A DNA stretch of 64,000 nt, taken from contig CBDBDQ010000005.1 in assembly GCA_965203905.1 (NCBI GenBank), positions 1,344,001-1,408,000 on the forward strand, given 5' to 3'. Origin of the DNA: Spirochaetia bacterium. Its GTDB lineage: Bacteria; Spirochaetota; Spirochaetia; SZUA-6; Bin103. Within the stretch, counting starts at the first letter, position 1, and the number at the start of each line of letters is the position of its first letter. The position numbers were made by a program, and so were the translations under genes. The notes under the pieces were generated by a model. The model had not been told where the DNA came from. It ran no database searches and worked only from the letters and a program-made list of their open reading frames with translations. This document shows positions 1 through 64,000 of this stretch, one piece after another.

Positions 1-372
1 AGGCCCGCCCCGCGACCCAGCGCGCCCTCGTCGCCGCCCACCGCGACGTGCTTGCGGAACAGGTACGGCAGCCGCTCCGGCGCCACGCCCCTGCCTTCGT
101 CGGTAACCGAGATCGCCACCTCGGCGCCATCGTGCAACGCCTCGACCCGGATCGGGGCGGACTCCTGAGAGTACCGCGCGGCGTTGGAGAACAGGTTGTT
201 CAGCACCTGCACGATGCGCCGCTCATCCGCCATCACCCGCGGCAGCTCCGGCGGCAGGTCGATGTGCAGGGTGTGCCGGGCGCCGCCACTCAGGAACGTG
301 CTGCGCGCCTGGTCCACCAGGGCGGACACCTCCACGGGACCGAGGTCCACCGACAGCGTGCCGGTGTCAATG
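1..372 (-). pseudogene. 3' part (HATPase_c region) of the sensor histidine kinase interrupted by the IS21 element; continues beyond the window edge
   Basis: Minus strand reads IDTGTLSVDLGPVEVSALVDQARSTF...ADERRIVQVLNNLFSNAARYS...VTDEGRGV (N-box and G1 box). It joins in frame to ...LLDAGR at 4534+ once the IS and one AATG copy are removed. Confidence 0.9.
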
Positions 373-697
373 TGCGTATTCCGGTGAAAAAAGCCACCCA
401 TTCCGGAAATAAAAAGCCACCGGGGAGTGGTCCGACCCTGCACCAGCCAGTATAGCGGGGTGGCTTTTTTGAATCAATCTGACAGTGCGCTCAGAGCGCT
501 CAGAGGGGGTTAAGAGCGGTAACGGCCACTTGGCCGGAGTCCTCCAGGGTGGCCTGTTGCCGGTGCCTGGTACACCGCCCTGGCTGAGGAGACTGCATCG
601 GCGGTGGTTGGATCTGTGTAAGCGACACCGTGATGCGCTGGAGAGTAGCATCTGGCTGGCGGAGCGCCGTGTCGAATGGTTTGTTCGAGGTGCAGGC

Positions 698-1958
698 GTG
701 GCGAATCGCGCGGGCCAGCGGCGCTGAGAAACGGCGTTGACGGGCATTTTTCGGATGTTCGGGGGTACCCTGGAGTACCGCCGCGGGTTGGGAAGGGCCT
801 CAGGGGGCCGCTGAGAGGCTGACTCTGACGCCGAGCGGCGCGCTGACGGCGAAACGGCGGTGGCGGCCGGCGGCGGAGGGGTGCGAATGCCGCGATCGCG
901 GGCGCGACGGTGTTCATGCTGGCGTGCTGCCGCGACCTCGACCGGTGGCCCGGCGGCAGGCAGCGGTAGTCGGCGCGGAACAGCAACCGGCGACCGCACG
1001 CGGTGCCTTCGATTTGTGGGTCCAGGCGGAGCCGGTGCGGGCGGACCGCGCGGGCCAGCGGCGCTGAGAAACGGCGTTGACGGGCATTTTTCGGATGTTC
1101 GGGGGTACCCTGGAGTACCGCCGCGGGTTGGGAAGGGCCTCAGGGGGCCGCTGAGAGGCTGACTCTGACGCCGAGCGGCGCGCTGACGGCGAAACGGCGG
1201 TGGCGGCCGGCGGTAGAGGGGTGCGAATGCCGCGATCGCGGGCGCGACGGTGTTCATGCTGGCGTGCTGCCGCGACCTCGACCGGTGGCCCGGCGGCAGG
1301 CAGCGGTAGTTGGCTCGGAATAGCAACCGACAATCGCTCGCGGGGTGCCCTTCGATTGCGGGTCCAGGCGGACGCCGGTGTGGCGGACCGCGCGGGCCAG
1401 TGGCGCTGAGAAACGGCGTTGACGGGCATTTTTCGGATGTTCGGGGGTACCCTGGAGTACCGCCGCGGGTTGGGAAGGGCCTCAGGGGGCCGCTGAGAGG
1501 CTGACTCTGACGCCGAGCGGCGCGCTGACGGCGAAACGGCGGTGGCGGCCGGCGGTAGAGGGGTGCGAATGCCGCGATCGCGGGCGCGACGGTGTTCATG
1601 CTGGCGTGCTGCCGCGACCTCGACCGGTGGCCCGGCGGCAGGCAGCGGTAGTTGGCTCGGAATAGCAACCGACAATCGCTCGCGGGGTGCCCTTCGATTG
1701 CGGGTCCAGGCGGACGCCGGTGTGGCGGACCGCGCGGGCCAGTGGCGCTGAGAAACGGCGTTGACGGGCATTTTTCGGATGTTCGGGGGTACCCTGGAGT
1801 ACCGCCGCGGGTTGGGAAGGGCCTCAGGGGGCCGCTGAGAAGCCGACCCTGACGCCGAGCGGCGCGCTGACGGCCAAACAGCGCTGCCAGACGGTCGTGG
1901 AGGGGTCCGCATGCCCGAGATCGCCGCCGCGACGGTGCTCGTTGCTGCCGCGACCTCG
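698..1958. repeat. Tandem array of ~340-342-bp units inside the IS21 element (3 full copies plus a partial, degenerating copy)
   Basis: Anchor GCGCTGAGAAACGGCGTTGACGGGCATTTTTCGGATG recurs at 721, 1061, 1403 and 1745 (periods 340, 342, 342). Confidence 0.95.
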
Positions 1959-2029
1959 TGGTGGACCACGGAGCGCCGCGCGCGGCAGCACGGCTCCTGC
2001 CCGGCGCGGTCGTGGCGCCGGCCGGGGCG

Positions 2030-2791
2030 CTATCCCAGCGGCTCGGCTGGATCCCGGTTGGCGCGCTCGGCATACAGCTTGCGCACCGAATCTCCTTCCA
2101 GGTCGATGCGGTGGGCGCCGTGCACGAGGCGATCACAGATCGCGTCGGCGATGGTGGGCTCGCCGATCACCTCATGCCAGGACGACACCGGCAACTGCGA
2201 CACCATCAGCGTCGAGGCTCGACCGTGGCGATCTTCGAGCATCTCCAGCAGTGCCAGCCGCGCCAGTGCGTCCAGCGGCTCCAGCGCAAAGTCATCGATG
2301 ATCGTCAAAGCCTGCTTGCTGATCTTCTCCAGCTCGCGGACGTAACTGCCGTCAGCCTTGGCCAGGCGCAGTTCCGCGAACAGCCGCGAGGACGCATGGT
2401 AGCCGACCCGGAACCCGCGCAGACACGCCTGGTGGCCCAGTGCGGAGGCCAGGAAGCTCTTCCCGGAGCCACATTTGCCGGTGATGATCAGGTCCTGGTG
2501 GTGCTGCACCCAGCGGCAGTCGGCCAGCCGCAGCAACTGGTTCCGGTCCAGGTTGCGGCGCAGTGCGAAGTCGACCTCCTCGATGGCGGCCGGGTAGCGA
2601 AAACGGGCCGCCTTCAGCAGCCGCTTCAGCCGCCGCTCATGGCGGTCGTCCCACTCGGCATCCACCAGGTGAGCCAGCAACTCGTCGGCGGTCCACTGGC
2701 CCTGGGTGTCGAGGCTGGTGCGCAACGCCCGCGCCATGCCGTGCAGGCGCATCTGGTCGAGCTTGTGGAGGGTAGCTTGGTTATTGGTCAT
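2030..2791 (-). CDS. istB: IS21 helper AAA+ ATPase IstB
   Basis: MTNNQATLHKLDQMRLHGM..., Walker A GKCGSGKS, Walker B IIDDF, and DAICDRLVHGAHRIDLEGDSVR. Confidence 0.95.
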   Translation of the reverse strand: MTNNQATLHKLDQMRLHGMARALRTSLDTQGQWTADELLAHLVDAEWDDRHERRLKRLLKAARFRYPAAIEEVDFALRRNLDRNQLLRLADCRWVQHHQDLIITGKCGSGKSFLASALGHQACLRGFRVGYHASSRLFAELRLAKADGSYVRELEKISKQALTIIDDFALEPLDALARLALLEMLEDRHGRASTLMVSQLPVSSWHEVIGEPTIADAICDRLVHGAHRIDLEGDSVRKLYAERANRDPAEPLG

Positions 2792-2804
2792 CGTCGGACC
2801 CCCC

Positions 2805-4361
2805 TCAGTGGTAGTAGCGGCTGCCACGCACGTTGTCATGGCTGGGGAAGCTCAGCGGCTGCTGCTCTTGCTCCTCCTCCAAGCCCAGCTTCAGCATGTT
2901 CTGAATGCGGCGGTAGGAGCACAGACCGTAGGACAGCGCCCGCCGGCAGGCGCGATCGAGCCGCGCTGCGCCGTAGCTCTTCTCCAGGTTCAGGATGCCG
3001 AGGCAGGCACGGAACCCCTGCGGCGGGTACTTGGCGTCCCCTAGCACCTGCTCGATCACCGCCTCGACGTTGGGGCCGAGCGCCCGTCCCCAACGCAGAA
3101 ATCGTTCCGGACTCCACTCGGCGTACCAGCGGTGCTGCGGCGGCATGTGGTCGGGCAGCGTGGTGTAGCCACCCGGACGGCGATCACGCTGGTACTCGGC
3201 GATGCGCACGTTGTCGTAGTAGATCGTGACGGTGCGCTCGTCGTACAGCAGTTTCACCTTGGTGCGCGGATCGCGGGTGCGTAGTTGCCAGGGCACGCTG
3301 TAGTGGTGCCGGTCTTCGCGCAGCTCGACGTGATAGTTGAACCCGACCGTCACTTCGCGGGTCTGCTGCAGCGGGAAGTGGTGCGCAGGCAACGGCGCCA
3401 GGGCCGGCTGCTCGATCTGCTCGAACAGCTCACGGCGTGAGTAGGGCAGCCGCTGAAAGCGGCGCCGGTTGTGCTGCTCGAGCAGCGGCCTGATCGCCGC
3501 GTTGAGCGCCTCGAGCGAGTGGAAGGTACGATCACGCAACGGGGCGTAGATGCGCTGATAGGTCAGCCGCACCGCGTTCTCGACCAGAGCCTTGTCCCGT
3601 GCCTGGCGGACGCGGGCGGGCATGATGACGAGCCCATAGTGCTCGGCGAACGCGTCGAAGGTGGGATTGATGCCCGGCTCATAGGGGTCTGAGCGGCTCA
3701 CGGCGCTGCGCAGGTTGTCCGGGATGATGACCTGCGGGCAGCCGCCGCAGTAGCGCAGCGCGCGCTCGTTGGAGCGGATCCAGTCCTCGCTCTGTTGCGT
3801 GGCGCTGGCCTCCACGTAGGTCAGCTCGCTGGCCCCGAGGATCGCGACGAAGGTTTCCACCGCCTGCTCCTTGCCGCCCTCCGGGTCCACGATCGCCAGC
3901 CGGTCGCCGGCGTAGTCGACGAACAGCTTCTCGCCGGCCTTGTGGTCGATGTGCATGGCCACCTCGGCGCTCTTGCGCCAGCGGTGGAAATGGTGGCAGA
4001 ACTGGCTGTTCTGATAGCCGTCCGGGTGTTCGCGCAGGTACTCCTCCCAGAGCAACTGCAGCGTCACTCCCTTGCGCCGCAGCTCCTTGACCATCATCGG
4101 AAACCGCTCGACCAGCCGCTCATAGCGCGCGTTGGTGCGCGCCGCACGATTGCCCTCCAACACGCTCAGCAACTCGCTGTCGGGCAACTCCTGCGCCTGC
4201 TCCCAGGTCAGTCCGCTGCCGCGGAAGCACTCCAGGTACTTCGCCACCGCGGTGCGCGACACCTGCAGCGCGCGGCCAATCGCTCGCTCACTCAGACCGG
4301 TGGTCACCCCGTAGCGGATGACCTCCTTGATCTTCTCCATGTTGATCCTCCTGCGTGCCAT
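2805..4361 (-). CDS. istA: IS21 DDE transposase IstA
   Basis: N-terminal HTH (SERAIGRALQVSRTAVAKY), FVDYAG, IIPDNLRSAV, ARVRQARDKALVENAV and HDNVRGSRYY. Confidence 0.95.
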   Translation of the reverse strand: MARRRINMEKIKEVIRYGVTTGLSERAIGRALQVSRTAVAKYLECFRGSGLTWEQAQELPDSELLSVLEGNRAARTNARYERLVERFPMMVKELRRKGVTLQLLWEEYLREHPDGYQNSQFCHHFHRWRKSAEVAMHIDHKAGEKLFVDYAGDRLAIVDPEGGKEQAVETFVAILGASELTYVEASATQQSEDWIRSNERALRYCGGCPQVIIPDNLRSAVSRSDPYEPGINPTFDAFAEHYGLVIMPARVRQARDKALVENAVRLTYQRIYAPLRDRTFHSLEALNAAIRPLLEQHNRRRFQRLPYSRRELFEQIEQPALAPLPAHHFPLQQTREVTVGFNYHVELREDRHHYSVPWQLRTRDPRTKVKLLYDERTVTIYYDNVRIAEYQRDRRPGGYTTLPDHMPPQHRWYAEWSPERFLRWGRALGPNVEAVIEQVLGDAKYPPQGFRACLGILNLEKSYGAARLDRACRRALSYGLCSYRRIQNMLKLGLEEEQEQQPLSFPSHDNVRGSRYYH

Positions 4362-4529
4362 GCATCTCCCTCCGGTACGGATCGGGAGAGCGTAGTGGAG
4401 GATCGGACCAGACCCCGTCCGGGCAGCAGCCTCAAATTGGCTTTTTTCCGCCGGACGGGTGGCTTTTTATTTCCGGACGGCTGGCTCCCTTATAATCGGA
4501 TCAGTGGCTCTTTTGCACCGGATTCTGCA

Positions 4530-5669
4530 AATGCGACCGGCATCGAGCAGATCCCTGATCAGGCCGTCCATGTAATCGGCCTGCTGGTCGATGATGCGGA
4601 AGAACTGCCGCACCTCGGCCGGGTCCACCACGCGCAGGTTGCCCAGCGCAGTGGCCGCCAGCCCCTTGATGGAGCTCAACGGCGCCCGCAACTCGTGACT
4701 CACCATCCCCAGGAACTCCGCCCGCTGGCGCTCCAGCTCCTCCAGCGGTCCCAGGTCCTGAAGGGTCACGACCAACGACTCGACGGTACCGCCTTCGAAC
4801 TTGATCGGCGTCGCGTTCATCAGCGTCGTCACGCTCCTGCCGTCGTCCACCGACAGTACGATTTCCTCGGCGCGCACCGTGGTGGCGCTGCGCAGCGCCG
4901 CCGCCAGGGGGAACTCGTCAGAGTTGATCTCCTGCCCATCGGCGCGCCGGCAGGTCACCACCTGTAGCAGCTCCTCCATTGTCTGCCCCGGATCGAGCAG
5001 GTCCCTGACGATCCGCCGCGCCTCCTGGTTGTGCGAGACCAATTGCGCGGTCCTGGCATCGAACACCACGACGCCCACCGGGGAGGTGTCGATCAGGGCC
5101 TCCAGGTCGGCCCGCACCCGCTGCTCGTCGCGGTGCGTACGGGCGTTGGCGATCGCGGTCGCGGCCTGCGAGGCGAACAGCACCAGCACCTCCTCGTCCT
5201 CGCCCGAATACTCCTGTCCTTCTTCCTTGTCGCCGAGAAAGAAGTTGCCGATCAGCACCCCGCGATGGCGCATCGGCGTTCCCTGGAAGGTCTTTGCGGT
5301 TATGAAGTCCGAACGAAAGCCGAGCGACTGCACGTAGGCGGGCAGGTCCCGCACGCGCAGCGGGGAGGGCAGATCTCGCAAGTGTTTGAACAGCTTCATT
5401 CCGTCCGGCCAGTCCTTCAACCCCCGGCGCTCCTCCGGCGTGAGGCCGCACATGAGAAGGTCATCCAGTTTCCCCGCCTCGTCGACGGTGGTGATCAACG
5501 CATAGCGGGAGCCGGTGAGAGCGCGCGCGTTCTCGGCGATCTCGTGCAGGACGGTGTCGATATCGAGGCTCGCGCTGACGCGCAGCGCCGCCGCGCTCAG
5601 GTTCGAGATACGGTTGCGCAGCGCCTCATTCTCCCGGCCGAGCTCGTCTGCACTCTTCAATGGGCCCAT
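4530..5669 (-). pseudogene. 5' part of a GAF-PAS sensor histidine kinase (through HisKA), disrupted by IS21
   Basis: GAF region, PAS (LIDTSPVGVVVFDA) and H-box EFLGMVSHELRAPLSSIKG. The ORF runs into the IS end after DAGRI. Confidence 0.9.
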
Positions 5670-5954
5670 CCCCGTCGCGCCCCGTCGCCATGCGGTTCGA
5701 CTTCACCGGGGTGCGCACTGGTGCTGCCGAACCGTCCCATTTGGGCGAGTCCCAACGGGAATCAACAATATCGCCACTGTTTCTATCCCATTATACACAC
5801 TATGATCACCATGTTCCTCCTACAATCTCGATATGATCGCGATTGGTCACGCGGGGCAGGATGCAACGCGATGCCTATTTGAGGTCGAGCACGAAACGCG
5901 TGGCCGCCCCCGGTGGCGGGCGGGCGGCCGTGTCCGGATGCGACAGACGGACAC

Positions 5955-5983
5955 TTGCATCCTGCACGGTATTGCCGTACATA
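5955..5983 (+). promoter_or_regulatory. Putative sigma70 promoter with overlapping inverted repeat (candidate higBA autorepression operator)
   Basis: TTGCAT-N17-TACATA lies just before the higB ATG. An imperfect inverted repeat TGCACGG-TATTG-CCGTACA overlaps it. Confidence 0.45.
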
Positions 5984-5991
5984 CGCGGCAC

Positions 5992-6138
5992 ATGATCGTC
6001 CGTTCCATTCGCCATCGGGGCCTGCGCCAGCTCTACGAGAACGACTCGTCCCGGCTGCTGAAACAGGACCTCGTGGAGCGGGTGCGCGGCATCCTGGCCG
6101 CGCTGGCCATGGCGGACAACATGGAGGGGTTCATTTGA
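5992..6138 (+). pseudogene. higB: Truncated HigB/RelE-family toxin (48 aa)
   Basis: MIVRSIRHRGLRQLYENDSSRLLKQDLVERVRGILAAL is a typical HigB N-terminus and the C-terminal half is missing. Its stop overlaps the higA start (TGATG). Confidence 0.75.
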
Positions 6139-6443
6139 TGACCAGCGGCGGCATCAAGATGGGGATGGCTCCCCCGCATCCCGGAACCTTCATCCGCATC
6201 GAGGCCCTTGAGGAGTTGGGGTTGAGCGTTTCCGCGGCGGCGCGGATTCTGGGCGTGCGCCGTGCGACGCTCTCCGACGTGCTGAACGGCAACGCGTCGC
6301 TTTCGCCGGAAATGGCGATGCGGGTCGAGAAGGCGTTCGGTCTCAGCATGGACCTGCTGTTGCGGATGCAGGCATGGCACGACGCCATGCAGATGCGGGC
6401 GCGGGCCGACGAAATCGACGTTCAGCGGTATCAGCCGGCATGA
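6138..6443 (+). CDS. higA: HigA-family antitoxin (HTH)
   Basis: PPHPGTFIRIEALEELGLSVSAAARILGVRRATLSDVLNGNASLSPEMAMRVEKAFG...LLRMQAWHD. Confidence 0.92.
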   Translation: MTSGGIKMGMAPPHPGTFIRIEALEELGLSVSAAARILGVRRATLSDVLNGNASLSPEMAMRVEKAFGLSMDLLLRMQAWHDAMQMRARADEIDVQRYQPA

Positions 6444-6853
6444 GGGTCAGCCGTCCGCCACCTCGAATGCGGTGACGTTGCGCGTCTCGCGGCTGAACTC
6501 CGCCGCGGCTTCCGCCGGCGTTGGTGGTCCCGGTGTGGTCGCGGGCCGACACGGCGGCGGTGCTGCCGAGCACCTCGAATTGCGCGCTGCACTGGGTTCA
6601 ACGCGTTCTACGAAGCCCGCCGCGGTTGTCTTGCCGTACCGACACGCCTATCCTGGGACGGATAGGGACCGAGAGCCGTGGCTACGCTTGCACAATGGAC
6701 ACGGAACCTCGAACAGCGGGTGGATAGTCTGGAGATCAACCTGGCACGCTCTAAGGCCATCGGCGACGAGGCCGATGCTCAACCTGCAGGCGGTACGGAG
6801 CCGCCCCGCGGCTACCTGACCGCGCTGGTGTAGCGTGCCGGTCTGAGCTTGCC

Positions 6854-7642
6854 ATGGCATCACGTGGACCGCGCCCGGGGCGCTTCATTCTCAACTGCGA
6901 GCCGTCCGCCGGCGCCGACACCGACTGGACCTACGAGGACGCCGTCGCGGCCGGGGTCGTCGCGGCTGCCGCGGCCCGTTCGGCCGTCGACCTGCGCCGC
7001 CCCGACTGGCCGGTCAGCGACCAGGGAACTACCGGCGCCTGCGTCGGTTTCGCCACCGCCGGCGGCGTGCTTCACTGGCACTACTGGAAGGCGGGTCTGC
7101 TGCCGCCCGGCGAACGCCCCTCGCCACGCTTCATCTGGATGGCCAACAAGGAGACCGACCGGCTCACCTCCTTCCCCACCACCTTCATCGATTCCGCCGG
7201 CACCCAGACCAAGCTGGCGCTGCGCATCGCTCGCCGCTACGGCTGCGTTCTGGAGAGCACGTTGCCGATGAGCGGCAGGCTCAGCTCCCTGAGCACCGCG
7301 GCGTTCTATGCCCGAGCCGCCAAGTACCGCATCGCCAGCTACCACAACCTGCGCCGCAACCTCTCCCGGTGGCGCCGCTGGCTCTCCAACCAGGGACCGA
7401 TTCTGGCGCGCGTGGCGGTGGACCGTACCTGGGACCGGGCCACGCGCACCCACGGCGAGTTGGAGGTGTATCGACCGGACACCGAGCGCGGCGGGCACGC
7501 GGTGTGCCTGGTGGGATACACCGAGCACGGCTTCATCGTGCGCAACAGCTGGGGCGCGGGCTGGGGCGACGGCGGCTTCGCCTACGCCGCCGACGACTAC
7601 GCCGCCGACGCCATCACCGAGGCCTACGGCGCGGTACTGTAA
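6854..7642 (+). CDS. Papain-like C1 family cysteine peptidase
   Basis: DQGTTGACVGFA (oxyanion Gln, catalytic Cys), GHAVCLVGY (His) and RNSWGAGWGDGG (Asn). Confidence 0.9.
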   Translation: MASRGPRPGRFILNCEPSAGADTDWTYEDAVAAGVVAAAAARSAVDLRRPDWPVSDQGTTGACVGFATAGGVLHWHYWKAGLLPPGERPSPRFIWMANKETDRLTSFPTTFIDSAGTQTKLALRIARRYGCVLESTLPMSGRLSSLSTAAFYARAAKYRIASYHNLRRNLSRWRRWLSNQGPILARVAVDRTWDRATRTHGELEVYRPDTERGGHAVCLVGYTEHGFIVRNSWGAGWGDGGFAYAADDYAADAITEAYGAVL

Positions 7643-7902
7643 CGCCTACCCGGTCGCCTTAGTCCATCGATTTGTCTTGCGGTTGATTGCGGCGCCGGCG
7701 GTCCACTTGCCGGGTCAGTCGGCCGCGGAGCGCAGCGACCATGATCAGGAGTGACATCACCCCGAACACGGCTGCCAGGGCGAGAAGGTCTGGATCGATC
7801 AAAGGACTCCTCCCGGTAGCCCCTCCCAGTCCCATGGTCGGCAGGCCGAATGCAAGGCTTTACCGTGGGGCCGAAAGCACACCTCTGTGCAGCCGGCAGG
7901 GC

Positions 7903-8160
7903 GTGCAGGAGCGCCTGCAGCGGGTCTGGGTCGATCTCGCAACCGGCTATGACCTGGATGGCATCCACCACGACTTCATCCGGCTTGCCACCTCGGCGTA
8001 CGACTACTCCCGTTCCTCCCTGCAGCAGTTCCAGTCCTGGGTGCGGCCCTGGTCGACGCCCAGCGGTACGAGGAACTGGCGGCCGCATTGCCGGACGACC
8101 CCTACGCCATGACCGACGCGCTGCCCGAGTTGTGGGACCGCTTCCGCCGCGACCGTGACC
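7903..8160 (+). pseudogene. Frameshifted internal fragment duplicating the downstream GHL10 gene (8988-9248)
   Basis: Near-identical DNA CAGGAGCGCCTGCAGCGGGTCTGG...GATGGCATCCACCACGACTTCATC...CTGCCCGAGTTGTGGGACCG, with small indels and no start context. Confidence 0.9.
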
Positions 8161-8339
8161 GCTGGCTGGCCGGCGCCGCAGGTTCGCGCATGCGCCGCAT
8201 GCGCCGGCACCGGTTGCCCGGGATCGCCTCCGCGGGTCACAATGAGGCGTGGGGAACCGCGGGGAACGGGGTTGCCATCCCGCACTCCACGATTATCTTC
8301 TTGGGTATATCTTCTTGTGTAACGAAGTAGGTTGAGGAA

Positions 8340-9665
8340 ATGAGAACTACGAACCGGTGGCGCACCAGCGCTGTGGATCGCCAGCCAGCTCTCCGACGCG
8401 CCGCGGGCGCCGGGCTCTTGATCGTCGCTGCCCTGCTGCTCTCCTGCGCGTCAGAGCCTCCGGCGGTGCTTCCGGCCGAGACCACCGCCGAAGAACAGCC
8501 GCCTCCCGCGCGGCAGTTCGACGAGGTGCGGGCGCTGTGGGTGGCGCGTACCTCGCTCGACAGTCCGGCCGCGGTGCGAACGCTGGTGGAGCAGGCAGCC
8601 ACCAGTGGATTCAACACGCTGTTCGTCCAGGTGCGCGCCCGCGGCGACGCGCTGTACCGCTCGCTGCTGGAGCCGCCCCCGGAGTTCCTGCGCGACCAAC
8701 CGGGGTTCGATCCGCTGCAACTGGTAATCGAGGAAGCACACGCACGCGGGTTGGCGGTGCATGCGTGGGTGAACGCGTACCTGGTCTGGGGCCCCACGGA
8801 TCCGCCCGGCGACCCGAGCCACCTGGTGAATGCCCACCCCGAGTGGCTGGCCGTGCCACGGGCCCTGGGCCGTCAATTGTACGATCGCGACCCGTACGAT
8901 CCGACCTACGTGCAGCGGTTGATCGACTACGCGGCAGCCAACAGCGGGGTGGTTGAAGGACTGTATACCAGTCCGTCGCACCCGGATGTCCAGGAGCGCC
9001 TGCAGCGGGTCTGGCTCGATCTCGCAACCGGCTATGACCTGGATGGCATCCACCACGACTTCATCAGGTTTGCCACCTCGGCGTTCGACTATTCCCGCTC
9101 CTCCCTGGAGCAGTTCCAGGCCTGGGTGCGGCCTCTGATCGACGCGCAGGGGTACGAGGAACTGGCGAGCGCAGTCGGGGATGACCCCTACGCCATGGCC
9201 GACGCGCTGCCCGAGTTGTGGGACCGGTTCCGCCGCGACACCGTCACCGACCTGGTGCGCCGCGTCTACCGCGACGTAAAGGCACGGCGCCCCGAGCTCG
9301 TGGTCTCCGCGGCGGTGCTCCCCGATTGGCGCTCCGCGGCAATCTGGCAGTTTCAGGATTGGTCGTCCTGGTTGACGGACGACATCATCGATGTCGCCGT
9401 CCCGATGGCGTACACCGGCGACGACGACCAGTTTCAGGGCTGGGTCGGCGCGGCCCTGGCCACGGCCGGAGCATCCGACCGGGTGTGGGCCGGCGTCGGC
9501 GCCTACCGCAACCCGGTGGAACATACGGTACGCCAGATTGACCTGGCACGCGCCATCGGCGTCGGCGGGGTCGCCGTGTTCGCCTACCACCTGGCCTCCG
9601 CCACTCCGCCTCCTGCAGGCGCGACGCCATCCCTGGAGCGAATCGGCAACGCCGCCTTCCGCTGA
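8340..9665 (+). CDS. GHL10/DUF187 (DigH/YddW-like) glycoside hydrolase lipoprotein
   Basis: Lipobox LLSC, EVRALWV, GFNTLFVQVRARGDALY, FDPLQLVIEEAHARGLAVHAW, YDLDGIHHDFIR, QDWSSW and PMAY. Confidence 0.88.
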   Translation: MRTTNRWRTSAVDRQPALRRAAGAGLLIVAALLLSCASEPPAVLPAETTAEEQPPPARQFDEVRALWVARTSLDSPAAVRTLVEQAATSGFNTLFVQVRARGDALYRSLLEPPPEFLRDQPGFDPLQLVIEEAHARGLAVHAWVNAYLVWGPTDPPGDPSHLVNAHPEWLAVPRALGRQLYDRDPYDPTYVQRLIDYAAANSGVVEGLYTSPSHPDVQERLQRVWLDLATGYDLDGIHHDFIRFATSAFDYSRSSLEQFQAWVRPLIDAQGYEELASAVGDDPYAMADALPELWDRFRRDTVTDLVRRVYRDVKARRPELVVSAAVLPDWRSAAIWQFQDWSSWLTDDIIDVAVPMAYTGDDDQFQGWVGAALATAGASDRVWAGVGAYRNPVEHTVRQIDLARAIGVGGVAVFAYHLASATPPPAGATPSLERIGNAAFR

Positions 9666-9667
9666 GC

Positions 9668-9785
9668 TGCCCATGCTGCTCCGGTAGTGCCCGCACTGCC
9701 GCCGAGACCTTCTTGGCGGCCCTCCCATTCCCTCTGTGGTCGATCAGCAGGTGCGCGTAGCGCGCCACGGCCAGGTGCGTTCGGA
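9668..9785 (-). pseudogene. Possible 3' remnant of a tyrosine recombinase/integrase
   Basis: Minus strand reads THLAVARYAHLLIDHRGNGRAAKKVSAAV, resembling the catalytic-Tyr RYAHL...AA tail of phage integrases. No upstream part is present. Confidence 0.4.
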
Positions 9786-10057
9786 CGCCACCGAAGGGCG
9801 TCTGTCGTCCTTTTGATCTACTCCAAATGAGGGGCGCGGCGAACCTTCCAATCTCCATAAACTGACGTGCGCGCGCAACAACTCGATGGCACAGCCAACG
9901 CGACGCACCCGTTTGCTGCCAGAGAAACAAAGGATTGCAGGCGCACCGTTGCCGACGAGTGAGCCGGATCGGAGGACTACGGCGTGGATTCCAACCTGTC
10001 GGCGGGAAGTGCGTTTTCATGAGCGACTAGGACCGCGCTGCTCATGGGACATTCCTA

Positions 10058-13000
10058 GTGGACCTTGGCCGCAAACACCGCTTCCCCGACGGCGCCCACT
10101 GCCGCGCGGCCTTCCTTCTGGTGGTCTGGCTGGTTGCCGCGGCTGGCGCTGCGAGAGCCCAGCAAACGGCCGTGTGCAGCAACACGCCTGCAAGCAACCA
10201 GCGGGTCGAGTGCAAGGAGGATTCCGATTCGACCAGCGCCATCGACATCGACCTGGCAGGCGTCAGCATCGAAACAACGACTGACCATAAGCAGGGAGTT
10301 CATGGCGAGCATATGGGCGCAGGAAACGTCGCTATCGATGTCGCAGCTTCCAGCGGGGGAGATCGCAGCATGGTCACCACGTCAGGGGCCGGGGCAACGG
10401 CAATTCAGGGCGCCCAGTATGGTACCAGTGGCGACGCTGCGATCTACCTCGAAGATACCACCATTACGACCGCGGGAACGAACGCCATGGGGGTCTTTGG
10501 GATCATTCAGCAACCGAACTCGCAGGGCAATGTCGTTATCGATGCCGACGCCGTGGATATCACGACAACGGGCGTCAATGAGTTCCGTTCGTACGGTTTC
10601 GGCCTTTATGGCCGCAATCAGGCCAGCGTCGGAAATGTCAATATCGACGCCCGAAGCTACACCTATCACGGGACCGGTTATGGCGTCTTCGGATGGCGCG
10701 ACGAAGGTGGGCGCGGCTCCGTTACCATCTCCGTCGAGGATTCGGATATCACGACCACCGGTACCTCGGGTCAGGGCATTGAGCGGCGTGGCCTGGACAG
10801 TCACGGCATCTACGCGAGGCAATTGTCGGAGGACGCTACGACCGGCGATGTCATCGACATCGACGTAAAGAATACCATCATCACTACGGAAGACATGCGC
10901 AGCCACGGCGTCAGTGCCTGGAGCATAGGGCCTGCGGCGATTGACATCGACCTGGAGGACGTAACCATCCGTTCGGAATCTACCGACACGGACACCCATC
11001 CGCCGCACCTCTTCGACACGCTGTCCCATGGCGTCTTTGCCAGGAATGCTCCCTATCTGACGAGCGGTAACACCGGCGATATTCGCATCACGGACACCGG
11101 CGGCGATATCATCACGAAGGGTACGCAGTCCTACGGCATTGGTGCGCTTCATGAATCCGCGGTCGACGACACCGACAGCTTGACCAGGGACAACGAGGGC
11201 GGCATCACGATTACGACCGTCAGAACAGCCATCGACACGAGTGGTCCCAATTCCCCCGCCATCCATGCCGAGCATCAAGGCAGCGGAGACATCTGGATCA
11301 TCCCGCAAGGCGTCGACATCGAGACCACGGGCCTTGACGGCTACGGCGTCGGTGGCCTGCATGAGGGCACCGGCGACATCAGCCTTGACGTCGGCTACAG
11401 CATCCTTCAAGAAGATGAAACAACCACCGTCGTATACAGCGACATCACCACGGCGGGAGAGAGTGGCTCCGGCGTTTACGGCCGCCACACCGGCGCCGGC
11501 GACATCACCATCGATGTTGAATTTGCCGACATCACCACGACGGGTGCCAAAGCCTCAGGCATCGAAGCGTTCATTGGTCATACGGATCTGGAGACCGATG
11601 ACCCGCCGTCGGCGGCCGGCAACATCGACATCGACGGTGGTTTTTTTGTGACCATCGAAGCGGTCTTCCACGGTGTTTTTGTCCGTCATAGCGGAGGCGC
11701 GGGCCGGGTCGACATCGACTTGACGTCCCCGGATATAACCACGACAGGAACCTTCGGCAGCAATGGCGTCTACGTGTGGCGTCAAGGGACCGACACCGGC
11801 CCCGTGAACGTGACCGTCAACCGCTCCGACATCATTACGGAGGGTCGTTCGTCTCACGGAGTCTTCGTCGACCATCAAGGAAAGGATACCGCCGACATCT
11901 GCATCATCGTTGATGGCAGCAGCGTCGGCGACATCGAGACCGCAGGTTATAACTCCTACGGTGTCCGCGGCTTTCGCAACGGAGGCCTCGATAGTGTTGG
12001 CACGGGCACCGTCAAGATCGACGTTCGAGATCTTCGGATCACCACGACAGGTTCCAGGGGTCGCGGCATCGATGCCTACCATACCGGTACCGGCGATATC
12101 GACATCGACGTCGAAGGTGGCAGCATCAACACATCGGGCGAGCTGGCCTATGGAATCAGAGCTCGACATCAACCCATCGCCAAGGACGAAGACGACAACT
12201 TCATCCTGAGGGATGGCGATATCACGATCGACCCCACGAACGTCACCATCACCACAAGCGGTGTCGCTGCCGATGGCATTCAGGGTTATCACCAAAGCCG
12301 GGGCGACCTCATTATCAGACCGCAAGACGCCATAATCAGGACGCTGAGCCGGGGTATCTACCGGAATACCGGGACCTTGGCGAACGGCATCTATGGCATT
12401 CATACCGGTGTCGGCGACCTGGAGATCGACGCCCGCGGCGGTACGATCAGGACTCGCGGAACCTATTCCTACGGCATCCAGGGTCGCCATTCGGGGGACG
12501 GCGATGTCGGCATCACCACTGACGACAGCCATTCCATCATCACGCGGGGCGCCAACGCCCACGGCATCGTGGCCTACCACTTCGGTACGATGGACTCCAG
12601 GGCCATGGCGGTAACGGTCGATGGGACGGTGGAGACCAGAGGGGCGGGCGCGAATGGCGTCCAGATCGGCGCGCTCGATTCCAACGGAGTCCCGGAGCGG
12701 GTAGCCGGGTTGGACGCGGAGGGCTACCTCCGGCAGAGCGTCACGGTGAACGACTCGGTCCACGGAGGCTCGGGTGACGCGGCGGGTGTCTTTCTGGCTG
12801 GAGGCGGCCGGGTGTACATCGGCCCGGCGGGAACCGTCGGCGCGGATTCCGACATCGCCATTCGCGCGTCAGGCGGCTCGCCCAAGCTATACGTCGACAT
12901 GGATCTCAACGGCCGCCGGCTGGCGGCGGTCATCGGGGACGACTGGATCATCAACGACGGCGGTGAGACCACCATCGTGGTCAACGACGTGAAGCTGCAT

Positions 13001-14734
13001 GACGGCGCTACCGGCAGCACCGGAATGAGCGCTCCCAACGGCGCATGGGACGTGATGGTAAGGGAAGATGGCCTGACCGTGGATACCAGCACCAGTCCGT
13101 GGACCATCTCAGCGCGATCGACCGGGACCATCAACGACCGCGACTTCAACTTCGAGGATTTCACCGGGGAAGACGACACAACGCCACCGCCTCCGCCGCC
13201 GCCGCCGCCGCCTCCTCCGCCGCCGCCTCCTCCGCCGCCGCCGCCTCCTCCGCCTCCTCCTCCTCCTCCGCCGCCTCCGCCGCCTCCTCCGCCTCCGCCT
13301 CCGCCTCCGCCGCCGCCGCCGCCTCCTCCGCCGCCTCCGCCGGAACCGCCGGAACCACCGGAGCCGCCAGAACCGCCGGAGCCGCCAGAACCACCAGAAC
13401 CGCCAGAACCACCAGAACCGCCGGAGCCACCGGAACCGCCGGAACCGCCAGAACCACCGGAACCACCAGAACCGCCAGAGCCGCCAGAACCGCCGGAGCC
13501 GCCAGAACCGCCAGAACCGCCAGAACCACCGGAACCACCAGAGCCGCCAGAACCGCCAGAACCACCAGAGCCGCCGGAACCGCCGGAACCACCAGAACCA
13601 CCGGAGCCGCCAGAACCGCCAGAACCACCAGAACCGCCAGAACCGCCGGAACCGCCGGAACCACCAGAGCCGCCGGAACCGCCAGAACCGCCAGAACCAC
13701 CGGAACCGCCGGAACCACCAGAACCACCAGAACCACCAGAACCACCGGAACCACCAGAACCGCCAGAGCCGCCAGAACCGCCAGAGCCGCCAGAACCGCC
13801 AGAACCGCCAGAACCGCCAGAGCCGGAGGGTCCCTTCATTGAAGAGTTCGCGCCCCGCGCAGCCCTTTATGAGGTCCTGCCAGACTTTCTGCTGCGTCTG
13901 ATGCGGCCCACGCAGATGTGCCCCTCATCCGCGGGCTGGGGCATAGCGGGCCGGATATCGGGCGGTAACGGGTCATACACAGCGCGACGCTCGACGGTGG
14001 GTGCGTCGTACGACTTCGACCGTCTGGATACCAAGGCGGGTGTGAACCTCGGCCTTGGCAGCGAGGTAACTGGAGGGGCTTCGGCGCGCTACCTGAGCAG
14101 TACGGCGAACGTTTCCGCTCCCACGGGGGGAGGAACGATAACCGCCCAGGGGGTCGGCGCCGTGGCCGGCGTTTTCTGGCACAGCGAGAGCAACTTCTAC
14201 GCCGCCGGCTGCGGTTCTCTGGTGTACTTTGGTGTGGACTTCGACTCCAACAAGCGTGGCAGGCTCAAGACCGGCGCCGCGGCCACCGGGCACTCTCTGG
14301 GTGCTGAGTTGGGGTATGGGTTGGGCCTCGGCGCACACCTCGGCGTGACGCCTCATGCGTGGGTCTATTGGCCGAACATCGCCGTGGACGACTTCACGGA
14401 CGCGGTGAACTCACGCGTGTCGGTAAATGCCGCCGATCGCTTGATCGGCGGCATTGGGCTGGCGTTGGAGAGCACGCACCATTCGGGGACTGGAGAGATC
14501 TCGCTGCGTGGTGCGCTGGGCCTGGAGCATATCTTCGGTGGCACCGAGACGATCGCCGTGGTATCGGGAGAGAATCTGGTGTCGGTGGCAGCCGAGAACG
14601 GGATTTGGATTGGTCTTGACAGCGCCTATCGGCAGGAAGACTTCTCCCTCGGCGCGGGTCTAAGGTCGGCGCTGCAGTTTGGCACCGATACCCAGTCATA
14701 CTCCGGCTACCTCAGGTTTGGAGTGCATTTTTAG
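10058..14734 (+). CDS. Autotransporter adhesin-like protein: repetitive Gly/Thr/Asp-rich beta-helix passenger, polyproline/EPP stalk and C-terminal beta-barrel
   Basis: Signal peptide (..AAAGAARA-QQ), repeated ITTTG..S.GI/GDI.IDV units, P53(EPP)53 linker, amphipathic barrel strands and terminal YLRFGVHF. Confidence 0.9.
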   Translation: MDLGRKHRFPDGAHCRAAFLLVVWLVAAAGAARAQQTAVCSNTPASNQRVECKEDSDSTSAIDIDLAGVSIETTTDHKQGVHGEHMGAGNVAIDVAASSGGDRSMVTTSGAGATAIQGAQYGTSGDAAIYLEDTTITTAGTNAMGVFGIIQQPNSQGNVVIDADAVDITTTGVNEFRSYGFGLYGRNQASVGNVNIDARSYTYHGTGYGVFGWRDEGGRGSVTISVEDSDITTTGTSGQGIERRGLDSHGIYARQLSEDATTGDVIDIDVKNTIITTEDMRSHGVSAWSIGPAAIDIDLEDVTIRSESTDTDTHPPHLFDTLSHGVFARNAPYLTSGNTGDIRITDTGGDIITKGTQSYGIGALHESAVDDTDSLTRDNEGGITITTVRTAIDTSGPNSPAIHAEHQGSGDIWIIPQGVDIETTGLDGYGVGGLHEGTGDISLDVGYSILQEDETTTVVYSDITTAGESGSGVYGRHTGAGDITIDVEFADITTTGAKASGIEAFIGHTDLETDDPPSAAGNIDIDGGFFVTIEAVFHGVFVRHSGGAGRVDIDLTSPDITTTGTFGSNGVYVWRQGTDTGPVNVTVNRSDIITEGRSSHGVFVDHQGKDTADICIIVDGSSVGDIETAGYNSYGVRGFRNGGLDSVGTGTVKIDVRDLRITTTGSRGRGIDAYHTGTGDIDIDVEGGSINTSGELAYGIRARHQPIAKDEDDNFILRDGDITIDPTNVTITTSGVAADGIQGYHQSRGDLIIRPQDAIIRTLSRGIYRNTGTLANGIYGIHTGVGDLEIDARGGTIRTRGTYSYGIQGRHSGDGDVGITTDDSHSIITRGANAHGIVAYHFGTMDSRAMAVTVDGTVETRGAGANGVQIGALDSNGVPERVAGLDAEGYLRQSVTVNDSVHGGSGDAAGVFLAGGGRVYIGPAGTVGADSDIAIRASGGSPKLYVDMDLNGRRLAAVIGDDWIINDGGETTIVVNDVKLHDGATGSTGMSAPNGAWDVMVREDGLTVDTSTSPWTISARSTGTINDRDFNFEDFTGEDDTTPPPPPPPPPPPPPPPPPPPPPPPPPPPPPPPPPPPPPPPPPPPPPPPPPPPPPEPPEPPEPPEPPEPPEPPEPPEPPEPPEPPEPPEPPEPPEPPEPPEPPEPPEPPEPPEPPEPPEPPEPPEPPEPPEPPEPPEPPEPPEPPEPPEPPEPPEPPEPPEPPEPPEPPEPPEPPEPPEPPEPPEPPEPPEPPEPPEPPEPPEPPEPPEPPEPPEPEGPFIEEFAPRAALYEVLPDFLLRLMRPTQMCPSSAGWGIAGRISGGNGSYTARRSTVGASYDFDRLDTKAGVNLGLGSEVTGGASARYLSSTANVSAPTGGGTITAQGVGAVAGVFWHSESNFYAAGCGSLVYFGVDFDSNKRGRLKTGAAATGHSLGAELGYGLGLGAHLGVTPHAWVYWPNIAVDDFTDAVNSRVSVNAADRLIGGIGLALESTHHSGTGEISLRGALGLEHIFGGTETIAVVSGENLVSVAAENGIWIGLDSAYRQEDFSLGAGLRSALQFGTDTQSYSGYLRFGVHF
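13184..13828 (+). repeat. 53 consecutive Pro codons (13184-13342) followed by 53 Glu-Pro-Pro units (13343-13819) and Glu-Pro-Glu
   Basis: Counted from coordinates: 159 bp of CCN codons, then 477 bp of GAR-CCN-CCN with synonymous variation. Confidence 0.95.
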
Positions 14735-15012
14735 GAAGTGAGGAGCGCGAAGTCCAGGGTGTCTCGACACCCGTGGCAGCGCACTGCGGAGAGTTCATTG
14801 TGAGCGAGAAGAACGGGGATACCGTCTCAGTTTGTCGACCTGACGACGCATGGGTACGGCTCGCAGGCCGACTGGAGGAGATCTCCGATCACTTACTCCT
14901 GGACGCCGCTCGCGATCCGTCGGGTGCCAACGCCGTCTATCGACAGACGGCGTTGGCCGTAGCGTCTCTGGCCGTCAAGGTGCGTAACACATCCCTACTT
15001 CTGAACTGATTT

Positions 15013-15092
15013 ACGCCGGCGGAGACCGAGCTCACGGTCTCGCGACAATTCGAGGTGGCGCCTGCCGAGAACCCGCGACCAGGCGGCGACCG
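15013..15092 (+). pseudogene. Internally deleted shard of the 3' end of the LuxR-type regulator at 17473-17680
   Basis: Blocks ACGCCGGCGGAGACCGAG, GGTCTCGCGACAATTCGAGGTGGC, CCTGCCGAGAACC and GCGACCAGGCGGCGACCG occur in the same order as in the intact gene. Confidence 0.85.
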
Positions 15093-15219
15093 ATTTCGGA
15101 CGGTACCGGACGGGGCATTCATCCTGCTGGACTACTGCAAATGAGGGGCGACCTTTCCGTCGAACGTGGTAGGCTGCAACGCCGTATGGACACTGCGGGA
15201 TGGCATTCGAGCGCGTGGC

Positions 15220-15298
15220 GAATTGAGCGGTATCTGACCGTTCTGCGGCGTGAGGTTGCACAAGCCGTCTTGCGGCTGCGGCGCTGGCGTCGTGACCT
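15220..15298 (+). repeat. Diverged copy of the trailer sequence that follows the array lipoprotein genes; itself resembles a LuxR-regulator 3' end
   Basis: TCTTGCGGCTGCGGCGCTGGCGTCGTGACCT versus TCTTGCGGCTGTGGCGCTGGCGGCGTGACCT at 51643-51673. It is preceded by GAGGTTGCACAAGCCGTC (EVAQAV, as in the regulator C-terminus). Confidence 0.7.
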
Positions 15299-15349
15299 GA
15301 CGTGCTCCGTGGAACGCCGCCGTGACAAGCGGCGTGCAGGCTCGTTCCG

Positions 15350-16318
15350 GTGATGCCGTCCAAACCGCCGACCGGTTCCATCCCTTCGCCGGCGGACGCT
15401 GCGAACGCCGCCGAGCAGTTCTACGCCAATTCCTCCCTTGGCCTGAACCAGTGGTGGCGGTGGGTCGCAGGCCTGCTCATCATCCTCGCCGCCTGGCTGG
15501 GACTGGGGATCCTCATACAATTCGCCGGCTGCACCGTTCTGGCGCGCACCAACGCCTTCGCAACGACCTGCGGCGACTCCACCGTCGCCCGGCTGTTCCT
15601 GGGTGGCCTGGGGTTCGCGACCGGCATCGCCGGTGCCTGGCTGGCGGCCCGGGCGCTGCACCGGAAGGAGTTCAGGCGGTTCCTCACCGGGCGCAAGTCG
15701 TTCGCATGGCGGCGCTACCTGTTCGGCGTGCTGGTAGCGCTGATCGTCTCCCTGGCCACCTTCCTGGTCAACCGGTTCATCCTCCGGCTGGAAATGACGT
15801 TCCAACCGCCGGGTGCCGAGTTCCTGATCTTTCTGCTGTTCGCGATCGTGCTGGTTCCGATTCAGTCCGGCTTCGAAGAGGTGTTCTTCCGCGGCTACAT
15901 TCTGCAGGGGTTGATGCGGTTGCTGGGCAGCAGGGTTCTGCTGGTCATCGCCGCGGGGGTGGCCTTCATGCTCCCCCATCTTGCCAATCCGGAACCGCTG
16001 AAGTACGGGTTCGCCCCCTACGCCCTCGCCCTGCTCTCCTCCGGGGTCTTCTTCAGCATCATGGTGCTGCTCGACGGCGGCATCGAGGTGGCGGCCGGCT
16101 ACCACGCGATGAGCAATCTGTTCATGGGGATGGTCGCGAACACGGCGGCGGCCGCGATCGAAAGCCCCGCCCTGTTCCTGATCCAGAGCGACGCCTTCCG
16201 CCTGTTTCCCGACATCTTCATCAGCGTCCTGGGCTTCGTGCTCGCACTGACGATCCTCAACCTGAAGTACCGGTGGCTGCGCGGTCAGGGCACAAACGCC
16301 TCGCAGCAGGGCATATAG
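15350..16318 (+). CDS. CPBP (Abi/CAAX) family intramembrane glutamic protease
   Basis: Multiple TM helices with motifs QSGFEEVFFRGY, FMLPHLANP and YHAMSN. Confidence 0.92.
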   Translation: MMPSKPPTGSIPSPADAANAAEQFYANSSLGLNQWWRWVAGLLIILAAWLGLGILIQFAGCTVLARTNAFATTCGDSTVARLFLGGLGFATGIAGAWLAARALHRKEFRRFLTGRKSFAWRRYLFGVLVALIVSLATFLVNRFILRLEMTFQPPGAEFLIFLLFAIVLVPIQSGFEEVFFRGYILQGLMRLLGSRVLLVIAAGVAFMLPHLANPEPLKYGFAPYALALLSSGVFFSIMVLLDGGIEVAAGYHAMSNLFMGMVANTAAAAIESPALFLIQSDAFRLFPDIFISVLGFVLALTILNLKYRWLRGQGTNASQQGI

Positions 16319-16383
16319 CACGCAACTCGGCACAAAGCCGCCGCTGGCTTTGGCGGTCGCCGTCGCGAAGCGATCTGCCCAGC

Positions 16384-16401
16384 ATCCTCCAATTGGAGGA
16401 T
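16384..16401. promoter_or_regulatory. Perfect 18-bp palindrome ATCCTCCAATTGGAGGAT upstream of the LuxR-type regulator (candidate operator)
   Basis: Self-complementary and ~118 bp upstream of the probable TTG start. It resembles the CCTACCAATCCTGGTAGG boxes of the right-hand array. Confidence 0.6.
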
Positions 16402-16518
16402 AGACCGGTCGATCCGACCCGACTATAAGTGGACCAAAGTGGACTCGGGTTACCGCAACTGAGGGAGCTCGCGGGGTAGACAGCGTCCGCCGGGGTGGTC
16501 CGCCGGGGTGGAAGTGAA

Positions 16519-17724
16519 TTGAGTCAGCAGGATGCACTCGATCGTATCGTGGGCTCGCTCAACGAGGCCATGCTCGACGACGGCCTCTGGCCGGAAACCT
16601 CCGCGCTCCTCGACGAGGCCTGCGGGGCCAGGGGCAGCATTCTCTTGTTCGGGGGCGGGGCCTTGACCGAGAACTCCGAGATCTACTTTGCGAAATGCTA
16701 CCAACGGGGGGTAGAGCGCTCGGAGTGGCGCCGCGAGTACTTTCGGCACTACTTCCCGACCGACGAATGCCTGCCGCGACTGGCGAAGCTCCCGGACTCC
16801 AGGATCGTTCACGTTGCCGACCTCTTCAGCGACGACGAACGGAAGACGTCGCTCACCTATACCGAGGCATTGCGGCGCTACGGGGCTCAGAATGGGCTGG
16901 GCGTACGTCTGGACGGCCCCGGCGGCGCGCACATTGTCTGGGGGATTGGGGATCCCGTTGATACGAGCGGCTGGTCGTCATCCCGCGTCGAGATGGTCGC
17001 GCGCGTCCTGCCCCACCTGCGCCAGTATGTTCGGGTGCGCTCCATGCTCGCCGAAGCGGGGGCGCTCGGCGCGACCGTGACCGGGCTCCTCGACAACACC
17101 CGCGCCGGGGTGATCCAGCTCGACCGGGGCGGGCGGATCGTGGACGCGAACGACAGCGCGAGGGAACTGCTGCGCCAAAACGACGGGCTGTTCGATGTAG
17201 ACGGAGCGCTGCGTGCCGCCTGGCCGGAGGACGACTCGAGGCTCCGGGACCTGGTGACCCGGGCGTTGCCGCGCATCGACGAACAGGGCGCGAGCGGCTC
17301 GATGCTGGTGCGGCGACGGTCGTCGCTGGCGAGGTTCGCGCTGCACGTGAAGCCGGTGGCGAACCGAGAGGTGGACTGTCGCTCCCGGCACGCGGGGGCA
17401 CTCGTGCTGATCGTCGACCCGGTGAGCCGGGCGCGGATCGAGCCGCACGTCGCGGCGGCGGTGTTGGGGCTCACGCCGGCGGAGACCGAGATCGCGGTGC
17501 TGCTCGCCGAGGGCCGGACCCTGCGCCAGATCGCCGCGACGACGGGTCGCGGATACAGCACGGTGCGGACGCACCTCAAGCACCTGTTCGCCAAGCTCGG
17601 GGTCTCGCGACAATTCGAGGTGGCCCAGGCCGTCCTTGCGCTGTCGAGCCTGCCGAGAACCGGCGACCAGGCGGCGACCGGCTTCGCACGGCGCCCGAGG
17701 GGCCCGCGCCATGAGTCCAGTTGA
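16519..17724 (+). CDS. GAF/PAS plus LuxR-type HTH transcriptional regulator
   Basis: LSQQDALDRIVGSLNEAMLDDGLWP..., PAS-like GVIQLDRGGRIVDAN, and HTH LGLTPAETEIAVLLAEGRTLRQIA...TVRTHLKHLFAKLGVSRQ. The TTG start was chosen by homology to 49053. Confidence 0.92.
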   Translation: MSQQDALDRIVGSLNEAMLDDGLWPETSALLDEACGARGSILLFGGGALTENSEIYFAKCYQRGVERSEWRREYFRHYFPTDECLPRLAKLPDSRIVHVADLFSDDERKTSLTYTEALRRYGAQNGLGVRLDGPGGAHIVWGIGDPVDTSGWSSSRVEMVARVLPHLRQYVRVRSMLAEAGALGATVTGLLDNTRAGVIQLDRGGRIVDANDSARELLRQNDGLFDVDGALRAAWPEDDSRLRDLVTRALPRIDEQGASGSMLVRRRSSLARFALHVKPVANREVDCRSRHAGALVLIVDPVSRARIEPHVAAAVLGLTPAETEIAVLLAEGRTLRQIAATTGRGYSTVRTHLKHLFAKLGVSRQFEVAQAVLALSSLPRTGDQAATGFARRPRGPRHESS

Positions 17725-17787
17725 TCTATTGCGAATCCTTGTTCTGCCACCGGCGGGTCCGGCGGCATACGGGCTGCTAGCACCTCC

Positions 17788-18885
17788 CTAGCACCTCCCG
17801 CTTGCGATATCCGGGTAGAGGAGGGCGTAGAACAGCGCAGAAGTACCGCCGGCCGCCAATAGGTGCCACCACGCGTGCAGCGTTTTCCATATCAATGGCC
17901 GGCTCTTGGCGCTCGGCCTGGGTTCCGCCGGCGCAGCGTCCGCTGAGCGGTTGCGCTCCGCTTCCCTCTCGCTCTGGTGGAAATCGATCCGATGCAAGAT
18001 GAACGCAACGCCGAACACGACCACCGAGCCGAGCAGCGCCATCCATCCCGGACTCCAACCCGCGCTCGGTGCTCTCGGACCCGGTCGCAGGAGCAGGTAG
18101 ACAGCGCACCCGTAGGTCAGGCCGAGCAGCACCGCCAGCTTCACCATGACCGCTTGCGCCGACTGCCGGAACAACATCCGCAGTATCACCGACCCCACCA
18201 TCCCCACCAGCAGCATCAGTTCGGCCGTGTACAGGCGCAGTTCTGCCAGGATGCCGGTAGACGGCAGCGCCTTGGCCAGCGCCAGGACTGCCAGCACGCT
18301 GTAGACGAAGTACGTTACCGTGACGTCGAGGTGGCCGGACCAGCGGGTGGGCACGCCGTGGAACAGTGCCGAACCGATACACAGCACGATCATGGACAGC
18401 ATGAAGACCAGGCCGATCGAGCTGTTGCCGGCGAAGTGGAACGCGGAGAAGGTTCCGGCGCTGGCGAAGCTGACCGTGGAGTAGGTATTGAACGGCTGAT
18501 GCGGAACCGCGGTCAGGCCGGCGCAGCCGTTGAGCCGTCCCTCGTACCACTCGCACCCGGCGCGCGGCAGGTAGGGAACATCCTGCGGCTTGATCTCGGA
18601 GAACGTCACGATCAGCACCGCCGTCAGCAACAACCCGGTAGCGAGCGCCCATATCACGGCGTCTTGCAGCCGGCTTCCCGCTTCGCCGCCGCACACCAGG
18701 GGCGTGTCGTCCGCCCCCCGATGCCGGTCCGACGCGTCCGCGGCATCGAGATGACAGGACAGCACACCCAAGCCCAGGAGCGCAGCGCACGCCACCACGG
18801 CGCAGCGCGGGATCACGGCGCGCCGGCCCGTGCGCTCGCGCAGCATGGCCGCGAGTTCGAGTTGGTCGCGCATCGTCTCAGGCAA
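17788..18885 (-). CDS. CREST-superfamily membrane hydrolase, alkaline ceramidase-like
   Basis: GCE...QPFNTYS, GSALFH (SxxxH), a conserved Asp (GHLDV) and HAWWH (HxxWH), in a multi-TM protein. The start is uncertain. Confidence 0.7.
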   Translation of the reverse strand: MPETMRDQLELAAMLRERTGRRAVIPRCAVVACAALLGLGVLSCHLDAADASDRHRGADDTPLVCGGEAGSRLQDAVIWALATGLLLTAVLIVTFSEIKPQDVPYLPRAGCEWYEGRLNGCAGLTAVPHQPFNTYSTVSFASAGTFSAFHFAGNSSIGLVFMLSMIVLCIGSALFHGVPTRWSGHLDVTVTYFVYSVLAVLALAKALPSTGILAELRLYTAELMLLVGMVGSVILRMLFRQSAQAVMVKLAVLLGLTYGCAVYLLLRPGPRAPSAGWSPGWMALLGSVVVFGVAFILHRIDFHQSEREAERNRSADAAPAEPRPSAKSRPLIWKTLHAWWHLLAAGGTSALFYALLYPDIASGRC

Positions 18886-18981
18886 TGATCTTCGGCGCCA
18901 TTCGCACCGCCGTTGACGAAAACACCGGCCCGAGGGCGCGTCGGTTCAGCACACGGCGTCCAAGCTCCGACCCTTGAACGT

Positions 18982-19629
18982 ATGCCACGTTGGATGCTTG
19001 CGTTCGCCACGCTGCTGCTGGCGCCCGGTGCCGCCGCCCCGCTGCTGGCCCTCGATCCGCCGGTCGTCACCGCAACCTACGAGACCGCCCGCGGCATCGA
19101 GGAGGATGACGAGGAGGAGTTGCAGCCCGACTACGTGCGCCACACGGTGCTGGTGAGCGCCCGCCAGGAGTTGGGCGAGCGCGTCCGGCTGACGGCGCCG
19201 GTGCGGGTCACCCAGCGCCGTGACCCGCAGGTCTCCGACTCGGAGAGCCTGGCGGTAAGCCTGCAGCCGCGCCTCGACCTGGAGCTGAGCGACCGGCTCG
19301 ACCTGGGGACGGAGCTGATTCTGCGCCATACGGATGCTCCCGAGCTGCTGACCGTCGGCGGCCGGCTGGCGTCGAGCCTGAAGCTCGGCGACGTGACCGT
19401 GGATGGCTGGCTCAAGCCGTTGTTCGATTCCTACGTGGAGGAGCCGGAGCGCAACCGCCAGCGCTACACGGCGTCGCTGGGCATCGTCTACCGGCACCAG
19501 GCGGTGCGCGTCAGCGGCCGCTACCGCGGCACCGCCCGCCTCGGCCTGGGCGACGCCAGCGAGGTGGACCTGCGGCTCTCCCACCTGGTCAACGTCAGCC
19601 TCCGGCTCGACCTCGCCAGGCTCCGCTGA
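18982..19629 (+). CDS. Exported protein, probable small beta-barrel outer-membrane protein
   Basis: Signal peptide MPRWMLAFATLLLAPGAAAPLLA and alternating hydrophobic/polar strands through to VNVSLRLDL. Confidence 0.6.
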   Translation: MPRWMLAFATLLLAPGAAAPLLALDPPVVTATYETARGIEEDDEEELQPDYVRHTVLVSARQELGERVRLTAPVRVTQRRDPQVSDSESLAVSLQPRLDLELSDRLDLGTELILRHTDAPELLTVGGRLASSLKLGDVTVDGWLKPLFDSYVEEPERNRQRYTASLGIVYRHQAVRVSGRYRGTARLGLGDASEVDLRLSHLVNVSLRLDLARLR

Positions 19630-19865
19630 TGCTGCACAGCCCGATGATCGACGTGGCCATCGGCCCGGTCTTCTCTACGTCTCGCTGAGCCTGGCGTGCA
19701 GCTCGATCCAGGAGATCGTCGGCGGCGTTCGGCCCGCGCTCGCGCGATCTGAGACCGGGCATCTGGGGGCATCTGAGGTCGCGGCGCTGTCCGAGCGGTC
19801 GCGGCCGGGTACGTCGGCCACCTGGCGCCGGAGTTGGGAGGGTTGCCGGCGGGAACCGGCCCCCC

Positions 19866-19946
19866 AAAAAAAGGAAGGACCGCCAGGAGGCCATCCCCAA
19901 CGGTCCGATCCAAAATCGAGGGGGAGGGTTCTAAGCCCCCTCTCCA
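19866..19946 (-). ncRNA. Candidate ~80-nt small RNA (two hairpins plus U-tract)
   Basis: Hairpin GAGGG(GG)-CTTAGAA-CCCTC, then GGACCGTTGGGG...CTCCTGGCGGTCC followed by TTCCTTTTTTT. A sigma28-type promoter lies directly upstream. Confidence 0.55.
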
Positions 19947-19951
19947 TAATC

Positions 19952-19978
19952 TTGTCGGCGGTTCCGCGGGGTTCTTGA
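19952..19978 (-). promoter_or_regulatory. Sigma28 (FliA/SigD)-type promoter
   Basis: TCAA-N15-GCCGACAA on the minus strand versus consensus TAAA-N15-GCCGATAA. Confidence 0.6.
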
Positions 19979-20102
19979 GTGTCATGTGCCGAATGGCGTC
20001 GGCGCAGCGCAAGTAGCACTGGCGCGGGCCGCGGGCCGCCGCTTCCATGCCGCCGCTTCCCTCCGGCTGCGGGGCGTCCGTGGTATCGTTCGCGCGGCGG
20101 AG

Positions 20103-22814
20103 ATGGCGAAGCGGAAGAAGGCCAGAGGGCCGCACCACCCGAGGCCGGCCGCCGGCGCGGCGGCGGACCAGCCCCCGCAGGTGGCGGCGCCCCCGCGCCG
20201 GTCCCGGAACCGGTTCGCGCCTGGTGGGCCCGGTGGGGCGGGTTGGCCGGGTTGGCCGGCGGCATGGCTGGGGACGTTCTCGGCGCACGACGGGCCGGCG
20301 GCGCTGGCGCTGGCGGTGCTGGTGGTGGTGAGCTACTTCCCGGCCCTGCAGGGCGGCTTCGTGTGGGACGACGTGATCTTCGCCGAGGAGCCGGTGATCC
20401 ACTCCCCCGGTGCCCTGCGCAGCATCTGGTTGGCCCCCGCCGAGATCAAGAACGAGGGCCACTACTGGCCCCTGGTCTACACCAGCTTCTGGCTGGAGCA
20501 CCGGCTGTGGGGTCTGCGGCCCGCCGGCTACCACGCCGTCAACATCTTCCTGCACCTGCTCAACTGCCTGCTGCTGTGGCGCCTGCTGCGGCGCCTTGCG
20601 GTGCCCGGCGCGCTGCTGATCGCCGCGGTGTTCGCGGTGCACCCGCTGCACGTGGAGTCGGTGGCCTGGATCATCGAGCGCAAGGACCTGCTGTCGGCGC
20701 TGTTCTACCTGGGGGCGGTGCTGGCCTGGCTACGCCTGGTGGAGGTGGCGCGGGTGGGCCACTACCTGCTGCTGGTGCTGCTGTTCACGGCCGGGCTGCT
20801 GAGCAAGTCGGTGGTGGTGACGCTGCCGCTGGCGCTGCTGCTGGTGCAGTGGTGGCGCCGTGGCCGGGTGACGCGGCTGGATCTGCTGCGGGTGGCGCCG
20901 CTGATGGTGCTGGGGGCGGTGATCACGGCGGCGGACCTGGCCTTCTACCGCGGGCGGGAGGTGCTGGAGCTGGGCTACACGCTGGCGGAGCGGATGCTGA
21001 TCGCGGGGCGGGCGCTGTGGTTCTACGCCGGCAAGCTGGTGTGGCCGGTGGAGCTGGCGGTGATCTATCCGCTGTGGGAGATCGACGCGGGGTCGCTGGC
21101 GGGGTGGGGCTACGTGGCGGCGGCGGCCGGGTTGGCGCTGGCGCTGTGGCTGGGGCGGGGGCGGATCGGGCGCGGGCCGCTGGCGGGGGCGCTGTACTTC
21201 GCGCTGACGCTGGGGCCGGTGCTGGGGTTCGTGGACTACGGCTACATGCAGTTTTCGTTCGTGGCGGACCGCTTCCAGTACCTGGCGGGGATCGGGGTGC
21301 TGGCGCTGCTGCTGGGGAGCGCAGCGCACGGGATGGGCAGGCTCTCGGCCGCCGGGCGCGTGGCCGTGGGTGCTCCCGGGAGGGCGCGCGCCGAGCCGGG
21401 GGCCCGTGCTGCGCCGGAGGTGCGCGCTACTACGCCGGAGGTGCGCGCTACGCCGGCCAGGCTCGTGCGCTACGGGCAGGGGCTGCGCTACGGCGCTTGG
21501 GGGCTGGCAGTGGCGGTGGTGGTGCTGCTGGGCGCGCTGACCTGGCGTCAGGCCGAAATCTACCGCGACGAAGTCACGCTCTTCAGCCACATCGTGGCAC
21601 ACAACCCCGCGGCGCGCGACGCCCACCTCAACCTCGGCAGCGCGCTGTTCGAAGCGGAGCGGATGGAGGAGGGGCTTGCCGCCAGCCGCATCGCCGTGGA
21701 GCAGCGGCCCGAGTCGGCGGGCGCGCTGGCCAACGTCGGCCGCGCCCTGGTCTATTTCGAGCGCTTCACGGAGGCCGAGGAGCATCTGCGGCGCGCCCTG
21801 GAGCTGGACCGGCGCAGCACCACCGCGCACCAGAATCTGGCCGAGGCGCTCAGGAAGCAGGGGCGCCACCTGGAAGCGGTGGAGTCGTACCGCGCGGTGC
21901 TGGAACTCGACGCCGGGTTTGCGCTCGCCTACGCCGGCATGGGCACGGCGCTGTACGAGGCGCGGCGCTACCCCGAGGCGCTGGCGGCGCTGGAGCAGGC
22001 GCTGGCCCTGCAGCCGGAGCTGGCGGAGCGGGCCACGCTGCGTCTGTTCATGGGCCGCGCGGCGCGCGAGCTGGGCCGCTTCGAGGTCGCCGCGGAGCAC
22101 TTCCAGCGCGCCGCCGAGCTCGATCCCGACAACGTGGAGCCGCTTCTCGACCTGGCGGCCGTGCGCCGCAGCCAACAGCGCGACCGGGACGCGGAGGCGC
22201 TGCTGGACCGAGCCCGCGAGCTGCGCCCGCGCGATCCCTCGGCGCTCCACACCGTCGCCGAGGCGCTCCGAACGCAGGGCCGCGTGGAGGAGGCGATCGC
22301 CGGCTACCGCGCGGTGCTGGAGCTGGACCCCGAGTTCGCCCCGTCGCACGCCGCGCTCGGGATTGCGCTGTATCAGATGCAGCGCTACCGCGCGGGCCTG
22401 GCGTCGATGCAGCGGGCACTGGAGCTGGACCCCGAGCTGCCGGTGGCGGCCTCGCTGCACCTGTTCATGGGCCGCGCCTGGGCCGAGCTGGGAGACACGG
22501 AGGCCGCCGCCGAGCAGTACCAGCGGGCGCTGCGGATCGAGCCGCGCAACCCGGAAGTGCTCGATCACCTGGCCATGGCGCGCTTCGGGCAGAGGCGCTA
22601 CGAGGACGCGCTGGCGCTGTACCGGACGCTGTTGGAAATCAATCCCGACAATGCGTTGACCCACTCCAACGCCGGCGCTGCGTTGTATCATCTCGACCGC
22701 CCGCAGGAGGCGCTGCAGAGCATCGAGCGCGCCCTGACCCTGGACCCGGACCTGGAGATCGCCCGCACCGGCCTGGCCGAGGTGCGCAAGCTCCTGAACC
22801 AGCGCGGACAGTAG
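20103..22814 (+). CDS. TMTC-like GT-C glycosyltransferase with C-terminal TPR repeats
   Basis: TM1 followed by GGFVWDD, then YWPLVYTSF, GYHAVNIFLH, FAVHPLHVESVAWIIERKDLL, ADRFQYL, and many TPR units. Confidence 0.85.
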   Translation: MAKRKKARGPHHPRPAAGAAADQPPQVAAPPRRSRNRFAPGGPGGAGWPGWPAAWLGTFSAHDGPAALALAVLVVVSYFPALQGGFVWDDVIFAEEPVIHSPGALRSIWLAPAEIKNEGHYWPLVYTSFWLEHRLWGLRPAGYHAVNIFLHLLNCLLLWRLLRRLAVPGALLIAAVFAVHPLHVESVAWIIERKDLLSALFYLGAVLAWLRLVEVARVGHYLLLVLLFTAGLLSKSVVVTLPLALLLVQWWRRGRVTRLDLLRVAPLMVLGAVITAADLAFYRGREVLELGYTLAERMLIAGRALWFYAGKLVWPVELAVIYPLWEIDAGSLAGWGYVAAAAGLALALWLGRGRIGRGPLAGALYFALTLGPVLGFVDYGYMQFSFVADRFQYLAGIGVLALLLGSAAHGMGRLSAAGRVAVGAPGRARAEPGARAAPEVRATTPEVRATPARLVRYGQGLRYGAWGLAVAVVVLLGALTWRQAEIYRDEVTLFSHIVAHNPAARDAHLNLGSALFEAERMEEGLAASRIAVEQRPESAGALANVGRALVYFERFTEAEEHLRRALELDRRSTTAHQNLAEALRKQGRHLEAVESYRAVLELDAGFALAYAGMGTALYEARRYPEALAALEQALALQPELAERATLRLFMGRAARELGRFEVAAEHFQRAAELDPDNVEPLLDLAAVRRSQQRDRDAEALLDRARELRPRDPSALHTVAEALRTQGRVEEAIAGYRAVLELDPEFAPSHAALGIALYQMQRYRAGLASMQRALELDPELPVAASLHLFMGRAWAELGDTEAAAEQYQRALRIEPRNPEVLDHLAMARFGQRRYEDALALYRTLLEINPDNALTHSNAGAALYHLDRPQEALQSIERALTLDPDLEIARTGLAEVRKLLNQRGQ

Positions 22815-22997
22815 CCGGCATCCGAGTCACCGCCTGGCGGCACGCACCCGCCGCCACGCTGTCCCGGTTGATGGGGTAGACTCCACCCGCGGCGTGCGTA
22901 CCGCGCGCGCACTGTGCGTCCGGGTACCACGCGACGTACCATGCGACCGCGCCCTGGGCGGCTGCATCCGGCGCGCGGCACTGCGACGAATTGCACC

Positions 22998-23843
22998 ATG
23001 CTGACTGAACTCTCGCTGAGCGGGTTCCTGGCCTTCGCGGCAGCCTACCCGTTGTGTTTCTGGTCCAACGCCGGCGCCACCATCGACCGCGGCTTCTATC
23101 GCTTCAACCTGGGGGTGAGCTGCTTCATCCTCAGCCTGGGCCTGTTCGCGCTGCTGTTCGCGGCGCCGGGCGGCGCGGCGGCGGCGCGGCAGATGGCCTC
23201 GCAGGCGGCAGGCGGGGGGATGGCGGTGCCGGGCGCCGTGCTGGCGGCGCTGGCGGTGGCATGGCTGGCAGGCCTGCTGGCGGTGACCTGGAGCCAGTGG
23301 GAGCGGCCGCGGCCGAGCCTGCCGCTGATCACGCTGCCTTCGCTGGTCGGGCTCGCGGTGACCGCGGCCGCCACGGTGGCGCGTACCCCGCCGGCCGCGG
23401 CGCCGGTGGGTGCGGCGGCGCTCACCCTGCTCGGCGGGCTGACCCTGGGCATGGCGCTGTACACCATGGTGCTCGGCCACTGGTACCTGAACGTGGCCCG
23501 GCTGCCGATCGCCATCCTCTCGCGGGCGGTGGCCGTGTACAGCGTGCTGCTGGCGCTGCGGCTGCTGTGGGACGCCGTGGCCTTCGCCACCCACAGCCTG
23601 CCCTACCAGGGGCTGCCGCTGCCGCTGTACGCCTTCGTCGGAACCCTGGACGGCTTCCTGGTGGCGGTGGCGGTGTTCTTCGGCACCCTGTTTCCGCTGG
23701 CCGCCACCTGGCTGGTGCAGCGCACGCTGGCCGCCAAGTCCACCCAGGCCGCCACCGGTATCCTCTACGTGGTGGTGGTGGCCGCCATCATCGGCGATTT
23801 TTCCTATCGCTTCTTCCTGCTCCGCTACGGAGTGGTGCTGTAG
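22998..23843 (+). CDS. Multi-pass membrane protein with MVLGHWYL motif (function unknown)
   Basis: About 8 hydrophobic helices, with YTMVLGHWYLNV and STQAATGILY. Closely coupled to the next gene. Confidence 0.75.
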   Translation: MLTELSLSGFLAFAAAYPLCFWSNAGATIDRGFYRFNLGVSCFILSLGLFALLFAAPGGAAAARQMASQAAGGGMAVPGAVLAALAVAWLAGLLAVTWSQWERPRPSLPLITLPSLVGLAVTAAATVARTPPAAAPVGAAALTLLGGLTLGMALYTMVLGHWYLNVARLPIAILSRAVAVYSVLLALRLLWDAVAFATHSLPYQGLPLPLYAFVGTLDGFLVAVAVFFGTLFPLAATWLVQRTLAAKSTQAATGILYVVVVAAIIGDFSYRFFLLRYGVVL

Positions 23844-23844
23844 C

Positions 23845-24270
23845 ATGCTCCAGGTACGCGCGCAGTGCGATGCCTGTGACGCGGCGCTGGCCGGCGGCGC
23901 GGAGCAAGGGGTCCTGGAGTGCCCTTCGTGCCGGCGCCGGTATCCGCTCGGCGAGGCGGCCGCGCGCCTGGAGCAATGTCCGATCTGCGACTGCCGCCGG
24001 TTTTTCCGCCAGAAGGCGTTTCCCAAGGTGCTCGGCATCGGCCTGGTGGTGGTGGGTGCCATCCTGGTGCCGTTCACCTACGGCGTCAGCCTGATGGTCC
24101 TGGCGCTGGTCGATCTGCTGATCTACCGCAGCGTGCCGCTGATGGCGGTCTGCTACCTGTGCCGCGCCGAATTCCGGGGCGTGCCGGTCCCCGACCGCAT
24201 CCTCCCGTTCCGCCATCACATGGCGGAGGGCTTCGAGAAGCGGCGCGAGGAACGCCGGCAGCAGCGCTGA
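23845..24270 (+). CDS. Zinc-ribbon membrane protein
   Basis: CDAC, CPSC, CPIC and CYLC pairs flank two TM helices. Confidence 0.75.
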
Positions 24271-24280
24271 CCGCCGCCCC

Positions 24281-24356
24281 CGCCGCCGCGGGCCGCCACC
24301 GCCACCGCGAGCCGCCATCGCCACCGCGAGCCGCCATCGCCACCGCGGGCCGCCAC
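24281..24356. repeat. Four tandem 19-bp units CGCC(A/G)CCGCG(A/G)GCCGCCA(C/T)
   Basis: Read directly in the intergenic sequence. Confidence 0.85.
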
Positions 24357-24419
24357 CCGGATCGCTTGAACTCTCCAGGCGATGGCAGTACGTTGCTGGT
24401 TCCTCCATGGCGCCCGACG

Positions 24420-25151
24420 ATGAGTGAACCGGAATCCGAACACCTCGATCCCGAATCCCTGGTTGCGCGCATCATTGCGGAGTTGCGGGCCAACCCGCAG
24501 GCACAACGGTTGCTGCTGCGCGCGCTGCTGACCAACGAGTTCCTCGGCATGCCGGCACGCCTGGACCGCATCGAGAAGGACGTTGCGGAACTCAAGGTCG
24601 ATGTACGCCAGCTCAAGGTGGACGTGGGCCAGCTCAAGGTCGACGTGGGTCAGCTCAAGGTGGACGTGGGCCAGCTTACGGTCGACGTGGGCCAGCTTAA
24701 GGACAATGTGGGATCGCTCAAAGGATCCGACTTGGAGGTTCGGCTGCTGCGGAGAATTCGCCCGCTGCTCAGTCAACACCTCCAGCTCAGGCGCGCCCGC
24801 ATCGTGCACAGCGCGCTGCACCAGGCCGATACCGAGTTCGATGCTACGATCGCCGACGCTGCGGATGCCGGCCGGATCAGTTCCGACCAGGAGGACCGCA
24901 TCACTGCGACCGACGTCATCATGCATGCGCAACGGAGGCACCAACGGACTCGGGTCTGGGTAGCCGTCGAAGTGGCCGGCAGAGTCGACGCCGACGATAT
25001 CAGGCGCAGCCGGGAGACTGCGGCCACGCTTGCGGCAGTGTTCGGAGAGGAGGCAATACCGGTCGTGGCGGGGTATCGGATCGACACCGCAGACCGGAGC
25101 CGGGCCGACGCCGCGGGAGTGTGCTGCCTGGAAGTCCCCGAACGGACCTAG
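24420..25151 (+). CDS. Heptad-repeat coiled-coil protein with PD-(D/E)XK-like C-terminal domain
   Basis: (DVGQLKV)n heptads encoded by 21-bp repeats (~24590-24710), then LKGSDLE...TDVIM...VAVEVA...[10 protein letters not shown]. Confidence 0.7.
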
Positions 25152-25613
25152 CGATGCCGGTAGCGGCGGTCGATCTCCTCGACCACCGGGGTACGTTGCG
25201 AGATCCAGGGCCAACCCTACTGAACGACTTCTGCATCCCGTGTGGCGGCACCTGCCAGATCGCCGTCTTCAGGTGCGTGGGTTCGTTCGCTGTACGATGT
25301 GTCCAGAAATGAACGGAGCGCCGCCTCCCGCAACGCCGGTCTTCGCCGATGCATTGCTGCCACGTCGGCGCCGCCGTGCAGGATTCGCAGGATTCTGCGA
25401 AAAGTGCCAAAAAAACGCGCTAATCACTTGACGGGTTTGGCGCTGCTCATAGCGGCCTCCTGCCGCACGTTCCGGCCCCTCCGACCCTTCGAACATCCCG
25501 CCACGCCCTCCAGGACCGTCAGCACCCCGCCAGCGCCGGCCTGAGCCCTTCCAGGTGCCCGTCCCGGGACTTGCCGCAACCGGTCATTTCTCAACCATGA
25601 TTATATTTACGCC

Positions 25614-27296
25614 ATGGTTGCCGCGACCGCCACCAGCTTCTCCTCCTCCCTCTCCGGGCTCCCCGACCAGGTGCTGCTGGCGCATACCAGGTCCCTCGTC
25701 CTGCACGAGCAGGCGCTGCAGCTCGCCGTCCTCGACCACCTGCGCGAGATCCACGCCCGCCACCTGCACCTGCGCCTCGGGTTCTCCAGCCTGTTCGACT
25801 ACGCCGTGCGCGAGTTGGGCTACAGCGAGGGTGCCGCTTGGCGTCGCATAAAGGCCATGCGCCTGTGCTCCGAGACCGCCGGGTCACGCGAGCGGCTGCA
25901 GGACGGCTCGCTCTCCCTGAGCGCCGCGGCGCAGTTGCAGAACACCTTCGATCTCCTGCAGCGCACGGCCACCGCCGCCGCGGCCCCCGGCTCGGCACCG
26001 GCGGCAGCGGAGCTGCTGCCGGGCGGCACGGGTCCGGCGCCGGAGGCGGGGGCTGCGGGGACCGCGGCAGCGACGCCGGCGGGACCGGTGCCGGCGCTGG
26101 ACGCGGCGCAGCGGCAGGAGCTGGTGGCGCAGGCGAGCGGCAAGAGCACCCGCGAGGTGAAGCAGTTGTTGGCCGGGGTGGCTCCCGAGCTGGCGCGGCC
26201 GGCCGATCGCCTGCGGGCGCTGGGCGACGGGCGCTGGGAGCTGAAGGTGGCGATCGACTCTGCCTGTCAGCGCGGGATCGAGCAGCTACGGGCACTGCTG
26301 TCGCACGTCGACCCGCACCTGACGCTGGGGCAACTGGTGGAGCGGCTGGTGCAGGACGGCCTGCAGCGCTACGACCCGGGGCGACCGCCGCGCGGTCGCA
26401 GAGGCGGGAGCCGGGAGGCAAGCGCGGGCCAGGCGCCGGAGCCGAAGCCGCAGCAAGGGCCGGAAGGCGGAGCGACTTCGCCGGCGAAGCGGGACGCGCA
26501 AGAGCAACCCGGAGTGCCATCGACGCCGGCGGGCACGACCGCCGGTGGCAGCACCCCGGCGCCGGCAGCGCTGCCAGCAGAGGAACCCGCGCGCGGGATT
26601 GGCGGCGCCGGCACCTCGGCGGTGGCAGCGCTATCCGCAGAGGAACCCGCGTGCGGGATTGGCCGTGCCGGCACCCCGGCGGTGGCAGCGCTGTCCGTGC
26701 CACCGTCGAGGCGGGAGACTTGCGGCGGCAGCACCCCGGTGCGTGGCAAGCCAGCGGCGGGGGCGCCCGGCACCACTACTTCGGCGCCGAAGTTGGTGGC
26801 TGGTTGCGGGTCCCGCGCCTCCGTACCGACGCCGCCGGCAGACCAGAGCTTGCCGACCGCGCGGGCAGCGGTGGACCGCGGTCGCAGCGCTCCTTCGCCA
26901 GCGAAGCGGGCAGGGGCGGCGCAGCGGGCAGGAGCGGCGCAGCGGGCAGGGGCGGCAAAGCGGGCAGGAGCGCAGCTCGATGGCCGTTCGCGGCAGCAGG
27001 CGGCGGCATCCGACCCGTCCGCAGGCAGCGCGCAGCCGGCCCACCGGGCGCGCCGATCCCGCTACATTCCGGCACCGGTGCGGCGCGAGGTGTGGCGGCG
27101 CGACGGCGGCTGCTGCAGTTACGTCGATCCGCACAGCGGGCGGCGCTGCGGCTCCCGCTTTCTGCTGGAGCTCGACCACATCGTTCCCTTCGCGCTCGGC
27201 GGCAGCGCCGAGCCGGGGAACTTGAGGCTGCATTGTGCTGCTCACCACCGCTTCCGGCATCGGGAGCACGGATCGCCGCCAGACGGGGCCACGTGA
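25614..27296 (+). CDS. DUF222-like N-terminal domain plus C-terminal HNH endonuclease, with a repetitive low-complexity linker
   Basis: LGFSSLFDYAVRELGYSEGAAWRRI N-terminus and C-terminal RYIPAPVRREVWRRDGGCC...C...ELDHIVPFALGG...NLRLHCAAHH. The linker has ~60-bp and 18-bp tandem repeats. Confidence 0.85.
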   Translation: MVAATATSFSSSLSGLPDQVLLAHTRSLVLHEQALQLAVLDHLREIHARHLHLRLGFSSLFDYAVRELGYSEGAAWRRIKAMRLCSETAGSRERLQDGSLSLSAAAQLQNTFDLLQRTATAAAAPGSAPAAAELLPGGTGPAPEAGAAGTAAATPAGPVPALDAAQRQELVAQASGKSTREVKQLLAGVAPELARPADRLRALGDGRWELKVAIDSACQRGIEQLRALLSHVDPHLTLGQLVERLVQDGLQRYDPGRPPRGRRGGSREASAGQAPEPKPQQGPEGGATSPAKRDAQEQPGVPSTPAGTTAGGSTPAPAALPAEEPARGIGGAGTSAVAALSAEEPACGIGRAGTPAVAALSVPPSRRETCGGSTPVRGKPAAGAPGTTTSAPKLVAGCGSRASVPTPPADQSLPTARAAVDRGRSAPSPAKRAGAAQRAGAAQRAGAAKRAGAQLDGRSRQQAAASDPSAGSAQPAHRARRSRYIPAPVRREVWRRDGGCCSYVDPHSGRRCGSRFLLELDHIVPFALGGSAEPGNLRLHCAAHHRFRHREHGSPPDGAT

Positions 27297-27330
27297 TCGG
27301 CGCTCGCCGGGGTGCGAGTTGGGCGATCGG

Positions 27331-27420
27331 GTGGCCAGCAAGGAGACCGCCCGCCTCACGGCACCCAGACCAAGCTCTCTCTGCACATCGCCCGGTCGCT
27401 ACCGCTGCGTGTCGGAGAGC
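27331..27420 (+). pseudogene. Deleted shard homologous to the C1 peptidase gene (7139-7258)
   Basis: TGGCCAGCAAGGAGACCGCCCGCCTCAC|GGCACCCAGACCAAGCT...CGCTACCGCTGCGT...GGAGAGC matches the peptidase with a ~30-bp internal deletion. Confidence 0.8.
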
Positions 27421-27934
27421 GTCGCAACGTTTGGCTCGACCGACGCCCTGATCCGTACTGGGGCAATTTGTGGTGGCATGATGTCCTCGGGACTGTGCCC
27501 GCTGCCGCGTGTCGCGGGTGACGGCCCGATCAGCGGAGCCGATTGGCGTCGGGGCCCAGCAGGGGGCGAGACGGATGTGGGCGTGGCGAACGGGTGGCGA
27601 ACGGTGGTCGCGGTGCTTCCCCGGCTGTGCGGTCGCCGATACGCTGCTATTCGATCGGGAAGGAAAGGCGAGGGCGCGGGAATCTCGGACAGCACCCGGC
27701 AGTTTGGGGCAAAATCCCGCGCCCTCTCTTTCAGAGTATCGGCAAGGCTGGAGCGCTTCCGCTCCGCCAGATTGTCGAGGCTGTCTGTCGCACCACCGAC
27801 AGTGATGCGCGCGGCATCTCGCGGCGCAGGTTGGCCAGGGGAGGTCGGTCTCGCGGTGGACAGCTATTCGAGGGTCATGGGAGGGCACCGGGCGCCGGCC
27901 GGGCGTGGGAAACGGGGATTATGGGCAATCACAC

Positions 27935-27996
27935 AAAGAGCCGCCTCCCCTGGGTTCTGGAGGGAAGGCGGCAGGCTGGGAGGGGAACAACTCCCA
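27935..27996 (-). ncRNA. Candidate ~60-nt small RNA
   Basis: Hairpin TGGGAG-TTGTTCCC-CTCCCA, then a 12-bp stem GCCGCCTTCCCT...AGGGGAGGCGGC plus TCTTT. A sigma70-like promoter lies immediately upstream. Confidence 0.5.
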
Positions 27997-28001
27997 CTCA
28001 C

Positions 28002-28030
28002 AACGTAGCGGGTGTACCGGTAACAGGCAA
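28002..28030 (-). promoter_or_regulatory. Putative sigma70 promoter TTGCCT-N17-TACGTT
   Basis: Exact 17-bp spacer. The predicted start site falls at the base of the first hairpin. Confidence 0.5.
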
Positions 28031-28089
28031 GGCACGAACCCGCGAACCGGAATCCGAATCCCCGCCTTAAAGACGAATTCTCTCTCGCG

Positions 28090-28289
28090 AAGTCGCGAAT
28101 TGGCGGAAAGTTCCCGAATCTACTCTGAAGTTCGCTATTTCGCGACTGATCGGAGAGCGAATAAATCGTCTCTCTATAATAAACTGATGAGAAGCGTCAG
28201 AATCGTAGAGCAATGCGACGGAATCAATCGGTCAAATTCACGAATTGGCGTAAAGTCGTGAAACCCACAACGAATTCGCCATTTCGCGA
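28090..28289 (-). promoter_or_regulatory. AT-richer non-coding element with TCGCGA/TCGTGA boxes (full copy 28202-28289, degenerate copy 28090-28145)
   Basis: Its reverse complement shares the blocks TCGCGAAATGGCGAATT, ATTCGTGAATTTGAC and CATTGCTCTACGAT with 39050-39139. Confidence 0.7.
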
Positions 28290-28358
28290 CTTTGCGGCCT
28301 CGTCAAGTCGTCAGTTCGCCGTCTGGCACTGCGCAACGTGATACTGAATGCGCTGGAA

Positions 28359-28904
28359 TCAGTCGGTTTTCCGGGGCGGGAGCGGTGCGATCGCCGTATT
28401 CTGGCTGAAGATCACCCGCCACTGACCATCGATCCGTTGCAGTACGTCGACCAATCGTGTCTCCAGGGCCCCCGGAGCCGTCTCTCGAATGCCGGGTGGC
28501 AGCGCCTCGTAGCCGGTGAGCCGCAGCCGCGCCTCGACGATCGCAGTGTCAGGCGCCGCGAATCGCACTTCCAGTGGCTCCACGGTGAGTGTGCTGTTAT
28601 GAAAGATCGTGGCGAACAGCGCCGCATGGCGCTGCTCGTTGCTGGCGCGGTCGGGGAACCGCATCCCCAGGATGTTGATGAACCGGCTGTCGCCGGCGAA
28701 GTCCTTGACCCAGGCGGTCGCATCCCGCGTATTCCAGGCCTGCTCCCGGTCTGTCAGGATCCGCCGGACGGCCTGCTCGTCCGCGACGGACTGTGCCCAC
28801 AGCAGACCTCCCGACGGCACCGCCAGGATCATGGCGGCGCTGCAAAAAAGACGCAGCAGCCCGATGCTGCGGTTGCACGCTCGCCCTTGGCGCCGGAGCC
28901 TCAT
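28359..28904 (-). CDS. SgcJ/EcaC (DUF4440, NTF2-like) family exported protein
   Basis: ADEQAVRRIL...QAWNTRDA...FINILG...EVRFAAPDTAIV...VLQRIDGQWRVIFSQNT. The start is uncertain. Confidence 0.8.
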   Translation of the reverse strand: MRLRRQGRACNRSIGLLRLFCSAAMILAVPSGGLLWAQSVADEQAVRRILTDREQAWNTRDATAWVKDFAGDSRFINILGMRFPDRASNEQRHAALFATIFHNSTLTVEPLEVRFAAPDTAIVEARLRLTGYEALPPGIRETAPGALETRLVDVLQRIDGQWRVIFSQNTAIAPLPPRKTD

Positions 28905-29198
28905 CTTGGGCCCGACTCTACCACGCCAGTTCACTATTGCGACAGTTCCGGCGTCGGACGGGTCCATGCGCCAGGGGGAGAACCGCTGCCACTACGCACT
29001 ACCGCACCACATGTCCACATATTCGGCGCATTCGAGGTACTGTGTCGGTGTGTGGCGTTTCCTTGGCGCTCCCCGCTACAGCCGCCGGATCTCGGTCTCG
29101 ATGCTGGACTAGTTGCCACTGCCGGGGTTGCGTCGCGGCCAAGAGCCGGAGGCTCCTCCGGCGCGCGCGACCTAAAGTGACGGAGGATACTTCTCACC

Positions 29199-29396
29199 GT
29201 GTCAGGCTTGCACAACCTGAGGACCAGCGGCCGGCGCTGGCTCGTGAGCCGCCGCCGCACTCCTCCCTGGGTAGTGGTGCTCATCGTGGCGACCGTCATG
29301 TTCCTCGCCAGCGTCGGCCTCACCGTCGCGGTCGGCCTCATTCTCGGCGAGCGCATCGCCGCCATTGAGACGGTCTTGGATATCGAGGACCCGTAG
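29199..29396 (+). CDS. Small single-pass membrane protein (65 aa)
   Basis: GGAGGA upstream and one long hydrophobic stretch. Confidence 0.45.
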   Translation: MSGLHNLRTSGRRWLVSRRRTPPWVVVLIVATVMFLASVGLTVAVGLILGERIAAIETVLDIEDP

Positions 29397-29413
29397 GCTC
29401 ACTCCTCCCGCGA

Positions 29414-30457
29414 CTACTCCGCGGCCGGCCACCGCCGCGCGCGCCGCATGAAGACCATTTCGTCGTCCAGCCACTCTCGATAGCCGATGCGGCCGTGATC
29501 GGTCAGCCAGCCGATGTGACCGTCGAGGCACGCCACCAACTCCGTGTCCGCGGCCGCCAGCGCAAAGCCGGCGGTCTCCGCCCGCGAGTCCAGGGCCGCT
29601 ACCACGAAGGCGCCACCATGGCTGCGTGCGTCGGCCCGATTGCCGATCTCGCCCCTCGCGATCGCATCGATCCGCCCGTCCGCCAGCGCCTCGATCAGCG
29701 CCCGGTCATCCCGGAAGTAGATCACCTGGGGCTGACCGGCCATGGCGGGACGCAGATGCCGGCGCCCGTCAAGCACCGGCGTCGCCGCGGCGGCGGTGAT
29801 CGCGTAGGCGGCACTGCCGTCGGCTACCACTGTGCCGCCCGTCGCCGTGGCGACTAGCGTGCCGGCCGCCAGGACTCCGGCGGCGTCGGTGATGCCGGTC
29901 AGCTCCAGCAACCGCGCCTCCCCGGTGGTCCCGGCCAGCGCTCCCACCCGGTCCGCGCTGGTCAGGTCCCGGTGTCGCCCCAGGCGCCCCGCGTCCACGG
30001 CACGCACCAACAGCGACTGGCGGAACACGATGTGGCCAGCGGTAAAGACGATCTCCGGCTTGCCGTCACCGGCGTGCGTGCGCGCCTCGAGGATCGTGAT
30101 GCCGCCGCCCACAACATCGAACTGCGGCCCGGCCGGCAGCAGCCAGATGCCATCCCAGGCCGCGATGCCACGGCGCGAGAACGACAGGTTCAGCCCCTCC
30201 ATCGCTTCGAGCGCGGTCAACAGGTCGGCCTCGTAGCCGAGATGCGCGTTGAACCCGGAGGATGCCGGATCGGGATCCACGCTGTAGCTCACCGGCTCGA
30301 AGTGCGCGTAGAAGCCGAACTGCAGCGTCCTCTCCTGCGGAGGACAGCCACGTACCGATTCGGGCGCGGCGCTGCCAGGCGCGAGGCCCAGCAGCAACGC
30401 CATGATCAACCCGAAGACACAGGGCTGCCGCTGACAGCCCAGCCGCTCCCGGCCCAT
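29414..30457 (-). CDS. Family-3 solute-binding protein (orphan)
   Basis: Signal peptide, FEPVSY, GYEADLL, FDVVGGGITILEAR, VGALAGTTGE and ALADGRIDA. An alternative start is at 30502. Confidence 0.8.
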   Translation of the reverse strand: MGRERLGCQRQPCVFGLIMALLLGLAPGSAAPESVRGCPPQERTLQFGFYAHFEPVSYSVDPDPASSGFNAHLGYEADLLTALEAMEGLNLSFSRRGIAAWDGIWLLPAGPQFDVVGGGITILEARTHAGDGKPEIVFTAGHIVFRQSLLVRAVDAGRLGRHRDLTSADRVGALAGTTGEARLLELTGITDAAGVLAAGTLVATATGGTVVADGSAAYAITAAAATPVLDGRRHLRPAMAGQPQVIYFRDDRALIEALADGRIDAIARGEIGNRADARSHGGAFVVAALDSRAETAGFALAAADTELVACLDGHIGWLTDHGRIGYREWLDDEMVFMRRARRWPAAE

Positions 30458-30573
30458 GACGTGGACCTCCGGCACCAGGTTCCCAGGTAGTTCGTTCTCC
30501 ATGCACGCCTCTCGCAGCAGCATTTGCGTTCCGCCCCGGTGTGCGGCCGAGCAGGCCCTGAGCAGGTGAGGGG

Positions 30574-30912
30574 TCAGCCCTTCTTGAGCCCCAAGATGAG
30601 ACCAGGAACAGCCCCTACCAGGGCCGGCACGTTGGCGAACAGGACCCCATGGACCACCTGCCACTGGCGCTCCAGGTTCTCCGGGCGCCGCACCTGGTCC
30701 CACCAGGTGGCGACCGGTGCCCAGTTGATGCTGATCACCTCGAAATAGGCCAGCACCTGCAGCAGCGCGAAGGTGAAGCCCAGGAACAACGCCACGAGCT
30801 TGCCCACCTTCTTCATCAGGTACCCCACGCAGAAGCCCAGCGCTCCGCCCAGCGTGACTTGCGCCGCCACCGGAATCAGTTGCTCGCTCACCCCCACGCG
30901 CTTTGCTGCCAA
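30574..30912 (-). CDS. FUN14-family membrane protein
   Basis: GGALGFCVGYLMKKVGKLVALFLG...LQVLAYFEVISINW...GLILGLKKG. Confidence 0.85.
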   Translation of the reverse strand: MAAKRVGVSEQLIPVAAQVTLGGALGFCVGYLMKKVGKLVALFLGFTFALLQVLAYFEVISINWAPVATWWDQVRRPENLERQWQVVHGVLFANVPALVGAVPGLILGLKKG

Positions 30913-30982
30913 CTCCCGTGCTGCCTGGATCTCCGCCCCGGAAGCGGCACCCCTTACAGCGTTGTCATACGCCGGCTCCTGC

Positions 30983-31099
30983 TCACGGAGCCAGGGCCGG
31001 CAACAGGTCAGGAGCCACCGTCAGCGCCACGGCCGCCACCACGAGCACTCCCAGCACGATGGCCGTCGCCATCCCCAAGCGGATCCCAACCCGGTCCAT
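30983..31099 (-). CDS. Candidate 38-aa membrane protein (not in the ORF track)
   Basis: MDRVGIRLGMATAIVLGVLVVAAVALTVAPDLLPALAP has GC-rich third codon positions and is co-oriented with FUN14. Confidence 0.45.
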   Translation of the reverse strand: MDRVGIRLGMATAIVLGVLVVAAVALTVAPDLLPALAP

Positions 31100-31437
31100 A
31101 CCCCATAATCATCGGCAGCCGCCGAGCCGAGTACGACTGCTCCGGCGCGCGGGCGAGCCGATGGGCGCGTGGGGGCGGGCGGCGACGACCGGCGCCCGCG
31201 TCGCTGGGCCGGCGAGTTGGGCGCGGCGGGCGAGCGGGGCCCACCGGCGCCCGCCTCGGGGGGCAGGCGCGGCAGGCTGTCCGGGGTCTGTCTTGGGCCG
31301 GGCCGGTTGACAGCGCGCGGGGGGTTGACGTAGCTTCTTGCCGAGTCGGATTTTTCTAATATGCCCGCCGGCTCGCTACTGCCGATTCAGCTTTGCCAAG
31401 CCCAACCCGATACACCCCAGGAGGCCCGCCCATCATG

Positions 31438-31482
31438 TTCTTCCGGACTGTGTTCTTCCGGACCGTGCTCTTCCGGACCGTG
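31438..31482. repeat. Three tandem 15-bp units (T/C)TCTTCCGGAC(T/C)GTG upstream of the oxidase cluster
   Basis: Read directly in the sequence. Confidence 0.8.
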
Positions 31483-31569
31483 CACGACAGGAACGTGCTT
31501 GCCGACCTCAGGCTCGCCGGCGTACCGCGCGGCGACTCTTTGCGCCGCGGCCCGGCGCACCCGCGTTTC

Positions 31570-32385
31570 ATGACGCGCCTCGGGCTGGTCCTCGTAGCCA
31601 TGGTCATGGTGCTGGCGCTGGCCGCCTGCGGCGGAGACGACGACGATGACGGCGGTGGCGGCAGTGCCGCCGAACCGGCCCCCGACAGCGGCCAGGGCGC
31701 CAAGGAGCCGGCGCCGGTGGCCGACAGCAACGACGCCTCGATCAGCGGCACCGTGAGCTTCAAGGGCGATGCGCCGGAAATGGCGGTGCTGGACATGGCG
31801 GCCGATCCGGTGTGTGCCGAGAAGAACCAGGAAGACCCCAAGCGGCGCCAGGTGCTGGTGCTCGGCGACAGCCAGCGCATCGCCAACGTGCTGGTGCAGA
31901 TCAAGGGCGGCCTGCCGTCGATGGAGCATGATGCGCCCGCCGAGGTGGTGGAGTTCGACCAGGGCGGCTGCCAGTACAGCCCGCACGTGTTCGCGCTGCG
32001 GGTCGGCCAGACCCTGAAGATCCTCAATCCCGACGGCACGCTGCACAACGTGCACGCCTTCTCCAAGGTCAACGCGGAGTTCAACGAGGCGATGCCCAAG
32101 TTCCGCACCGAGCTGGAGAAGGTGTTCGACAAGGCGGAGCCGACGCCGTTCGCGGTAAAGTGCGACGTGCACCCGTGGATGAACGCCTGGGCGGCGGTGT
32201 TCGATCACCCCTACTTCGCGGTCACCGGCAGCGACGGCAGCTTCACCATCGGCAACCTGCCGGCCGGCACCTACGAGCTGGAGATCTGGCACGAGCGGCT
32301 GCCGGCGCAGACCGTCTCGGTGACCGTCGCGGCGGGGGAGAAGGCGACGCTGGACGACATCGTCATGGAGGTGCCCTCGAGCTGA
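31570..32385 (+). CDS. Lipoprotein with cupredoxin-like and carboxypeptidase-regulatory-like domains
   Basis: Lipobox LAAC, DQGGCQYSPHV, LHNVH, CDVHPWM and DGSFTIGNLPAGTYELEIWHE. Confidence 0.8.
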   Translation: MTRLGLVLVAMVMVLALAACGGDDDDDGGGGSAAEPAPDSGQGAKEPAPVADSNDASISGTVSFKGDAPEMAVLDMAADPVCAEKNQEDPKRRQVLVLGDSQRIANVLVQIKGGLPSMEHDAPAEVVEFDQGGCQYSPHVFALRVGQTLKILNPDGTLHNVHAFSKVNAEFNEAMPKFRTELEKVFDKAEPTPFAVKCDVHPWMNAWAAVFDHPYFAVTGSDGSFTIGNLPAGTYELEIWHERLPAQTVSVTVAAGEKATLDDIVMEVPSS

Positions 32386-32585
32386 GCGCGAGCCGCGCGC
32401 GGCGGGGGCGAGACGATCCGCGGAAGCGGGGAATGCGGGGGCCGGTGGATGGACAACGGCGCACGGGACCGTATGAGTCGGGCAACCGGGTGAGTGGCCG
32501 GGTGAGTGGCGACGATTGTCGAGTGAGGCGAACGAGAGCGCAAGGGAGCTGAACAGGTGACCACGGAACGACAGGCGGACGCGCG

Positions 32586-34385
32586 ATGAGCAAGGCAGCG
32601 CACCCCCCGGCGGCCGGCAACGGCCACGGCGGCGCCCACGGCGCCCACCACGACGACGGTCACGGCCACGGACCGCCGGAGAGCTTCATCCGCAAGTACA
32701 TCTTCTCGGTCGATCACAAGACGATCGGCATCCAGTACGGCATCACCGCCATGGTGTTCCTGCTGCTCGGCTTCCTCTTCATCCTGCTGATGCGCTGGCA
32801 GCTCGCGTTCCCGGAGCAGGCCATGCCGGTGATCGGCAGACTGTTCGGCGCCACGCGCATGCCCGAGGGGGTGATGCTGCCGGAGTTCTACAACCAGCTC
32901 GGCGCCATGCACGGCACCATCATGGTGTTCCTGGGCGTGGTGCCGCTGGCGGTGGGCGCGTTCGGCAACTACCTGGTGCCGCTGCAGGTGGGCGCCCCGG
33001 ACATGGCCTTTCCGAAGCTCAACGCGGCCAGCTACTGGCTCTACTTCGCCGGCGGCGTGATCATGCTGGTCAGCTTCTTCGTGCCGGGCGGCGCCGCCAA
33101 GTCGGGCTGGACCTCCTATCCGCCGCTGGCGGTGATCGAGACGGCGGGCCAGACCTGGTGGCTGCTGGGGATGGTGTTCCTGATCAACTCTTCGCTGCTG
33201 GGCTCGGTCAACATCATCACCACCATCGTGCAGCTGCGCGCGCCGGGACTGCAGTTCATGCGCATGCCGTTCCTGGTGTGGGCGCAGCTCGTCACCAGCC
33301 TGCTGCTGTTGCTGGCATTCCCGCCGCTGGAGGTGGCCGGCGTGATGCAGCTCCTGGACCGGGTGGCCGGCACCAGCTTCTTCATGCCCTCCGGCCTGGT
33401 GGTCAGCGGCGAGGCGTATCCCGGCAGCGGCGGCGGCAGCGCCCTGCTGTGGCAGCACCTGTTCTGGTTCCTGGCCCACCCCGAGGTGTACGTGCTGATC
33501 CTGCCGGCGATGGGCATCGTCTGCGAGGTCCTGGCCAACAACTCGCGCAAGCCGCTGTACGGCTACAAGGCGCTGGTCTACTCGGTGCTGTTCCTCGGCT
33601 TCATGTCCTTCATCGTGTGGGCGCACCACATGTTCCTCACCGGCATGGGCACCGCCATCAGCACCTTCTTCCAGCTCACCACCATGATCATCTCGGTGCC
33701 GTCGATCATCATCCTCACGGTGATGATCCTGTCGCTGTGGGGGGGATCGATCCGCTTCACCACGCCGATGCTGTTCGCGCTGGCGTTCATCCCGATGTTC
33801 GGGATCGGCGGACTCACCGGGCTGCCGCTGGGCCTGTCGGTGTCGGACATCCACCTGCACGACACCTACTACGTGATCGGCCACTTCCACTTCGTGGTGG
33901 CGCCGGGCACCCTGATGGCGCTGTTCGCCGGCGTCTACCACTGGTATCCCAAGGTCACCGGGCGGCGCATGAGCGACACCCTGGGGCGCTGGCACTTCTG
34001 GCCCACGCTGGTGTTCATGTTCGGCACCTTCATGCCGATGTTCGTGCTCGGCATGGCCGGCGTGTCGCGGCGCCTCTGGGACGGCGGCGCCACCTACGCC
34101 CACGCCCAGGACTACCTGTGGCTCAACCAGCTCATCACCTTCTCCGCCTGGGGGCTGGCGCTGGCGCAGGTGTTCTTCATCGTCAACTTCTTCGTCAGCC
34201 TCAGGAGCGGCGAGAAGGTAAAGGACAACCCGTGGCAGGGCACCACCCTGGAGTGGGCCACCAGCTCGCCGCCGCTCGGCCACGGCAACTTCCCGCAGCC
34301 GGTGGAGGTGTATCGCGGGCCCTACGAGTACAGCGTGCCCAAGGCCAAGCGCGACTTCTCGCCGCAGTTCGTGAAAAAGGCGTAG
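32586..34385 (+). CDS. ctaD: Cytochrome c oxidase subunit I (type A1)
   Basis: DHKTIG, HGTIM, DMAFPKLN, GWTSYPPL, WFLAHPEVY, VWAHHMF and HDTYYVIGHFH. Confidence 0.97.
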   Translation: MSKAAHPPAAGNGHGGAHGAHHDDGHGHGPPESFIRKYIFSVDHKTIGIQYGITAMVFLLLGFLFILLMRWQLAFPEQAMPVIGRLFGATRMPEGVMLPEFYNQLGAMHGTIMVFLGVVPLAVGAFGNYLVPLQVGAPDMAFPKLNAASYWLYFAGGVIMLVSFFVPGGAAKSGWTSYPPLAVIETAGQTWWLLGMVFLINSSLLGSVNIITTIVQLRAPGLQFMRMPFLVWAQLVTSLLLLLAFPPLEVAGVMQLLDRVAGTSFFMPSGLVVSGEAYPGSGGGSALLWQHLFWFLAHPEVYVLILPAMGIVCEVLANNSRKPLYGYKALVYSVLFLGFMSFIVWAHHMFLTGMGTAISTFFQLTTMIISVPSIIILTVMILSLWGGSIRFTTPMLFALAFIPMFGIGGLTGLPLGLSVSDIHLHDTYYVIGHFHFVVAPGTLMALFAGVYHWYPKVTGRRMSDTLGRWHFWPTLVFMFGTFMPMFVLGMAGVSRRLWDGGATYAHAQDYLWLNQLITFSAWGLALAQVFFIVNFFVSLRSGEKVKDNPWQGTTLEWATSSPPLGHGNFPQPVEVYRGPYEYSVPKAKRDFSPQFVKKA

Positions 34386-34391
34386 CGACGC

Positions 34392-34997
34392 ATGGTGGAA
34401 ATTCCCTACGATCAACACGACCACCCCGTAACCGGGGTCTACAACGCCAAGCTCGGCATCTGGCTGTTCCTCGCTTCCGAGGTGCTGTTCTTCGGCGCCT
34501 TCTTCTCCACCTACATCCTGCTGCGCATCGGCGCCGGCGGCATCGCGGGGAGCTGGCCCTACGGCGCCGACTACCTCAACGTCACCCTGGCCACCATCAA
34601 CACCGCGATCCTGATCAGCTCCTCGCTGACCATGGTGATGGCGTGGGCGTCGCTCAAGCTGCAGCGCTTCACCGCCTTCCAGGTGTACTTCGGCCTTACC
34701 ATCCTGCTGGCGCTGGCGTTCCTGGTGATCAAGGGCTTCGAGTACAACGAGGAGTTCGTGCACGGGCGCTTCCCGGAGACCAGCACCTTCTTCGCCATCT
34801 ACTTCGCGCTCACCGGGATCCACGGGCTGCACATCCTGCTGGGCGTGGTGGTGAACGTGTACCACCTGTTCTCGGCACCGGCCATCTACCGTGAGAACCC
34901 GGAGAAGATGGCCAACCGCATCGAGGTCGCCGGGCTCTACTGGCACTTCGTCGACCTGGTGTGGATCTTCCTGTTCCCGGTGCTGTATCTGCTATGA
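34392..34997 (+). CDS. ctaE: Cytochrome c oxidase subunit III
   Basis: LGIWLFLASEVLFFGAFF, TGIHGLHI and GLYWHFVDLVWIFLFP. Confidence 0.96.
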   Translation: MVEIPYDQHDHPVTGVYNAKLGIWLFLASEVLFFGAFFSTYILLRIGAGGIAGSWPYGADYLNVTLATINTAILISSSLTMVMAWASLKLQRFTAFQVYFGLTILLALAFLVIKGFEYNEEFVHGRFPETSTFFAIYFALTGIHGLHILLGVVVNVYHLFSAPAIYRENPEKMANRIEVAGLYWHFVDLVWIFLFPVLYLL

Positions 34998-35015
34998 GGA
35001 AAGGAGCCTGACGAG

Positions 35016-35366
35016 ATGAGCGCAGAGCATACCGCCGAGCACGTCCAGCAGCAGGTTCGGACCTACTTCATCGTCTTCCTGTCGCTGCTGGTGCTGACCG
35101 TGGTCACGGTTGCGGTGAGCCGCATCCACCTGCCGGTCGCCGCCGGCGTGGTGGTGGCGCTGATCGTCGCCAGCCTCAAGGGCACCCTGGTGGCGGGCAT
35201 CTTCATGCACCTGTTCGACGACAGGTTTCCGTTCATCTTCAAGGTGCTGATCTTCTCCGCGATCTTCTTCATCGTGATGATCGCCCTGTTCCTGTTCGGC
35301 TACTTCGACAGCTTCGCCAGCGAGCGGGCGGTGGTGGAGGCGCCGGTGCTGGAGGAGCACCATTAG
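35016..35366 (+). CDS. ctaF: Cytochrome c oxidase subunit IV
   Basis: YFIVFLSLLVLTVVTV...KGTLVAGIFMHL, located after subunit III. Confidence 0.88.
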   Translation: MSAEHTAEHVQQQVRTYFIVFLSLLVLTVVTVAVSRIHLPVAAGVVVALIVASLKGTLVAGIFMHLFDDRFPFIFKVLIFSAIFFIVMIALFLFGYFDSFASERAVVEAPVLEEHH

Positions 35367-35367
35367 C

Positions 35368-35568
35368 ATGTCGCTGAAGGTGGTCCACGTGGTGTTCATC
35401 GCCTGCGCCTGCGCCGGGCTGGCATTCCTGTCGGTGTGGTGCTTCACCCACTTCGCGAACAGCAATCCGCTGCTCGCGATCGGCGGCGGCACCGGCTCCG
35501 CGCTGGCGCTGCTCGGCGTGCTGCTGCTGGAGCGGCGTGTGCTCGCCGCGCTCAAGGAGGTGCACTAG
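35368..35568 (+). CDS. Small two-TM protein in the oxidase operon
   Basis: MSLKVVHVVFI..., tightly packed between operon genes. Confidence 0.75.
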   Translation: MSLKVVHVVFIACACAGLAFLSVWCFTHFANSNPLLAIGGGTGSALALLGVLLLERRVLAALKEVH

Positions 35569-35834
35569 TGTGGCGCCGCATCCCGCACTCGCTGTACGCG
35601 CTGCCGGCAGCCACGGCCGCCGTGTGGGTGCTCGCCGCGCTGACGCCGCAGCCCGCCGCCGCCTGCGCGGTGTGCTTCGGCACCGCGGATCCCGCGTCCA
35701 TGCAGGGGCTGCAGGCGGGCATCCTGCTGCTGCTGGGGATGGTGGCCCTGGTGTTCGCCGGCGTGGGCGGGTTCCTGCTCGCCGCGCGGCGCCGCATCCA
35801 GCGCCTGCACGGCCAGCCAACGGAGGCACCGTAA
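35568..35834 (+). CDS. Small exported/membrane protein with CAVCFG motif in the oxidase operon
   Basis: GTG start overlapping the previous stop, signal-like segment, AAA-CAVCFG and one TM helix. Confidence 0.7.
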   Translation: MWRRIPHSLYALPAATAAVWVLAALTPQPAAACAVCFGTADPASMQGLQAGILLLLGMVALVFAGVGGFLLAARRRIQRLHGQPTEAP

Positions 35835-35835
35835 G

Positions 35836-36618
35836 ATGATCGAGTTCGCACGTTCCATGTGGATGCCGGAGGCGGCCTCCGCCCACGCCGGCCAAGTCGA
35901 CGGCCTGCTCGGCTGGGTACACCTGCTGATGGCCGTGCTGTTCGTCGGGTGGGGCATCTTCTTCTTCTACATCCTGGCCCGGTTCCGGGCGCGCAAGCAG
36001 CCACGCGCCAACTACCACGGCACCCACAGCCACCTGTCGCGCTACATCGAGGGCGCGGTGGCGGTGATCGAGATTGCCCTGCTGTTCGGACTCTCGGTGC
36101 CGGTGTGGGCGCGGCAGATCGCCAACCCGGTGCCCGCGGAAGAGGCCATGACCGTCCGCGTGGTGGGCCAGCAGTTCGCCTGGAACATCCACTATCCGGG
36201 CGCCGACGGCATGTTCGGCGCCACCTCCGTCGACCTGGTGGACGCCGAGGTCAACCCCCTGGGGCTGGACCGCGACGACGTGTTCGCCAAGGACGACGTC
36301 ACCACGGTGAACCAGCTCCACGTGCCGGTGGACACCCCGATCCGCATCGAGCTGTCGGCCTTCGACGTGGTGCACAGCTTCTTCCTGCCCGAGATGCGGG
36401 TGAAGCAGGACGCCATTCCCGGCATGACCATCCCGCTCAGCTTCACCGCCACCGCCACCGGCGAGTGGGAGATCGCCTGCGCCCAGCTCTGCGGCCTCGG
36501 CCACTACCGCATGCGCGGCTTCTTCACCGTCCACGACCAGGTCGGATTCGACGCCTGGATGGCGGAACGCGTGGCCGAGGTAGAGGCAGCCGCCCAGCCC
36601 AGGGGCTTCTTCGACTGA
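35836..36618 (+). CDS. ctaC: Cytochrome c oxidase subunit II (CuA)
   Basis: QQFAW, DVVHSF, KQDAIPG and CAQLCGLGHYRM. Confidence 0.95.
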   Translation: MIEFARSMWMPEAASAHAGQVDGLLGWVHLLMAVLFVGWGIFFFYILARFRARKQPRANYHGTHSHLSRYIEGAVAVIEIALLFGLSVPVWARQIANPVPAEEAMTVRVVGQQFAWNIHYPGADGMFGATSVDLVDAEVNPLGLDRDDVFAKDDVTTVNQLHVPVDTPIRIELSAFDVVHSFFLPEMRVKQDAIPGMTIPLSFTATATGEWEIACAQLCGLGHYRMRGFFTVHDQVGFDAWMAERVAEVEAAAQPRGFFD

Positions 36619-36645
36619 CCCGCGTCCGGGCCGGCTTGACGCCGT

Positions 36646-37176
36646 TTACACTCGCGTCAGGCTCTGCAGGGGGCGGTCGCGCAGGCGGGTGCGGCCGTCC
36701 AGCTCGCTGAGCTCGACCACGAACAGCACCCCGGCGACCGCGGCGCCGAGCCGCTCGATCAGGTCGCAGGCGGCGGCCGCCGTGCCACCGGTGGCGAGCA
36801 CGTCGTCGATCAGCACCACCCGGTCGCCGGAGCCGCAGGCGTCGGCGTGGATCTCCAGCGCATCGGTGCCGTACTCCAGGGCGTAGTCCTGGCGCACGGT
36901 GTGATGCGGCAGCTTGCCGGGCTTGCGGATCAGGGCCAGCGGCAATCCCATGCGCTCGGCGAGGGGGGCGCCGAACAGGAAGCCGCGGCTTTCGATGCAG
37001 GCTACGCGGTCGGCGCCGTGGCCCGCGCACTGCTCGGCCAGCCAGGCCACCACCCGCGGGAACAGGTTGCTGGCCGCCAGCAGCGGGGTGATGTCGCGAA
37101 ACAGGACCCCCGGCTGCGGAAAATCGGGCACCGCGCGCAACGCGTCACGCACCCCGATCGCCAGATCATCCGCCAT
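36646..37176 (-). CDS. apt: Adenine phosphoribosyltransferase
   Basis: VPDFPQPGVLFRDITPLL, ESRGF, RKPGKLP, LEYG and LIDDVLATGGT. Confidence 0.97.
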   Translation of the reverse strand: MADDLAIGVRDALRAVPDFPQPGVLFRDITPLLAASNLFPRVVAWLAEQCAGHGADRVACIESRGFLFGAPLAERMGLPLALIRKPGKLPHHTVRQDYALEYGTDALEIHADACGSGDRVVLIDDVLATGGTAAAACDLIERLGAAVAGVLFVVELSELDGRTRLRDRPLQSLTRV

Positions 37177-37314
37177 CTTCCTCTCCTTTGCGCTTGAGAC
37201 CAAGCCGGACGTAGGTTACTTTATACCGAAGTACCAAGGCGCCGCGAGCATCTGCCCGTACCAGCGAGCCAGAACCAAAGGCCGTGCGGCTCCGAGATAC
37301 CGAGGGAGGGACCC

Positions 37315-37533
37315 GTGGCAAGACGCTCCAAGCACAGTGCACAGAAGAGGCGCCGCGAGCTGGCGCGAGCAGAGAGACGTGAACGCAAGCGCGAGCGGCG
37401 CGCGAACCCCGTAGAGCATGACACGGAGACGCTGATCGCAGAATACCGGGGCCTCAATCTTCCCGGCGACGTGGAGGATGAGGCCGACGACGACGAAGCC
37501 GCAGAGGAGAACGGCGCCGAGGTCGCGCGCTGA
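37315..37533 (+). CDS. Small protein with basic N-terminus and acidic C-terminus
   Basis: GGAGGG upstream, MARRSKHSAQKRRRELARAERRERKRERR...EDEADDDEAAEE. Confidence 0.6.
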   Translation: MARRSKHSAQKRRRELARAERRERKRERRANPVEHDTETLIAEYRGLNLPGDVEDEADDDEAAEENGAEVAR

Positions 37534-37681
37534 GGTTGCCGGCTGCCGCGGGCAGCCCGCCCCCCGCGCCGGGGAGCCATCATCCCGCCCGCCGGTACGA
37601 CGCGATTTCCCGCCGGGTGGTGTGGCGAAGCTGCCCGTTTCGGTGTAGCATTTCGACAACAACCCTCCAGGAGGTAGACCG

Positions 37682-38872
37682 ATGGCTGAAAACAGAGGGC
37701 TCGCCTACATCGAGCCGGGCGTGGTGGAGATTCAGGACATTGATTTTCCCAAGCTCGCGCTGGGCGACCGCAAGTGTGACCACGGGGTCATTCTCAAGAT
37801 CGTCTCCACCAACATCTGCGGGAGCGATCAGCACATGGTGCGCGGGCGCACCACCGCGCCCCCCGGCCTGATCCTGGGCCACGAGATCACCGGCGAGGTG
37901 ATCGAGGCGGGACACGACGTCGAGTTCATCAACGTCGGCGACATCGTGTCGGTGCCGTTCAACATCGCCTGCGGGCGCTGCCGCAACTGCAAGGAGACCA
38001 AGACCGGAATCTGCCTGAACGTGAACCCGGCCCGTCCCGGCGCCGCCTACGGCTATGTCGACATGGGCGGCTGGGTCGGCGGCCAGGCGGAGTACGTGAT
38101 GGTGCCGTACGCCGACTTCAACGTGCTCAAGCTGCCGGAGCGCGATGTCACCATGGCCAAGATCCGCGACCTGACGCTGCTCTCCGACATCTTCCCGACC
38201 GGCTTCCACGGCGCCTACAGCGCGGGGGTGGGTCCGGGCTCCATCGTCTACGTGGCCGGCGCCGGTCCCGTGGGCCTGGCCTGCGCCACCGGCTGCCAGT
38301 TGCTGGGCGCGGCATGCGTGATCGTCGGCGACATGATCCCCGAGCGCCTGGAGCAGGCGCGCAGCTTCGGCTGCGAAACCGTGGACCTGCGCCAGGACGC
38401 GACCCTGGCCGAGCAGATCGAGCAGATCGTCGGTGAGCCGGAAGTGGACCAGGCGGTGGACTGCGTCGGCTTCGAGGCACGCGGCCACGGCAAGGACGCG
38501 GTGGAGGAGTTTCCCGCGACGGTGCTCAACTCGGTGATGGAGGTGACCCGCGCCGGCGGCGGCATCGGCATTCCCGGCCTCTACGTGACCGGCGACCCGG
38601 GCGGCAAGGACGACAACGCCAAGATCGGCAACCTCGGCATCCGCATCGGCCTGGGCTGGGCCAAGTCGCACCACTTCACCACCGGCCAGTGCCCGGTGAT
38701 GCGCTACAACCGCCAGCTCATGCAGGCGATCCTGTACGACAAGGTGAGCGTGGCGGACAACGTCGGCGCAACGGTGATCTCACTCGATGACGGCCCGCAG
38801 GGCTACCAGGACTTCGACCGCGGCGCCGCCAAGAAGTTCATCATCGACCCCCACGCGATGATCGCCGCCTAG
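37682..38872 (+). CDS. fdhA: Glutathione-independent formaldehyde dehydrogenase
   Basis: NICGSDQHMVRGRT, GHEITGEV, CGRCRNC...C, LSDIFPTGFHG and GIPGLYVTGDPG, with a strong GGAGG RBS. Confidence 0.95.
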   Translation: MAENRGLAYIEPGVVEIQDIDFPKLALGDRKCDHGVILKIVSTNICGSDQHMVRGRTTAPPGLILGHEITGEVIEAGHDVEFINVGDIVSVPFNIACGRCRNCKETKTGICLNVNPARPGAAYGYVDMGGWVGGQAEYVMVPYADFNVLKLPERDVTMAKIRDLTLLSDIFPTGFHGAYSAGVGPGSIVYVAGAGPVGLACATGCQLLGAACVIVGDMIPERLEQARSFGCETVDLRQDATLAEQIEQIVGEPEVDQAVDCVGFEARGHGKDAVEEFPATVLNSVMEVTRAGGGIGIPGLYVTGDPGGKDDNAKIGNLGIRIGLGWAKSHHFTTGQCPVMRYNRQLMQAILYDKVSVADNVGATVISLDDGPQGYQDFDRGAAKKFIIDPHAMIAA

Positions 38873-39049
38873 ACAGGCGCCGCAACCCACCTGCACCCGG
38901 CCGCCGCGGCACGCCCCGGCGGCCGGTGCCGTTTCAGGCCGCGACCCGAGCCAATTGCGCGCGAACTCGTGCCCGCCGGCCGAGCGGAACCGACTTCGGC
39001 GCCGCTGGCGAGCCTCGCTGCGCGCCCTGCACCGCCATCCCACTTCCAC

Positions 39050-39139
39050 TCGCGAAATGGCGAATTTCTTGTCGGTTTCGCGATTTTTTCGTCGATTCGT
39101 GAATTTGACGAACTGGTTTTTGCCTCATTGCTCTACGAT
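39050..39139 (+). promoter_or_regulatory. Second copy of the TCGCGA-box non-coding element, 9 bp before a lipoprotein start codon
   Basis: Three identical blocks (17, 15 and 14 bp) are shared with the reverse complement of 28202-28289. Confidence 0.7.
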
Positions 39140-39148
39140 GGCGAACCT

Positions 39149-40045
39149 ATGATGAGACACTTGCGCTTGGCACCGTGCGGGAGGCTGGCGCTCGCGGCCA
39201 TTCTCGTCGCAACGATCCTGGTCGCGTGCGGCCGTGGCGGCGGCATGCCCATGACCACCGATCCGGAGCCGGACCCCGAACCGGCACCTACCCTGGTAGG
39301 GACGTGGCGCACGACCGAGGCCTGGACCGACTACGAGACGGGGGAGGCCAGGACCTCGGTCACCCTGCTGACGTTCATCGGCGGGCGAGCCATCGCGGCG
39401 GAGACCGCGTTCGACCAGCACGGCAACCGCCTGTGGAGCGGGGCCTCCGCAAGCGGCTGGGAGGCGACCGAGACCACGGTTACCCGGCTGTGGTTCGAGG
39501 ACGTCACCTTCGATGGCGACGAGTACGCCCCGGTTCACGGCAGGGTCGAGAAAGCCTACTACTGGGGCAACGACGAGCGCAGCGTGGTGCTCATGCATGC
39601 GTGGTATTGGACTGACGAGTCCTCGACGTTCCTCCGCTATGAGCGGGTGCCGGACGCGATGCCGGACCTGGTCGGCCGCTGGACCAGCACCGAGCCCAGC
39701 CCGGGGAGCACCCTGACGGTAGGGGCGGACGGCTCCGTGGTGTTCGACGAGCCTGGATATCTAGTAGTCGACGAGGATGGCACGGAGGTAGAGGTGACTT
39801 TCCGTCTGGCCGGCACCGGTGCGTTCGATCCCGCCACCGGCTTCCTGACCCTGACGGACGCTACCTTGTCGTCGCTGAACGGGGCGGTCGGACCGGACGA
39901 TCATAGCCATCCCCTGGAGGACGGGACCCGCCTGGCGGTGGCTCCGGCCGTAGACGGCATCGTGCTATCGAACTACTGGGACGAGACAATCGGGGAAGAC
40001 GCTCCGTACGGAGCTTACTGGACACACCTGGCGCGCGCCGAATAG
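39149..40045 (+). CDS. Lipoprotein, distant paralogue of the array lipoproteins (two lipocalin-like GxW repeats, no Ig domain)
   Basis: Lipobox LVAC. LVGTWR..TLLTF..TVTRLW..EKAYYW..RYERVP..LVGRW..TLTVGADG..LTLTDA..YGAYW parallels the array proteins. Confidence 0.75.
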   Translation: MMRHLRLAPCGRLALAAILVATILVACGRGGGMPMTTDPEPDPEPAPTLVGTWRTTEAWTDYETGEARTSVTLLTFIGGRAIAAETAFDQHGNRLWSGASASGWEATETTVTRLWFEDVTFDGDEYAPVHGRVEKAYYWGNDERSVVLMHAWYWTDESSTFLRYERVPDAMPDLVGRWTSTEPSPGSTLTVGADGSVVFDEPGYLVVDEDGTEVEVTFRLAGTGAFDPATGFLTLTDATLSSLNGAVGPDDHSHPLEDGTRLAVAPAVDGIVLSNYWDETIGEDAPYGAYWTHLARAE

Positions 40046-40046
40046 G

Positions 40047-41051
40047 TCAGCCAACCAGGCGCTGCAGGGCATGGAGCTGGTCGTCGGTGCCCAGCACGAT
40101 CAGCACGTTGCGGGCCTGGATCGGGGTGCTCTCCAGGGTGGCGGATTCGGAGGTGTTCACCCACTGGCCGCCGGAGCGCTGGATGGCCATCACGGTGGCG
40201 CCGGTGGCGTCGCTCAGCGCCGCTTCCCGGATCGACTTGCCGATCAGCGGCGAGTGCTCCGGCACCAGCACCTCCTCGAGTTGCAGGCCGGTGCGCTCCA
40301 GGTGCGCAACGTCGATGAAGTCCGCCACCGTCGGCCGCAGCAGTGCCGACGCCATGCCGTGGCCGGCGATGCGATAGGGTGACACCACCCGGTCGGCGCC
40401 CGCCAGCCGCAGCTTGTGGATCGAGCGCTGCTCGGTGGCCTGGGTGATGATGGTCAGCTTCGGGTTGAGCTGACGCGCGCTCAGCACCACGAACAGGTTG
40501 GCGTCGTCTTCCCGCAGCGCCGACACCAGTCCGGCGGCGCGCTCGATGCCGGCGGCCTGCAGCGCCTCGTCGTTGCCCGCGTCGCCCTGCACGAACAGCG
40601 CGTCTCGGATCGCGGCGATCTCGCACTCCTCCGGTTCCAGCTCCACCACCACGAAGGGGGCGTGCGAGCGGCTGAACTCCTCCGCCACCCCGCGCCCGAA
40701 CCTGCCGCCGCCACAGATGATGTAGTGGTCGCGAAGCCTGCGAATCGCCCGTTCCATGCGCCTCCTCCTGAAGTCCTGCACCAGGTGTCCCTCGGCCAGG
40801 TAGGCGCCGATGGAGGTCGCCGAGTAGCCGAGGGCCGCCACCGCCAGCACGATGACCGCCACCGCCAGCGCGCGCCCGTGGGCGGAGAGTGGGCGTACCT
40901 CGCCGTAGCCGACCGTGGACACGGTGATCACCGCCATGTAGAGACTTTCGCCCAGCGTCCATCCCTCGACCAGCATGAATCCGGCCGTGGCCCCGAGGGC
41001 GATGCCGGAGAGCGCGACGATGGCGAGGATGATGCGGGTCTGGGCAGTCAT
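40047..41051 (-). CDS. 2-TM potassium channel with RCK (TrkA-N/TrkA-C) domains
   Basis: Filter TVSTVGYG, HYIICGGGRFG, QGDA and AGADRVVSPY. Confidence 0.93.
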   Translation of the reverse strand: MTAQTRIILAIVALSGIALGATAGFMLVEGWTLGESLYMAVITVSTVGYGEVRPLSAHGRALAVAVIVLAVAALGYSATSIGAYLAEGHLVQDFRRRRMERAIRRLRDHYIICGGGRFGRGVAEEFSRSHAPFVVVELEPEECEIAAIRDALFVQGDAGNDEALQAAGIERAAGLVSALREDDANLFVVLSARQLNPKLTIITQATEQRSIHKLRLAGADRVVSPYRIAGHGMASALLRPTVADFIDVAHLERTGLQLEEVLVPEHSPLIGKSIREAALSDATGATVMAIQRSGGQWVNTSESATLESTPIQARNVLIVLGTDDQLHALQRLVG

Positions 41052-41296
41052 GGAGCGGTGGTCTATTCAGATGATCGACCCCCACCGCGCGCCGGCTGAG
41101 CCGGCAGCCGCCGATGCGCCAGCCCCCCGATCCGCCAGCCGTCGCCGTCACCGGGCACCGCGACACTCACCCGCCAGGTGCGCCGCGGGCACGCGTTCGC
41201 CGCGCTCGCCTTCAATCGCCGCAATCGCCGCAATCGCCGCAGTCGCCGGCAGAGCTTGACGACCACCGGGTTGCATTCGTATGTTCCGCCGCTCGC

Positions 41297-42349
41297 ATGG
41301 CATTCGAAGCACGAGTCTACGCGCTGCGCATCGAGCAGCATCCCAACGCCGACCGCCTGGAACTGGCGGCGATCGGCGGATTCCGCTGCGTCGTCGGCAA
41401 GGGCAGCTTCGCCGACGGCGACCTGGCCGCCTACGTCCCGGAAGGCGCGGTCTGTCCTGACTGGCTGATCGCCGAGCTGGGCCTGGAAGGCAAGCTGGCC
41501 GGCAGCAGGAAGAACCGCGTCAAGGCGGTGCAACTGCGCGGCGCGCTGTCGCAGGGACTGGTCTACCCGGTCCGTGACGGGATGATCCGCGGGCAGCAGG
41601 TGGCGGAGGGGGACGACGTCACCGAGCTGCTGGAGCTGGTCAAGTACGAGCCGCCGATCCCGATCTCGATGCAGGGCGAGGTGCGTGCAGCCCATGGCGC
41701 CACGCTCAAGTACGACATCGAGGACTTGAAGAAGTATCCCGAGGAGTTCCGCGACGGCGAGCCGGTGGTCATCACCGAGAAGCTGCACGGCACCTGGTGC
41801 TGCCTGGGATGGCACGCCGAGCACGGCCCGATCGTCACCTCCAAGGGGATGTCGGACAAGGGCCTGGTGCTGCTGCTGGACGATGCGAACCAAGGCAACC
41901 TGTACGTGCGCACCTGGAGGGCGCATCAGCAGGCGTTCGAGTCGGCGCGCTCCCGTCTCGCCGGCGATGGTGCGCCGTGCTACATCCTGGGCGAGGTGTA
42001 CGGCCGCGGCGTCCAGGACCTGCACTACGGCAAGTCGAATCCCGACTTCGCGGTGTTCGACGCCTACGTGGGCGAGCCGGGAACGGGCCGTTTCCTGAAC
42101 CCGGACGAGCTGGCGGAGTCCCTGAACGATCTGTTTCCGCTGGTGCCCGTGCTGTATCGGGGGCCGTTCAGCCTGGCGCAGCTCCAGGAACTGACCGACG
42201 GCGCTACCGCGCTGGGAGGCGGGCACGTACGCGAGGGCGTGGTCGTGAGACCGGCCGCCGAGCGCGTTTCGCACGAATTCGGCCGGGTGATCCTGAAGAG
42301 CGTCTCGGGAAAGTACCTGACGCGCAAGGGCGGAACCGAATTCAACTGA
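41297..42349 (+). CDS. ATP-dependent RNA ligase, DRB0094-like (Rnl2 family)
   Basis: N-terminal IEQHPNADRLE...LRGALSQGL module, motif I TEKLHGT, GEVYG, FAVFD, REGVVV and ILKSVS. Confidence 0.9.
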   Translation: MAFEARVYALRIEQHPNADRLELAAIGGFRCVVGKGSFADGDLAAYVPEGAVCPDWLIAELGLEGKLAGSRKNRVKAVQLRGALSQGLVYPVRDGMIRGQQVAEGDDVTELLELVKYEPPIPISMQGEVRAAHGATLKYDIEDLKKYPEEFRDGEPVVITEKLHGTWCCLGWHAEHGPIVTSKGMSDKGLVLLLDDANQGNLYVRTWRAHQQAFESARSRLAGDGAPCYILGEVYGRGVQDLHYGKSNPDFAVFDAYVGEPGTGRFLNPDELAESLNDLFPLVPVLYRGPFSLAQLQELTDGATALGGGHVREGVVVRPAAERVSHEFGRVILKSVSGKYLTRKGGTEFN

Positions 42350-42429
42350 CCTGCGCCGGCCACAGCCGGCGGCGATCGATCTCGTTGAGCCGCCTTGCCG
42401 GTGCCGCGGTGGCCCGGTAGGCTCGGCGC

Positions 42430-44463
42430 ATGTCCGAGTTCTCCTTCCCGCTGCGCACCATCCACCTCGACTTCCACACCGGACCCGACGTACCCGACGT
42501 GGGGTGCGACTTCGACCCCGACCGCTTCGCCCGCACCTTCAAGGAGGCCCACGTCGACAGCGTCACCGTGTTCGCCACCTGCCACCACGGACACGCCTAC
42601 TACCAGACCGACCACCCCTGCCGGCACCCCAACCTAGCCCCCGGCCTGGACCTGACCGGCTCCCAGATCGAGGCCCTGCACCGCGCCGGCCTGCGCGCGC
42701 CGATCTACATCACCGGCCAGGTGAACGAGTACGCCGCCGTCACCCATCCCGAGTGGGTGGCGATCGATCCGGACGGGCGCCGCGTCAAGCACCTGGGGCG
42801 CGACGTGCCGCCCGGGGAGTCGGCGCTGCACGCGGGCTGGCAGGTGCTGGACATGTCGAGCCCCTACCAGGAGTACTTGGCGCAGCAGATCGAGGAGATC
42901 CTGGACCGCTACCGGCCGGTGGACGGCATCTTCCTGGATATGTGCTGGGACCAGCCCAGCGTGTCGCGGTGGGCGGTGGAGGGGATGACGCGGCGCAACC
43001 TCGACCCGCGCCGGGCGCAGCACCGGGAGCGCTACGCGCGGCAGGTGGCGCTGGACTACATGCGCCGCTTCAGCGCCATGGTGGAGGCCGCGGGCACGGG
43101 CGCCGACCATCTCGGGATCTGGTTCAACTCGCGCCCCAAGACCAACCTGCACGTGGAGAAGCAGTTCCTGCGCCGGGTGGAGATCGAGGCCCTGCCCACC
43201 GGCGGCTGGGGCTACGCCTACTTCCCCTACGTGGCACGCTTCGTGCGCCCGCTGGGCCTGCCGACGCTCACCCACACCGGGCGCTTCTTCAAGAGCTGGG
43301 GCGACAACGCCGGTCTCAAGCCGCCGCCGGCGCTCAAGTACGAGTGCTGCCAGGTGCTGAGCCAGGGGATGACCGGGGGCATCGGCGACCTGCTGCACCC
43401 GCGCGGCGTGCCGCAGGCGGCGGTGTACGAGCTGATCGGCAACGCCTACGCCCACATCGAGGCGTGCGAGCCGTTCGTCGCCGGCGGCACCCTCCAGAGC
43501 CAGATCGCGCTGATCGTGGACCCGGAGCTGGGTGACGACCCCGGCGCCGCGGGACTGGGTGCCACCCGCGCGCTGCAGCAACTGCAGCAGCAGTTCGACA
43601 TCGTGGCCCCCGATGCGCCGCTGGACGCCTATGAGCTGGTGCTGGTGCCGGAGACCACCGCCGTGGACGAGGCGTTGCGCGAGGCGTTGCGCGGCTACCT
43701 GGCGCGGGGCGGGGCGCTGATCCTGTCAGGCGCGGCGGGATTCGCCGAGGGGCAGCCGCTGCTGCCGGAGCAGGGTATCGAGAGCTGCGGGCCGAGTCCC
43801 TTTTCCCACACCTTCCTGCGCCTGGCGCAGGCGGTCGCGGGCGGCATCGCGGAGTACGATCACGTCACCTACGAGAGCGGGCCGCGCATCAAGCCGGCGG
43901 CCGGCGCGGAATCGCTGGCGGGAGTGGTGGAGCCCTACTTCGAGCGCCATTTCGCGCGCTTCTCGGGGCACTCCTATACCGCCCCGGCGCAGCTCTCCCC
44001 CTGGTCGGCGGTGGTGCGCAACGGCCGGGTGATCACCTTCGCCTTTCCGATCCTCGGCACTTACGGGCGCCACGCGGTGCCGGTGCACCGTCGCCTGCTG
44101 GGCAACTGCATCAACCTGCTGCTGCCGGAGCCGCTGCTGCGCGCCGCGGACGCCCCATCGCTGCTGGAGACAACCGTGGTGCGCGCCGGGCCGCAGACCG
44201 TGGTGCACCTGCTGTGCTTCGCCCGCGAGCGGCGCACCGAGTCGTTCGACCACCGCCTCGGACGCACCACCGGGCTGGACATCGTGGAGGATGCCATCCC
44301 GCTGCTGGAGCAGCGGATCGCGGTCAAGCTGCCGGCGGCGCCGCGCCGCGCCGCGCTGCAGCCGCACGGGGTGGCGCTGCCGGTCGAGTACCGCGACGGC
44401 TACGCCGAGGTGCAGGTGACCCTGCCCGACGGACACGGCATGCTCGTGTTCGACGCGCAGTAA
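42430..44463 (+). CDS. GHL6-type glycoside hydrolase with beta-galactosidase trimerisation-like domain
   Basis: IHLDFHT, DSVTVFATCHHGHAYY, VDGIFLD, EALPTGGWGY and GRFFKSWGD. Confidence 0.8.
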   Translation: MSEFSFPLRTIHLDFHTGPDVPDVGCDFDPDRFARTFKEAHVDSVTVFATCHHGHAYYQTDHPCRHPNLAPGLDLTGSQIEALHRAGLRAPIYITGQVNEYAAVTHPEWVAIDPDGRRVKHLGRDVPPGESALHAGWQVLDMSSPYQEYLAQQIEEILDRYRPVDGIFLDMCWDQPSVSRWAVEGMTRRNLDPRRAQHRERYARQVALDYMRRFSAMVEAAGTGADHLGIWFNSRPKTNLHVEKQFLRRVEIEALPTGGWGYAYFPYVARFVRPLGLPTLTHTGRFFKSWGDNAGLKPPPALKYECCQVLSQGMTGGIGDLLHPRGVPQAAVYELIGNAYAHIEACEPFVAGGTLQSQIALIVDPELGDDPGAAGLGATRALQQLQQQFDIVAPDAPLDAYELVLVPETTAVDEALREALRGYLARGGALILSGAAGFAEGQPLLPEQGIESCGPSPFSHTFLRLAQAVAGGIAEYDHVTYESGPRIKPAAGAESLAGVVEPYFERHFARFSGHSYTAPAQLSPWSAVVRNGRVITFAFPILGTYGRHAVPVHRRLLGNCINLLLPEPLLRAADAPSLLETTVVRAGPQTVVHLLCFARERRTESFDHRLGRTTGLDIVEDAIPLLEQRIAVKLPAAPRRAALQPHGVALPVEYRDGYAEVQVTLPDGHGMLVFDAQ

Positions 44464-44473
44464 CCCGGGCGCC

Positions 44474-44953
44474 ATGACTCGTACCCGACGCATGGCGGCA
44501 GTGCTGGCGGCACTGCTGGGAATACTCTCCGCCGCTCCGGCGGCGCTGGCCGACGCCCCGCAGAGCGTGCTCGACGCCATCGGCAAGCGGAGCGCCAGCG
44601 ATGAGCTCAACTACCAGGTCTACCTGGACACGGACTGTTTCCTGGACCGACAAAAGGTGGCTGAAGCGATCGAGGACATCGTGGCCCGGAGCCTGATCAC
44701 ACCATTGAAGCGGCTGGCGCCGGCCGGGGAGGTCACCCTGATCGTGACCGTGGACTGCACCCTGCCCGCCACCAGCAGCAGCCTGGGAGCGTTCAGTCTC
44801 GAAGTGGCCTACCTGGCCCTGGTCGACGGGGCGATGTGGAAGCTGGACTGGGAGTACGGATCGCTGGGGATCGGCCGCCGCGAGTTCATCCTCGGCGAAA
44901 TCGAGGAACAGGTCGAAGACGCCCTGTTGGACTTCATCAGGGCGCACAGTTGA
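44474..44953 (+). CDS. Exported hypothetical protein
   Basis: Signal peptide ..LSAAPAALA-D, in an operon-like position. Confidence 0.65.
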   Translation: MTRTRRMAAVLAALLGILSAAPAALADAPQSVLDAIGKRSASDELNYQVYLDTDCFLDRQKVAEAIEDIVARSLITPLKRLAPAGEVTLIVTVDCTLPATSSSLGAFSLEVAYLALVDGAMWKLDWEYGSLGIGRREFILGEIEEQVEDALLDFIRAHS

Positions 44954-44957
44954 CGGG

Positions 44958-46022
44958 GTGGAGACGACGGTCGACGGGGCCATCTACCAGCTGAACCTGC
45001 CACCGCGGACGTTCATCCGCGTCGGCCATGCCGAGCTGCGGCGCTTCGCGGCGGCGCTGGCGCGCGGCGCCGGGCTGGTCGCGGAGCGGGCGGAGCTGCT
45101 GGCCGAGCTGCTGGTGGCGAACGACCTGCGCGGCGTGTTCAGCCACGGCACGCGCCAGCTCGCCAACTACGTGCCGGCGTTGCGGGCCGGCGCGCTCAAC
45201 CCCGATCCGCGGGTCACGGTGCTGCGCGAAGCGCCGGCCAGCCTGGTGCTGGACGGCGACGGCGGACTGGGCTACTTCCCGGCCCACGAGGGCACGCTGC
45301 GCGCCATCGGCAAGGCGCGCGAGCTGGGCGTGTGCGTGCTGCAGACCCGCAACCACGGTCACATCGGCGCCGCCGGCATCTACGCGCGCCTGCCGCTGGA
45401 GCACGACATGGTGGCCCTCGTCACCTCCGCCGCCGCGCTCGACCTGCGCCCGGGCCAGCCGGTCTACACGCCGGCGATCGGCTCCCCACTCGCGTTCAGC
45501 GCGCCCGCGGGCGCGGCGGCGCCGCTGGTGGTGGACTTCGCGCCGGTCTACGACCTGCGCATCTCGCCGCGCTGGGCGGAGCTGGCGGAGTGGATCCCGG
45601 GCACCATCTTCCGCTGCATCGGCCTCGGCACCGTCGCCCAGGTGTGGGGCGGACTGCTGGCCGGCCTGCCGGCCGCCGGCGGCCAGAAGCGCCCGCGCCG
45701 CTACCGGGACGCGGGGCAGAGCGCCCTGGTCGTCCTGTTCCGCATCGACCTGTTCCTGGAGCCGGCCGAGTTTCGCGCCCAGATGGACCTGCTGGCGCGG
45801 CAGCTCAAGGAGCTGGCGCCGCTGGAGGGCTTCGACCGCGCCAGCTACGCCGGCGACATCGAGCGGCAGCGGGAACGGGAGTTCCGCCGGCTCGGGATCC
45901 CGCTGGGTCCGGAGCACCGGCGCGAGCTGGAGGGCGTCGCCCGGGAACTGGGAATCGCCGTGCCCTGGAGCGGCGCCGGGCCGCGGGAGGCGAGTCGCGC
46001 CGACCCAGGGACCGGCCGCTGA
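44958..46022 (+). CDS. Ldh_2 (malate/L-lactate/L-sulfolactate dehydrogenase type 2) family oxidoreductase
   Basis: NDLRGVFSHG, LDGDGGLG, AIGKARELGV, NHGHIGAAG and FRIDLF. Confidence 0.88.
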   Translation: METTVDGAIYQLNLPPRTFIRVGHAELRRFAAALARGAGLVAERAELLAELLVANDLRGVFSHGTRQLANYVPALRAGALNPDPRVTVLREAPASLVLDGDGGLGYFPAHEGTLRAIGKARELGVCVLQTRNHGHIGAAGIYARLPLEHDMVALVTSAAALDLRPGQPVYTPAIGSPLAFSAPAGAAAPLVVDFAPVYDLRISPRWAELAEWIPGTIFRCIGLGTVAQVWGGLLAGLPAAGGQKRPRRYRDAGQSALVVLFRIDLFLEPAEFRAQMDLLARQLKELAPLEGFDRASYAGDIERQREREFRRLGIPLGPEHRRELEGVARELGIAVPWSGAGPREASRADPGTGR

Positions 46023-46065
46023 ATCCGAAGCGGGTTACTGTTTTGCGCGAAAGTAAAGGGACTTC

Positions 46066-46611
46066 TTACTCCGTCGCCGCTGGCAGATCCGGCGAGTCGG
46101 CTTCCGCATGCGATGACTCGCGTCGGCGTTTGCTGCGCCTTCCCGCAATGAATACCGACACCACCGCAGCCAGAGGCCCCAACGAGGCACCGAGCCCTAT
46201 GATAGGATAGCCTTTGGTGATCAGGTACGTGCTACAGGCCAATACGGCAAGGACGATTGTAAGTCCAATCCACCTGCCCTGAGTCTCGCCACTGATCCGA
46301 GCCTTGGAAGAATCGCTCTCGATCTTGTGCCGATGGGCTTGCTGATCTTCGGCCATTCGGAGCAGGCGCTCCGCAAAGTCGGGCTGTATCTCGTTGTACT
46401 GCTTGATGATCGCCGGATGGGGTAGTGGTCCGCTATAGGTCTCCGAGACCTGGACTACCCGCTGTGAAGTACCCTTCCGAGCGTCACCTGTTGGTGGCTG
46501 GTCAGTGGCGATGCCGCTCTGGGGAGCGGCGTCCGCCTGGGACTCTGGGTCGTTTTCGAGTTGAAGTTCCTTTTGGACCTTCTTCCGGTTCCGAGTTCGC
46601 GGTGTGCTCAC
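46066..46611 (-). CDS. DUF2335-type membrane protein
   Basis: YSGPLPHPAIIKQYNEIQPDFAERLLRMAEDQQAHRH plus 2 TM helices. The GTG start overlaps the stop of the upstream ORF (GTGA). Confidence 0.8.
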   Translation of the reverse strand: MSTPRTRNRKKVQKELQLENDPESQADAAPQSGIATDQPPTGDARKGTSQRVVQVSETYSGPLPHPAIIKQYNEIQPDFAERLLRMAEDQQAHRHKIESDSSKARISGETQGRWIGLTIVLAVLACSTYLITKGYPIIGLGASLGPLAAVVSVFIAGRRSKRRRESSHAEADSPDLPAATE

Positions 46612-46907
46612 TCGAAGGATAGAAGCAGCTGCCCGTCCGGTGCCGAGTAGAGGTCTTTGGGAAGCTCTGGCAGAGAAGGGTCCTCTGCTACCGCTTCGTT
46701 CAGAGCATCGACAACGAAACCACCGACAGCGACCCACGGACTCTCGCTTGTCCTTGGCTCTTCCAACCGAGAGGGACTGAATAAGCTCCAGCACGGAGGG
46801 TCGTCAGGCCACCCTTGGCCTATGAGCGGGGCCACTACCGAAGAAGCGCCAGACAAGAAACAGTCGAGCTTGGACGTACCCGGACTACGGAACGTCTCTG
46901 TCGTCAT
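46608..46907 (-). CDS. Small hypothetical protein coupled to the DUF2335 gene
   Basis: 99-aa ORF with GTGA overlap and the same lower-GC composition. Confidence 0.55.
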   Translation of the reverse strand: MTTETFRSPGTSKLDCFLSGASSVVAPLIGQGWPDDPPCWSLFSPSRLEEPRTSESPWVAVGGFVVDALNEAVAEDPSLPELPKDLYSAPDGQLLLSFE

Positions 46908-47067
46908 AACTCGTAAATACCATCGCTAGGTGCCGCTGTCAACAGCTTCGTCATTAGGGCCATCATTGCAGCCGGCCGGGCTTCGCGCTGATACTGAGCG
47001 CGCCGCCAGTGCCACGGATCGCGTGAATGAATACAGAGACCCAGTTATCTCACTCCGGCTGCGCATG

Positions 47068-48864
47068 TTATTCGCGCTCCAACAGGTTACTGGACGCCGG
47101 CGCGTCCGCCGGTCGGACCGTGACGTAGTAGGAGCCGATGGTGCGCTCGACGCGGTCGTGGAACGCCGCCGAGAGCCGATCCGGGCCGGCCTGGAGTGAC
47201 ACCTCGAACACCGCGGCGGTTTCGCCGGACGGGGTCTCCAGGTGGTGGCTGCTGCCGCCCACCGTCAGTGCGGCCCAGCCGATCGGCAGCGCCACGCCGC
47301 CCGAGTAGTGCGCCGCGTGCTGCTCCTGGATGGCGTCGCGGCGCCACTCCACGTCGTCGCCGTCGATGCCGGCGTCCAGGGCGTAGCCGGCGTCCTCCGG
47401 CCAGCGCCGCAACTCGATGCGGTAGCGGCCGGCGCGGCGCACGTCGATCGCCCAGTAACCGCCGGCGACGTGGCCCTGCCGCACCTGGGCCTGGTTCCAG
47501 GCGCCGTTGCACGCCTCGTTGCGCAGGTCGTGGGTGGTGAGCCGCACGGGTTCGGCGTCGCCGCCGATCACGATCGGGATGTCGCGGTCGAACTGCGCGG
47601 AGACCAGCTCCCACCACTTCTCGTAGCCGGCGCGCAGCTCGGCCACCACCTCCGGATGGTCGGCTGCAATGTCGTTGCGCTGTCCCGGGTCGTCGCCGAG
47701 ATGGTACAGCTCGCGCCCGTGCAGCAGCCGCCAGGGGCCGCGCATCACCGAGCTCAGGCGCCACTTCGCGGGGTTGGCGATGCGCTGGGTGTCGGCCACC
47801 ATGACGCGCTGCGCCCAGGTGCCGTCGTCCTCGCCGCGTACCAGCGGAGTCAGGCTGCGGCCGTGGAACGAGCGTTGCGGCGGCGGCGTGACGCCGCACA
47901 GGTCCAGGATCGTCGGCATGAAGTCCACGTAGCTGGTGAGCTGCTCGACGTCGCGGCCGCCACGGGCGTCGCCGCCCGGGTAGCGCAGGAGAAAGGGGAC
48001 CCGGTGCCCGCCCTCGTAAGGTGAGCCCTTCTTGCCGCGCATGCCGGCGTTGAAGCTGCCCGGCCCTTCCTGCGGGAAGCCGTCCTCGTCCAGCTCCACC
48101 CCCGTGGCGGTGCCGTTGTCGGTCATGAACACCACGATGGTGTCGTCGGCCAGGCCCAGCTCGTCGAGCCGGCGCAGCAGCAGACCGAAGTTCTCGTCGA
48201 TGTTGGTGATCATGCCGTAGAAGCGGGCGCGGTCCTCGTGCGGGGTGGTGTCGGCATAGGCCGCGGCGTAGTGCGGCTCGACGTTGAGCGGGCCGTGCGG
48301 AGCGTTGGTGGAGATGTGGCAGTAGAACGGCTGGTCGCGGTGCTCCTCGATGAAGCGCAGGCCCTCGCGGAAGAACACGTCGGTGCAGTATCCCTCGAAC
48401 TTGCGCGGTTCGCCGTTCACGTAGTAGGTGTCGTCAAAATAATCGTTGCCCCAGGGGTCGCCGATGTTGCCGATGCCGCCGCCGTTGTGGTAGACGGCGC
48501 GCTCGAAGCCGCGCTCGTGGGGGCGGAACGGCTGGCTGTCGCCCAGGTGCCACTTGCCGAACTGGCCGGTGCGGTAGCCCGCCTCGCGCAGGGCGTCGGC
48601 CAGGGTCCACTCGTCCTCGCGCAGCAGCGACCGGCCGCCGATCGTGTGCCACACCCCGGCGCTGTTGCAGAAGTGGCCGGTCAGCAGGCCGGCGCGGGTC
48701 GGGGCGCAGGTGGTGCCGACGTGAAAGTCGGTGAACCGCACCGCCTCGCCGTGGAACCGGTCCAGGCTGGGGGTGTTGATGACGCCGTTGCCGTGACAGC
48801 CCAGGTCGCCGTAGCCCTGGTCGTCGGTAAGAACAAATACGAAGTTCGGTCGCGCTCTTGCCAT
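47068..48864 (-). CDS. Arylsulfatase (formylglycine-dependent)
   Basis: RPNFVFVLTDDQGYGD, CAPTRAGLLTG (CxPxR), GKWHLG, TDNG and YEGGHRVP. Confidence 0.95.
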   Translation of the reverse strand: MARARPNFVFVLTDDQGYGDLGCHGNGVINTPSLDRFHGEAVRFTDFHVGTTCAPTRAGLLTGHFCNSAGVWHTIGGRSLLREDEWTLADALREAGYRTGQFGKWHLGDSQPFRPHERGFERAVYHNGGGIGNIGDPWGNDYFDDTYYVNGEPRKFEGYCTDVFFREGLRFIEEHRDQPFYCHISTNAPHGPLNVEPHYAAAYADTTPHEDRARFYGMITNIDENFGLLLRRLDELGLADDTIVVFMTDNGTATGVELDEDGFPQEGPGSFNAGMRGKKGSPYEGGHRVPFLLRYPGGDARGGRDVEQLTSYVDFMPTILDLCGVTPPPQRSFHGRSLTPLVRGEDDGTWAQRVMVADTQRIANPAKWRLSSVMRGPWRLLHGRELYHLGDDPGQRNDIAADHPEVVAELRAGYEKWWELVSAQFDRDIPIVIGGDAEPVRLTTHDLRNEACNGAWNQAQVRQGHVAGGYWAIDVRRAGRYRIELRRWPEDAGYALDAGIDGDDVEWRRDAIQEQHAAHYSGGVALPIGWAALTVGGSSHHLETPSGETAAVFEVSLQAGPDRLSAAFHDRVERTIGSYYVTVRPADAPASSNLLERE

Positions 48865-48980
48865 TTCGCGATCAAGCTTATCATTCTCCCGTGCCCGCGT
48901 CGCGCCGGCTGCCAAAAGAATCCCTCGTCAACGGTCGCCTCATCGGCGTCACTCCTACGTACTCCCCAAAAAAAAGGAAT

Positions 48981-48998
48981 CCTGCTAATTCTGGTAGG
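48981..48998. promoter_or_regulatory. Degenerate copy of the array palindrome upstream of the regulator (CCTGCTAATTCTGGTAGG, followed by GACTC)
   Basis: 15/18 match to CCTACCAATCCTGGTAGG, with the same 3' flank GACTC as four of the five array copies. Confidence 0.7.
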
Positions 48999-49052
48999 GA
49001 CTCAGATCGCAATCCACGGCAGTAAAGTAGCGCTGCAGCAGGCAGAGTCATC

Positions 49053-50201
49053 ATGAGCGACCGAGACGCATTCGAGCGCATCCTGGCGTCGCTGTACGAC
49101 GCCATGCTCGACGATACCCAGTGGCCGGTTACTTCCACCCTGATTGACGAAGCCTGCGGCCTGACGGGCAATTCACTCCTCGTTGGGGAAGGCCCGATGG
49201 ACGACATCCAAGCGCACTTCGTCGGGGTCTACTACCGTGGGCAGCGCCGTACCGATCTGGAGCGCGAGTACACCGAGGTCTACCACCCTATCGACGAAAT
49301 GGTACCGCGCCTTCGGAATCAGTCCGACGGACGACTGGTGCAGATCTCCGACCTGTACACGACGGAAGAGTTGAAGACCTCGCCCACCTACAATGAGATA
49401 TTGCTGCGAGGCAAGTACCAGAATGGCTTGGCCGTGCGCATAGTCGCCGCGGATGGCGTCTACAAGAGCTGGGGCCGCTGGTGCCTCGCCGATCCCGTGG
49501 GCTCGGAGGACCGGAGTTCTTCGCAGATCAAGATGATCGCGCGGCTAGTGCCGTACATCCGACAGTTTTTTCGCGTCCGGCAGGCGCTGGTCCGCGCGCA
49601 GGCTCGGGCAGTGACCGCGGCCACCCTGCTCGATAACCCCCGACTCGGCGTTGTACACCTGGACCGGCGTGGTCGGATCATGGCGGTGAATGACCGCGCT
49701 CGCGGCATCCTGCGACACGGCGACGCGTTGTCCGACCGGGATGGGGAGTTGCATGCCCGTACGCCGGAAGACCGGCGCCGTCTGGAGCGTCTGCTGGGCG
49801 CCGCTCTGCCGACTTCCGGTGCTGTCGCGCTCAGTGGGTCGATGCCGCTCCGCCGCTCGTCTGCGCTGCCGCCGTTGGTGGTGCACGTCAAACCCGTGGC
49901 GGTCCAGCAACCGCACTACGGAGCGCGGTTCATCGCGGCGCTGGTACTGATCGAAGAGCCGGGGCGCCGGCATCGTATCGACCCACGCTTGATAGCCGCG
50001 GCTCTGGGGCTGACGCCGAGGGAAAGTCAGGTAGCGGCTTGGCTGGCGGAAGGCAAGAGTGTCGACGAAATGGCCCAGGCCACGGGTCACACCAGGGGCG
50101 CCATCTATTGGCACCTGAAGCAGATCTACCAGAAACTGCACATCTCACGGCAGCCGGATCTGGTGCGGCTGGTGCTGTCGGTCGCCGAGTTGGGCTACTA
50201 A
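49053..50201 (+). CDS. GAF/PAS plus LuxR-type HTH transcriptional regulator heading the lipoprotein array
   Basis: MSDRDAFERILASLYDAMLDDTQWP, GVVHLDRRGRIMAVN, and LGLTPRESQVAAWLAEGKSVDEMA...HLKQIYQKLHISRQPDLVRLVL. Paralogue of 16519-17724. Confidence 0.93.
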   Translation: MSDRDAFERILASLYDAMLDDTQWPVTSTLIDEACGLTGNSLLVGEGPMDDIQAHFVGVYYRGQRRTDLEREYTEVYHPIDEMVPRLRNQSDGRLVQISDLYTTEELKTSPTYNEILLRGKYQNGLAVRIVAADGVYKSWGRWCLADPVGSEDRSSSQIKMIARLVPYIRQFFRVRQALVRAQARAVTAATLLDNPRLGVVHLDRRGRIMAVNDRARGILRHGDALSDRDGELHARTPEDRRRLERLLGAALPTSGAVALSGSMPLRRSSALPPLVVHVKPVAVQQPHYGARFIAALVLIEEPGRRHRIDPRLIAAALGLTPRESQVAAWLAEGKSVDEMAQATGHTRGAIYWHLKQIYQKLHISRQPDLVRLVLSVAELGY

Positions 50202-50495
50202 CCGCAACGCCACCCACCTCCTCGGTGAGCAGTCCAATTGCTTGGCTGCGTCCTCAGTCCTACCAATCCTGGTAGGGACTCTCGGGTAATCGTGTCAGAA
50301 GATCGTTCTCGTCAGTCACCCGACTCCGACCTGCGTGCAAGGCAAGCGCGGCCGCGCCAGACCTCGGCAAGCGCTTCCAACCGCTCCGGAGGGCGTGGTG
50401 CAAGTGTCTGGCAAGACGGTTGGGGACGCAGGTTAGTGGATGCGATGGTATTCGCTTATGGCACAGCCTTCGAAAGTGCAGGAGAGGAGAATCAA

Positions 50496-51593
50496 ATGAA
50501 GTCTCGTCGAATCAGTAGACTGCTGGCGGTTTCCGCTGCCGTCGCCGCAGCGGTGGTGCTCTTGGCAGGTTGCCCAAGGGCGGTCAAGACACCGATCAGT
50601 TTCGCCGCGGGCGACCTTACGCTGACGCTACCGGCAATGGTGATAGGCACGGCCATCTCCGCAATAGTGTTGCCGGAGGCGTCCGGGGGAGAAGGTGCTC
50701 TCACCCACACTCTAGCTCCCGAGGTCCCGGGCCTTACGTTCGACCCCGAGACCCGGCAGTTGAACGGAATACCGACTACGGCCGGAAGCTATCCGCTGCG
50801 TTACACGGCAACGGATGAAGACGGCGCCACGGCCACCCTGAGCTTTGTGGTTACGGTAAGACCGACACTCTGGGGCTCTTGGCGTAACACCAGCAGATGG
50901 GACCATGACGGAGAAATCGTGGGAACGATCGTGGAGACTCTGACGTTCACTACCAGCAGGTTCATCATGTACAGGTCATACTATCGGACCGATGGTTCGT
51001 TGGACGGCAGGGATTGGGAGAGTGGTACCTGGGCAGCATCTGACGACACCGTGACAAAGACTTGGTATGTCAATGACGACGACGACCGCGACACTCCGGA
51101 CGTCCTCAGGAGTCTGGACAAGGACTATGTGTGGGCGGATGAGGCGCGCGACGTGTTATTTTTGCACGTATGGCGCCGTTGGAGTGACAGTCAGAATTTC
51201 GATCGTTACGAGCGCGTTCAAAATGTATCGCCGTCGTCGGTCGTCGGCGTATGGCAGAACTCCGATCTGTACGACGATTGGGACTTTACGCTTACGGTAA
51301 ACGCCGATGGCACGTTGCTGCTTGAGCATTCGTGGCCCGAAGGAATTGACACGGTGACTGCAGAGTGGCAACTCGATGAGGATGAATACTATCTCAATCT
51401 GTCCGACGCTAGCGCCACCTGGACCCCAACCGATGGAGTACCGCAACCTCATGGAACCATTGCGCCTCGGTTTGCCTTCGCTCCCACCGATCAGTGGCCG
51501 GACGAGATGATCGTGTCCTTCTGGCAGGAGAACCCGGCCGTCGGAAGTTATAGCAGGTTCGGGGTCTATTGGATGCTATTCCAACGGCAATAG
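50496..51593 (+). CDS. Array lipoprotein 1 (He_PIG-like Ig domain plus two lipocalin-like repeats)
   Basis: GAGGAG RBS, lipobox LAGC, LPEASGGEG..PGLTFDPETRQL.G.PT.AG.Y..YTATDEDG, and two GxW repeats. Confidence 0.9.
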   Translation: MKSRRISRLLAVSAAVAAAVVLLAGCPRAVKTPISFAAGDLTLTLPAMVIGTAISAIVLPEASGGEGALTHTLAPEVPGLTFDPETRQLNGIPTTAGSYPLRYTATDEDGATATLSFVVTVRPTLWGSWRNTSRWDHDGEIVGTIVETLTFTTSRFIMYRSYYRTDGSLDGRDWESGTWAASDDTVTKTWYVNDDDDRDTPDVLRSLDKDYVWADEARDVLFLHVWRRWSDSQNFDRYERVQNVSPSSVVGVWQNSDLYDDWDFTLTVNADGTLLLEHSWPEGIDTVTAEWQLDEDEYYLNLSDASATWTPTDGVPQPHGTIAPRFAFAPTDQWPDEMIVSFWQENPAVGSYSRFGVYWMLFQRQ

Positions 51594-51795
51594 TCGAATT
51601 GGCCGCGTACTCGGCTACCGATGCGCCATCCTCTGCGAGACTTCTTGCGGCTGTGGCGCTGGCGGCGTGACCTCGGTTGGCGTGGTCCACTAATACTGGA
51701 TGCTCTCCGCGGGAGACTACAGCGGCGGGCGTCATGCCGGCTCATCCGACTGGAGAAGTTGCCTCACCGGGCCCGTGAGACGGCTATCGACAAGG

Positions 51796-51827
51796 AGATC
51801 AGGCAGGACGACGATCCTGCCTGATCT
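51796..51827 (+). terminator. Conserved trailer hairpin AGATCAGGCAGGA-CGACGA-TCCTGCCTGATCT (also ~54797, 56449-56482 with TTTT, and 61357-61386)
   Basis: Perfect 12-14-bp stem in three trailers and a slightly mismatched one in the fourth. A U-tract is present only after copy 3. Confidence 0.6.
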
Positions 51828-51883
51828 GTCTACGCAAGGATCTGGTGCGGCTGGTGCTGTCGGTCGCCGAGTTGGGCTACTAA

Positions 51884-53192
51884 GGAGTCTCGCCAAAATA
51901 AGTTGGTCTTTTAGTCACTGTCGGGGAGTCAGCATGTAGTTCCATTCGCCGTGAAACCGATCGCGCTTCAGATTCAGTGCCTGCATCTGTTCGTCGCTCA
52001 CCGTCTGCCCCGTCGGGTAGCTGTTGTGGTCCAACTCCGAGCGGATCGTCAAGCCGCTCCTGGTCCTCGTGTGGCCGATCAGGTTCACCACCACCTGCCG
52101 GCTCACCAGCGGTCGCCCGCGCCAGTTCTCGGTGATGTGACAGAACATCCGATGCTCGATCTTGTTCCACTTGCTGGTCCCCGGCGGAAAGTGACACACC
52201 GAGATGCGCAGCCCCGTGGCATCGGCGAACTGCTGCAACTCCACCTTCCACAGCCGACTGCGACTGCTGTTGGAACCGCCCCCGTCGGCCGTGATCAGCA
52301 ACCGCCGCGCCTGTGGATACGCCATATGGCCCATCCTCTGCCACCACCTCCGCAGTGTCTCCACGGCGAATACCGCGGTGTCGTGATCCTCCCCCACGCT
52401 CACCCAGCCGGTGTCACCGGTCACGTCGTAGATCCCGTACGGAATCGCCTTGCCGAGCGTCTTATCCACGAAATCGTGCACCTTGACGCGCTCCGGTTGG
52501 CCCTTCGGGCGCCACTCTCGACCCCCGTTGCGGTACTCGCCCACCAACTCCTTTTTCTTGGTGTCAACAGAAACTACCGGCTGCCGCAGAGCCTGAAACG
52601 CGCGCACCCTCCGGTTGATGTGCTTGAACTGCGCATCGCGGTCGACATGCTGCGTGCCTTCCAGCGTCTTGCGGTTGGCCTGCAGGCTGTAGCCCAACTC
52701 ATGCAACAGCCGGTTCACGGTCCGCTCGCTCACCGGGTGACCGGCCGCCTGCAGTTCCTCGGCCAACCGCGCCGCGCTACTGCAGGTCCACAGCAACGGC
52801 CCCATCGGGTCGCCGCGGGTGACCGGGTCGACCAACCGCTCCAGCGCCTGTGTCAACTTCGGGTCGCGGGCGGTCAACGGCTTACGGCCTGCGCCGGGTC
52901 GTCGCTGGCGTCCGCTGTTGGCTTGTGCCCCTGCTGCTGCGCCGGCATCCAGTTCCTTCAGCCCGGCGTGAATGGTGGTCCGCGAGATCCCGGTGGCGGC
53001 TGCCACACAGGCGATGCCGCCACGGCCCAGCAGGCGCGCCTCCACCGCAGCCCAGCGGCGCCGGAGGCGCTCGTCAAACAATGGATTCAGGGCTGCGAAC
53101 TTGGTCTTGACCGCTTGGGTGAGAATTGGGTCCACTACGTCTGAGTAGATTATCGGCTACTCCTTTCGACCACTTTATTTTGGCGAGAGCCC
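51884..53192 (-). mobile_element. ISAzo13-family insertion sequence with 3-bp TAA target duplication
   Basis: 25-bp inverted repeats GGAGTCTCGCCAAAATAAGTTGGTC / GGGCTCTCGCCAAAATAAAGTGGTC, with TAA at 51881-51883 and 53193-53195. Removal restores GGGCTACTAACCGCAACG, as at 50192. Confidence 0.95.
51915..53135 (-). CDS. ISAzo13-family DDE transposase
   Basis: RGDPMGPLLWT, SVDTKKKELVG, ITADGGGSN and HFPPGTSKWNKIEHRMF. Confidence 0.95.
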   Translation of the reverse strand: MDPILTQAVKTKFAALNPLFDERLRRRWAAVEARLLGRGGIACVAAATGISRTTIHAGLKELDAGAAAGAQANSGRQRRPGAGRKPLTARDPKLTQALERLVDPVTRGDPMGPLLWTCSSAARLAEELQAAGHPVSERTVNRLLHELGYSLQANRKTLEGTQHVDRDAQFKHINRRVRAFQALRQPVVSVDTKKKELVGEYRNGGREWRPKGQPERVKVHDFVDKTLGKAIPYGIYDVTGDTGWVSVGEDHDTAVFAVETLRRWWQRMGHMAYPQARRLLITADGGGSNSSRSRLWKVELQQFADATGLRISVCHFPPGTSKWNKIEHRMFCHITENWRGRPLVSRQVVVNLIGHTRTRSGLTIRSELDHNSYPTGQTVSDEQMQALNLKRDRFHGEWNYMLTPRQ

Positions 53193-53497
53193 TAACCGCA
53201 ACGCCACCCACCTCCTCGGTGAGCAGTCCAATTGCTTGGCTGCGTTCTCAGTCCTACCAATCCTGGTAGGGACTCTCGGGCAATCGTGTCAGAAGATCGT
53301 TCTCGTCAGTCACCCGACTCCGACCTGCGTGCGAAGCATGCGACGCCGCGCCAGACCTCGGATAGCGATCCCACCCGCTCCGGAGGGCGTAGAGCAAATG
53401 CTTGGGAAGGCGGTTGACGGTTGGGGGACGCAGGTTGGTGGATGCGATGGCATTCGCTTATGGCGCAGGCTTCGAATGTGCAAGAGAGGAGAATCAA

Positions 53498-54619
53498 GTG
53501 AAGTTTCGTCGACTCAGTAGACTGCTGGCGGTTTCCGCTGCCGTCGCCGCGGTGGTGCTCTTGGCAGGTTGCCCAAGGGCGGTCAAGACGCCGATCAGTT
53601 TTGCCGCGGGTGACCTTACGCTGACGCTACCGGCAATGGTGAAAGACACGGCCATATCCGCAGTTGTGTTGCCGGAGGCGTCCGGGGGAGAAGGTGCTTT
53701 CTCCTATGCCCTGGCTCCCGAGGTTCCGGGCCTTACGTTCGACCCCGAGACCCGACAGTTGAGCGGGACCCCGACTACGGCCGGAAGCTATCCGTTGCGC
53801 TACACGGCGACGGATGAAGACGGCGCCTCGGTCACCCTGAGCTTCACGGTCACGGTAAGACCGACGCTGTGGGGCTCTTGGCGTACCACCAGCAGATGGC
53901 ACGATGACGGAGAACTCGTGGGAACGGTCGTGGAGACTCTGACGTTCACTACCAGCAGGTTCATCATGTACAGAGCACACTATCGGACCGATGGTTCGTT
54001 TGACGGCAGAGCGTTGGAGAGTGGTACCTGGACAGCATCTGACGACGCCGTGACAAAGACTTGGTATGTCAATGACGACGACGACCGCGACACTCCGGAC
54101 GTCCTAAGGAGTCTGGACAAGGACTATGTGTGGGCGGATGGGGCGCGCGATGTGTTACTGTTGCACGAATGGCGCGGTTGGAGTGCCAGTCAGAGTTTCG
54201 ATCGCTACGAGCGCGTTCAAAATGTATCACCGTCGTCGGTAGTCGGCGTATGGCAGAGGTCGGGAATGGGGGACGATTGGTCTTTCGTTCAAACGCTTAC
54301 GGTATACCCCGATGGCACGTTGCTATACGAGAATTCGTGGTCTGAACGAGAGTCCGGAGGAGTTTGGGAGATGACTGCAAACTGGCAGCTTGTTGAGGAT
54401 GAGTACTATCTCAATCTGACCGACGCTAGCGCCACCTGGACCCCAACCGGTGGAGTAACGGAACCGGACTCAGATTTTGAGGGTGCGTCTCGGTGGGCCT
54501 TCGCTCTCACCGACCAGTGGCCGGACGAGATGATAGTGTCGCCCTTCTGGGACGAAGATCCGGCCTATGATAGTTATAGAGAGTATGGACACTACTGGAT
54601 GACCTTCCAACGGCAATAG
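53498..54619 (+). CDS. Array lipoprotein 2
   Basis: GTG start after GAGGAG, lipobox LAGC, same architecture as lipoprotein 1. Confidence 0.9.
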   Translation: MKFRRLSRLLAVSAAVAAVVLLAGCPRAVKTPISFAAGDLTLTLPAMVKDTAISAVVLPEASGGEGAFSYALAPEVPGLTFDPETRQLSGTPTTAGSYPLRYTATDEDGASVTLSFTVTVRPTLWGSWRTTSRWHDDGELVGTVVETLTFTTSRFIMYRAHYRTDGSFDGRALESGTWTASDDAVTKTWYVNDDDDRDTPDVLRSLDKDYVWADGARDVLLLHEWRGWSASQSFDRYERVQNVSPSSVVGVWQRSGMGDDWSFVQTLTVYPDGTLLYENSWSERESGGVWEMTANWQLVEDEYYLNLTDASATWTPTGGVTEPDSDFEGASRWAFALTDQWPDEMIVSPFWDEDPAYDSYREYGHYWMTFQRQ

Positions 54620-55159
54620 TCGAATTGCGCCGCGTACTCAGTTACCGAGCGCCATCCTCTGCGAGGCTTCTTGCGGCTGTGGCGCCGGCGGCGTGACCTG
54701 GGTTCGCGGAGGACACTGAGCAGCGGGCGTCGTGTCGGCTCATCCGACCGGAGAGAGTGCCTCACCGGCCTCGTGACACGGGCTATCGGCAAGGAAATCA
54801 GGCAGGACGACAATCCTGCCTGGTCTATCTACGCAAGGATCTGCTCTGTCGGTCGCCGAGTTGGGCTACGAACCCCGGGTCCTCGGCGGGCAGTCCGGTT
54901 TGCTTGCTGGCTTTCTCAGTCCTACCAATCCTGGTAGGGACTCTCGGGCAGTCGTGTCAGAGGATCGTTCTCGTCAGTCACCGACTCCGACCTGCGCGCA
55001 AACGCATGCGCGGCCGCGCCCAACCCCTCGGATAGCGATTCCATCCGCTCCGGAGGGGACGGTGCACGTTGCTTGGAAGGCGGTTGGGGACGCAGGTTAG
55101 CGGATGCGACGATATTCGCTTTTGGCACAGCCTTCGAAAGTGCAAGAGAGGAGAATCAA

Positions 55160-56248
55160 ATGAAGTCTCGTCGAATCAGTAGACTGCTAGTGGTTGCCAC
55201 TGCCGTCGCCGCGGTGGTGTTCTTGGTAGGTTGCACAAGGGCGGTCAAGACGCCTATCAGTTTCGCCGCGGGCGACCTTACGCTGACGCTACCGGCAATG
55301 GTGAAAGGCACGGCCATCTCCGCAGTCGTGCTGCCGGAGGCGTCCGGGGGAGAAGGTGCTCTCACCCACACTCTAGCTCCCGAGGTCCCGGGCCTTACGT
55401 TCGACCCCGAGACCCGACAGTTGAGCGGGACACCGACTACGGCCGGAAGCTATCCGCTGCGTTACACGGCGACGGATGAAGACGGCGCCACGGCCACCCT
55501 GAGCTTCACGCTCACGGTAAGACCGACGCTGTGGGGCTCTTGGCGTAACACCAGTATCCGGTACTATGACGGCGAAGTGGGAACGGTCGTGGAGACTCTG
55601 ACGTTCACTACCAGCAGGTTCATCATGTACAGGTCATACTATCGGCCCGATGGTTCGTTTGACGGCTGGCATTGGGAGAGTGGTACCTGGGCAGCATCTG
55701 ACGACACCGTGACAAAGACTTGGTATGTCGATGACGACGACGACCACGAGACTCCGGAAGTCCTCAGGAGTCTGGACAAGGACTATGTGTGGGTGGATGA
55801 GGCGCGCGATGTGTTATTGTTGCACGAATGGCGCCGTTGGAGTGCCAGTGAGACTTTCGATCGCTACGAGCGCGTGAAAAGTGTATCGCCGTCGTCGGTA
55901 GTGGGCGTATGGCAGAACTCCGATCTGTACGACGATTGGGACTTTACGCTTACGGTTAACGCCGATGGCACGTTGCTGTTCGACGCTTCGGAGCTCGGCG
56001 GAGTTTGGAAGGTGACTGCAAAGTGGCAGCTCGATGAGGATGAGTACTTTCTCAATCTGACCGACGCGACCGACGTCTGGACCCCAACCGGTGGAGTACC
56101 GCAACTTCGGAACCTTGCGTCTCGGTTTGCCTTCGCTCCTACCGATCAGTGGCCGGATGGGATGACAGTGTCCTTCTGGCACGAAGACCCGGACCATCCC
56201 AATTTTAAAGAGTTCGGGTCCTATTGGATGACCTTCCAACGGCAATAG
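55160..56248 (+). CDS. Array lipoprotein 3
   Basis: ATG after GAGGAG, lipobox LVGC, same architecture. Confidence 0.9.
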   Translation: MKSRRISRLLVVATAVAAVVFLVGCTRAVKTPISFAAGDLTLTLPAMVKGTAISAVVLPEASGGEGALTHTLAPEVPGLTFDPETRQLSGTPTTAGSYPLRYTATDEDGATATLSFTLTVRPTLWGSWRNTSIRYYDGEVGTVVETLTFTTSRFIMYRSYYRPDGSFDGWHWESGTWAASDDTVTKTWYVDDDDDHETPEVLRSLDKDYVWVDEARDVLLLHEWRRWSASETFDRYERVKSVSPSSVVGVWQNSDLYDDWDFTLTVNADGTLLFDASELGGVWKVTAKWQLDEDEYFLNLTDATDVWTPTGGVPQLRNLASRFAFAPTDQWPDGMTVSFWHEDPDHPNFKEFGSYWMTFQRQ

Positions 56249-56537
56249 TCGAATTGCGCCGCGTACTCAGCTACCGAGCGCCATCCTCTGCGAGGCTTCT
56301 TGCGGCTGTGGCGCCGGCGGCGTGACCTGCGTTGGCGTGGTCCACTGATACTGGATGCTCTCGTGGGAGAGTGCAACAGCGGGCGTCATGCCGGCCCATC
56401 CGACCGGAGAAGGTGCCTCACCGGGCCCGTGAGACGGCTATCGACAAGGAGATCAGGCAGGACGACGATCCTGCCTGATCTCTTTTCGTCTAACCCCAGC
56501 GTCAACGACTCCTACCTCAGGTAGGAAGGAAAGAATC

Positions 56538-59500
56538 TTGAGAGCAAGAGTAGTAGCGATACTGGAGATACTGGTCGCTGTCATTGCTGTTGCCCTGGTC
56601 ATGGGGTGCAGCGGATCGGTGATGGGCATGATCGAAACTCCTGCTGCCGAGCCACGACCTGAGAAGACACCATCTGAGCAGGCGGAAAAAACCACGATCA
56701 CTTTCCGGGTAGTGGAGCCCCTCCTTGCGGACAGAAATGGTCCGGGTGTAGCAGCAGTGAAGGTTATCCTCCAGTCCGGACAGGAAAAAGTGAAGGAAAC
56801 AGCTACCGACGGCAGCGTTACCTTCGTGGGCAGCCTCCCTCTCACCGTCCGGATTGAAAAACCCGGCTATATCACCACCACAGCCACCGTGACGGACGAG
56901 TCAGGCCAGGAGATCGTCTTTCCCAACGAGTGGCCGGAGGAGGCAAAAGAAGCCATTCGCCAACTTGGCTTAGAGGAGATGATTGCTTCAGGTGAGCTTG
57001 TCCTGAGGTGGGGGGACACCGAGTTCCTCTATACCCTTGATGGAGATGTGGGGGGACTGTACGTTTGTCCTAACATAATCATTAGGGATCACACCAATAA
57101 CGGAAACCGCCGGATGTGGATCTTGGTTCACGAACTAATGCATGTTTGGCAAGGTTTGAACTCCACAAATCCACCTTGCGAGATTGATCCTGGCTGGACT
57201 CAGTCCGAGGAAGGCAGGGCTTGGATTGCCGCCATAGATGAGGACCTCAGGGAAGTTGGCCCCATCTCCGGTTTTGATGATTCGGCATGGGCATCAAAGG
57301 ATGTTCCACACGAGAATCAGGCCTCGTTTTATGCCCAATGGGCATATGGCCTTGAGAGAACAAGAGAGGAGCTGGAAAAACTCTGTGGCTTAGCACCAAA
57401 CCGGTGCCGGTACCTGCAGGACAGATTCGGACCTCCGCCGCCGCGCATGACCGGGACCAACAGCGCGCCGACGGCAGACGCCGGCCCTGATCAGACGGTG
57501 ACCGCGAGCGACACCGTGACCCTCCGGGGCAGCGGCACCGACGCCGAAGACCAGAACCTGACCTACTCCTGGTCGCAGACCGGTGGCGTACCGACCGTCG
57601 AGTTGCGCTCGGACCAGGCCGCAACCTCCTTCACTGCACCCGACGTAGACGCGGTTACCATGCTCACCTTCGCGCTCACGGTGACCGACTCGGGCGGCCT
57701 CACGGGTACCGATTCCGTGACTGTCACGGTCCTGCCCCCGCTCTCCGTGGCGGTCTCCGTGACGTTCGTCGAAGACTCCGTGCGCGTCGTGGAAGGGGAA
57801 GAGGTGGCCGTTGGCATCCGGTACCGAGCCCGGGAGCTCGCCTCGCCGCTGACGATCCAGGTCTCCGTGCTTGAGGACCAGGCCGAGGCGGCCGACTACG
57901 AATTGTCGGAGACCCGTTTCGAGATCCCGGCCGGGAGAGACATTCTGGGAACCCTGGAACTCACCCTCAGCACGCGGACCGACGACTCCTTCGCCGAGGG
58001 GGAGGAAGCCATCGAGCTGCGGCTCTTGGTGCCTGAGGCGATTGGAGCGGAGGTCGGAGGGCCGCTCTCGGTGACGATCTCCGATGCCGCGGTGTCCGCC
58101 TGCGTTGGCGTCACCCTGGCAGGCACGCCTCCCGAACCCGTGGAAGAAGTTGGAGGGCTCCGGATCCGCACTTCGCTGACCTCGGAGTGGCACGCGAGCG
58201 CGCGGGAAGTAACGATGCGGTGGGTCGGCCCATATGGCGAGGTATGGCATTGGGTCGATGTCGAGCACCACCCGTATTACGACGAGAGAGCCAAACCCTT
58301 TCCGCCACCACCCGACTTCCATATCGAGGCGTGGCAGTTCGATCCCGGAAGCGCCTCCACCACCCACATGATGGATGTCTCGTGGTCAGCCAAGGCCGAC
58401 CTGGAACTCATGTTCCGCTGCCAAACCGGCGCCGTTGTCGCCGTCTGCGATTCGGCGGGATGTACGATCGAGGCGACGACGGCATCCCGTACGATATCCG
58501 GCAGTCCGAGCGCACTCCATTCAGCGCTCTGGGGCGAGGGCTCGGAAAGCGGACTTCGAGCTGCGTCCTACCTCGTTGCGCCGGATCGAAGGTGGCATCC
58601 GTCAGTGTGGGGACCGGGCGATACGCTTGTTTTTCACCTTTCGACGGAAAACTGGCCGGACGACGCCCGGATGACGCCAGCGGACGTGAAGGAAGTTCTG
58701 GAGAGGATGCTGGCCGAGTGGTCGGCTGTTCCAACGGCGGACATCTCCTGGCGAGTCGAAGGACCGGCGGACGGGCTCTTGCCGGGAAAGGACGGGAAGA
58801 ACATCTTCTGGATAGACCCGGGGTACGTGCACGGCGGTGGTAGCGGACCAACGAGATGGTACGAGACTATCGATGGGGTCCACGGACTGGTGGAGGCTGA
58901 TCATCGCATCGACCCCAACTCGCTGAGAGTGTCAAGTTACGACAGGCCGTGGCCCTACATCGCCAATGAGCTGGGTATGCACCCTCTCGGCCATACCCTC
59001 GGCTTGGAACATGCGGCTACGTTCCCTGTTTTTTCGCCTTGTCCGGGGCCGCGCTCAGATGACTGCGGACGGGTCGACGGGGACCTCGGCTATTGGCGAG
59101 ATGTCCGCGGCGCCTGGCAACTGGACCCGATCATGTCGTACGGGGCGTCCGGCACTTTGAGCTTTCTGGACGATGGGTCGGCCTTGCGGCTCGACGACAA
59201 GATCGGGGCGTCGCTGCTCCGCCCGAAACCCGGCTGGCTCGAAACTACCGGCTCGATTGCCGGGTCAGTCAGCACCGATGACGGGCGGCCGGTTCCGTTC
59301 ATCCACGTATGGGCCGTGCGGCCCGACGAGCGCGGCCTGATGGACGGTACAGGGTCGTTCGCCAACCGGAACGGCGACTTTCTGATCCGGGGCCTACCGC
59401 CCGGAGACTGGATCCTCATCGCACATCCGGACTTGTCCTGGCTGGCGAATCCGTGGTTCTTCTTCGAGCGGCAGGGCGAACTGACCGACGAGATGATGCT

Positions 59501-59585
59501 CTTCCCGGTGCGCGCCCGCGCCGGGCAGACGACATCAGGCATCGAGATCACCATGTCGCGGGGCCGGATGACGACAGTGCCGTGA
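56538..59585 (+). CDS. Multidomain lipoprotein: HExxH zincin + PKD-like + Calx-beta-like + matrixin-like + carboxypeptidase-regulatory-like domains
   Basis: Lipobox VMGC, VHELMH, APTADAGPDQTV..YSWSQ, DDSFAEGEE, HPLGHTLGLEH with Met-turn PIMSY, and GDFLIRGLPPGDW. Confidence 0.8.
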   Translation: MRARVVAILEILVAVIAVALVMGCSGSVMGMIETPAAEPRPEKTPSEQAEKTTITFRVVEPLLADRNGPGVAAVKVILQSGQEKVKETATDGSVTFVGSLPLTVRIEKPGYITTTATVTDESGQEIVFPNEWPEEAKEAIRQLGLEEMIASGELVLRWGDTEFLYTLDGDVGGLYVCPNIIIRDHTNNGNRRMWILVHELMHVWQGLNSTNPPCEIDPGWTQSEEGRAWIAAIDEDLREVGPISGFDDSAWASKDVPHENQASFYAQWAYGLERTREELEKLCGLAPNRCRYLQDRFGPPPPRMTGTNSAPTADAGPDQTVTASDTVTLRGSGTDAEDQNLTYSWSQTGGVPTVELRSDQAATSFTAPDVDAVTMLTFALTVTDSGGLTGTDSVTVTVLPPLSVAVSVTFVEDSVRVVEGEEVAVGIRYRARELASPLTIQVSVLEDQAEAADYELSETRFEIPAGRDILGTLELTLSTRTDDSFAEGEEAIELRLLVPEAIGAEVGGPLSVTISDAAVSACVGVTLAGTPPEPVEEVGGLRIRTSLTSEWHASAREVTMRWVGPYGEVWHWVDVEHHPYYDERAKPFPPPPDFHIEAWQFDPGSASTTHMMDVSWSAKADLELMFRCQTGAVVAVCDSAGCTIEATTASRTISGSPSALHSALWGEGSESGLRAASYLVAPDRRWHPSVWGPGDTLVFHLSTENWPDDARMTPADVKEVLERMLAEWSAVPTADISWRVEGPADGLLPGKDGKNIFWIDPGYVHGGGSGPTRWYETIDGVHGLVEADHRIDPNSLRVSSYDRPWPYIANELGMHPLGHTLGLEHAATFPVFSPCPGPRSDDCGRVDGDLGYWRDVRGAWQLDPIMSYGASGTLSFLDDGSALRLDDKIGASLLRPKPGWLETTGSIAGSVSTDDGRPVPFIHVWAVRPDERGLMDGTGSFANRNGDFLIRGLPPGDWILIAHPDLSWLANPWFFFERQGELTDEMMLFPVRARAGQTTSGIEITMSRGRMTTVP

Positions 59586-60072
59586 CCGAGCGCAGCAGGC
59601 GTGCCGACTGATCGGCGCCAGCCGGTGATGATGTCTCGCACGTGACAATAAGCAAAGCACAATAAGCAAAGCGCCGGCAGCGATAACCGGGCAGCAGTGC
59701 GTTCGGGCGCGACGTGGACTATGCAGCGGAGCCACCAGTTCGGCTGGCGCTGTCGGTCGCCGAGTTGCGCTACTAACCGCAACGCCGCCCGCTAACCCGG
59801 TTGGTAGTCCGAATGCTTGGCCGCGTTCTCAGTCCTACCAATCCTGGTAGGGACTCTCGGGCAATCGTGTCAGAGGATCGTTCTCGTCAGTCACCCGACT
59901 CCGACCTGCGTGCAAGGCATGCGCGACCGCGCGCCCACCCTCGGCAAGCGATCCCACCCGCTTCGGAGGGCGTAGAGCCGGTGCCTGGGAAGGCGGCTGG
60001 GGACGCAGGTTAGTGGATGCGATGGTATTCGCTTATGGCGCAGGCTTCGAATGTGCAAGAGAGGAGATTCAA

Positions 60073-61152
60073 GTGAAGTTTCGTCGACTCAGTAGACTGC
60101 TGGCGGTTTCCGCTGCCGTCGCCACGATGGTGTTCTTGGCAGGTTGCCCAAGGGCGGTCAAGACGCCGATCAGTTTCGCCGCTGGTGACCTTACGCTGAC
60201 GCTACCGGCAATGGTGAAAGGCACGGCCATCTCCGCAGTCGTGTTGCCGGAGGCGTCCGGGGGAGAAGGTGCTTTTACCTATGCCCTGGCTCCCGAGGTC
60301 CCGGGCCTCACGTTCGACCCCGAGACCCGACAGTTGAGCGGGACACCGACTGCGGCCGGAAGCTATCCGCTGCGTTACACGGCAACGGATGAAGACGGCG
60401 CCTCGGTCACCCTGAGCTTCCCTGTCATGGTAAGACCGACGCTGTGGGGCTCTTGGCGTAACACCAGCAGATGGCACCATGACGGAGAAGTGGGAACGAT
60501 CGTGAAGACTCTGACGTTTACCAAGAGCAGGTATATCCTGTATGAGTCGTTGAATAGAGAGGACGGTTCGTTGTACCGCAGGCATTGGCAGAATGGTGCC
60601 TGGACAGCGTCTGACGACACCGTGACGAAGACTTGGTATCACTATAACGAAGACGGCGAGACTTCAGCCGTCCTCACGAGTCTGGAAAAGGACTATGTAC
60701 TATCGGATGAAGGTAACACATTGTTCGTTCCGGACTGGTGGGATTCCGCCGGCGTGGAGACGAGGTTTACGCGCTACGAGCGCGTGCATAATGTATCGCC
60801 ATCGTCGGTAGTGGGCGTATGGCAGAACTCCGAGCGGTCGGACGATCGGGACTTTGCGCTTACGGTAAACGCCGATGGCACGTTGTTATTTGATTATTCG
60901 GAGCCCGAAGGAGTTCATACGGTGACTGCAAAGTGGCAGCTCGATGAGGATGAGTACTATCTCAATCTGACCGACGCTAGCGCCACCTGGACCCTAACCG
61001 GTGGAGTACCGCAACCTGGAACCTCTGCGCCTCGGTTTGCCTTTGCTCCTACCGATCAGTGGCCGGACGAGATGATAGTGTCCTTCTTCCAGGAAGACCC
61101 GACCGACTATAGAAAGTTCGGGCTCTATTGGTTGCACTTCCAACGGCAATAG
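60073..61152 (+). CDS. Array lipoprotein 4
   Basis: GTG start, lipobox LAGC, same architecture with a more diverged first lipocalin-like repeat. Confidence 0.9.
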   Translation: MKFRRLSRLLAVSAAVATMVFLAGCPRAVKTPISFAAGDLTLTLPAMVKGTAISAVVLPEASGGEGAFTYALAPEVPGLTFDPETRQLSGTPTAAGSYPLRYTATDEDGASVTLSFPVMVRPTLWGSWRNTSRWHHDGEVGTIVKTLTFTKSRYILYESLNREDGSLYRRHWQNGAWTASDDTVTKTWYHYNEDGETSAVLTSLEKDYVLSDEGNTLFVPDWWDSAGVETRFTRYERVHNVSPSSVVGVWQNSERSDDRDFALTVNADGTLLFDYSEPEGVHTVTAKWQLDEDEYYLNLTDASATWTLTGGVPQPGTSAPRFAFAPTDQWPDEMIVSFFQEDPTDYRKFGLYWLHFQRQ

Positions 61153-61421
61153 TCGAATTGCGCCGCGTACTCAACTTCCGATGCCCCATCCTCTGCGAGG
61201 CTTCTTGCGGCTGTGGCGCTGGCGGCGTGACCTCGGTTGGCGTGGTCCACTGATACGGGATGCTCTCCGCGGGAGACTGCAGCGGCGGGCGTCATGCCGG
61301 CTCATCCGACTGGAGAAGGTGTCTCACCGGCCTCGTGAGACTGCTATCGGCAAGGAGATCAGGCAGGACGACGATCCTGCCTGATCGGTCTACGAAACGA
61401 TCTGATTTGTCGGTCATGAAC

Positions 61422-61502
61422 TTGCCGCCGTTGGTGACGCACATCTCACGGCAGGCGGACTTGGTACGCATCGTGCTAGCGGTCGTCGAGTTGGGCTACT
61501 AA
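61422..61502 (+). pseudogene. Internally deleted paralogue of the LuxR-type regulator
   Basis: LPPLVTH (compare LPPLVVH at 49866-49886) is joined at GCAC to HISRQADLVRIVLAVVELGY* (compare HISRQPDLVRLVLSVAELGY*). Confidence 0.85.
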
Positions 61503-61783
61503 CCACAACGCCGCCCGCCTCCTCGGTGGACGCCCGATTGCTTGGCTGCGTTCTCAGCCCTACCAATCCTGGTAGGGATTCTCGGGCAATCGTGTCAGAG
61601 GATCGTTCCCGTCAGTCACCCAACTCCGACCTACGTACAAGGCATGCGCAGCTGCACGCTCCGGAGGGCGTAGAGCAAATGCTTGGGAAGGGGGTTGGGG
61701 TTGGGGGTTGGGAACTCAGGTTAGTGGATGCGAAGGTATTCGCTTATGGCGCAGGCTTCGAAGGTGCAAGAGAGGAGATTCAA

Positions 61784-62908
61784 GTGAAGTTTCGTCGACT
61801 CAGTAGACTGCTGGCGGTGTCCGCTGCCGTCGCCGCGGTGGTGTTCTTGGCAGGTTGCCCAAGGGCGGTCAAGACGCCGATCAGTTTCGCCGCGGGCGAC
61901 CTTACGCTGACGCTACCGGCAATGGTGATAGGCACGGCCATCTCCGCAGTCGTGTTGCCGGAGGCGTCCGGGGGAGAAGGTGCTTTCACCTATGCCTTGG
62001 CTCCCGAGGTCCCGGGCCTTACGTTCGACCCCGAGACCCGGCAGTTGAGCGGGACACCGACTGCGGCCGGAATCTATCCGTTGCGTTACACGGCAACGGA
62101 TGAAGATGGCGACGCGGCCACCCTAAGCTTCACGGTTACGGTACGACCGACGCTGTGGGGCTCTTGGCACAATACCCATGGATGGGGAGACGGGGGAACA
62201 GAAGTGGAAACTCGGACGTTTACCAACAGCAGGTACATCATATATCGGTCGTACTATCACAAGGACGGTTCGTTTGACGGCAGCTGGCAGGAGAGTGGTA
62301 CTTGGACGGCATCTGACGACACGGTGACGAGGACTTGGTATTACGACGACGACGGCGACCCCGAGACTCCGCGAATCCGGAGGAGTCTGGACTCGGACTA
62401 TGTATGGGCGGATGAGGCGCACAATGTGTTGTTTATTCCCTTCTGGGAACCTTGGCCTGACACTCACGTGGACCCGGGTTTCCGTCGCTACGAGCGCGTG
62501 CAAAATGTATCGCCGTCTTCGGTAGTCGGCGTATGGCAGAGGTCGGACATGGGGGACGATTGGTCTGTCGTTGACACGCTTACGGTGAACGCCGATGGCA
62601 CGTTGCTATATGAGAATTCGTGGTCTGGACGAGAGTCCGGAGGAGTTTGGGAGATGACTGCAAACTGGCAGCTTGTTGAGGATGAGTACTATCTCAATCT
62701 GACCGACGCTAGCGCCACCTGGACCCCAACCGGTGGAGTACCGGAACCGGACTCCTCTTTTCTGGGTGCATCCAGGTTTGCCTACGCTCCTACCCATCAG
62801 TGGCCGGACGAGATGATAGTGTCGCCCTTCTGGCACGAAGACCCGGCCTATGGTGACAGAAATTATAGAGAGTTCGGAAACTACTGGATGACCCTCCAAC
62901 GGCAATAG
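61784..62908 (+). CDS. Array lipoprotein 5
   Basis: GTG start, lipobox LAGC, same architecture. Confidence 0.9.
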   Translation: MKFRRLSRLLAVSAAVAAVVFLAGCPRAVKTPISFAAGDLTLTLPAMVIGTAISAVVLPEASGGEGAFTYALAPEVPGLTFDPETRQLSGTPTAAGIYPLRYTATDEDGDAATLSFTVTVRPTLWGSWHNTHGWGDGGTEVETRTFTNSRYIIYRSYYHKDGSFDGSWQESGTWTASDDTVTRTWYYDDDGDPETPRIRRSLDSDYVWADEAHNVLFIPFWEPWPDTHVDPGFRRYERVQNVSPSSVVGVWQRSDMGDDWSVVDTLTVNADGTLLYENSWSGRESGGVWEMTANWQLVEDEYYLNLTDASATWTPTGGVPEPDSSFLGASRFAYAPTHQWPDEMIVSPFWHEDPAYGDRNYREFGNYWMTLQRQ

Positions 62909-63012
62909 TCGAATTGCGCCACGCGCCTGGACTCGGCCTACAACGGACTTGGCCCGTGGTGGAACGCCGGAGCGTCGCACACGAATGCGACGCTTCCGGA
63001 ACAAAGCCCTAC

Positions 63013-63245
63013 TTCGGTAGAAGAGGGGAGCCTTGAGAGCAAAATATGTATATCTGACACAGGCTCTGTGCCTGTCATTACTGTTGTCAGGCACACAAGG
63101 GAAAGGATGTTGCACATCATGGAGCACGAACTCTTCCATGGGCACCAATACGAATACGGGCCCGACTCCGGCCCGAGTGCCGACAAGTGCAACCTGAAAC
63201 CCTGGCGAGACTCAGCGGAAGGTCGGGCTTGGAAAGCGGCCTAGA
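63013..63245 (+). pseudogene. Heavily deleted remnant of a paralogue of the zincin lipoprotein N-terminal module
   Basis: CTTGAGAGCAA...CTGTCATTACTGTTG matches the start of 56538. CACGAACTCTTCCAT (HELFH) corresponds to HELMH, and GAAGGTCGGGCTTGG to GAAGGCAGGGCTTGG. Confidence 0.75.
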
Positions 63246-63409
63246 ATGCCGATCGTGACGCCGGTCTTCGAGATCCCTTGGATGATTATGTGGGATAAGA
63301 TCCAACCCACCAGGAAGGCCACCGAAGGCTCAGCCGAGTTCTGGGCTTGGTGGCGTCGAGCCGAGCCTGGTCACCAGAGCCAAGTCCGCGACCTCTGCAA
63401 AATCGCCAC

Positions 63410-63535
63410 CTCACGGTGTGCACTGATGGAGCATTGGTGGACAAGTCGCTCCTCCGCCAGTTCCTCGGGACGCTGGATGCTGCCATCATGCGCAAGGTCT
63501 GCCGGGCTGTCGCCATCGCTACGGGCTGCGGCTGA
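63410..63535 (+). pseudogene. Probable C-terminal fragment of a MazF/PemK-family toxin
   Basis: TVCTDGALVDKSLLRQFLGTLDAAIMRKVCRAVAIATGC resembles the PemK C-terminal helix region. No N-terminus or antitoxin is present. Confidence 0.55.
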
Positions 63536-63671
63536 GCTCAGGGGTCGGCGCACGTATGCCGACGCGGCGGCTGGACAGCGCCAGGCCGCGTTGTGCGACT
63601 GGATGGGACGCCCCGCCGGCCTCGGAAATTGCGCACGAGTCTGACTCCGTGCGCCGGGCGGGGCCCCCTGC

Positions 63672-64000
63672 TCAAGAGCCCCACACCCGTTCAAACAGGC
63701 GCAGCCAGTTGCCTCCCAGCAGCTTGCCGATCTCTTCGGCGCGGTAGCCGCGGGCGGCCAGCGCGGCGGCCAGGTTGGGCAGCTCGGCCGGGGTTTCGAT
63801 TCCCTGCGGCTGGAAGCTCAGCTCGGTGTACGGGATCGAGCCGTCGGCAAAGGTCGAAGGAAACCGGGTGCCTTGCTGGGAACCGATGTAATGCCAGAAC
63901 TCCAGTGGCTGATCGTGGGTGGAATCGGTGCCGAAGGCCACGTGGTCGATGCCGATCCGCTGCACCAGGTCGTCGATGGCGTCGACGAAGTCCTCCACCG
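63672..64000 (-). CDS. Membrane dipeptidase (M19), 3' portion; the gene begins beyond the window
   Basis: IGIDHVAFGTD...LAARGY..EEIGKLLGGNWLRLFERVW. Confidence 0.9.
   Translation of the reverse strand, partial: VEDFVDAIDDLVQRIGIDHVAFGTDSTHDQPLEFWHYIGSQQGTRFPSTFADGSIPYTELSFQPQGIETPAELPNLAAALAARGYRAEEIGKLLGGNWLRLFERVWGS

Follow-up and report, generated by a model that had tools for sequence, protein, structure and literature searches.

The IS21-family element that interrupts a sensor kinase gene in the window (the whole stretch of 64,000 nucleotides that was analysed) is a real and unusual, enlarged IS21. Its 3' region holds a tandem array, which we consider, with a probability of roughly 0.64, to be the tail of an IS3 element that was captured, amplified in tandem and carried along as passive cargo. 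Its genes and ends are those of an ordinary IS21: an IstA DDE transposase is followed by an IstB AAA+ ATPase (both above the NCBIfam cut-offs), the ends are CA with several short repeats ~23 bp apart, and target duplications flank independent insertions (AATG here; GCTTGA at a second copy). The istA-istB pair, the terminal CA, the direct repeats 23 bp apart and the target duplication are shared with IS21 and IS5376, according to the available part of PMC10122671. The compact two-gene body, which is typical of the family, if not strictly defining, is lacking. The features discussed below are the following.

1..372, minus strand: 3' part of the interrupted sensor kinase (HATPase_c), continuing past the window edge
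369..372, no strand: target duplication AATG, left copy
373..4529, minus strand: IS21-family element of 4,157 bp with TG...CA ends; identical copy at G000:C5:629942-634098 with other flanks
373..480, minus strand: right end of the IS21, carrying two transposase-box-like repeats 23 bp apart (388 and 411); identity among close relatives 83-95%
481..699, no strand: non-coding stretch ahead of the array, common to array-bearing relatives; 600-641 also matches another IS21 type beside its core
700..1039, no strand: unit 1, 340 bp
716..885, no strand: core 1 (~165 bp, common to IS3, IS21 and IS110 neighbourhoods)
966..1045, no strand: the part of unit 1 described as "variable", with 81% identity to 1306-1387 and 1648-1729
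1040..1381, no strand: unit 2, 342 bp
1056..1225, no strand: core 2, A/T period near 10.75 bp
1101..1119 (also 761-779, 1443-1461 and 1785-1803), no strand: central imperfect palindrome, whose homologue is the group II intron insertion site in the sister genome G005
1254..1256 (also 914-916 and 1596-1598), minus strand: where the IS3 transposase stop codon falls in the alignment, with a weak, decayed coding tail beyond
1382..1723, no strand: unit 3, 342 bp, one difference from unit 2
1398..1567, no strand: core 3
1724..1958, no strand: unit 4, partial but with the core whole
1740..1908, no strand: core 4
2030..2791, minus strand: istB helper ATPase, 253 aa (NF038214, 230 bits against a cut-off of 200; PF01695)
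2805..4361, minus strand: istA transposase, 518 aa (NF033546, 257 bits against a cut-off of 160)
4420..4529, minus strand: left end of the IS21, with boxes near 4514, 4468 and 4447
4530..4533, no strand: target duplication AATG, right copy
4534..5669, minus strand: 5' part of the interrupted sensor kinase (GAF, PAS, HisKA)

The enlarged element and its array

From istB to the right end the element measures 1,657 bp, whereas the median in relatives is 270 bp and only one of 93 is longer; the distances come from a survey of 160 IstB loci, among which a stop codon was found in 150 and a detectable right end in 93. The preliminary description of the window, made from its letters, had called IS21 members normally compact, and this agrees with the survey. 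The length of this region and the internal 342-bp tandem array set the element apart from its family, and a literature search whose scope left out most subscription papers and ISfinder found no IS21 with a long internal tandem array. The nearest named relatives of IstB (93-94%) are in a Spirochaetia genome, and the host genome has 66% GC; we therefore regard the host as a GC-rich spirochaete. A scan for sigma-70-like promoters gave one site near the right end (477-449) and none within the array. This site faces outwards and adjoins a transposase-box-like word at 458-470, which is an inverted second instance, 58 bp inside the right end, of the word at 387-399.

Excision of the IS together with one AATG restores the GAF-PAS-HisKA-HATPase frame, as expected from the clean duplication and in-frame kinase split described earlier. 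A second genomic copy is 100% identical over 4,157 bp and has other flanks with a 6-bp duplication; therefore the enlarged element moved as a unit, one of the two possibilities that had been proposed. The same IS ends were observed on further flanks in contigs of runs X4 and X7. A third IS21 copy in the host genome is broken and contains 2.6 units at about 82% identity; in this copy (L130:5883-7976) istB is frameshifted, istA is lost, and an IS110 abuts it. An array produced by faulty assembly would be consistent with the identity of the two full copies, since polishing could have erased copy-specific differences, and with the fact that none of the contig pieces listed spans the array. However, the units differ from each other, and diverged arrays are found in the third copy and in sister genomes. 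Furthermore, contig depth in run X1, which may be the source sample, is ~1x, 2x and 3x that of the IS body at sequence common to one, two and three units, respectively, ratios consistent with four units. Given the identical second copy and these ratios, the assembly error against which the preliminary description had warned is extremely improbable.

The three full units and one partial unit counted previously were recovered by TRF with a period of 342, 3.6 copies and 95% matches over 698-1937, at spacings of 340, 342 and 342 bp. The reported clustering of differences was also observed: units 1 and 2 differ at 19 positions, 15 of them in the last ~75 bp (window ~970-1043), and units 2 and 3 differ at one. 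Among the short inverted repeats named earlier, all three are present in the sequence, but CCGCGATCGCGG is absent from unit 4. The "variable" segment is 77-82% identical to the same segment in other arrays. Since it is homologous in all units, it is not a spacer, and it does not match the insertion-site flanks, a comparison proposed with the original description; the unique spacers between constant repeats that define a guide array were not found. The segment is a diverged homologue, either an older or a recombined version. The ~1.65 kb between istB and the right end contain no credible gene, in agreement with the earlier view. Two long ORFs nevertheless traverse the array (367-2136, 589 aa; 914-1969, 351 aa), and they were rejected as genes because they are Pfam-negative, homologous arrays have periods of 343 and 352, and the indels are of ~10-12 bp.

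Origin and behaviour of the repeated unit

Profile searches identified a ~165-bp core in each unit. Of 61 related genomes, 10 contain the core, all of them belonging to the host's family (9 of 23 family members and none of 37 from other families of the order); it was detected in none of 150 other genomes of the phylum, and at none of the 160 IstB loci surveyed. Outside the family, the best match among phages and plasmids had an E of 0.5, and pattern searches returned zero viral and zero metagenome matches. Genome-pattern matches were in Spirochaetia/Spirochaetales records in 2 of 2 and 6 of 7 cases, the seventh being an Acetobacter record with a pattern match only. In IS3 elements (L139, L140, L114) the core follows the transposase stop and precedes the right end; it is likewise placed in two IS21 types (L118 and L124; L113), and it is found in the opposite orientation just after IS110 genes (L116, L126, L161).

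A profile of four IS3 right ends, one of which had been found via the core so that the match is partly circular, matches all four units over ~210 nt with an E of about 1e-14. The match passes through the IS3 stop codon in units 1-3, so the units have the homology of a non-coding 3' end up to the stop codon that is expected of an IS3 right-end remnant, the IS3 concerned being of the same Spirochaetia family; the IS3 reference protein scores above the cut-off of NF033516. The IS3 terminal inverted repeat is absent, and the profile matches in window 373-2030 begin at position 192 of 510. L114 preserves a fossil of the nested IS3-in-IS21 state, in which an IS21-type end is followed by the core, then by the coding tail of an IS3 and finally by a remnant of istB. 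None of 3,000 control stretches aligns with this fossil as well as the part of the window beyond the core does. The IS3 coding tail gives a p of 0.01 through the fossil; compared directly with the window it is not significant (p about 0.05), which speaks against the IS3 origin, and the coding-tail profile, built from five "family" IS3 tails, is weakened by one of them (L175) having been read in a shifted frame. Among IS3 relatives, the core is present in 2 of 50 loci examined (from 80 fetched, with repeat copies dropped) and is absent from L167, an IS3 with a 97% identical transposase; it is thus not an original part of every IS3 relative. The stop codon and the one fossil suggest a transfer from IS3 to IS21.

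The array is probably the outcome of the following history. An IS3 with the ~165-bp core in its non-coding 3' end would have inserted near the 3' end of an IS21, and deletions would have removed the IS3 terminal repeat and nearly the whole transposase gene. A piece of ~340 bp (core, IS3 stop codon and decayed tail) would then have been duplicated head to tail, and unequal recombination would have added, removed and homogenised units in each lineage. The copies show that IstA/IstB mobilize the whole 4.16 kb, for which only the two ends are needed. The core would be a DNA-level feature, with its helical A/T rhythm and palindrome, and a landing site for other mobile elements; as passive cargo it would require neither an RNA nor a protein product. 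Among the three guesses of the preliminary description, namely a structured RNA array, a nested miniature inverted-repeat element (MITE) and slippage-derived filler, the last comes closest, with the unit being probably an amplified IS3 tail, and the other two found no support.

Unit number varies among close IS21 relatives (IstB 82-94%), from zero (L001, L002) through ~1 (L124) and ~1.3 (L118) to 2.6 (L130). Units are 91-99.7% identical within arrays and 74-82% between arrays, as would be expected under repeated unequal recombination. For the core, the rest of the unit and the four-fold degenerate sites of istB, identities are 80, 85 and 85%, 76, 76 and 76%, and 69, 76 and 85% in three relatives, and in the comparison with L124 the core is less conserved than the four-fold degenerate sites (P = 0.002). 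Neither core nor remainder of the unit is thus better conserved than these istB sites; within IS21 the unit diverges at the pace of synonymous sites, and its substitutions look neutral. Core indels are fewer than those of the neighbouring sequence in 3 of 4 comparisons (0-1 against 3-5); pure filler predicts neither this nor the helical rhythm described below. The persistence of multi-unit arrays in lineages about 25% apart also argues against passive cargo. Separately, a 142-bp repeat with 3.2 copies was observed at L317, where it lies outside a distant relative of the IS21, about 600 bp past its right end.

Decayed mosaics of nested IS elements are familiar, as are IS elements with passenger DNA. 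As in these, one IS would here have inserted within the non-essential end of another, been eroded by deletion and been carried along; in contrast to them, a non-coding piece would have been captured, which was then amplified in tandem and homogenised, and whose core recurs at the ends of several IS families. On the likely reading, IS ends would grow by nested insertion, decay, tandem amplification and reuse of landing sites, with several of the stages visible in one genus. Caution is advisable, as such arrays can mimic guide-RNA arrays.

Helical rhythm, intron landing and other readings

The core has a real A/T rhythm. Its mean spectrum peaks at 10.75 bp. Compared with 2,000 genome windows, 18 of 21 cores rank in the top 5%, and 17 of 21 do so when the controls are 350 non-coding-like windows of matched GC; these counts, and the gyrase counts below, overstate the evidence because the cores are homologues and not independent. 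Among more distant cores, one of five is clearly periodic. The whole unit is periodic as well (P = 0.0009), the strongest array signal at 10.66-10.68 bp being equal to 342/32, and GGCC recurs in the core consensus at steps of 11, 11, 20, 11, 21 and 12 bp. An attempt to express the spacings between cores as whole helical turns was rejected: the best period for four chosen spacings fell at the edge of the range (10.3), and the test, which left out spacings of 258, 387, 400, 468, 491 and 532, was given no weight.

The core thus has the about 10.75-bp GC/AT periodicity of a Mu-type gyrase site, and it might be a DNA-wrapping site like the strong gyrase site of Mu, recruiting gyrase or a bending protein, supercoiling the element and aiding the pairing of its ends; extra copies would then be favoured in a lengthened IS. 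We regard both the wrapping and the advantage of extra copies as unlikely. The mean peak equals the period of the E. coli gyrase motif (10.75 bp in the accessible part of PMC6379681), the size is similar to that of the Mu site (PMC10052514, from the part available), and most cores are periodic against both control sets, but the homology of the cores and the single clearly periodic distant core weaken the comparison. The near-helical steps of GGCC, the larger deletions of about 10-12 bp and the presence of the core in either orientation relative to the transposase gene would fit a wrapped DNA, whereas its substitutions look neutral and close IS21 and IS3 copies lack it altogether. Furthermore, the host's GyrA-type protein has six C-terminal repeats, the element that hosts the core has a Mu-like transposase, and IstA binds the ends in a supercoil-like geometry according to the portion of PMC10122671 consulted. 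The array, however, is off-centre in 4 kb, and the Mu site is most effective when central in its genome of 37 kb, as stated in the available part of PMC10052514.

A gyrase matrix was reconstructed by ourselves from 311 published cleavage sites of E. coli W3110 (first 150 kb; cross-validated r 0.82), taken from the PMC6379681 supplement as far as available. With both arms (130 bp), the matrix places the Mu cut site, which served as positive control, at the top of 1,872 positions, but only 1 of 27 cores has P < 0.05 (2 of 27 when flanks only are scored), the matrix being that of E. coli; the cores were thus not singled out. The one-arm score, which was chosen post hoc, is at P < 0.05 in 10 of 27 cores against GC-matched windows and in 7 of 27 against dinucleotide shuffles, with core scores of 2.9-4.0 below the 5.1 of Mu. 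A short stretch of the core also resembles part of the left arm of Mu, which may be due to chance. In its fullest form, with the ~165-bp core as a portable DNA-wrapping enhancer and miniature counterpart of the Mu gyrase site, swapped among IS3, IS21 and IS110 ends in one family, multiplied in phase in the lengthened IS21 to aid end pairing and used as a two-strand intron homing site, the proposal is quite unlikely, and an enhancer role for the core is improbable in either form. If gyrase or a bending protein were indeed recruited by the core, unrelated IS families would share a host-factor enhancer, of which the literature search gave no example; no periodic module common to IS families was found there either, most subscription papers being outside its scope.

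In the sister genome G005, 21 copies of a group II intron (identified by TIGR04416 and RF02005) have an intact 5' end, and 17 of these are inserted in the core palindrome, 10 of them on one strand and 7 on the opposite one; part of these loci may have arisen by duplication of a single block, and five further rows, of another intron type or another genome, were left out of the count. The remaining four copies are at unrelated sites with similar last six bases. One cluster (L119) holds three introns, and IS21 and IS110 copies also interrupt cores (L142, L252). At L119:3023-4938 an intron starts with GAGCG, not GTGCG; it has about 20 near-identical copies and a palindromic target used on both strands. 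One could suppose that the units persist because they serve as a decoy or landing pad, taking up group II introns and further IS elements and so sparing istA and istB, for which the 17 insertions on both strands and the triple cluster would speak. This is very unlikely: an intron that specializes on a multicopy neutral repeat fits the same pattern without benefit to the IS, the G005 loci are possibly duplicates, and the host genome G000 contains only 28-bp and 87-bp matches to the intron, with none of its units interrupted.

Repeated insertion of a MITE in tandem, highly improbable in our view, would account for cores that lie without any of 8 query proteins within about 2-5 kb (L112, L141, L255, L256, L258 and three G000 sites). 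Speaking against it are, in the window, the head-to-tail joins of the units, with no terminal inverted repeats or duplications seen between them, and, elsewhere, unit lengths and ends that vary among loci; moreover, the unit aligns to an internal part of the IS3 end. Transcription of the array and its cutting into structured ~340-nt RNAs, with the variable segment as guide, is hardly plausible, even though each unit has short palindromes, the two named hairpins pair in 80% of cells, and the region is present in RNA-labelled runs. Those runs (X4, X7) are assembled contigs with flat depth over the IS body and are uninformative on expression, and their coverage gaps inside the array carry no weight. 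The unit folds no better than shuffles on either strand (z = 0.86 and -0.34), the consensus fold of 21 homologous cores is -3.18 kcal/mol over 202 columns, and Rfam gave two matches only, with E of 6.2 and 8.8. The covariation analysis that had been recommended was run on the two palindromes and gave nothing above shuffles (one pair changed on both sides; 97 of 500 shuffles were as high). The variable segment, which a guide reading would need, is homologous across arrays and genomes (78-82%), and the array contains no sigma-70-like promoter in the scan described above. The tail of an IS3, amplified and carried passively, remains our preferred account.

Related repeats and neighbouring modules

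REP and BIME repeats are palindromic and non-coding, form tandem clusters and are targets of insertion. The window units resemble them in all these respects, but are far longer and tied to IS ends; BIMEs are linked to gyrase in the part of PMC6379681 available. As for group II introns homing into mobile elements (PMC8598171, available in part), the intron is likewise in a multicopy mobile-element sequence, whereas here the target is a palindrome used on both strands and belongs to a non-coding module common to several IS families.

Other modules were observed at IS 3' ends. An IS3 of the host (G000:C5:5380101-5382945) holds half a core, an istB tail and a 95-aa ORF in its 3' end, and its first 251 bp are found at four more places. 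The Pfam-negative 95-aa ORF recurs at 78-87% identity in IS3 elements as well as in both IS21 types, always within the 3' end (L002:4769-5056; L111, L113, L117-L122, L143, L261; G000:C5:5382052-5382336). In two sister genomes (L111, L117, L119, L120, L122), blocks of IS110, 95-aa ORF and core lie upstream of long ORFs, which resemble ABC-transporter solute-binding genes; blocks and ORFs were possibly duplicated together. Another 3'-end module, at L174, L114:9300-9400 and G000:C5:2311450-2311550, consists of a G-rich tract followed by the DnaA-box-like word TGTGGATAA.

Elsewhere in the window, two small ORFs at 5833-6443, of which the second has an HTH_3 domain, resemble a toxin-antitoxin pair. 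Tandem runs of 3 bp and 9 bp with about 54 copies each (13182-13825) probably encode a low-complexity protein linker, and a 21-bp tandem repeat with 5.3 copies (24591-24721) is probably a coiled-coil coding repeat.

Follow-up and report, generated by a model that had tools for sequence, protein, structure and literature searches.

A surface lipoprotein gene probably expanded in tandem behind a LuxR-type regulator whose 3' end recurs ahead of each copy

The array described here, located in a window of 64,000 nucleotides of DNA, consists of one intact LuxR-type regulator gene (49053-50201) followed by five paralogous lipoprotein genes with He_PIG domains, each of which is preceded by the 3' tail of the regulator gene, a leader of about 290 nt and a 21-bp palindromic box. 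The arrangement is probably a tandem expansion, specific to the lineage, of a gene for a surface lipoprotein under the control of the LuxR-type regulator and its paralogues, produced by duplication, erosion and gene conversion. The mechanism of the array itself is ordinary, a duplication scar, and the regulator-box module that extends throughout the family appears to be widespread in soil Acidobacteria and to be undescribed.

The initial annotation, which listed one intact regulator and five paralogous Ig-lipoprotein genes, was borne out at the same positions. All features of the array are on the forward strand except one insertion sequence. The regulator, designated reg1, is a one-component protein of 382 residues that combines two PAS/GAF-like domains with a LuxR/GerE helix-turn-helix (HTH). 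Its stop codon is followed by leader 1 (50202-50495), with a hairpin at 50229-50249, the box at 50259-50279 and an untranslated leader of about 215 nt, then by lipoprotein gene 1 (50496-51593; 365 residues, lipobox LAGC), which encodes the He_PIG Ig domain and an unannotated all-beta C-terminal domain, and by trailer 1 (51594-51837). The second cassette comprises tail 2 (51838-51883), the last 46 nt of reg1 with weak homology that starts at 51824, leader 2 (53192-53497, box 53253-53273), gene 2 (53498-54619, 373 residues) and trailer 2 (54620-54845), which has a 32-nt internal deletion. Tail 3 (54846-54872) shares the junction of tail 2, has lost some internal sequence and has its stop codon changed from TAA to GAA; it is followed by leader 3 (54873-55159, box 54921-54941), gene 3 (55160-56248, 362 residues) and trailer 3 (56249-56481), with no tail behind it. 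An unrelated lipoprotein gene without a box (56538-59585; 1015 residues, PKD and CarboxypepD_reg domains) lies between trailer 3 and tail 4 (59732-59776, 39-45 nt). The junction of tail 4 is unlike that of tails 2 and 3 and its peptide ends in ELRY, as in the regulator paralogue P0010; leader 4 (59777-60072, box 59834-59854), gene 4 (60073-61152, 359 residues) and trailer 4 (61153-61404) follow. In the last cassette an 18-nt piece of the tail 3 type and an eroded regulator (together 61405-61502) precede leader 5 (61503-61783; box 61559-61579, one mismatch) and gene 5 (61784-62908, 374 residues), and the array ends in about 30 nt of trailer.

Reg1 belongs to the LuxR/FixJ (GerE) family of transcription regulators, as its GerE-type HTH (PF00196, residues 320-373) scored 33.6 bits against a Pfam cut-off of 23.5. 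The AF2 model (pLDDT 86.7) has two alpha/beta sensor domains, and Foldseek matched it to phytochrome PAS-GAF modules and, with a probability of 1.00, to RhlR, QscR, SdiA and TraR. Reg1 thus shares the C-terminal GerE/LuxR HTH with LuxR, TraR, LasR, RhlR, QscR and SdiA, and the combined sensor and HTH fold with four of them. It differs from the quorum-sensing receptors in that 1) it has two PAS/GAF-like domains in 382 residues instead of one autoinducer domain, 2) its family has many paralogues per genome that share one box and 3) the box is fixed directly behind the regulator stop codon. We considered and rejected an acyl-homoserine-lactone receptor of the LuxR type, since reg1 gave no Autoind_bind match in Pfam at E<=0.01 and no LuxI-type synthase gene was present among the 42 window ORFs, a subset of the total, that were scanned with Pfam.

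The box occurs six times in the window, where none is expected by chance, and its core is an 18-bp palindrome, CCTACCA-N4-TGGTAGG. It begins 57 nt behind the reg1 stop codon, within the range of 55-135 nt found in the family. Over 65 sites the core is nearly invariant and is followed by a conserved GAC and by TA at +40/41. In the array the box overlaps a -35-like GGGACT or GTGACT, with the conserved TA about 18 nt further on. Lux boxes are typically located near -42.5. A class II position would agree with the palindrome, the -35-like GAC and the TA at +40/41, while a simple consensus scan returned no sigma-70 sites in the array; the promoter position at the box is accordingly a candidate, taken from weak matches in the DNA. 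The best reading of the box is that of a candidate activator site, similar to a lux box, which would overlap the -35 element of the promoter. A variant with three mismatches (48981-49001, nhmmer E 1.4e-05) lies 52 nt 5' of the reg1 start codon and was read as a putative autoregulatory site, so that the palindrome also stands 5' of the regulator itself. The initial view of one sensor over a bank of genes is in keeping with a single intact regulator and an operator-like box at several genes.

The regulator 3' ends, leaders and trailers that had been reported were all recovered. A 21-nt tail motif, with up to three mismatches allowed, occurred five times, ending at 50201, 51883, 54872, 59776 and 61502, and 100 shuffles led us to expect none. 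By blastn, the tails behind reg1 matched it over 46 nt (100%), 27 nt (96%), 39 nt (92%) and 64 nt (84%). Leader 1 was 89, 86, 87 and 76% identical to the other four, and a trailer of about 245 nt that ends in a 10-bp hairpin was found behind genes 1-4 (77-93% identity). Adjacent cassettes form head-to-tail direct repeats with a period of 1655-1756 nt, and the spacing is larger only where the insertion sequence (1308 nt) or the 3-kb gene is interposed. The same novel trailer/tail junction, CTACGCAA/GGATCTG or a close variant, recurs behind trailers 1, 2 and 4, trailer 3 being the exception, with the 3-kb gene in its place. Moreover, the closest partner of a cassette switches along its length; cassettes 2 and 5 are 92-96% identical where cassettes 1 and 2 are 60-83% identical. 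One-period direct repeats, a repeated novel junction and mosaicism indicative of gene conversion are the marks of a tandem segmental duplication by unequal crossing-over.

The initial annotation proposed that the unit of amplification was the regulator, operator and cargo gene together, and that redundant regulators were subsequently deleted. This proposal applies to part of the array. The segment at 61422-61502 is indeed an eroded paralogous regulator: an LPPLV.H block (regulator residues 272-279, the remnant starting at 61421) directly abuts the last 20 codons, the whole has its own substitutions, and the regulator HMM recognized 61440-61496 (i-E 3e-4). The roughly 250 nt absent from this remnant are flanked in reg1 by 8-nt direct repeats, TGCACRTC. 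Cassette 5, with its internal block and 64-nt tail, the different junction and P0010-like end of tail 4, and the presence of all grades of regulator decay in related genomes would be accounted for if every cassette had arrived as a complete unit and its regulator had later been cut to a tail. However, one junction is common to tail 2, tail 3 and the initial 18 nt behind trailer 4; independent deletions would not reproduce it, and re-duplication of a unit that was already truncated needs fewer events. As the sole mechanism, loss from complete units is therefore improbable.

Tail 2 is identical to reg1 at 46 of 46 positions, yet the synonymous divergence between lipoprotein genes 1 and 2 is 0.24-0.28. 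Such perfect identity requires either that gene conversion took place recently or that the tail DNA is itself under selection, and in the latter case the tail would be more than a mere scar. Together with the hairpin and the box, the final 50-100 nt of the regulator gene might then form one cis-regulatory block, which would serve as a terminator or insulator, an upstream promoter element or a second binding site and be required by any working copy of the promoter. The GC hairpin between the stop codon and the box is consistent with this possibility (78% paired compared to 34-49% in slid controls), as is the persistence of degraded tails ahead of boxes in several genomes. In most of the 25 blastn matches listed, the last 80 nt or so of the regulator are also 84-88% identical as DNA (75-93% over the whole set), in comparisons of genomes with a protein identity of about 65%, and the homology sometimes reaches the box through the spacer. 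Against selection, the tails of the window range in length from 27 to 64 nt, tail 3 has lost internal sequence and is followed by a further deletion of 10 nt, two fragments elsewhere (L025:8520-8765 and L055:7864-8568) lack the 3' end but have a box, and codon identity at synonymous sites barely rises at the 3' end (0.74-0.76 versus 0.55-0.69 in mid-gene). We regard a selected tail as a tentative possibility, rather unlikely on this evidence, and prefer duplication followed by erosion and conversion.

The statement that the window encodes no recombinase was incorrect, as there is an intact ISAzo13 element in the array and IS21 istA/istB genes elsewhere in the window (2030-4361). The former (51884-53191, reverse strand) encodes a transposase of 406 residues (51915-53135) that matched Pfam DDE_Tnp_ISAZ013 with 486 bits and the NCBIfam equivalog transpos_ISAzo13 with 594.5 bits (cut-off 200). 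With its 26-nt terminal inverted repeats, 85% complementary, and a 3-4 bp target duplication (TAA/CTAA) on both sides, it is an ISAzo13-family element. It separates tail 2 from leader 2, directly abutting both, and is a late insertion, not the maker of the array.

Identical junctions repeated within the array, the strict orientation of the box and the occurrence of tail and box ahead of unrelated cargo could suggest a dedicated capture system, integron-like or otherwise site-specific, whose attachment site would be either the box or the tail of the regulator. Such a mechanism is highly improbable. A Pfam scan of the array ORFs found no integrase or other site-specific recombinase, the IntI tyrosine recombinase included, only a DDE transposase, which belongs to a self-contained insertion sequence, complete with inverted repeats and a target duplication. 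Every cassette has a promoter-like box and a full-length gene, the array leader and trailer had no match in 66 related loci, and the ends of the regulator fragments are ragged across loci, which does not support the acquisition of cassettes or a fixed recombination site.

A collapsed or mis-joined repeat is an explanation that we consider negligible: the cassettes differ by 3-40% in 100-nt blocks and each encodes a distinct intact protein, the window proteins lie on a contig of 7,785,191 nt, and in a relative four full-length paralogues and one piece of 226 residues are found on a separate contig of 13,337 nt. The five array lipoproteins are 71-82% identical, all with a lipobox and a He_PIG Ig domain. 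Purifying selection acts on all five genes, with dN/dS values of 0.14-0.30 for the Ig part and 0.45-0.85 for the C-terminal part. The source genome has a sixth lipoprotein paralogue, P0129, as well as P0010.

The 66 related loci came from Acidobacteriota genomes other than the source genome. In a search confined to the surroundings of regulators of this family, 61 of 62 boxes (nhmmer E<=1e-3) were on the strand of the regulator. The boxes lie just 3' or 5' of the regulators and ahead of unrelated surface-protein genes. The box lay at most 200 nt after the end of 22 of 55 full-length regulators and at most 700 nt before the start of 16 of 57. The cargo is varied; 13 of the 23 ORFs scanned had Pfam matches, among them autotransporter, fn3/cadherin/Calx-beta, Sel1, LRR, TonB receptor and caspase plus FGE-sulfatase proteins. 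Regulator fragments made up 23 of the 80 copies and had ragged end points (query starts from 123 to 303, N-terminal pieces and internal deletions), although C-terminal pieces are over-represented among those found as the primary scan match, the most general search peptide being located near the C-terminus. Tail-only remnants precede boxes at L048:17875-17931 (HMM i-E 0.001) and, judged from the tail-peptide pattern alone, at L026:4571 and L059:16301, where the HMM was not significant (i-E 0.36-0.38); another, L036:9636-9719 (i-E 3e-10), lies 5' of an intact regulator, and no box was found behind it. Locus L048 also has two tandem caspase/FGE genes, 76% identical, with a box on each and a tail on the second, and is an independent parallel to the lipoprotein array.

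The mechanism that we favor would operate as follows. Reg1 would sense a ligand through its two PAS/GAF-like domains and, as a dimer, bind the palindrome of the box, whose center would be near -42 relative to the putative promoter, and would thereby activate, much as lux-box activators do, both its own gene and the five lipoprotein genes. Since the box is only 57 nt behind the reg1 stop codon, duplications that carry a working promoter readily begin within the regulator, and such an event would have left the tail. One unit of tail, leader, gene and trailer (about 1.68 kb) may then have been re-duplicated through unequal crossing-over, which accounts for the threefold repetition of the trailer/tail junction and makes separate regulator deletions unnecessary for tails 2 and 3. 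Cassette 5 would derive from a unit with its own regulator, which deletions, including one between the 8-nt repeats, subsequently eroded, and cassette 4 probably had a similar origin. Regulator loss would be tolerable because the paralogues share the box and the recognition helix (W353-Q367, at least 90% conserved in 32 sequences) and could act on the box in trans. Gene conversion would keep the cassettes mosaic, and the ISAzo13 element would have arrived later, in tail 2.

Several known systems resemble the array in part. In an integron array, cargo units line up behind a single anchoring gene, as they do in the lipoprotein array, whose units, in contrast, are mutual paralogues with their own promoter-like box and not unrelated captured genes. 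The orphan cassettes behind cdiA and rhs genes begin with a 3' fragment of the upstream main gene. The array cassettes likewise start with a 3' fragment of an upstream gene, but of a regulator and not of the gene for the cargo itself; each cassette is a complete gene that has a start, signal peptide and promoter-like box, and nothing in the array suggests an expression switch through recombination with the head gene. Polymorphic-toxin orphan cassettes were rejected as a candidate, since each cassette holds one full-length lipoprotein gene and not a toxin C-terminal domain with an immunity gene. In Staphylococcus aureus, the lpl cluster of the nuSa-alpha island (PMC4470592) also consists of head-to-tail paralogous lipoprotein genes. 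The array units carry in addition a regulator relic and their own copy of the box, and the protein family, He_PIG plus the unannotated beta domain, is unrelated.

The window also contains a second regulator paralogue, reg2 (16495-17724, forward strand), that is 45% identical to reg1. The regulator shard previously noted at 15013 is real (15013-15150, forward strand, E 2.6e-13) and lies 5' of a CPBP protease gene (15350-16318); it has internal deletions and a box-like motif and derives from reg2, not from the array regulator, and the supposed trailer homologue nearby is a single 31-nt match. Another reg2-type tail with a box-like motif (9780-9836, forward strand, E 1.3e-4) is located 5' of an autotransporter gene (10058-14734). 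With these two tails and the examples in other genomes, such as L048, L026, L059 and L036, the suggestion that the module stands in front of different cargo is supported.

The array extended from 48981 to 62937 of the window and consisted of a 21-bp palindrome, designated the box, an intact 382-aa regulator with a GerE/LuxR helix-turn-helix (HTH) domain (reg1, 49053-50201) and five paralogous lipoprotein genes (50496-51593, 53498-54619, 55160-56248, 60073-61152 and 61784-62908). The lipoproteins were 71-82% identical in pairwise comparisons, and all five had a lipobox together with an Ig domain of the He_PIG type. The regulator tails, leaders, trailers and paralogous genes described in the initial annotation were borne out by motif and box counts and by repeat identities of 76-93%. 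The tail motif, which marks the 3' end of the regulator gene, occurred five times with at most one mismatch where none was expected (100 shuffles), and the box, CCTACCAATCCTGGTAGGGAC(TC), occurred six times, again with none expected. Five box copies were located one ahead of each lipoprotein gene, and the sixth, with three mismatches, lay 52 nt ahead of the reg1 start. The leader (~290 nt) was present in five copies with 76-89% identity to copy 1, while the trailer (~245 nt) followed genes 1-4 with 77-93% identity to copy 1 and was reduced to ~30 nt after gene 5. The G+C fraction of the array region (50000-64000) was 0.59-0.64, below that of the remaining window (mostly 0.65-0.73; ~67% for the window as a whole). 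No Rfam family was matched within 48000-64000 (best E 0.41).

Cassettes 1-3, each a unit of tail, leader, lipoprotein gene and trailer, were separated from cassettes 4 and 5 by a gene for a 1015-aa PKD/CarboxypepD_reg lipoprotein (56538-59585), at which the box model found no box. A palindrome, CCTACC-TCA-GGTAGG (56505-56530), with half-sites as in the box and a spacing of 3 nt, was situated directly ahead of the start of this gene, overlapping its ribosome-binding region, and was not picked up by the box model.

A complete ISAzo13-family insertion sequence (51884-53191) lay between tail 2, ending at 51883, and leader 2, starting at 53192. Its minus strand encoded a transposase of 406 aa (486 bits in Pfam; 594.5 bits for the NCBIfam equivalog), and the element had 26-nt terminal inverted repeats and a TAA/CTAA duplication at both sides. 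Excising the element recreated the tail-leader sequence found behind intact reg1, so the insertion was late. The insertion point was exactly the stop codon of tail 2, and the cassette 2 box was intact, 62 nt away. This element and an IS21-type istA/istB pair on the minus strand (2030-4361; IstB-like ATPase, 2030-2839; transposase with a Mu-transposase C-terminal domain, 2805-4361) contradict the earlier statement that the window has no recombinase.

The junctions between cassettes were of at least three types, one seen three times and two unique. Trailers 1 and 2 entered the regulator tail at the identical point, CTACGCAA|GGATCTG. Tail 3 had an internal deletion and had lost its stop codon. 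Trailer 4 was followed by 18 nt with the same CTACGCAA|GGATCTG junction and a deletion of the tail 3 type, and then by an LPPLV.H block (reg1 residues 272-279) fused directly to the last 64 nt of a regulator gene; both ends of the missing ~250 nt were marked in reg1 by the 8-nt repeat TGCACRTC. The peptide of tail 5 differed from reg1 at four positions, two of them in common with P0010, a 73% identical paralogue encoded on the same 7,785,191-nt contig, while tail 4 had another junction and a peptide ending in ELRY, as in P0010. The possibility that the trailer itself is a decayed regulator was also considered and rejected, as the tblastn alignment (31%, 116 aa, E 0.001) was due to the tail and an HMM built from 52 regulators matched the tails only.

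Because the box is 57 nt behind the reg1 stop codon, a duplication that carries the promoter readily starts inside the regulator, and the junction repeated three times indicates that one tail-bearing unit underwent further duplication. For cassette 5, and probably for cassette 4, the starting unit had a regulator of its own that later eroded. The regulator-deletion model put forward initially is thus right within part of the array and across the wider family, but tails 2 and 3 can be explained without it. The cassettes were mosaics of one another, for instance with C2-C5 identity of 92-96% where C1-C2 identity was 60-83%. Tail 2 was identical to reg1 at 46/46 positions against a synonymous divergence of 0.24-0.28 between genes 1 and 2, which calls for gene conversion or for selection acting on the DNA of the tail; the alternative that the tail is a cis-element held by selection therefore retains some weight. 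In the Ig part of the five lipoprotein genes dN/dS was 0.14-0.30, against 0.45-0.85 in the C-terminal part, and by this measure all five look functional.

The regulator was followed beyond the window in 66 related loci obtained in one reg1 scan of genome contigs, all from metagenome-assembled genomes, the source genome not being included. The loci were mostly labelled as Acidobacteriota lineages, e.g. Vicinamibacterales, and full-length identity to reg1 was at most 71%. All 80 regulator copies were on the + strand; 57 spanned the full length, 52 of them unbroken, and 23 were fragments, including 3 at contig ends. Boxes (nhmmer, E<=1e-3) were on the strand of the regulator in 61/62 cases, within 200 nt after the regulator end in 22 of 55 full-length regulators and within 700 nt before the start in 16 of 57. 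The lipoprotein, the 1015-aa protein, the leader and the trailer had no matches in these loci. The genes behind the boxes were diverse; 13 of the 23 ORFs scanned had Pfam matches, comprising an autotransporter, giant fn3/cadherin/Calx-beta proteins, Sel1 and LRR proteins, a TonB receptor and caspase plus FGE-sulfatase proteins, and 10 had none.

Decay of the regulator was recurrent in the 66 loci. The fragment ends were ragged, with query starts from 123 to 303, those fragments that were the primary match of the scan being biased towards the C-terminus; N-terminal pieces and internal deletions (L025:13626, L043) were also found, and at L025:8520 and L055:7864 the 3' end was gone and the box retained. 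With ragged ends across loci, nothing points to site-specific capture. A tail-only remnant lay ahead of a box at L048:17875-17931, the tail-peptide pattern alone gave candidates, likewise ahead of boxes, at L026:4571 and L059:16301, and degraded tails preceded six further boxes in one group of related genomes. Another tail-only remnant (L036:9636-9719) preceded an intact regulator, and no box was found behind the remnant. Locus L048 is an independent parallel to the array, having two tandem caspase/FGE genes, 76% identical, with a box at each and a tail at the second. In one group of related genomes (L066:4713, 9427 and 18852, L026:4699, L059:16431 and L057:20075), different genes stood behind a box that came with a degraded tail and a conserved leader exceeding 200 nt. 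Their products were a 1423-aa PPDK_N/fn3 protein, a Calx-beta protein and the regulator itself; the long leader common to these four loci may be a structured RNA.

The regulator family had at least 2,425 full-length proteins, counted at E<=1e-3 among the 8,000 candidates that were scored, together with at least 702 clusters of shorter proteins, and the best 120 matches were at least 67% identical. The shorter clusters matched the C-terminal half and had recurring lengths of 193, ~172 and ~150 aa, so some of the apparent fragments may be working short forms rather than remnants. Short-form candidates are relevant to loci L057-L065.

The reg1 model was confident (pLDDT 86.7), had two alpha/beta sensor domains and an HTH, and matched phytochrome PAS-GAF modules and LuxR-type receptors (RhlR, QscR, SdiA, TraR and the VqsR ligand domain). 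The homodimer prediction scored 0.30 against a mark of 0.42. The box was a 7-4-7 palindrome; a GAC directly behind it and a TA at +40/41 were both conserved. From these features, it is a putative activator site that would overlap a weak -35 element, with the -10 ~18 nt further on and the dyad near -42. A sigma-70 consensus scan gave 0 sites against 3.3 expected, and the case for symmetric co-variation between positions 3 and 14 of the box was not convincing. Throughout the family, conservation of the recognition helix was at least 90% and, since helix and box are both conserved, the paralogues probably read the same sites. Such sharing would make surplus regulators dispensable, which would explain why regulators decay while boxes persist.

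A GC hairpin drawn by hand between stop codon and box was moderately supported (78% paired vs 34-49% in slid controls), and RNAalifold predicted no structure for the stop-to-box alignment; the hairpin may be the terminator of the regulator. In the fold predicted for 50300-50498 and its counterparts in the other four leaders, the 5' CGUUCUCGUC paired with the GAGAGGAG ribosome-binding site, with compensatory change in only 2 of 51 pairs over the five leaders; the predicted fold could mask translation.

It is unlikely, in our estimate, that the segment from regulator 3' end through hairpin and box to leader is a portable promoter cassette and a preferred substrate for homologous recombination between regulator paralogues. 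New surface-protein genes would then be recruited by RecA-type exchange at conserved regulator ends, and many sensors would act on one box in one shared regulon; if true, this would be a recombinase-free counterpart of gene capture.

The component processes, a LuxR-type activator with a palindromic box, tandem duplication, gene conversion and pseudogene decay, are of known kinds, while the family-wide regulator-box module with its recurrent relics appears to be undescribed; no description of the regulator family was found in the literature searched, and the sole comparison was the S. aureus lpl cluster (PMC4470592). Several aspects are of wider interest, 1) the array shows the growth of a regulated gene family in unusual detail, 2) a promoter directly behind the regulator gene dictates the scar that duplication leaves, 3) redundancy among paralogous regulators lets extra copies rot while target sites stay and 4) in Vicinamibacterales and related Acidobacteriota, members of the family have a nearly invariant 21-bp box ahead of widely differing repeat and cell-surface proteins. 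Should the box prove to be the binding site, a surface-protein regulon could be read out directly in a hard-to-grow, poorly studied phylum.

The lipoprotein family was small, with 17 proteins only, among them P0129, a sixth paralogue elsewhere in the source genome. In a relative, four complete paralogues and a piece of 226 aa were encoded together on one contig of 13,337 nt; two were 97% identical to genes 1 and 2 and the rest only 84-87% to any window copy, so array content differs between relatives. The lipoprotein model (pLDDT 80.8) had an Ig domain, resembling in predicted structure the SraP adhesin module, and behind it a C-terminal part that was all-beta. The latter defines a small, unannotated family (135 representatives at E<=1e-3), with no Pfam match over the domain in the 12 scanned. 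The most that can be said is that these are putative surface-exposed binding proteins.

A second regulator, reg2 (16495-17724), 45% identical to reg1, had left 3' shards at 15013-15150, ahead of a CPBP protease gene (E 2.6e-13), and at 9780-9836, ahead of a 1558-aa autotransporter gene (E 1.3e-4). The motif CTAYTSCRAAT was found behind both shards and behind the stop codon of reg2 itself. Of the regulator shard and trailer homologue initially proposed from 15013 onward, the shard stands, as a derivative of reg2, but the homologue does not extend beyond a single 31-nt match. This stretch (15268-15298), between the shard and the CPBP gene, matched part of each of the four trailers (for example 51643-51673) at 94% identity and had no match in the 66 loci. 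Elsewhere in the window, chance tblastn matches brought up an ORF without a Pfam match (367-2136, 589 aa), in which a near-identical peptide of 26-27 residues occurred three times (703-783, 1388-1465 and 1730-1807, minus strand).
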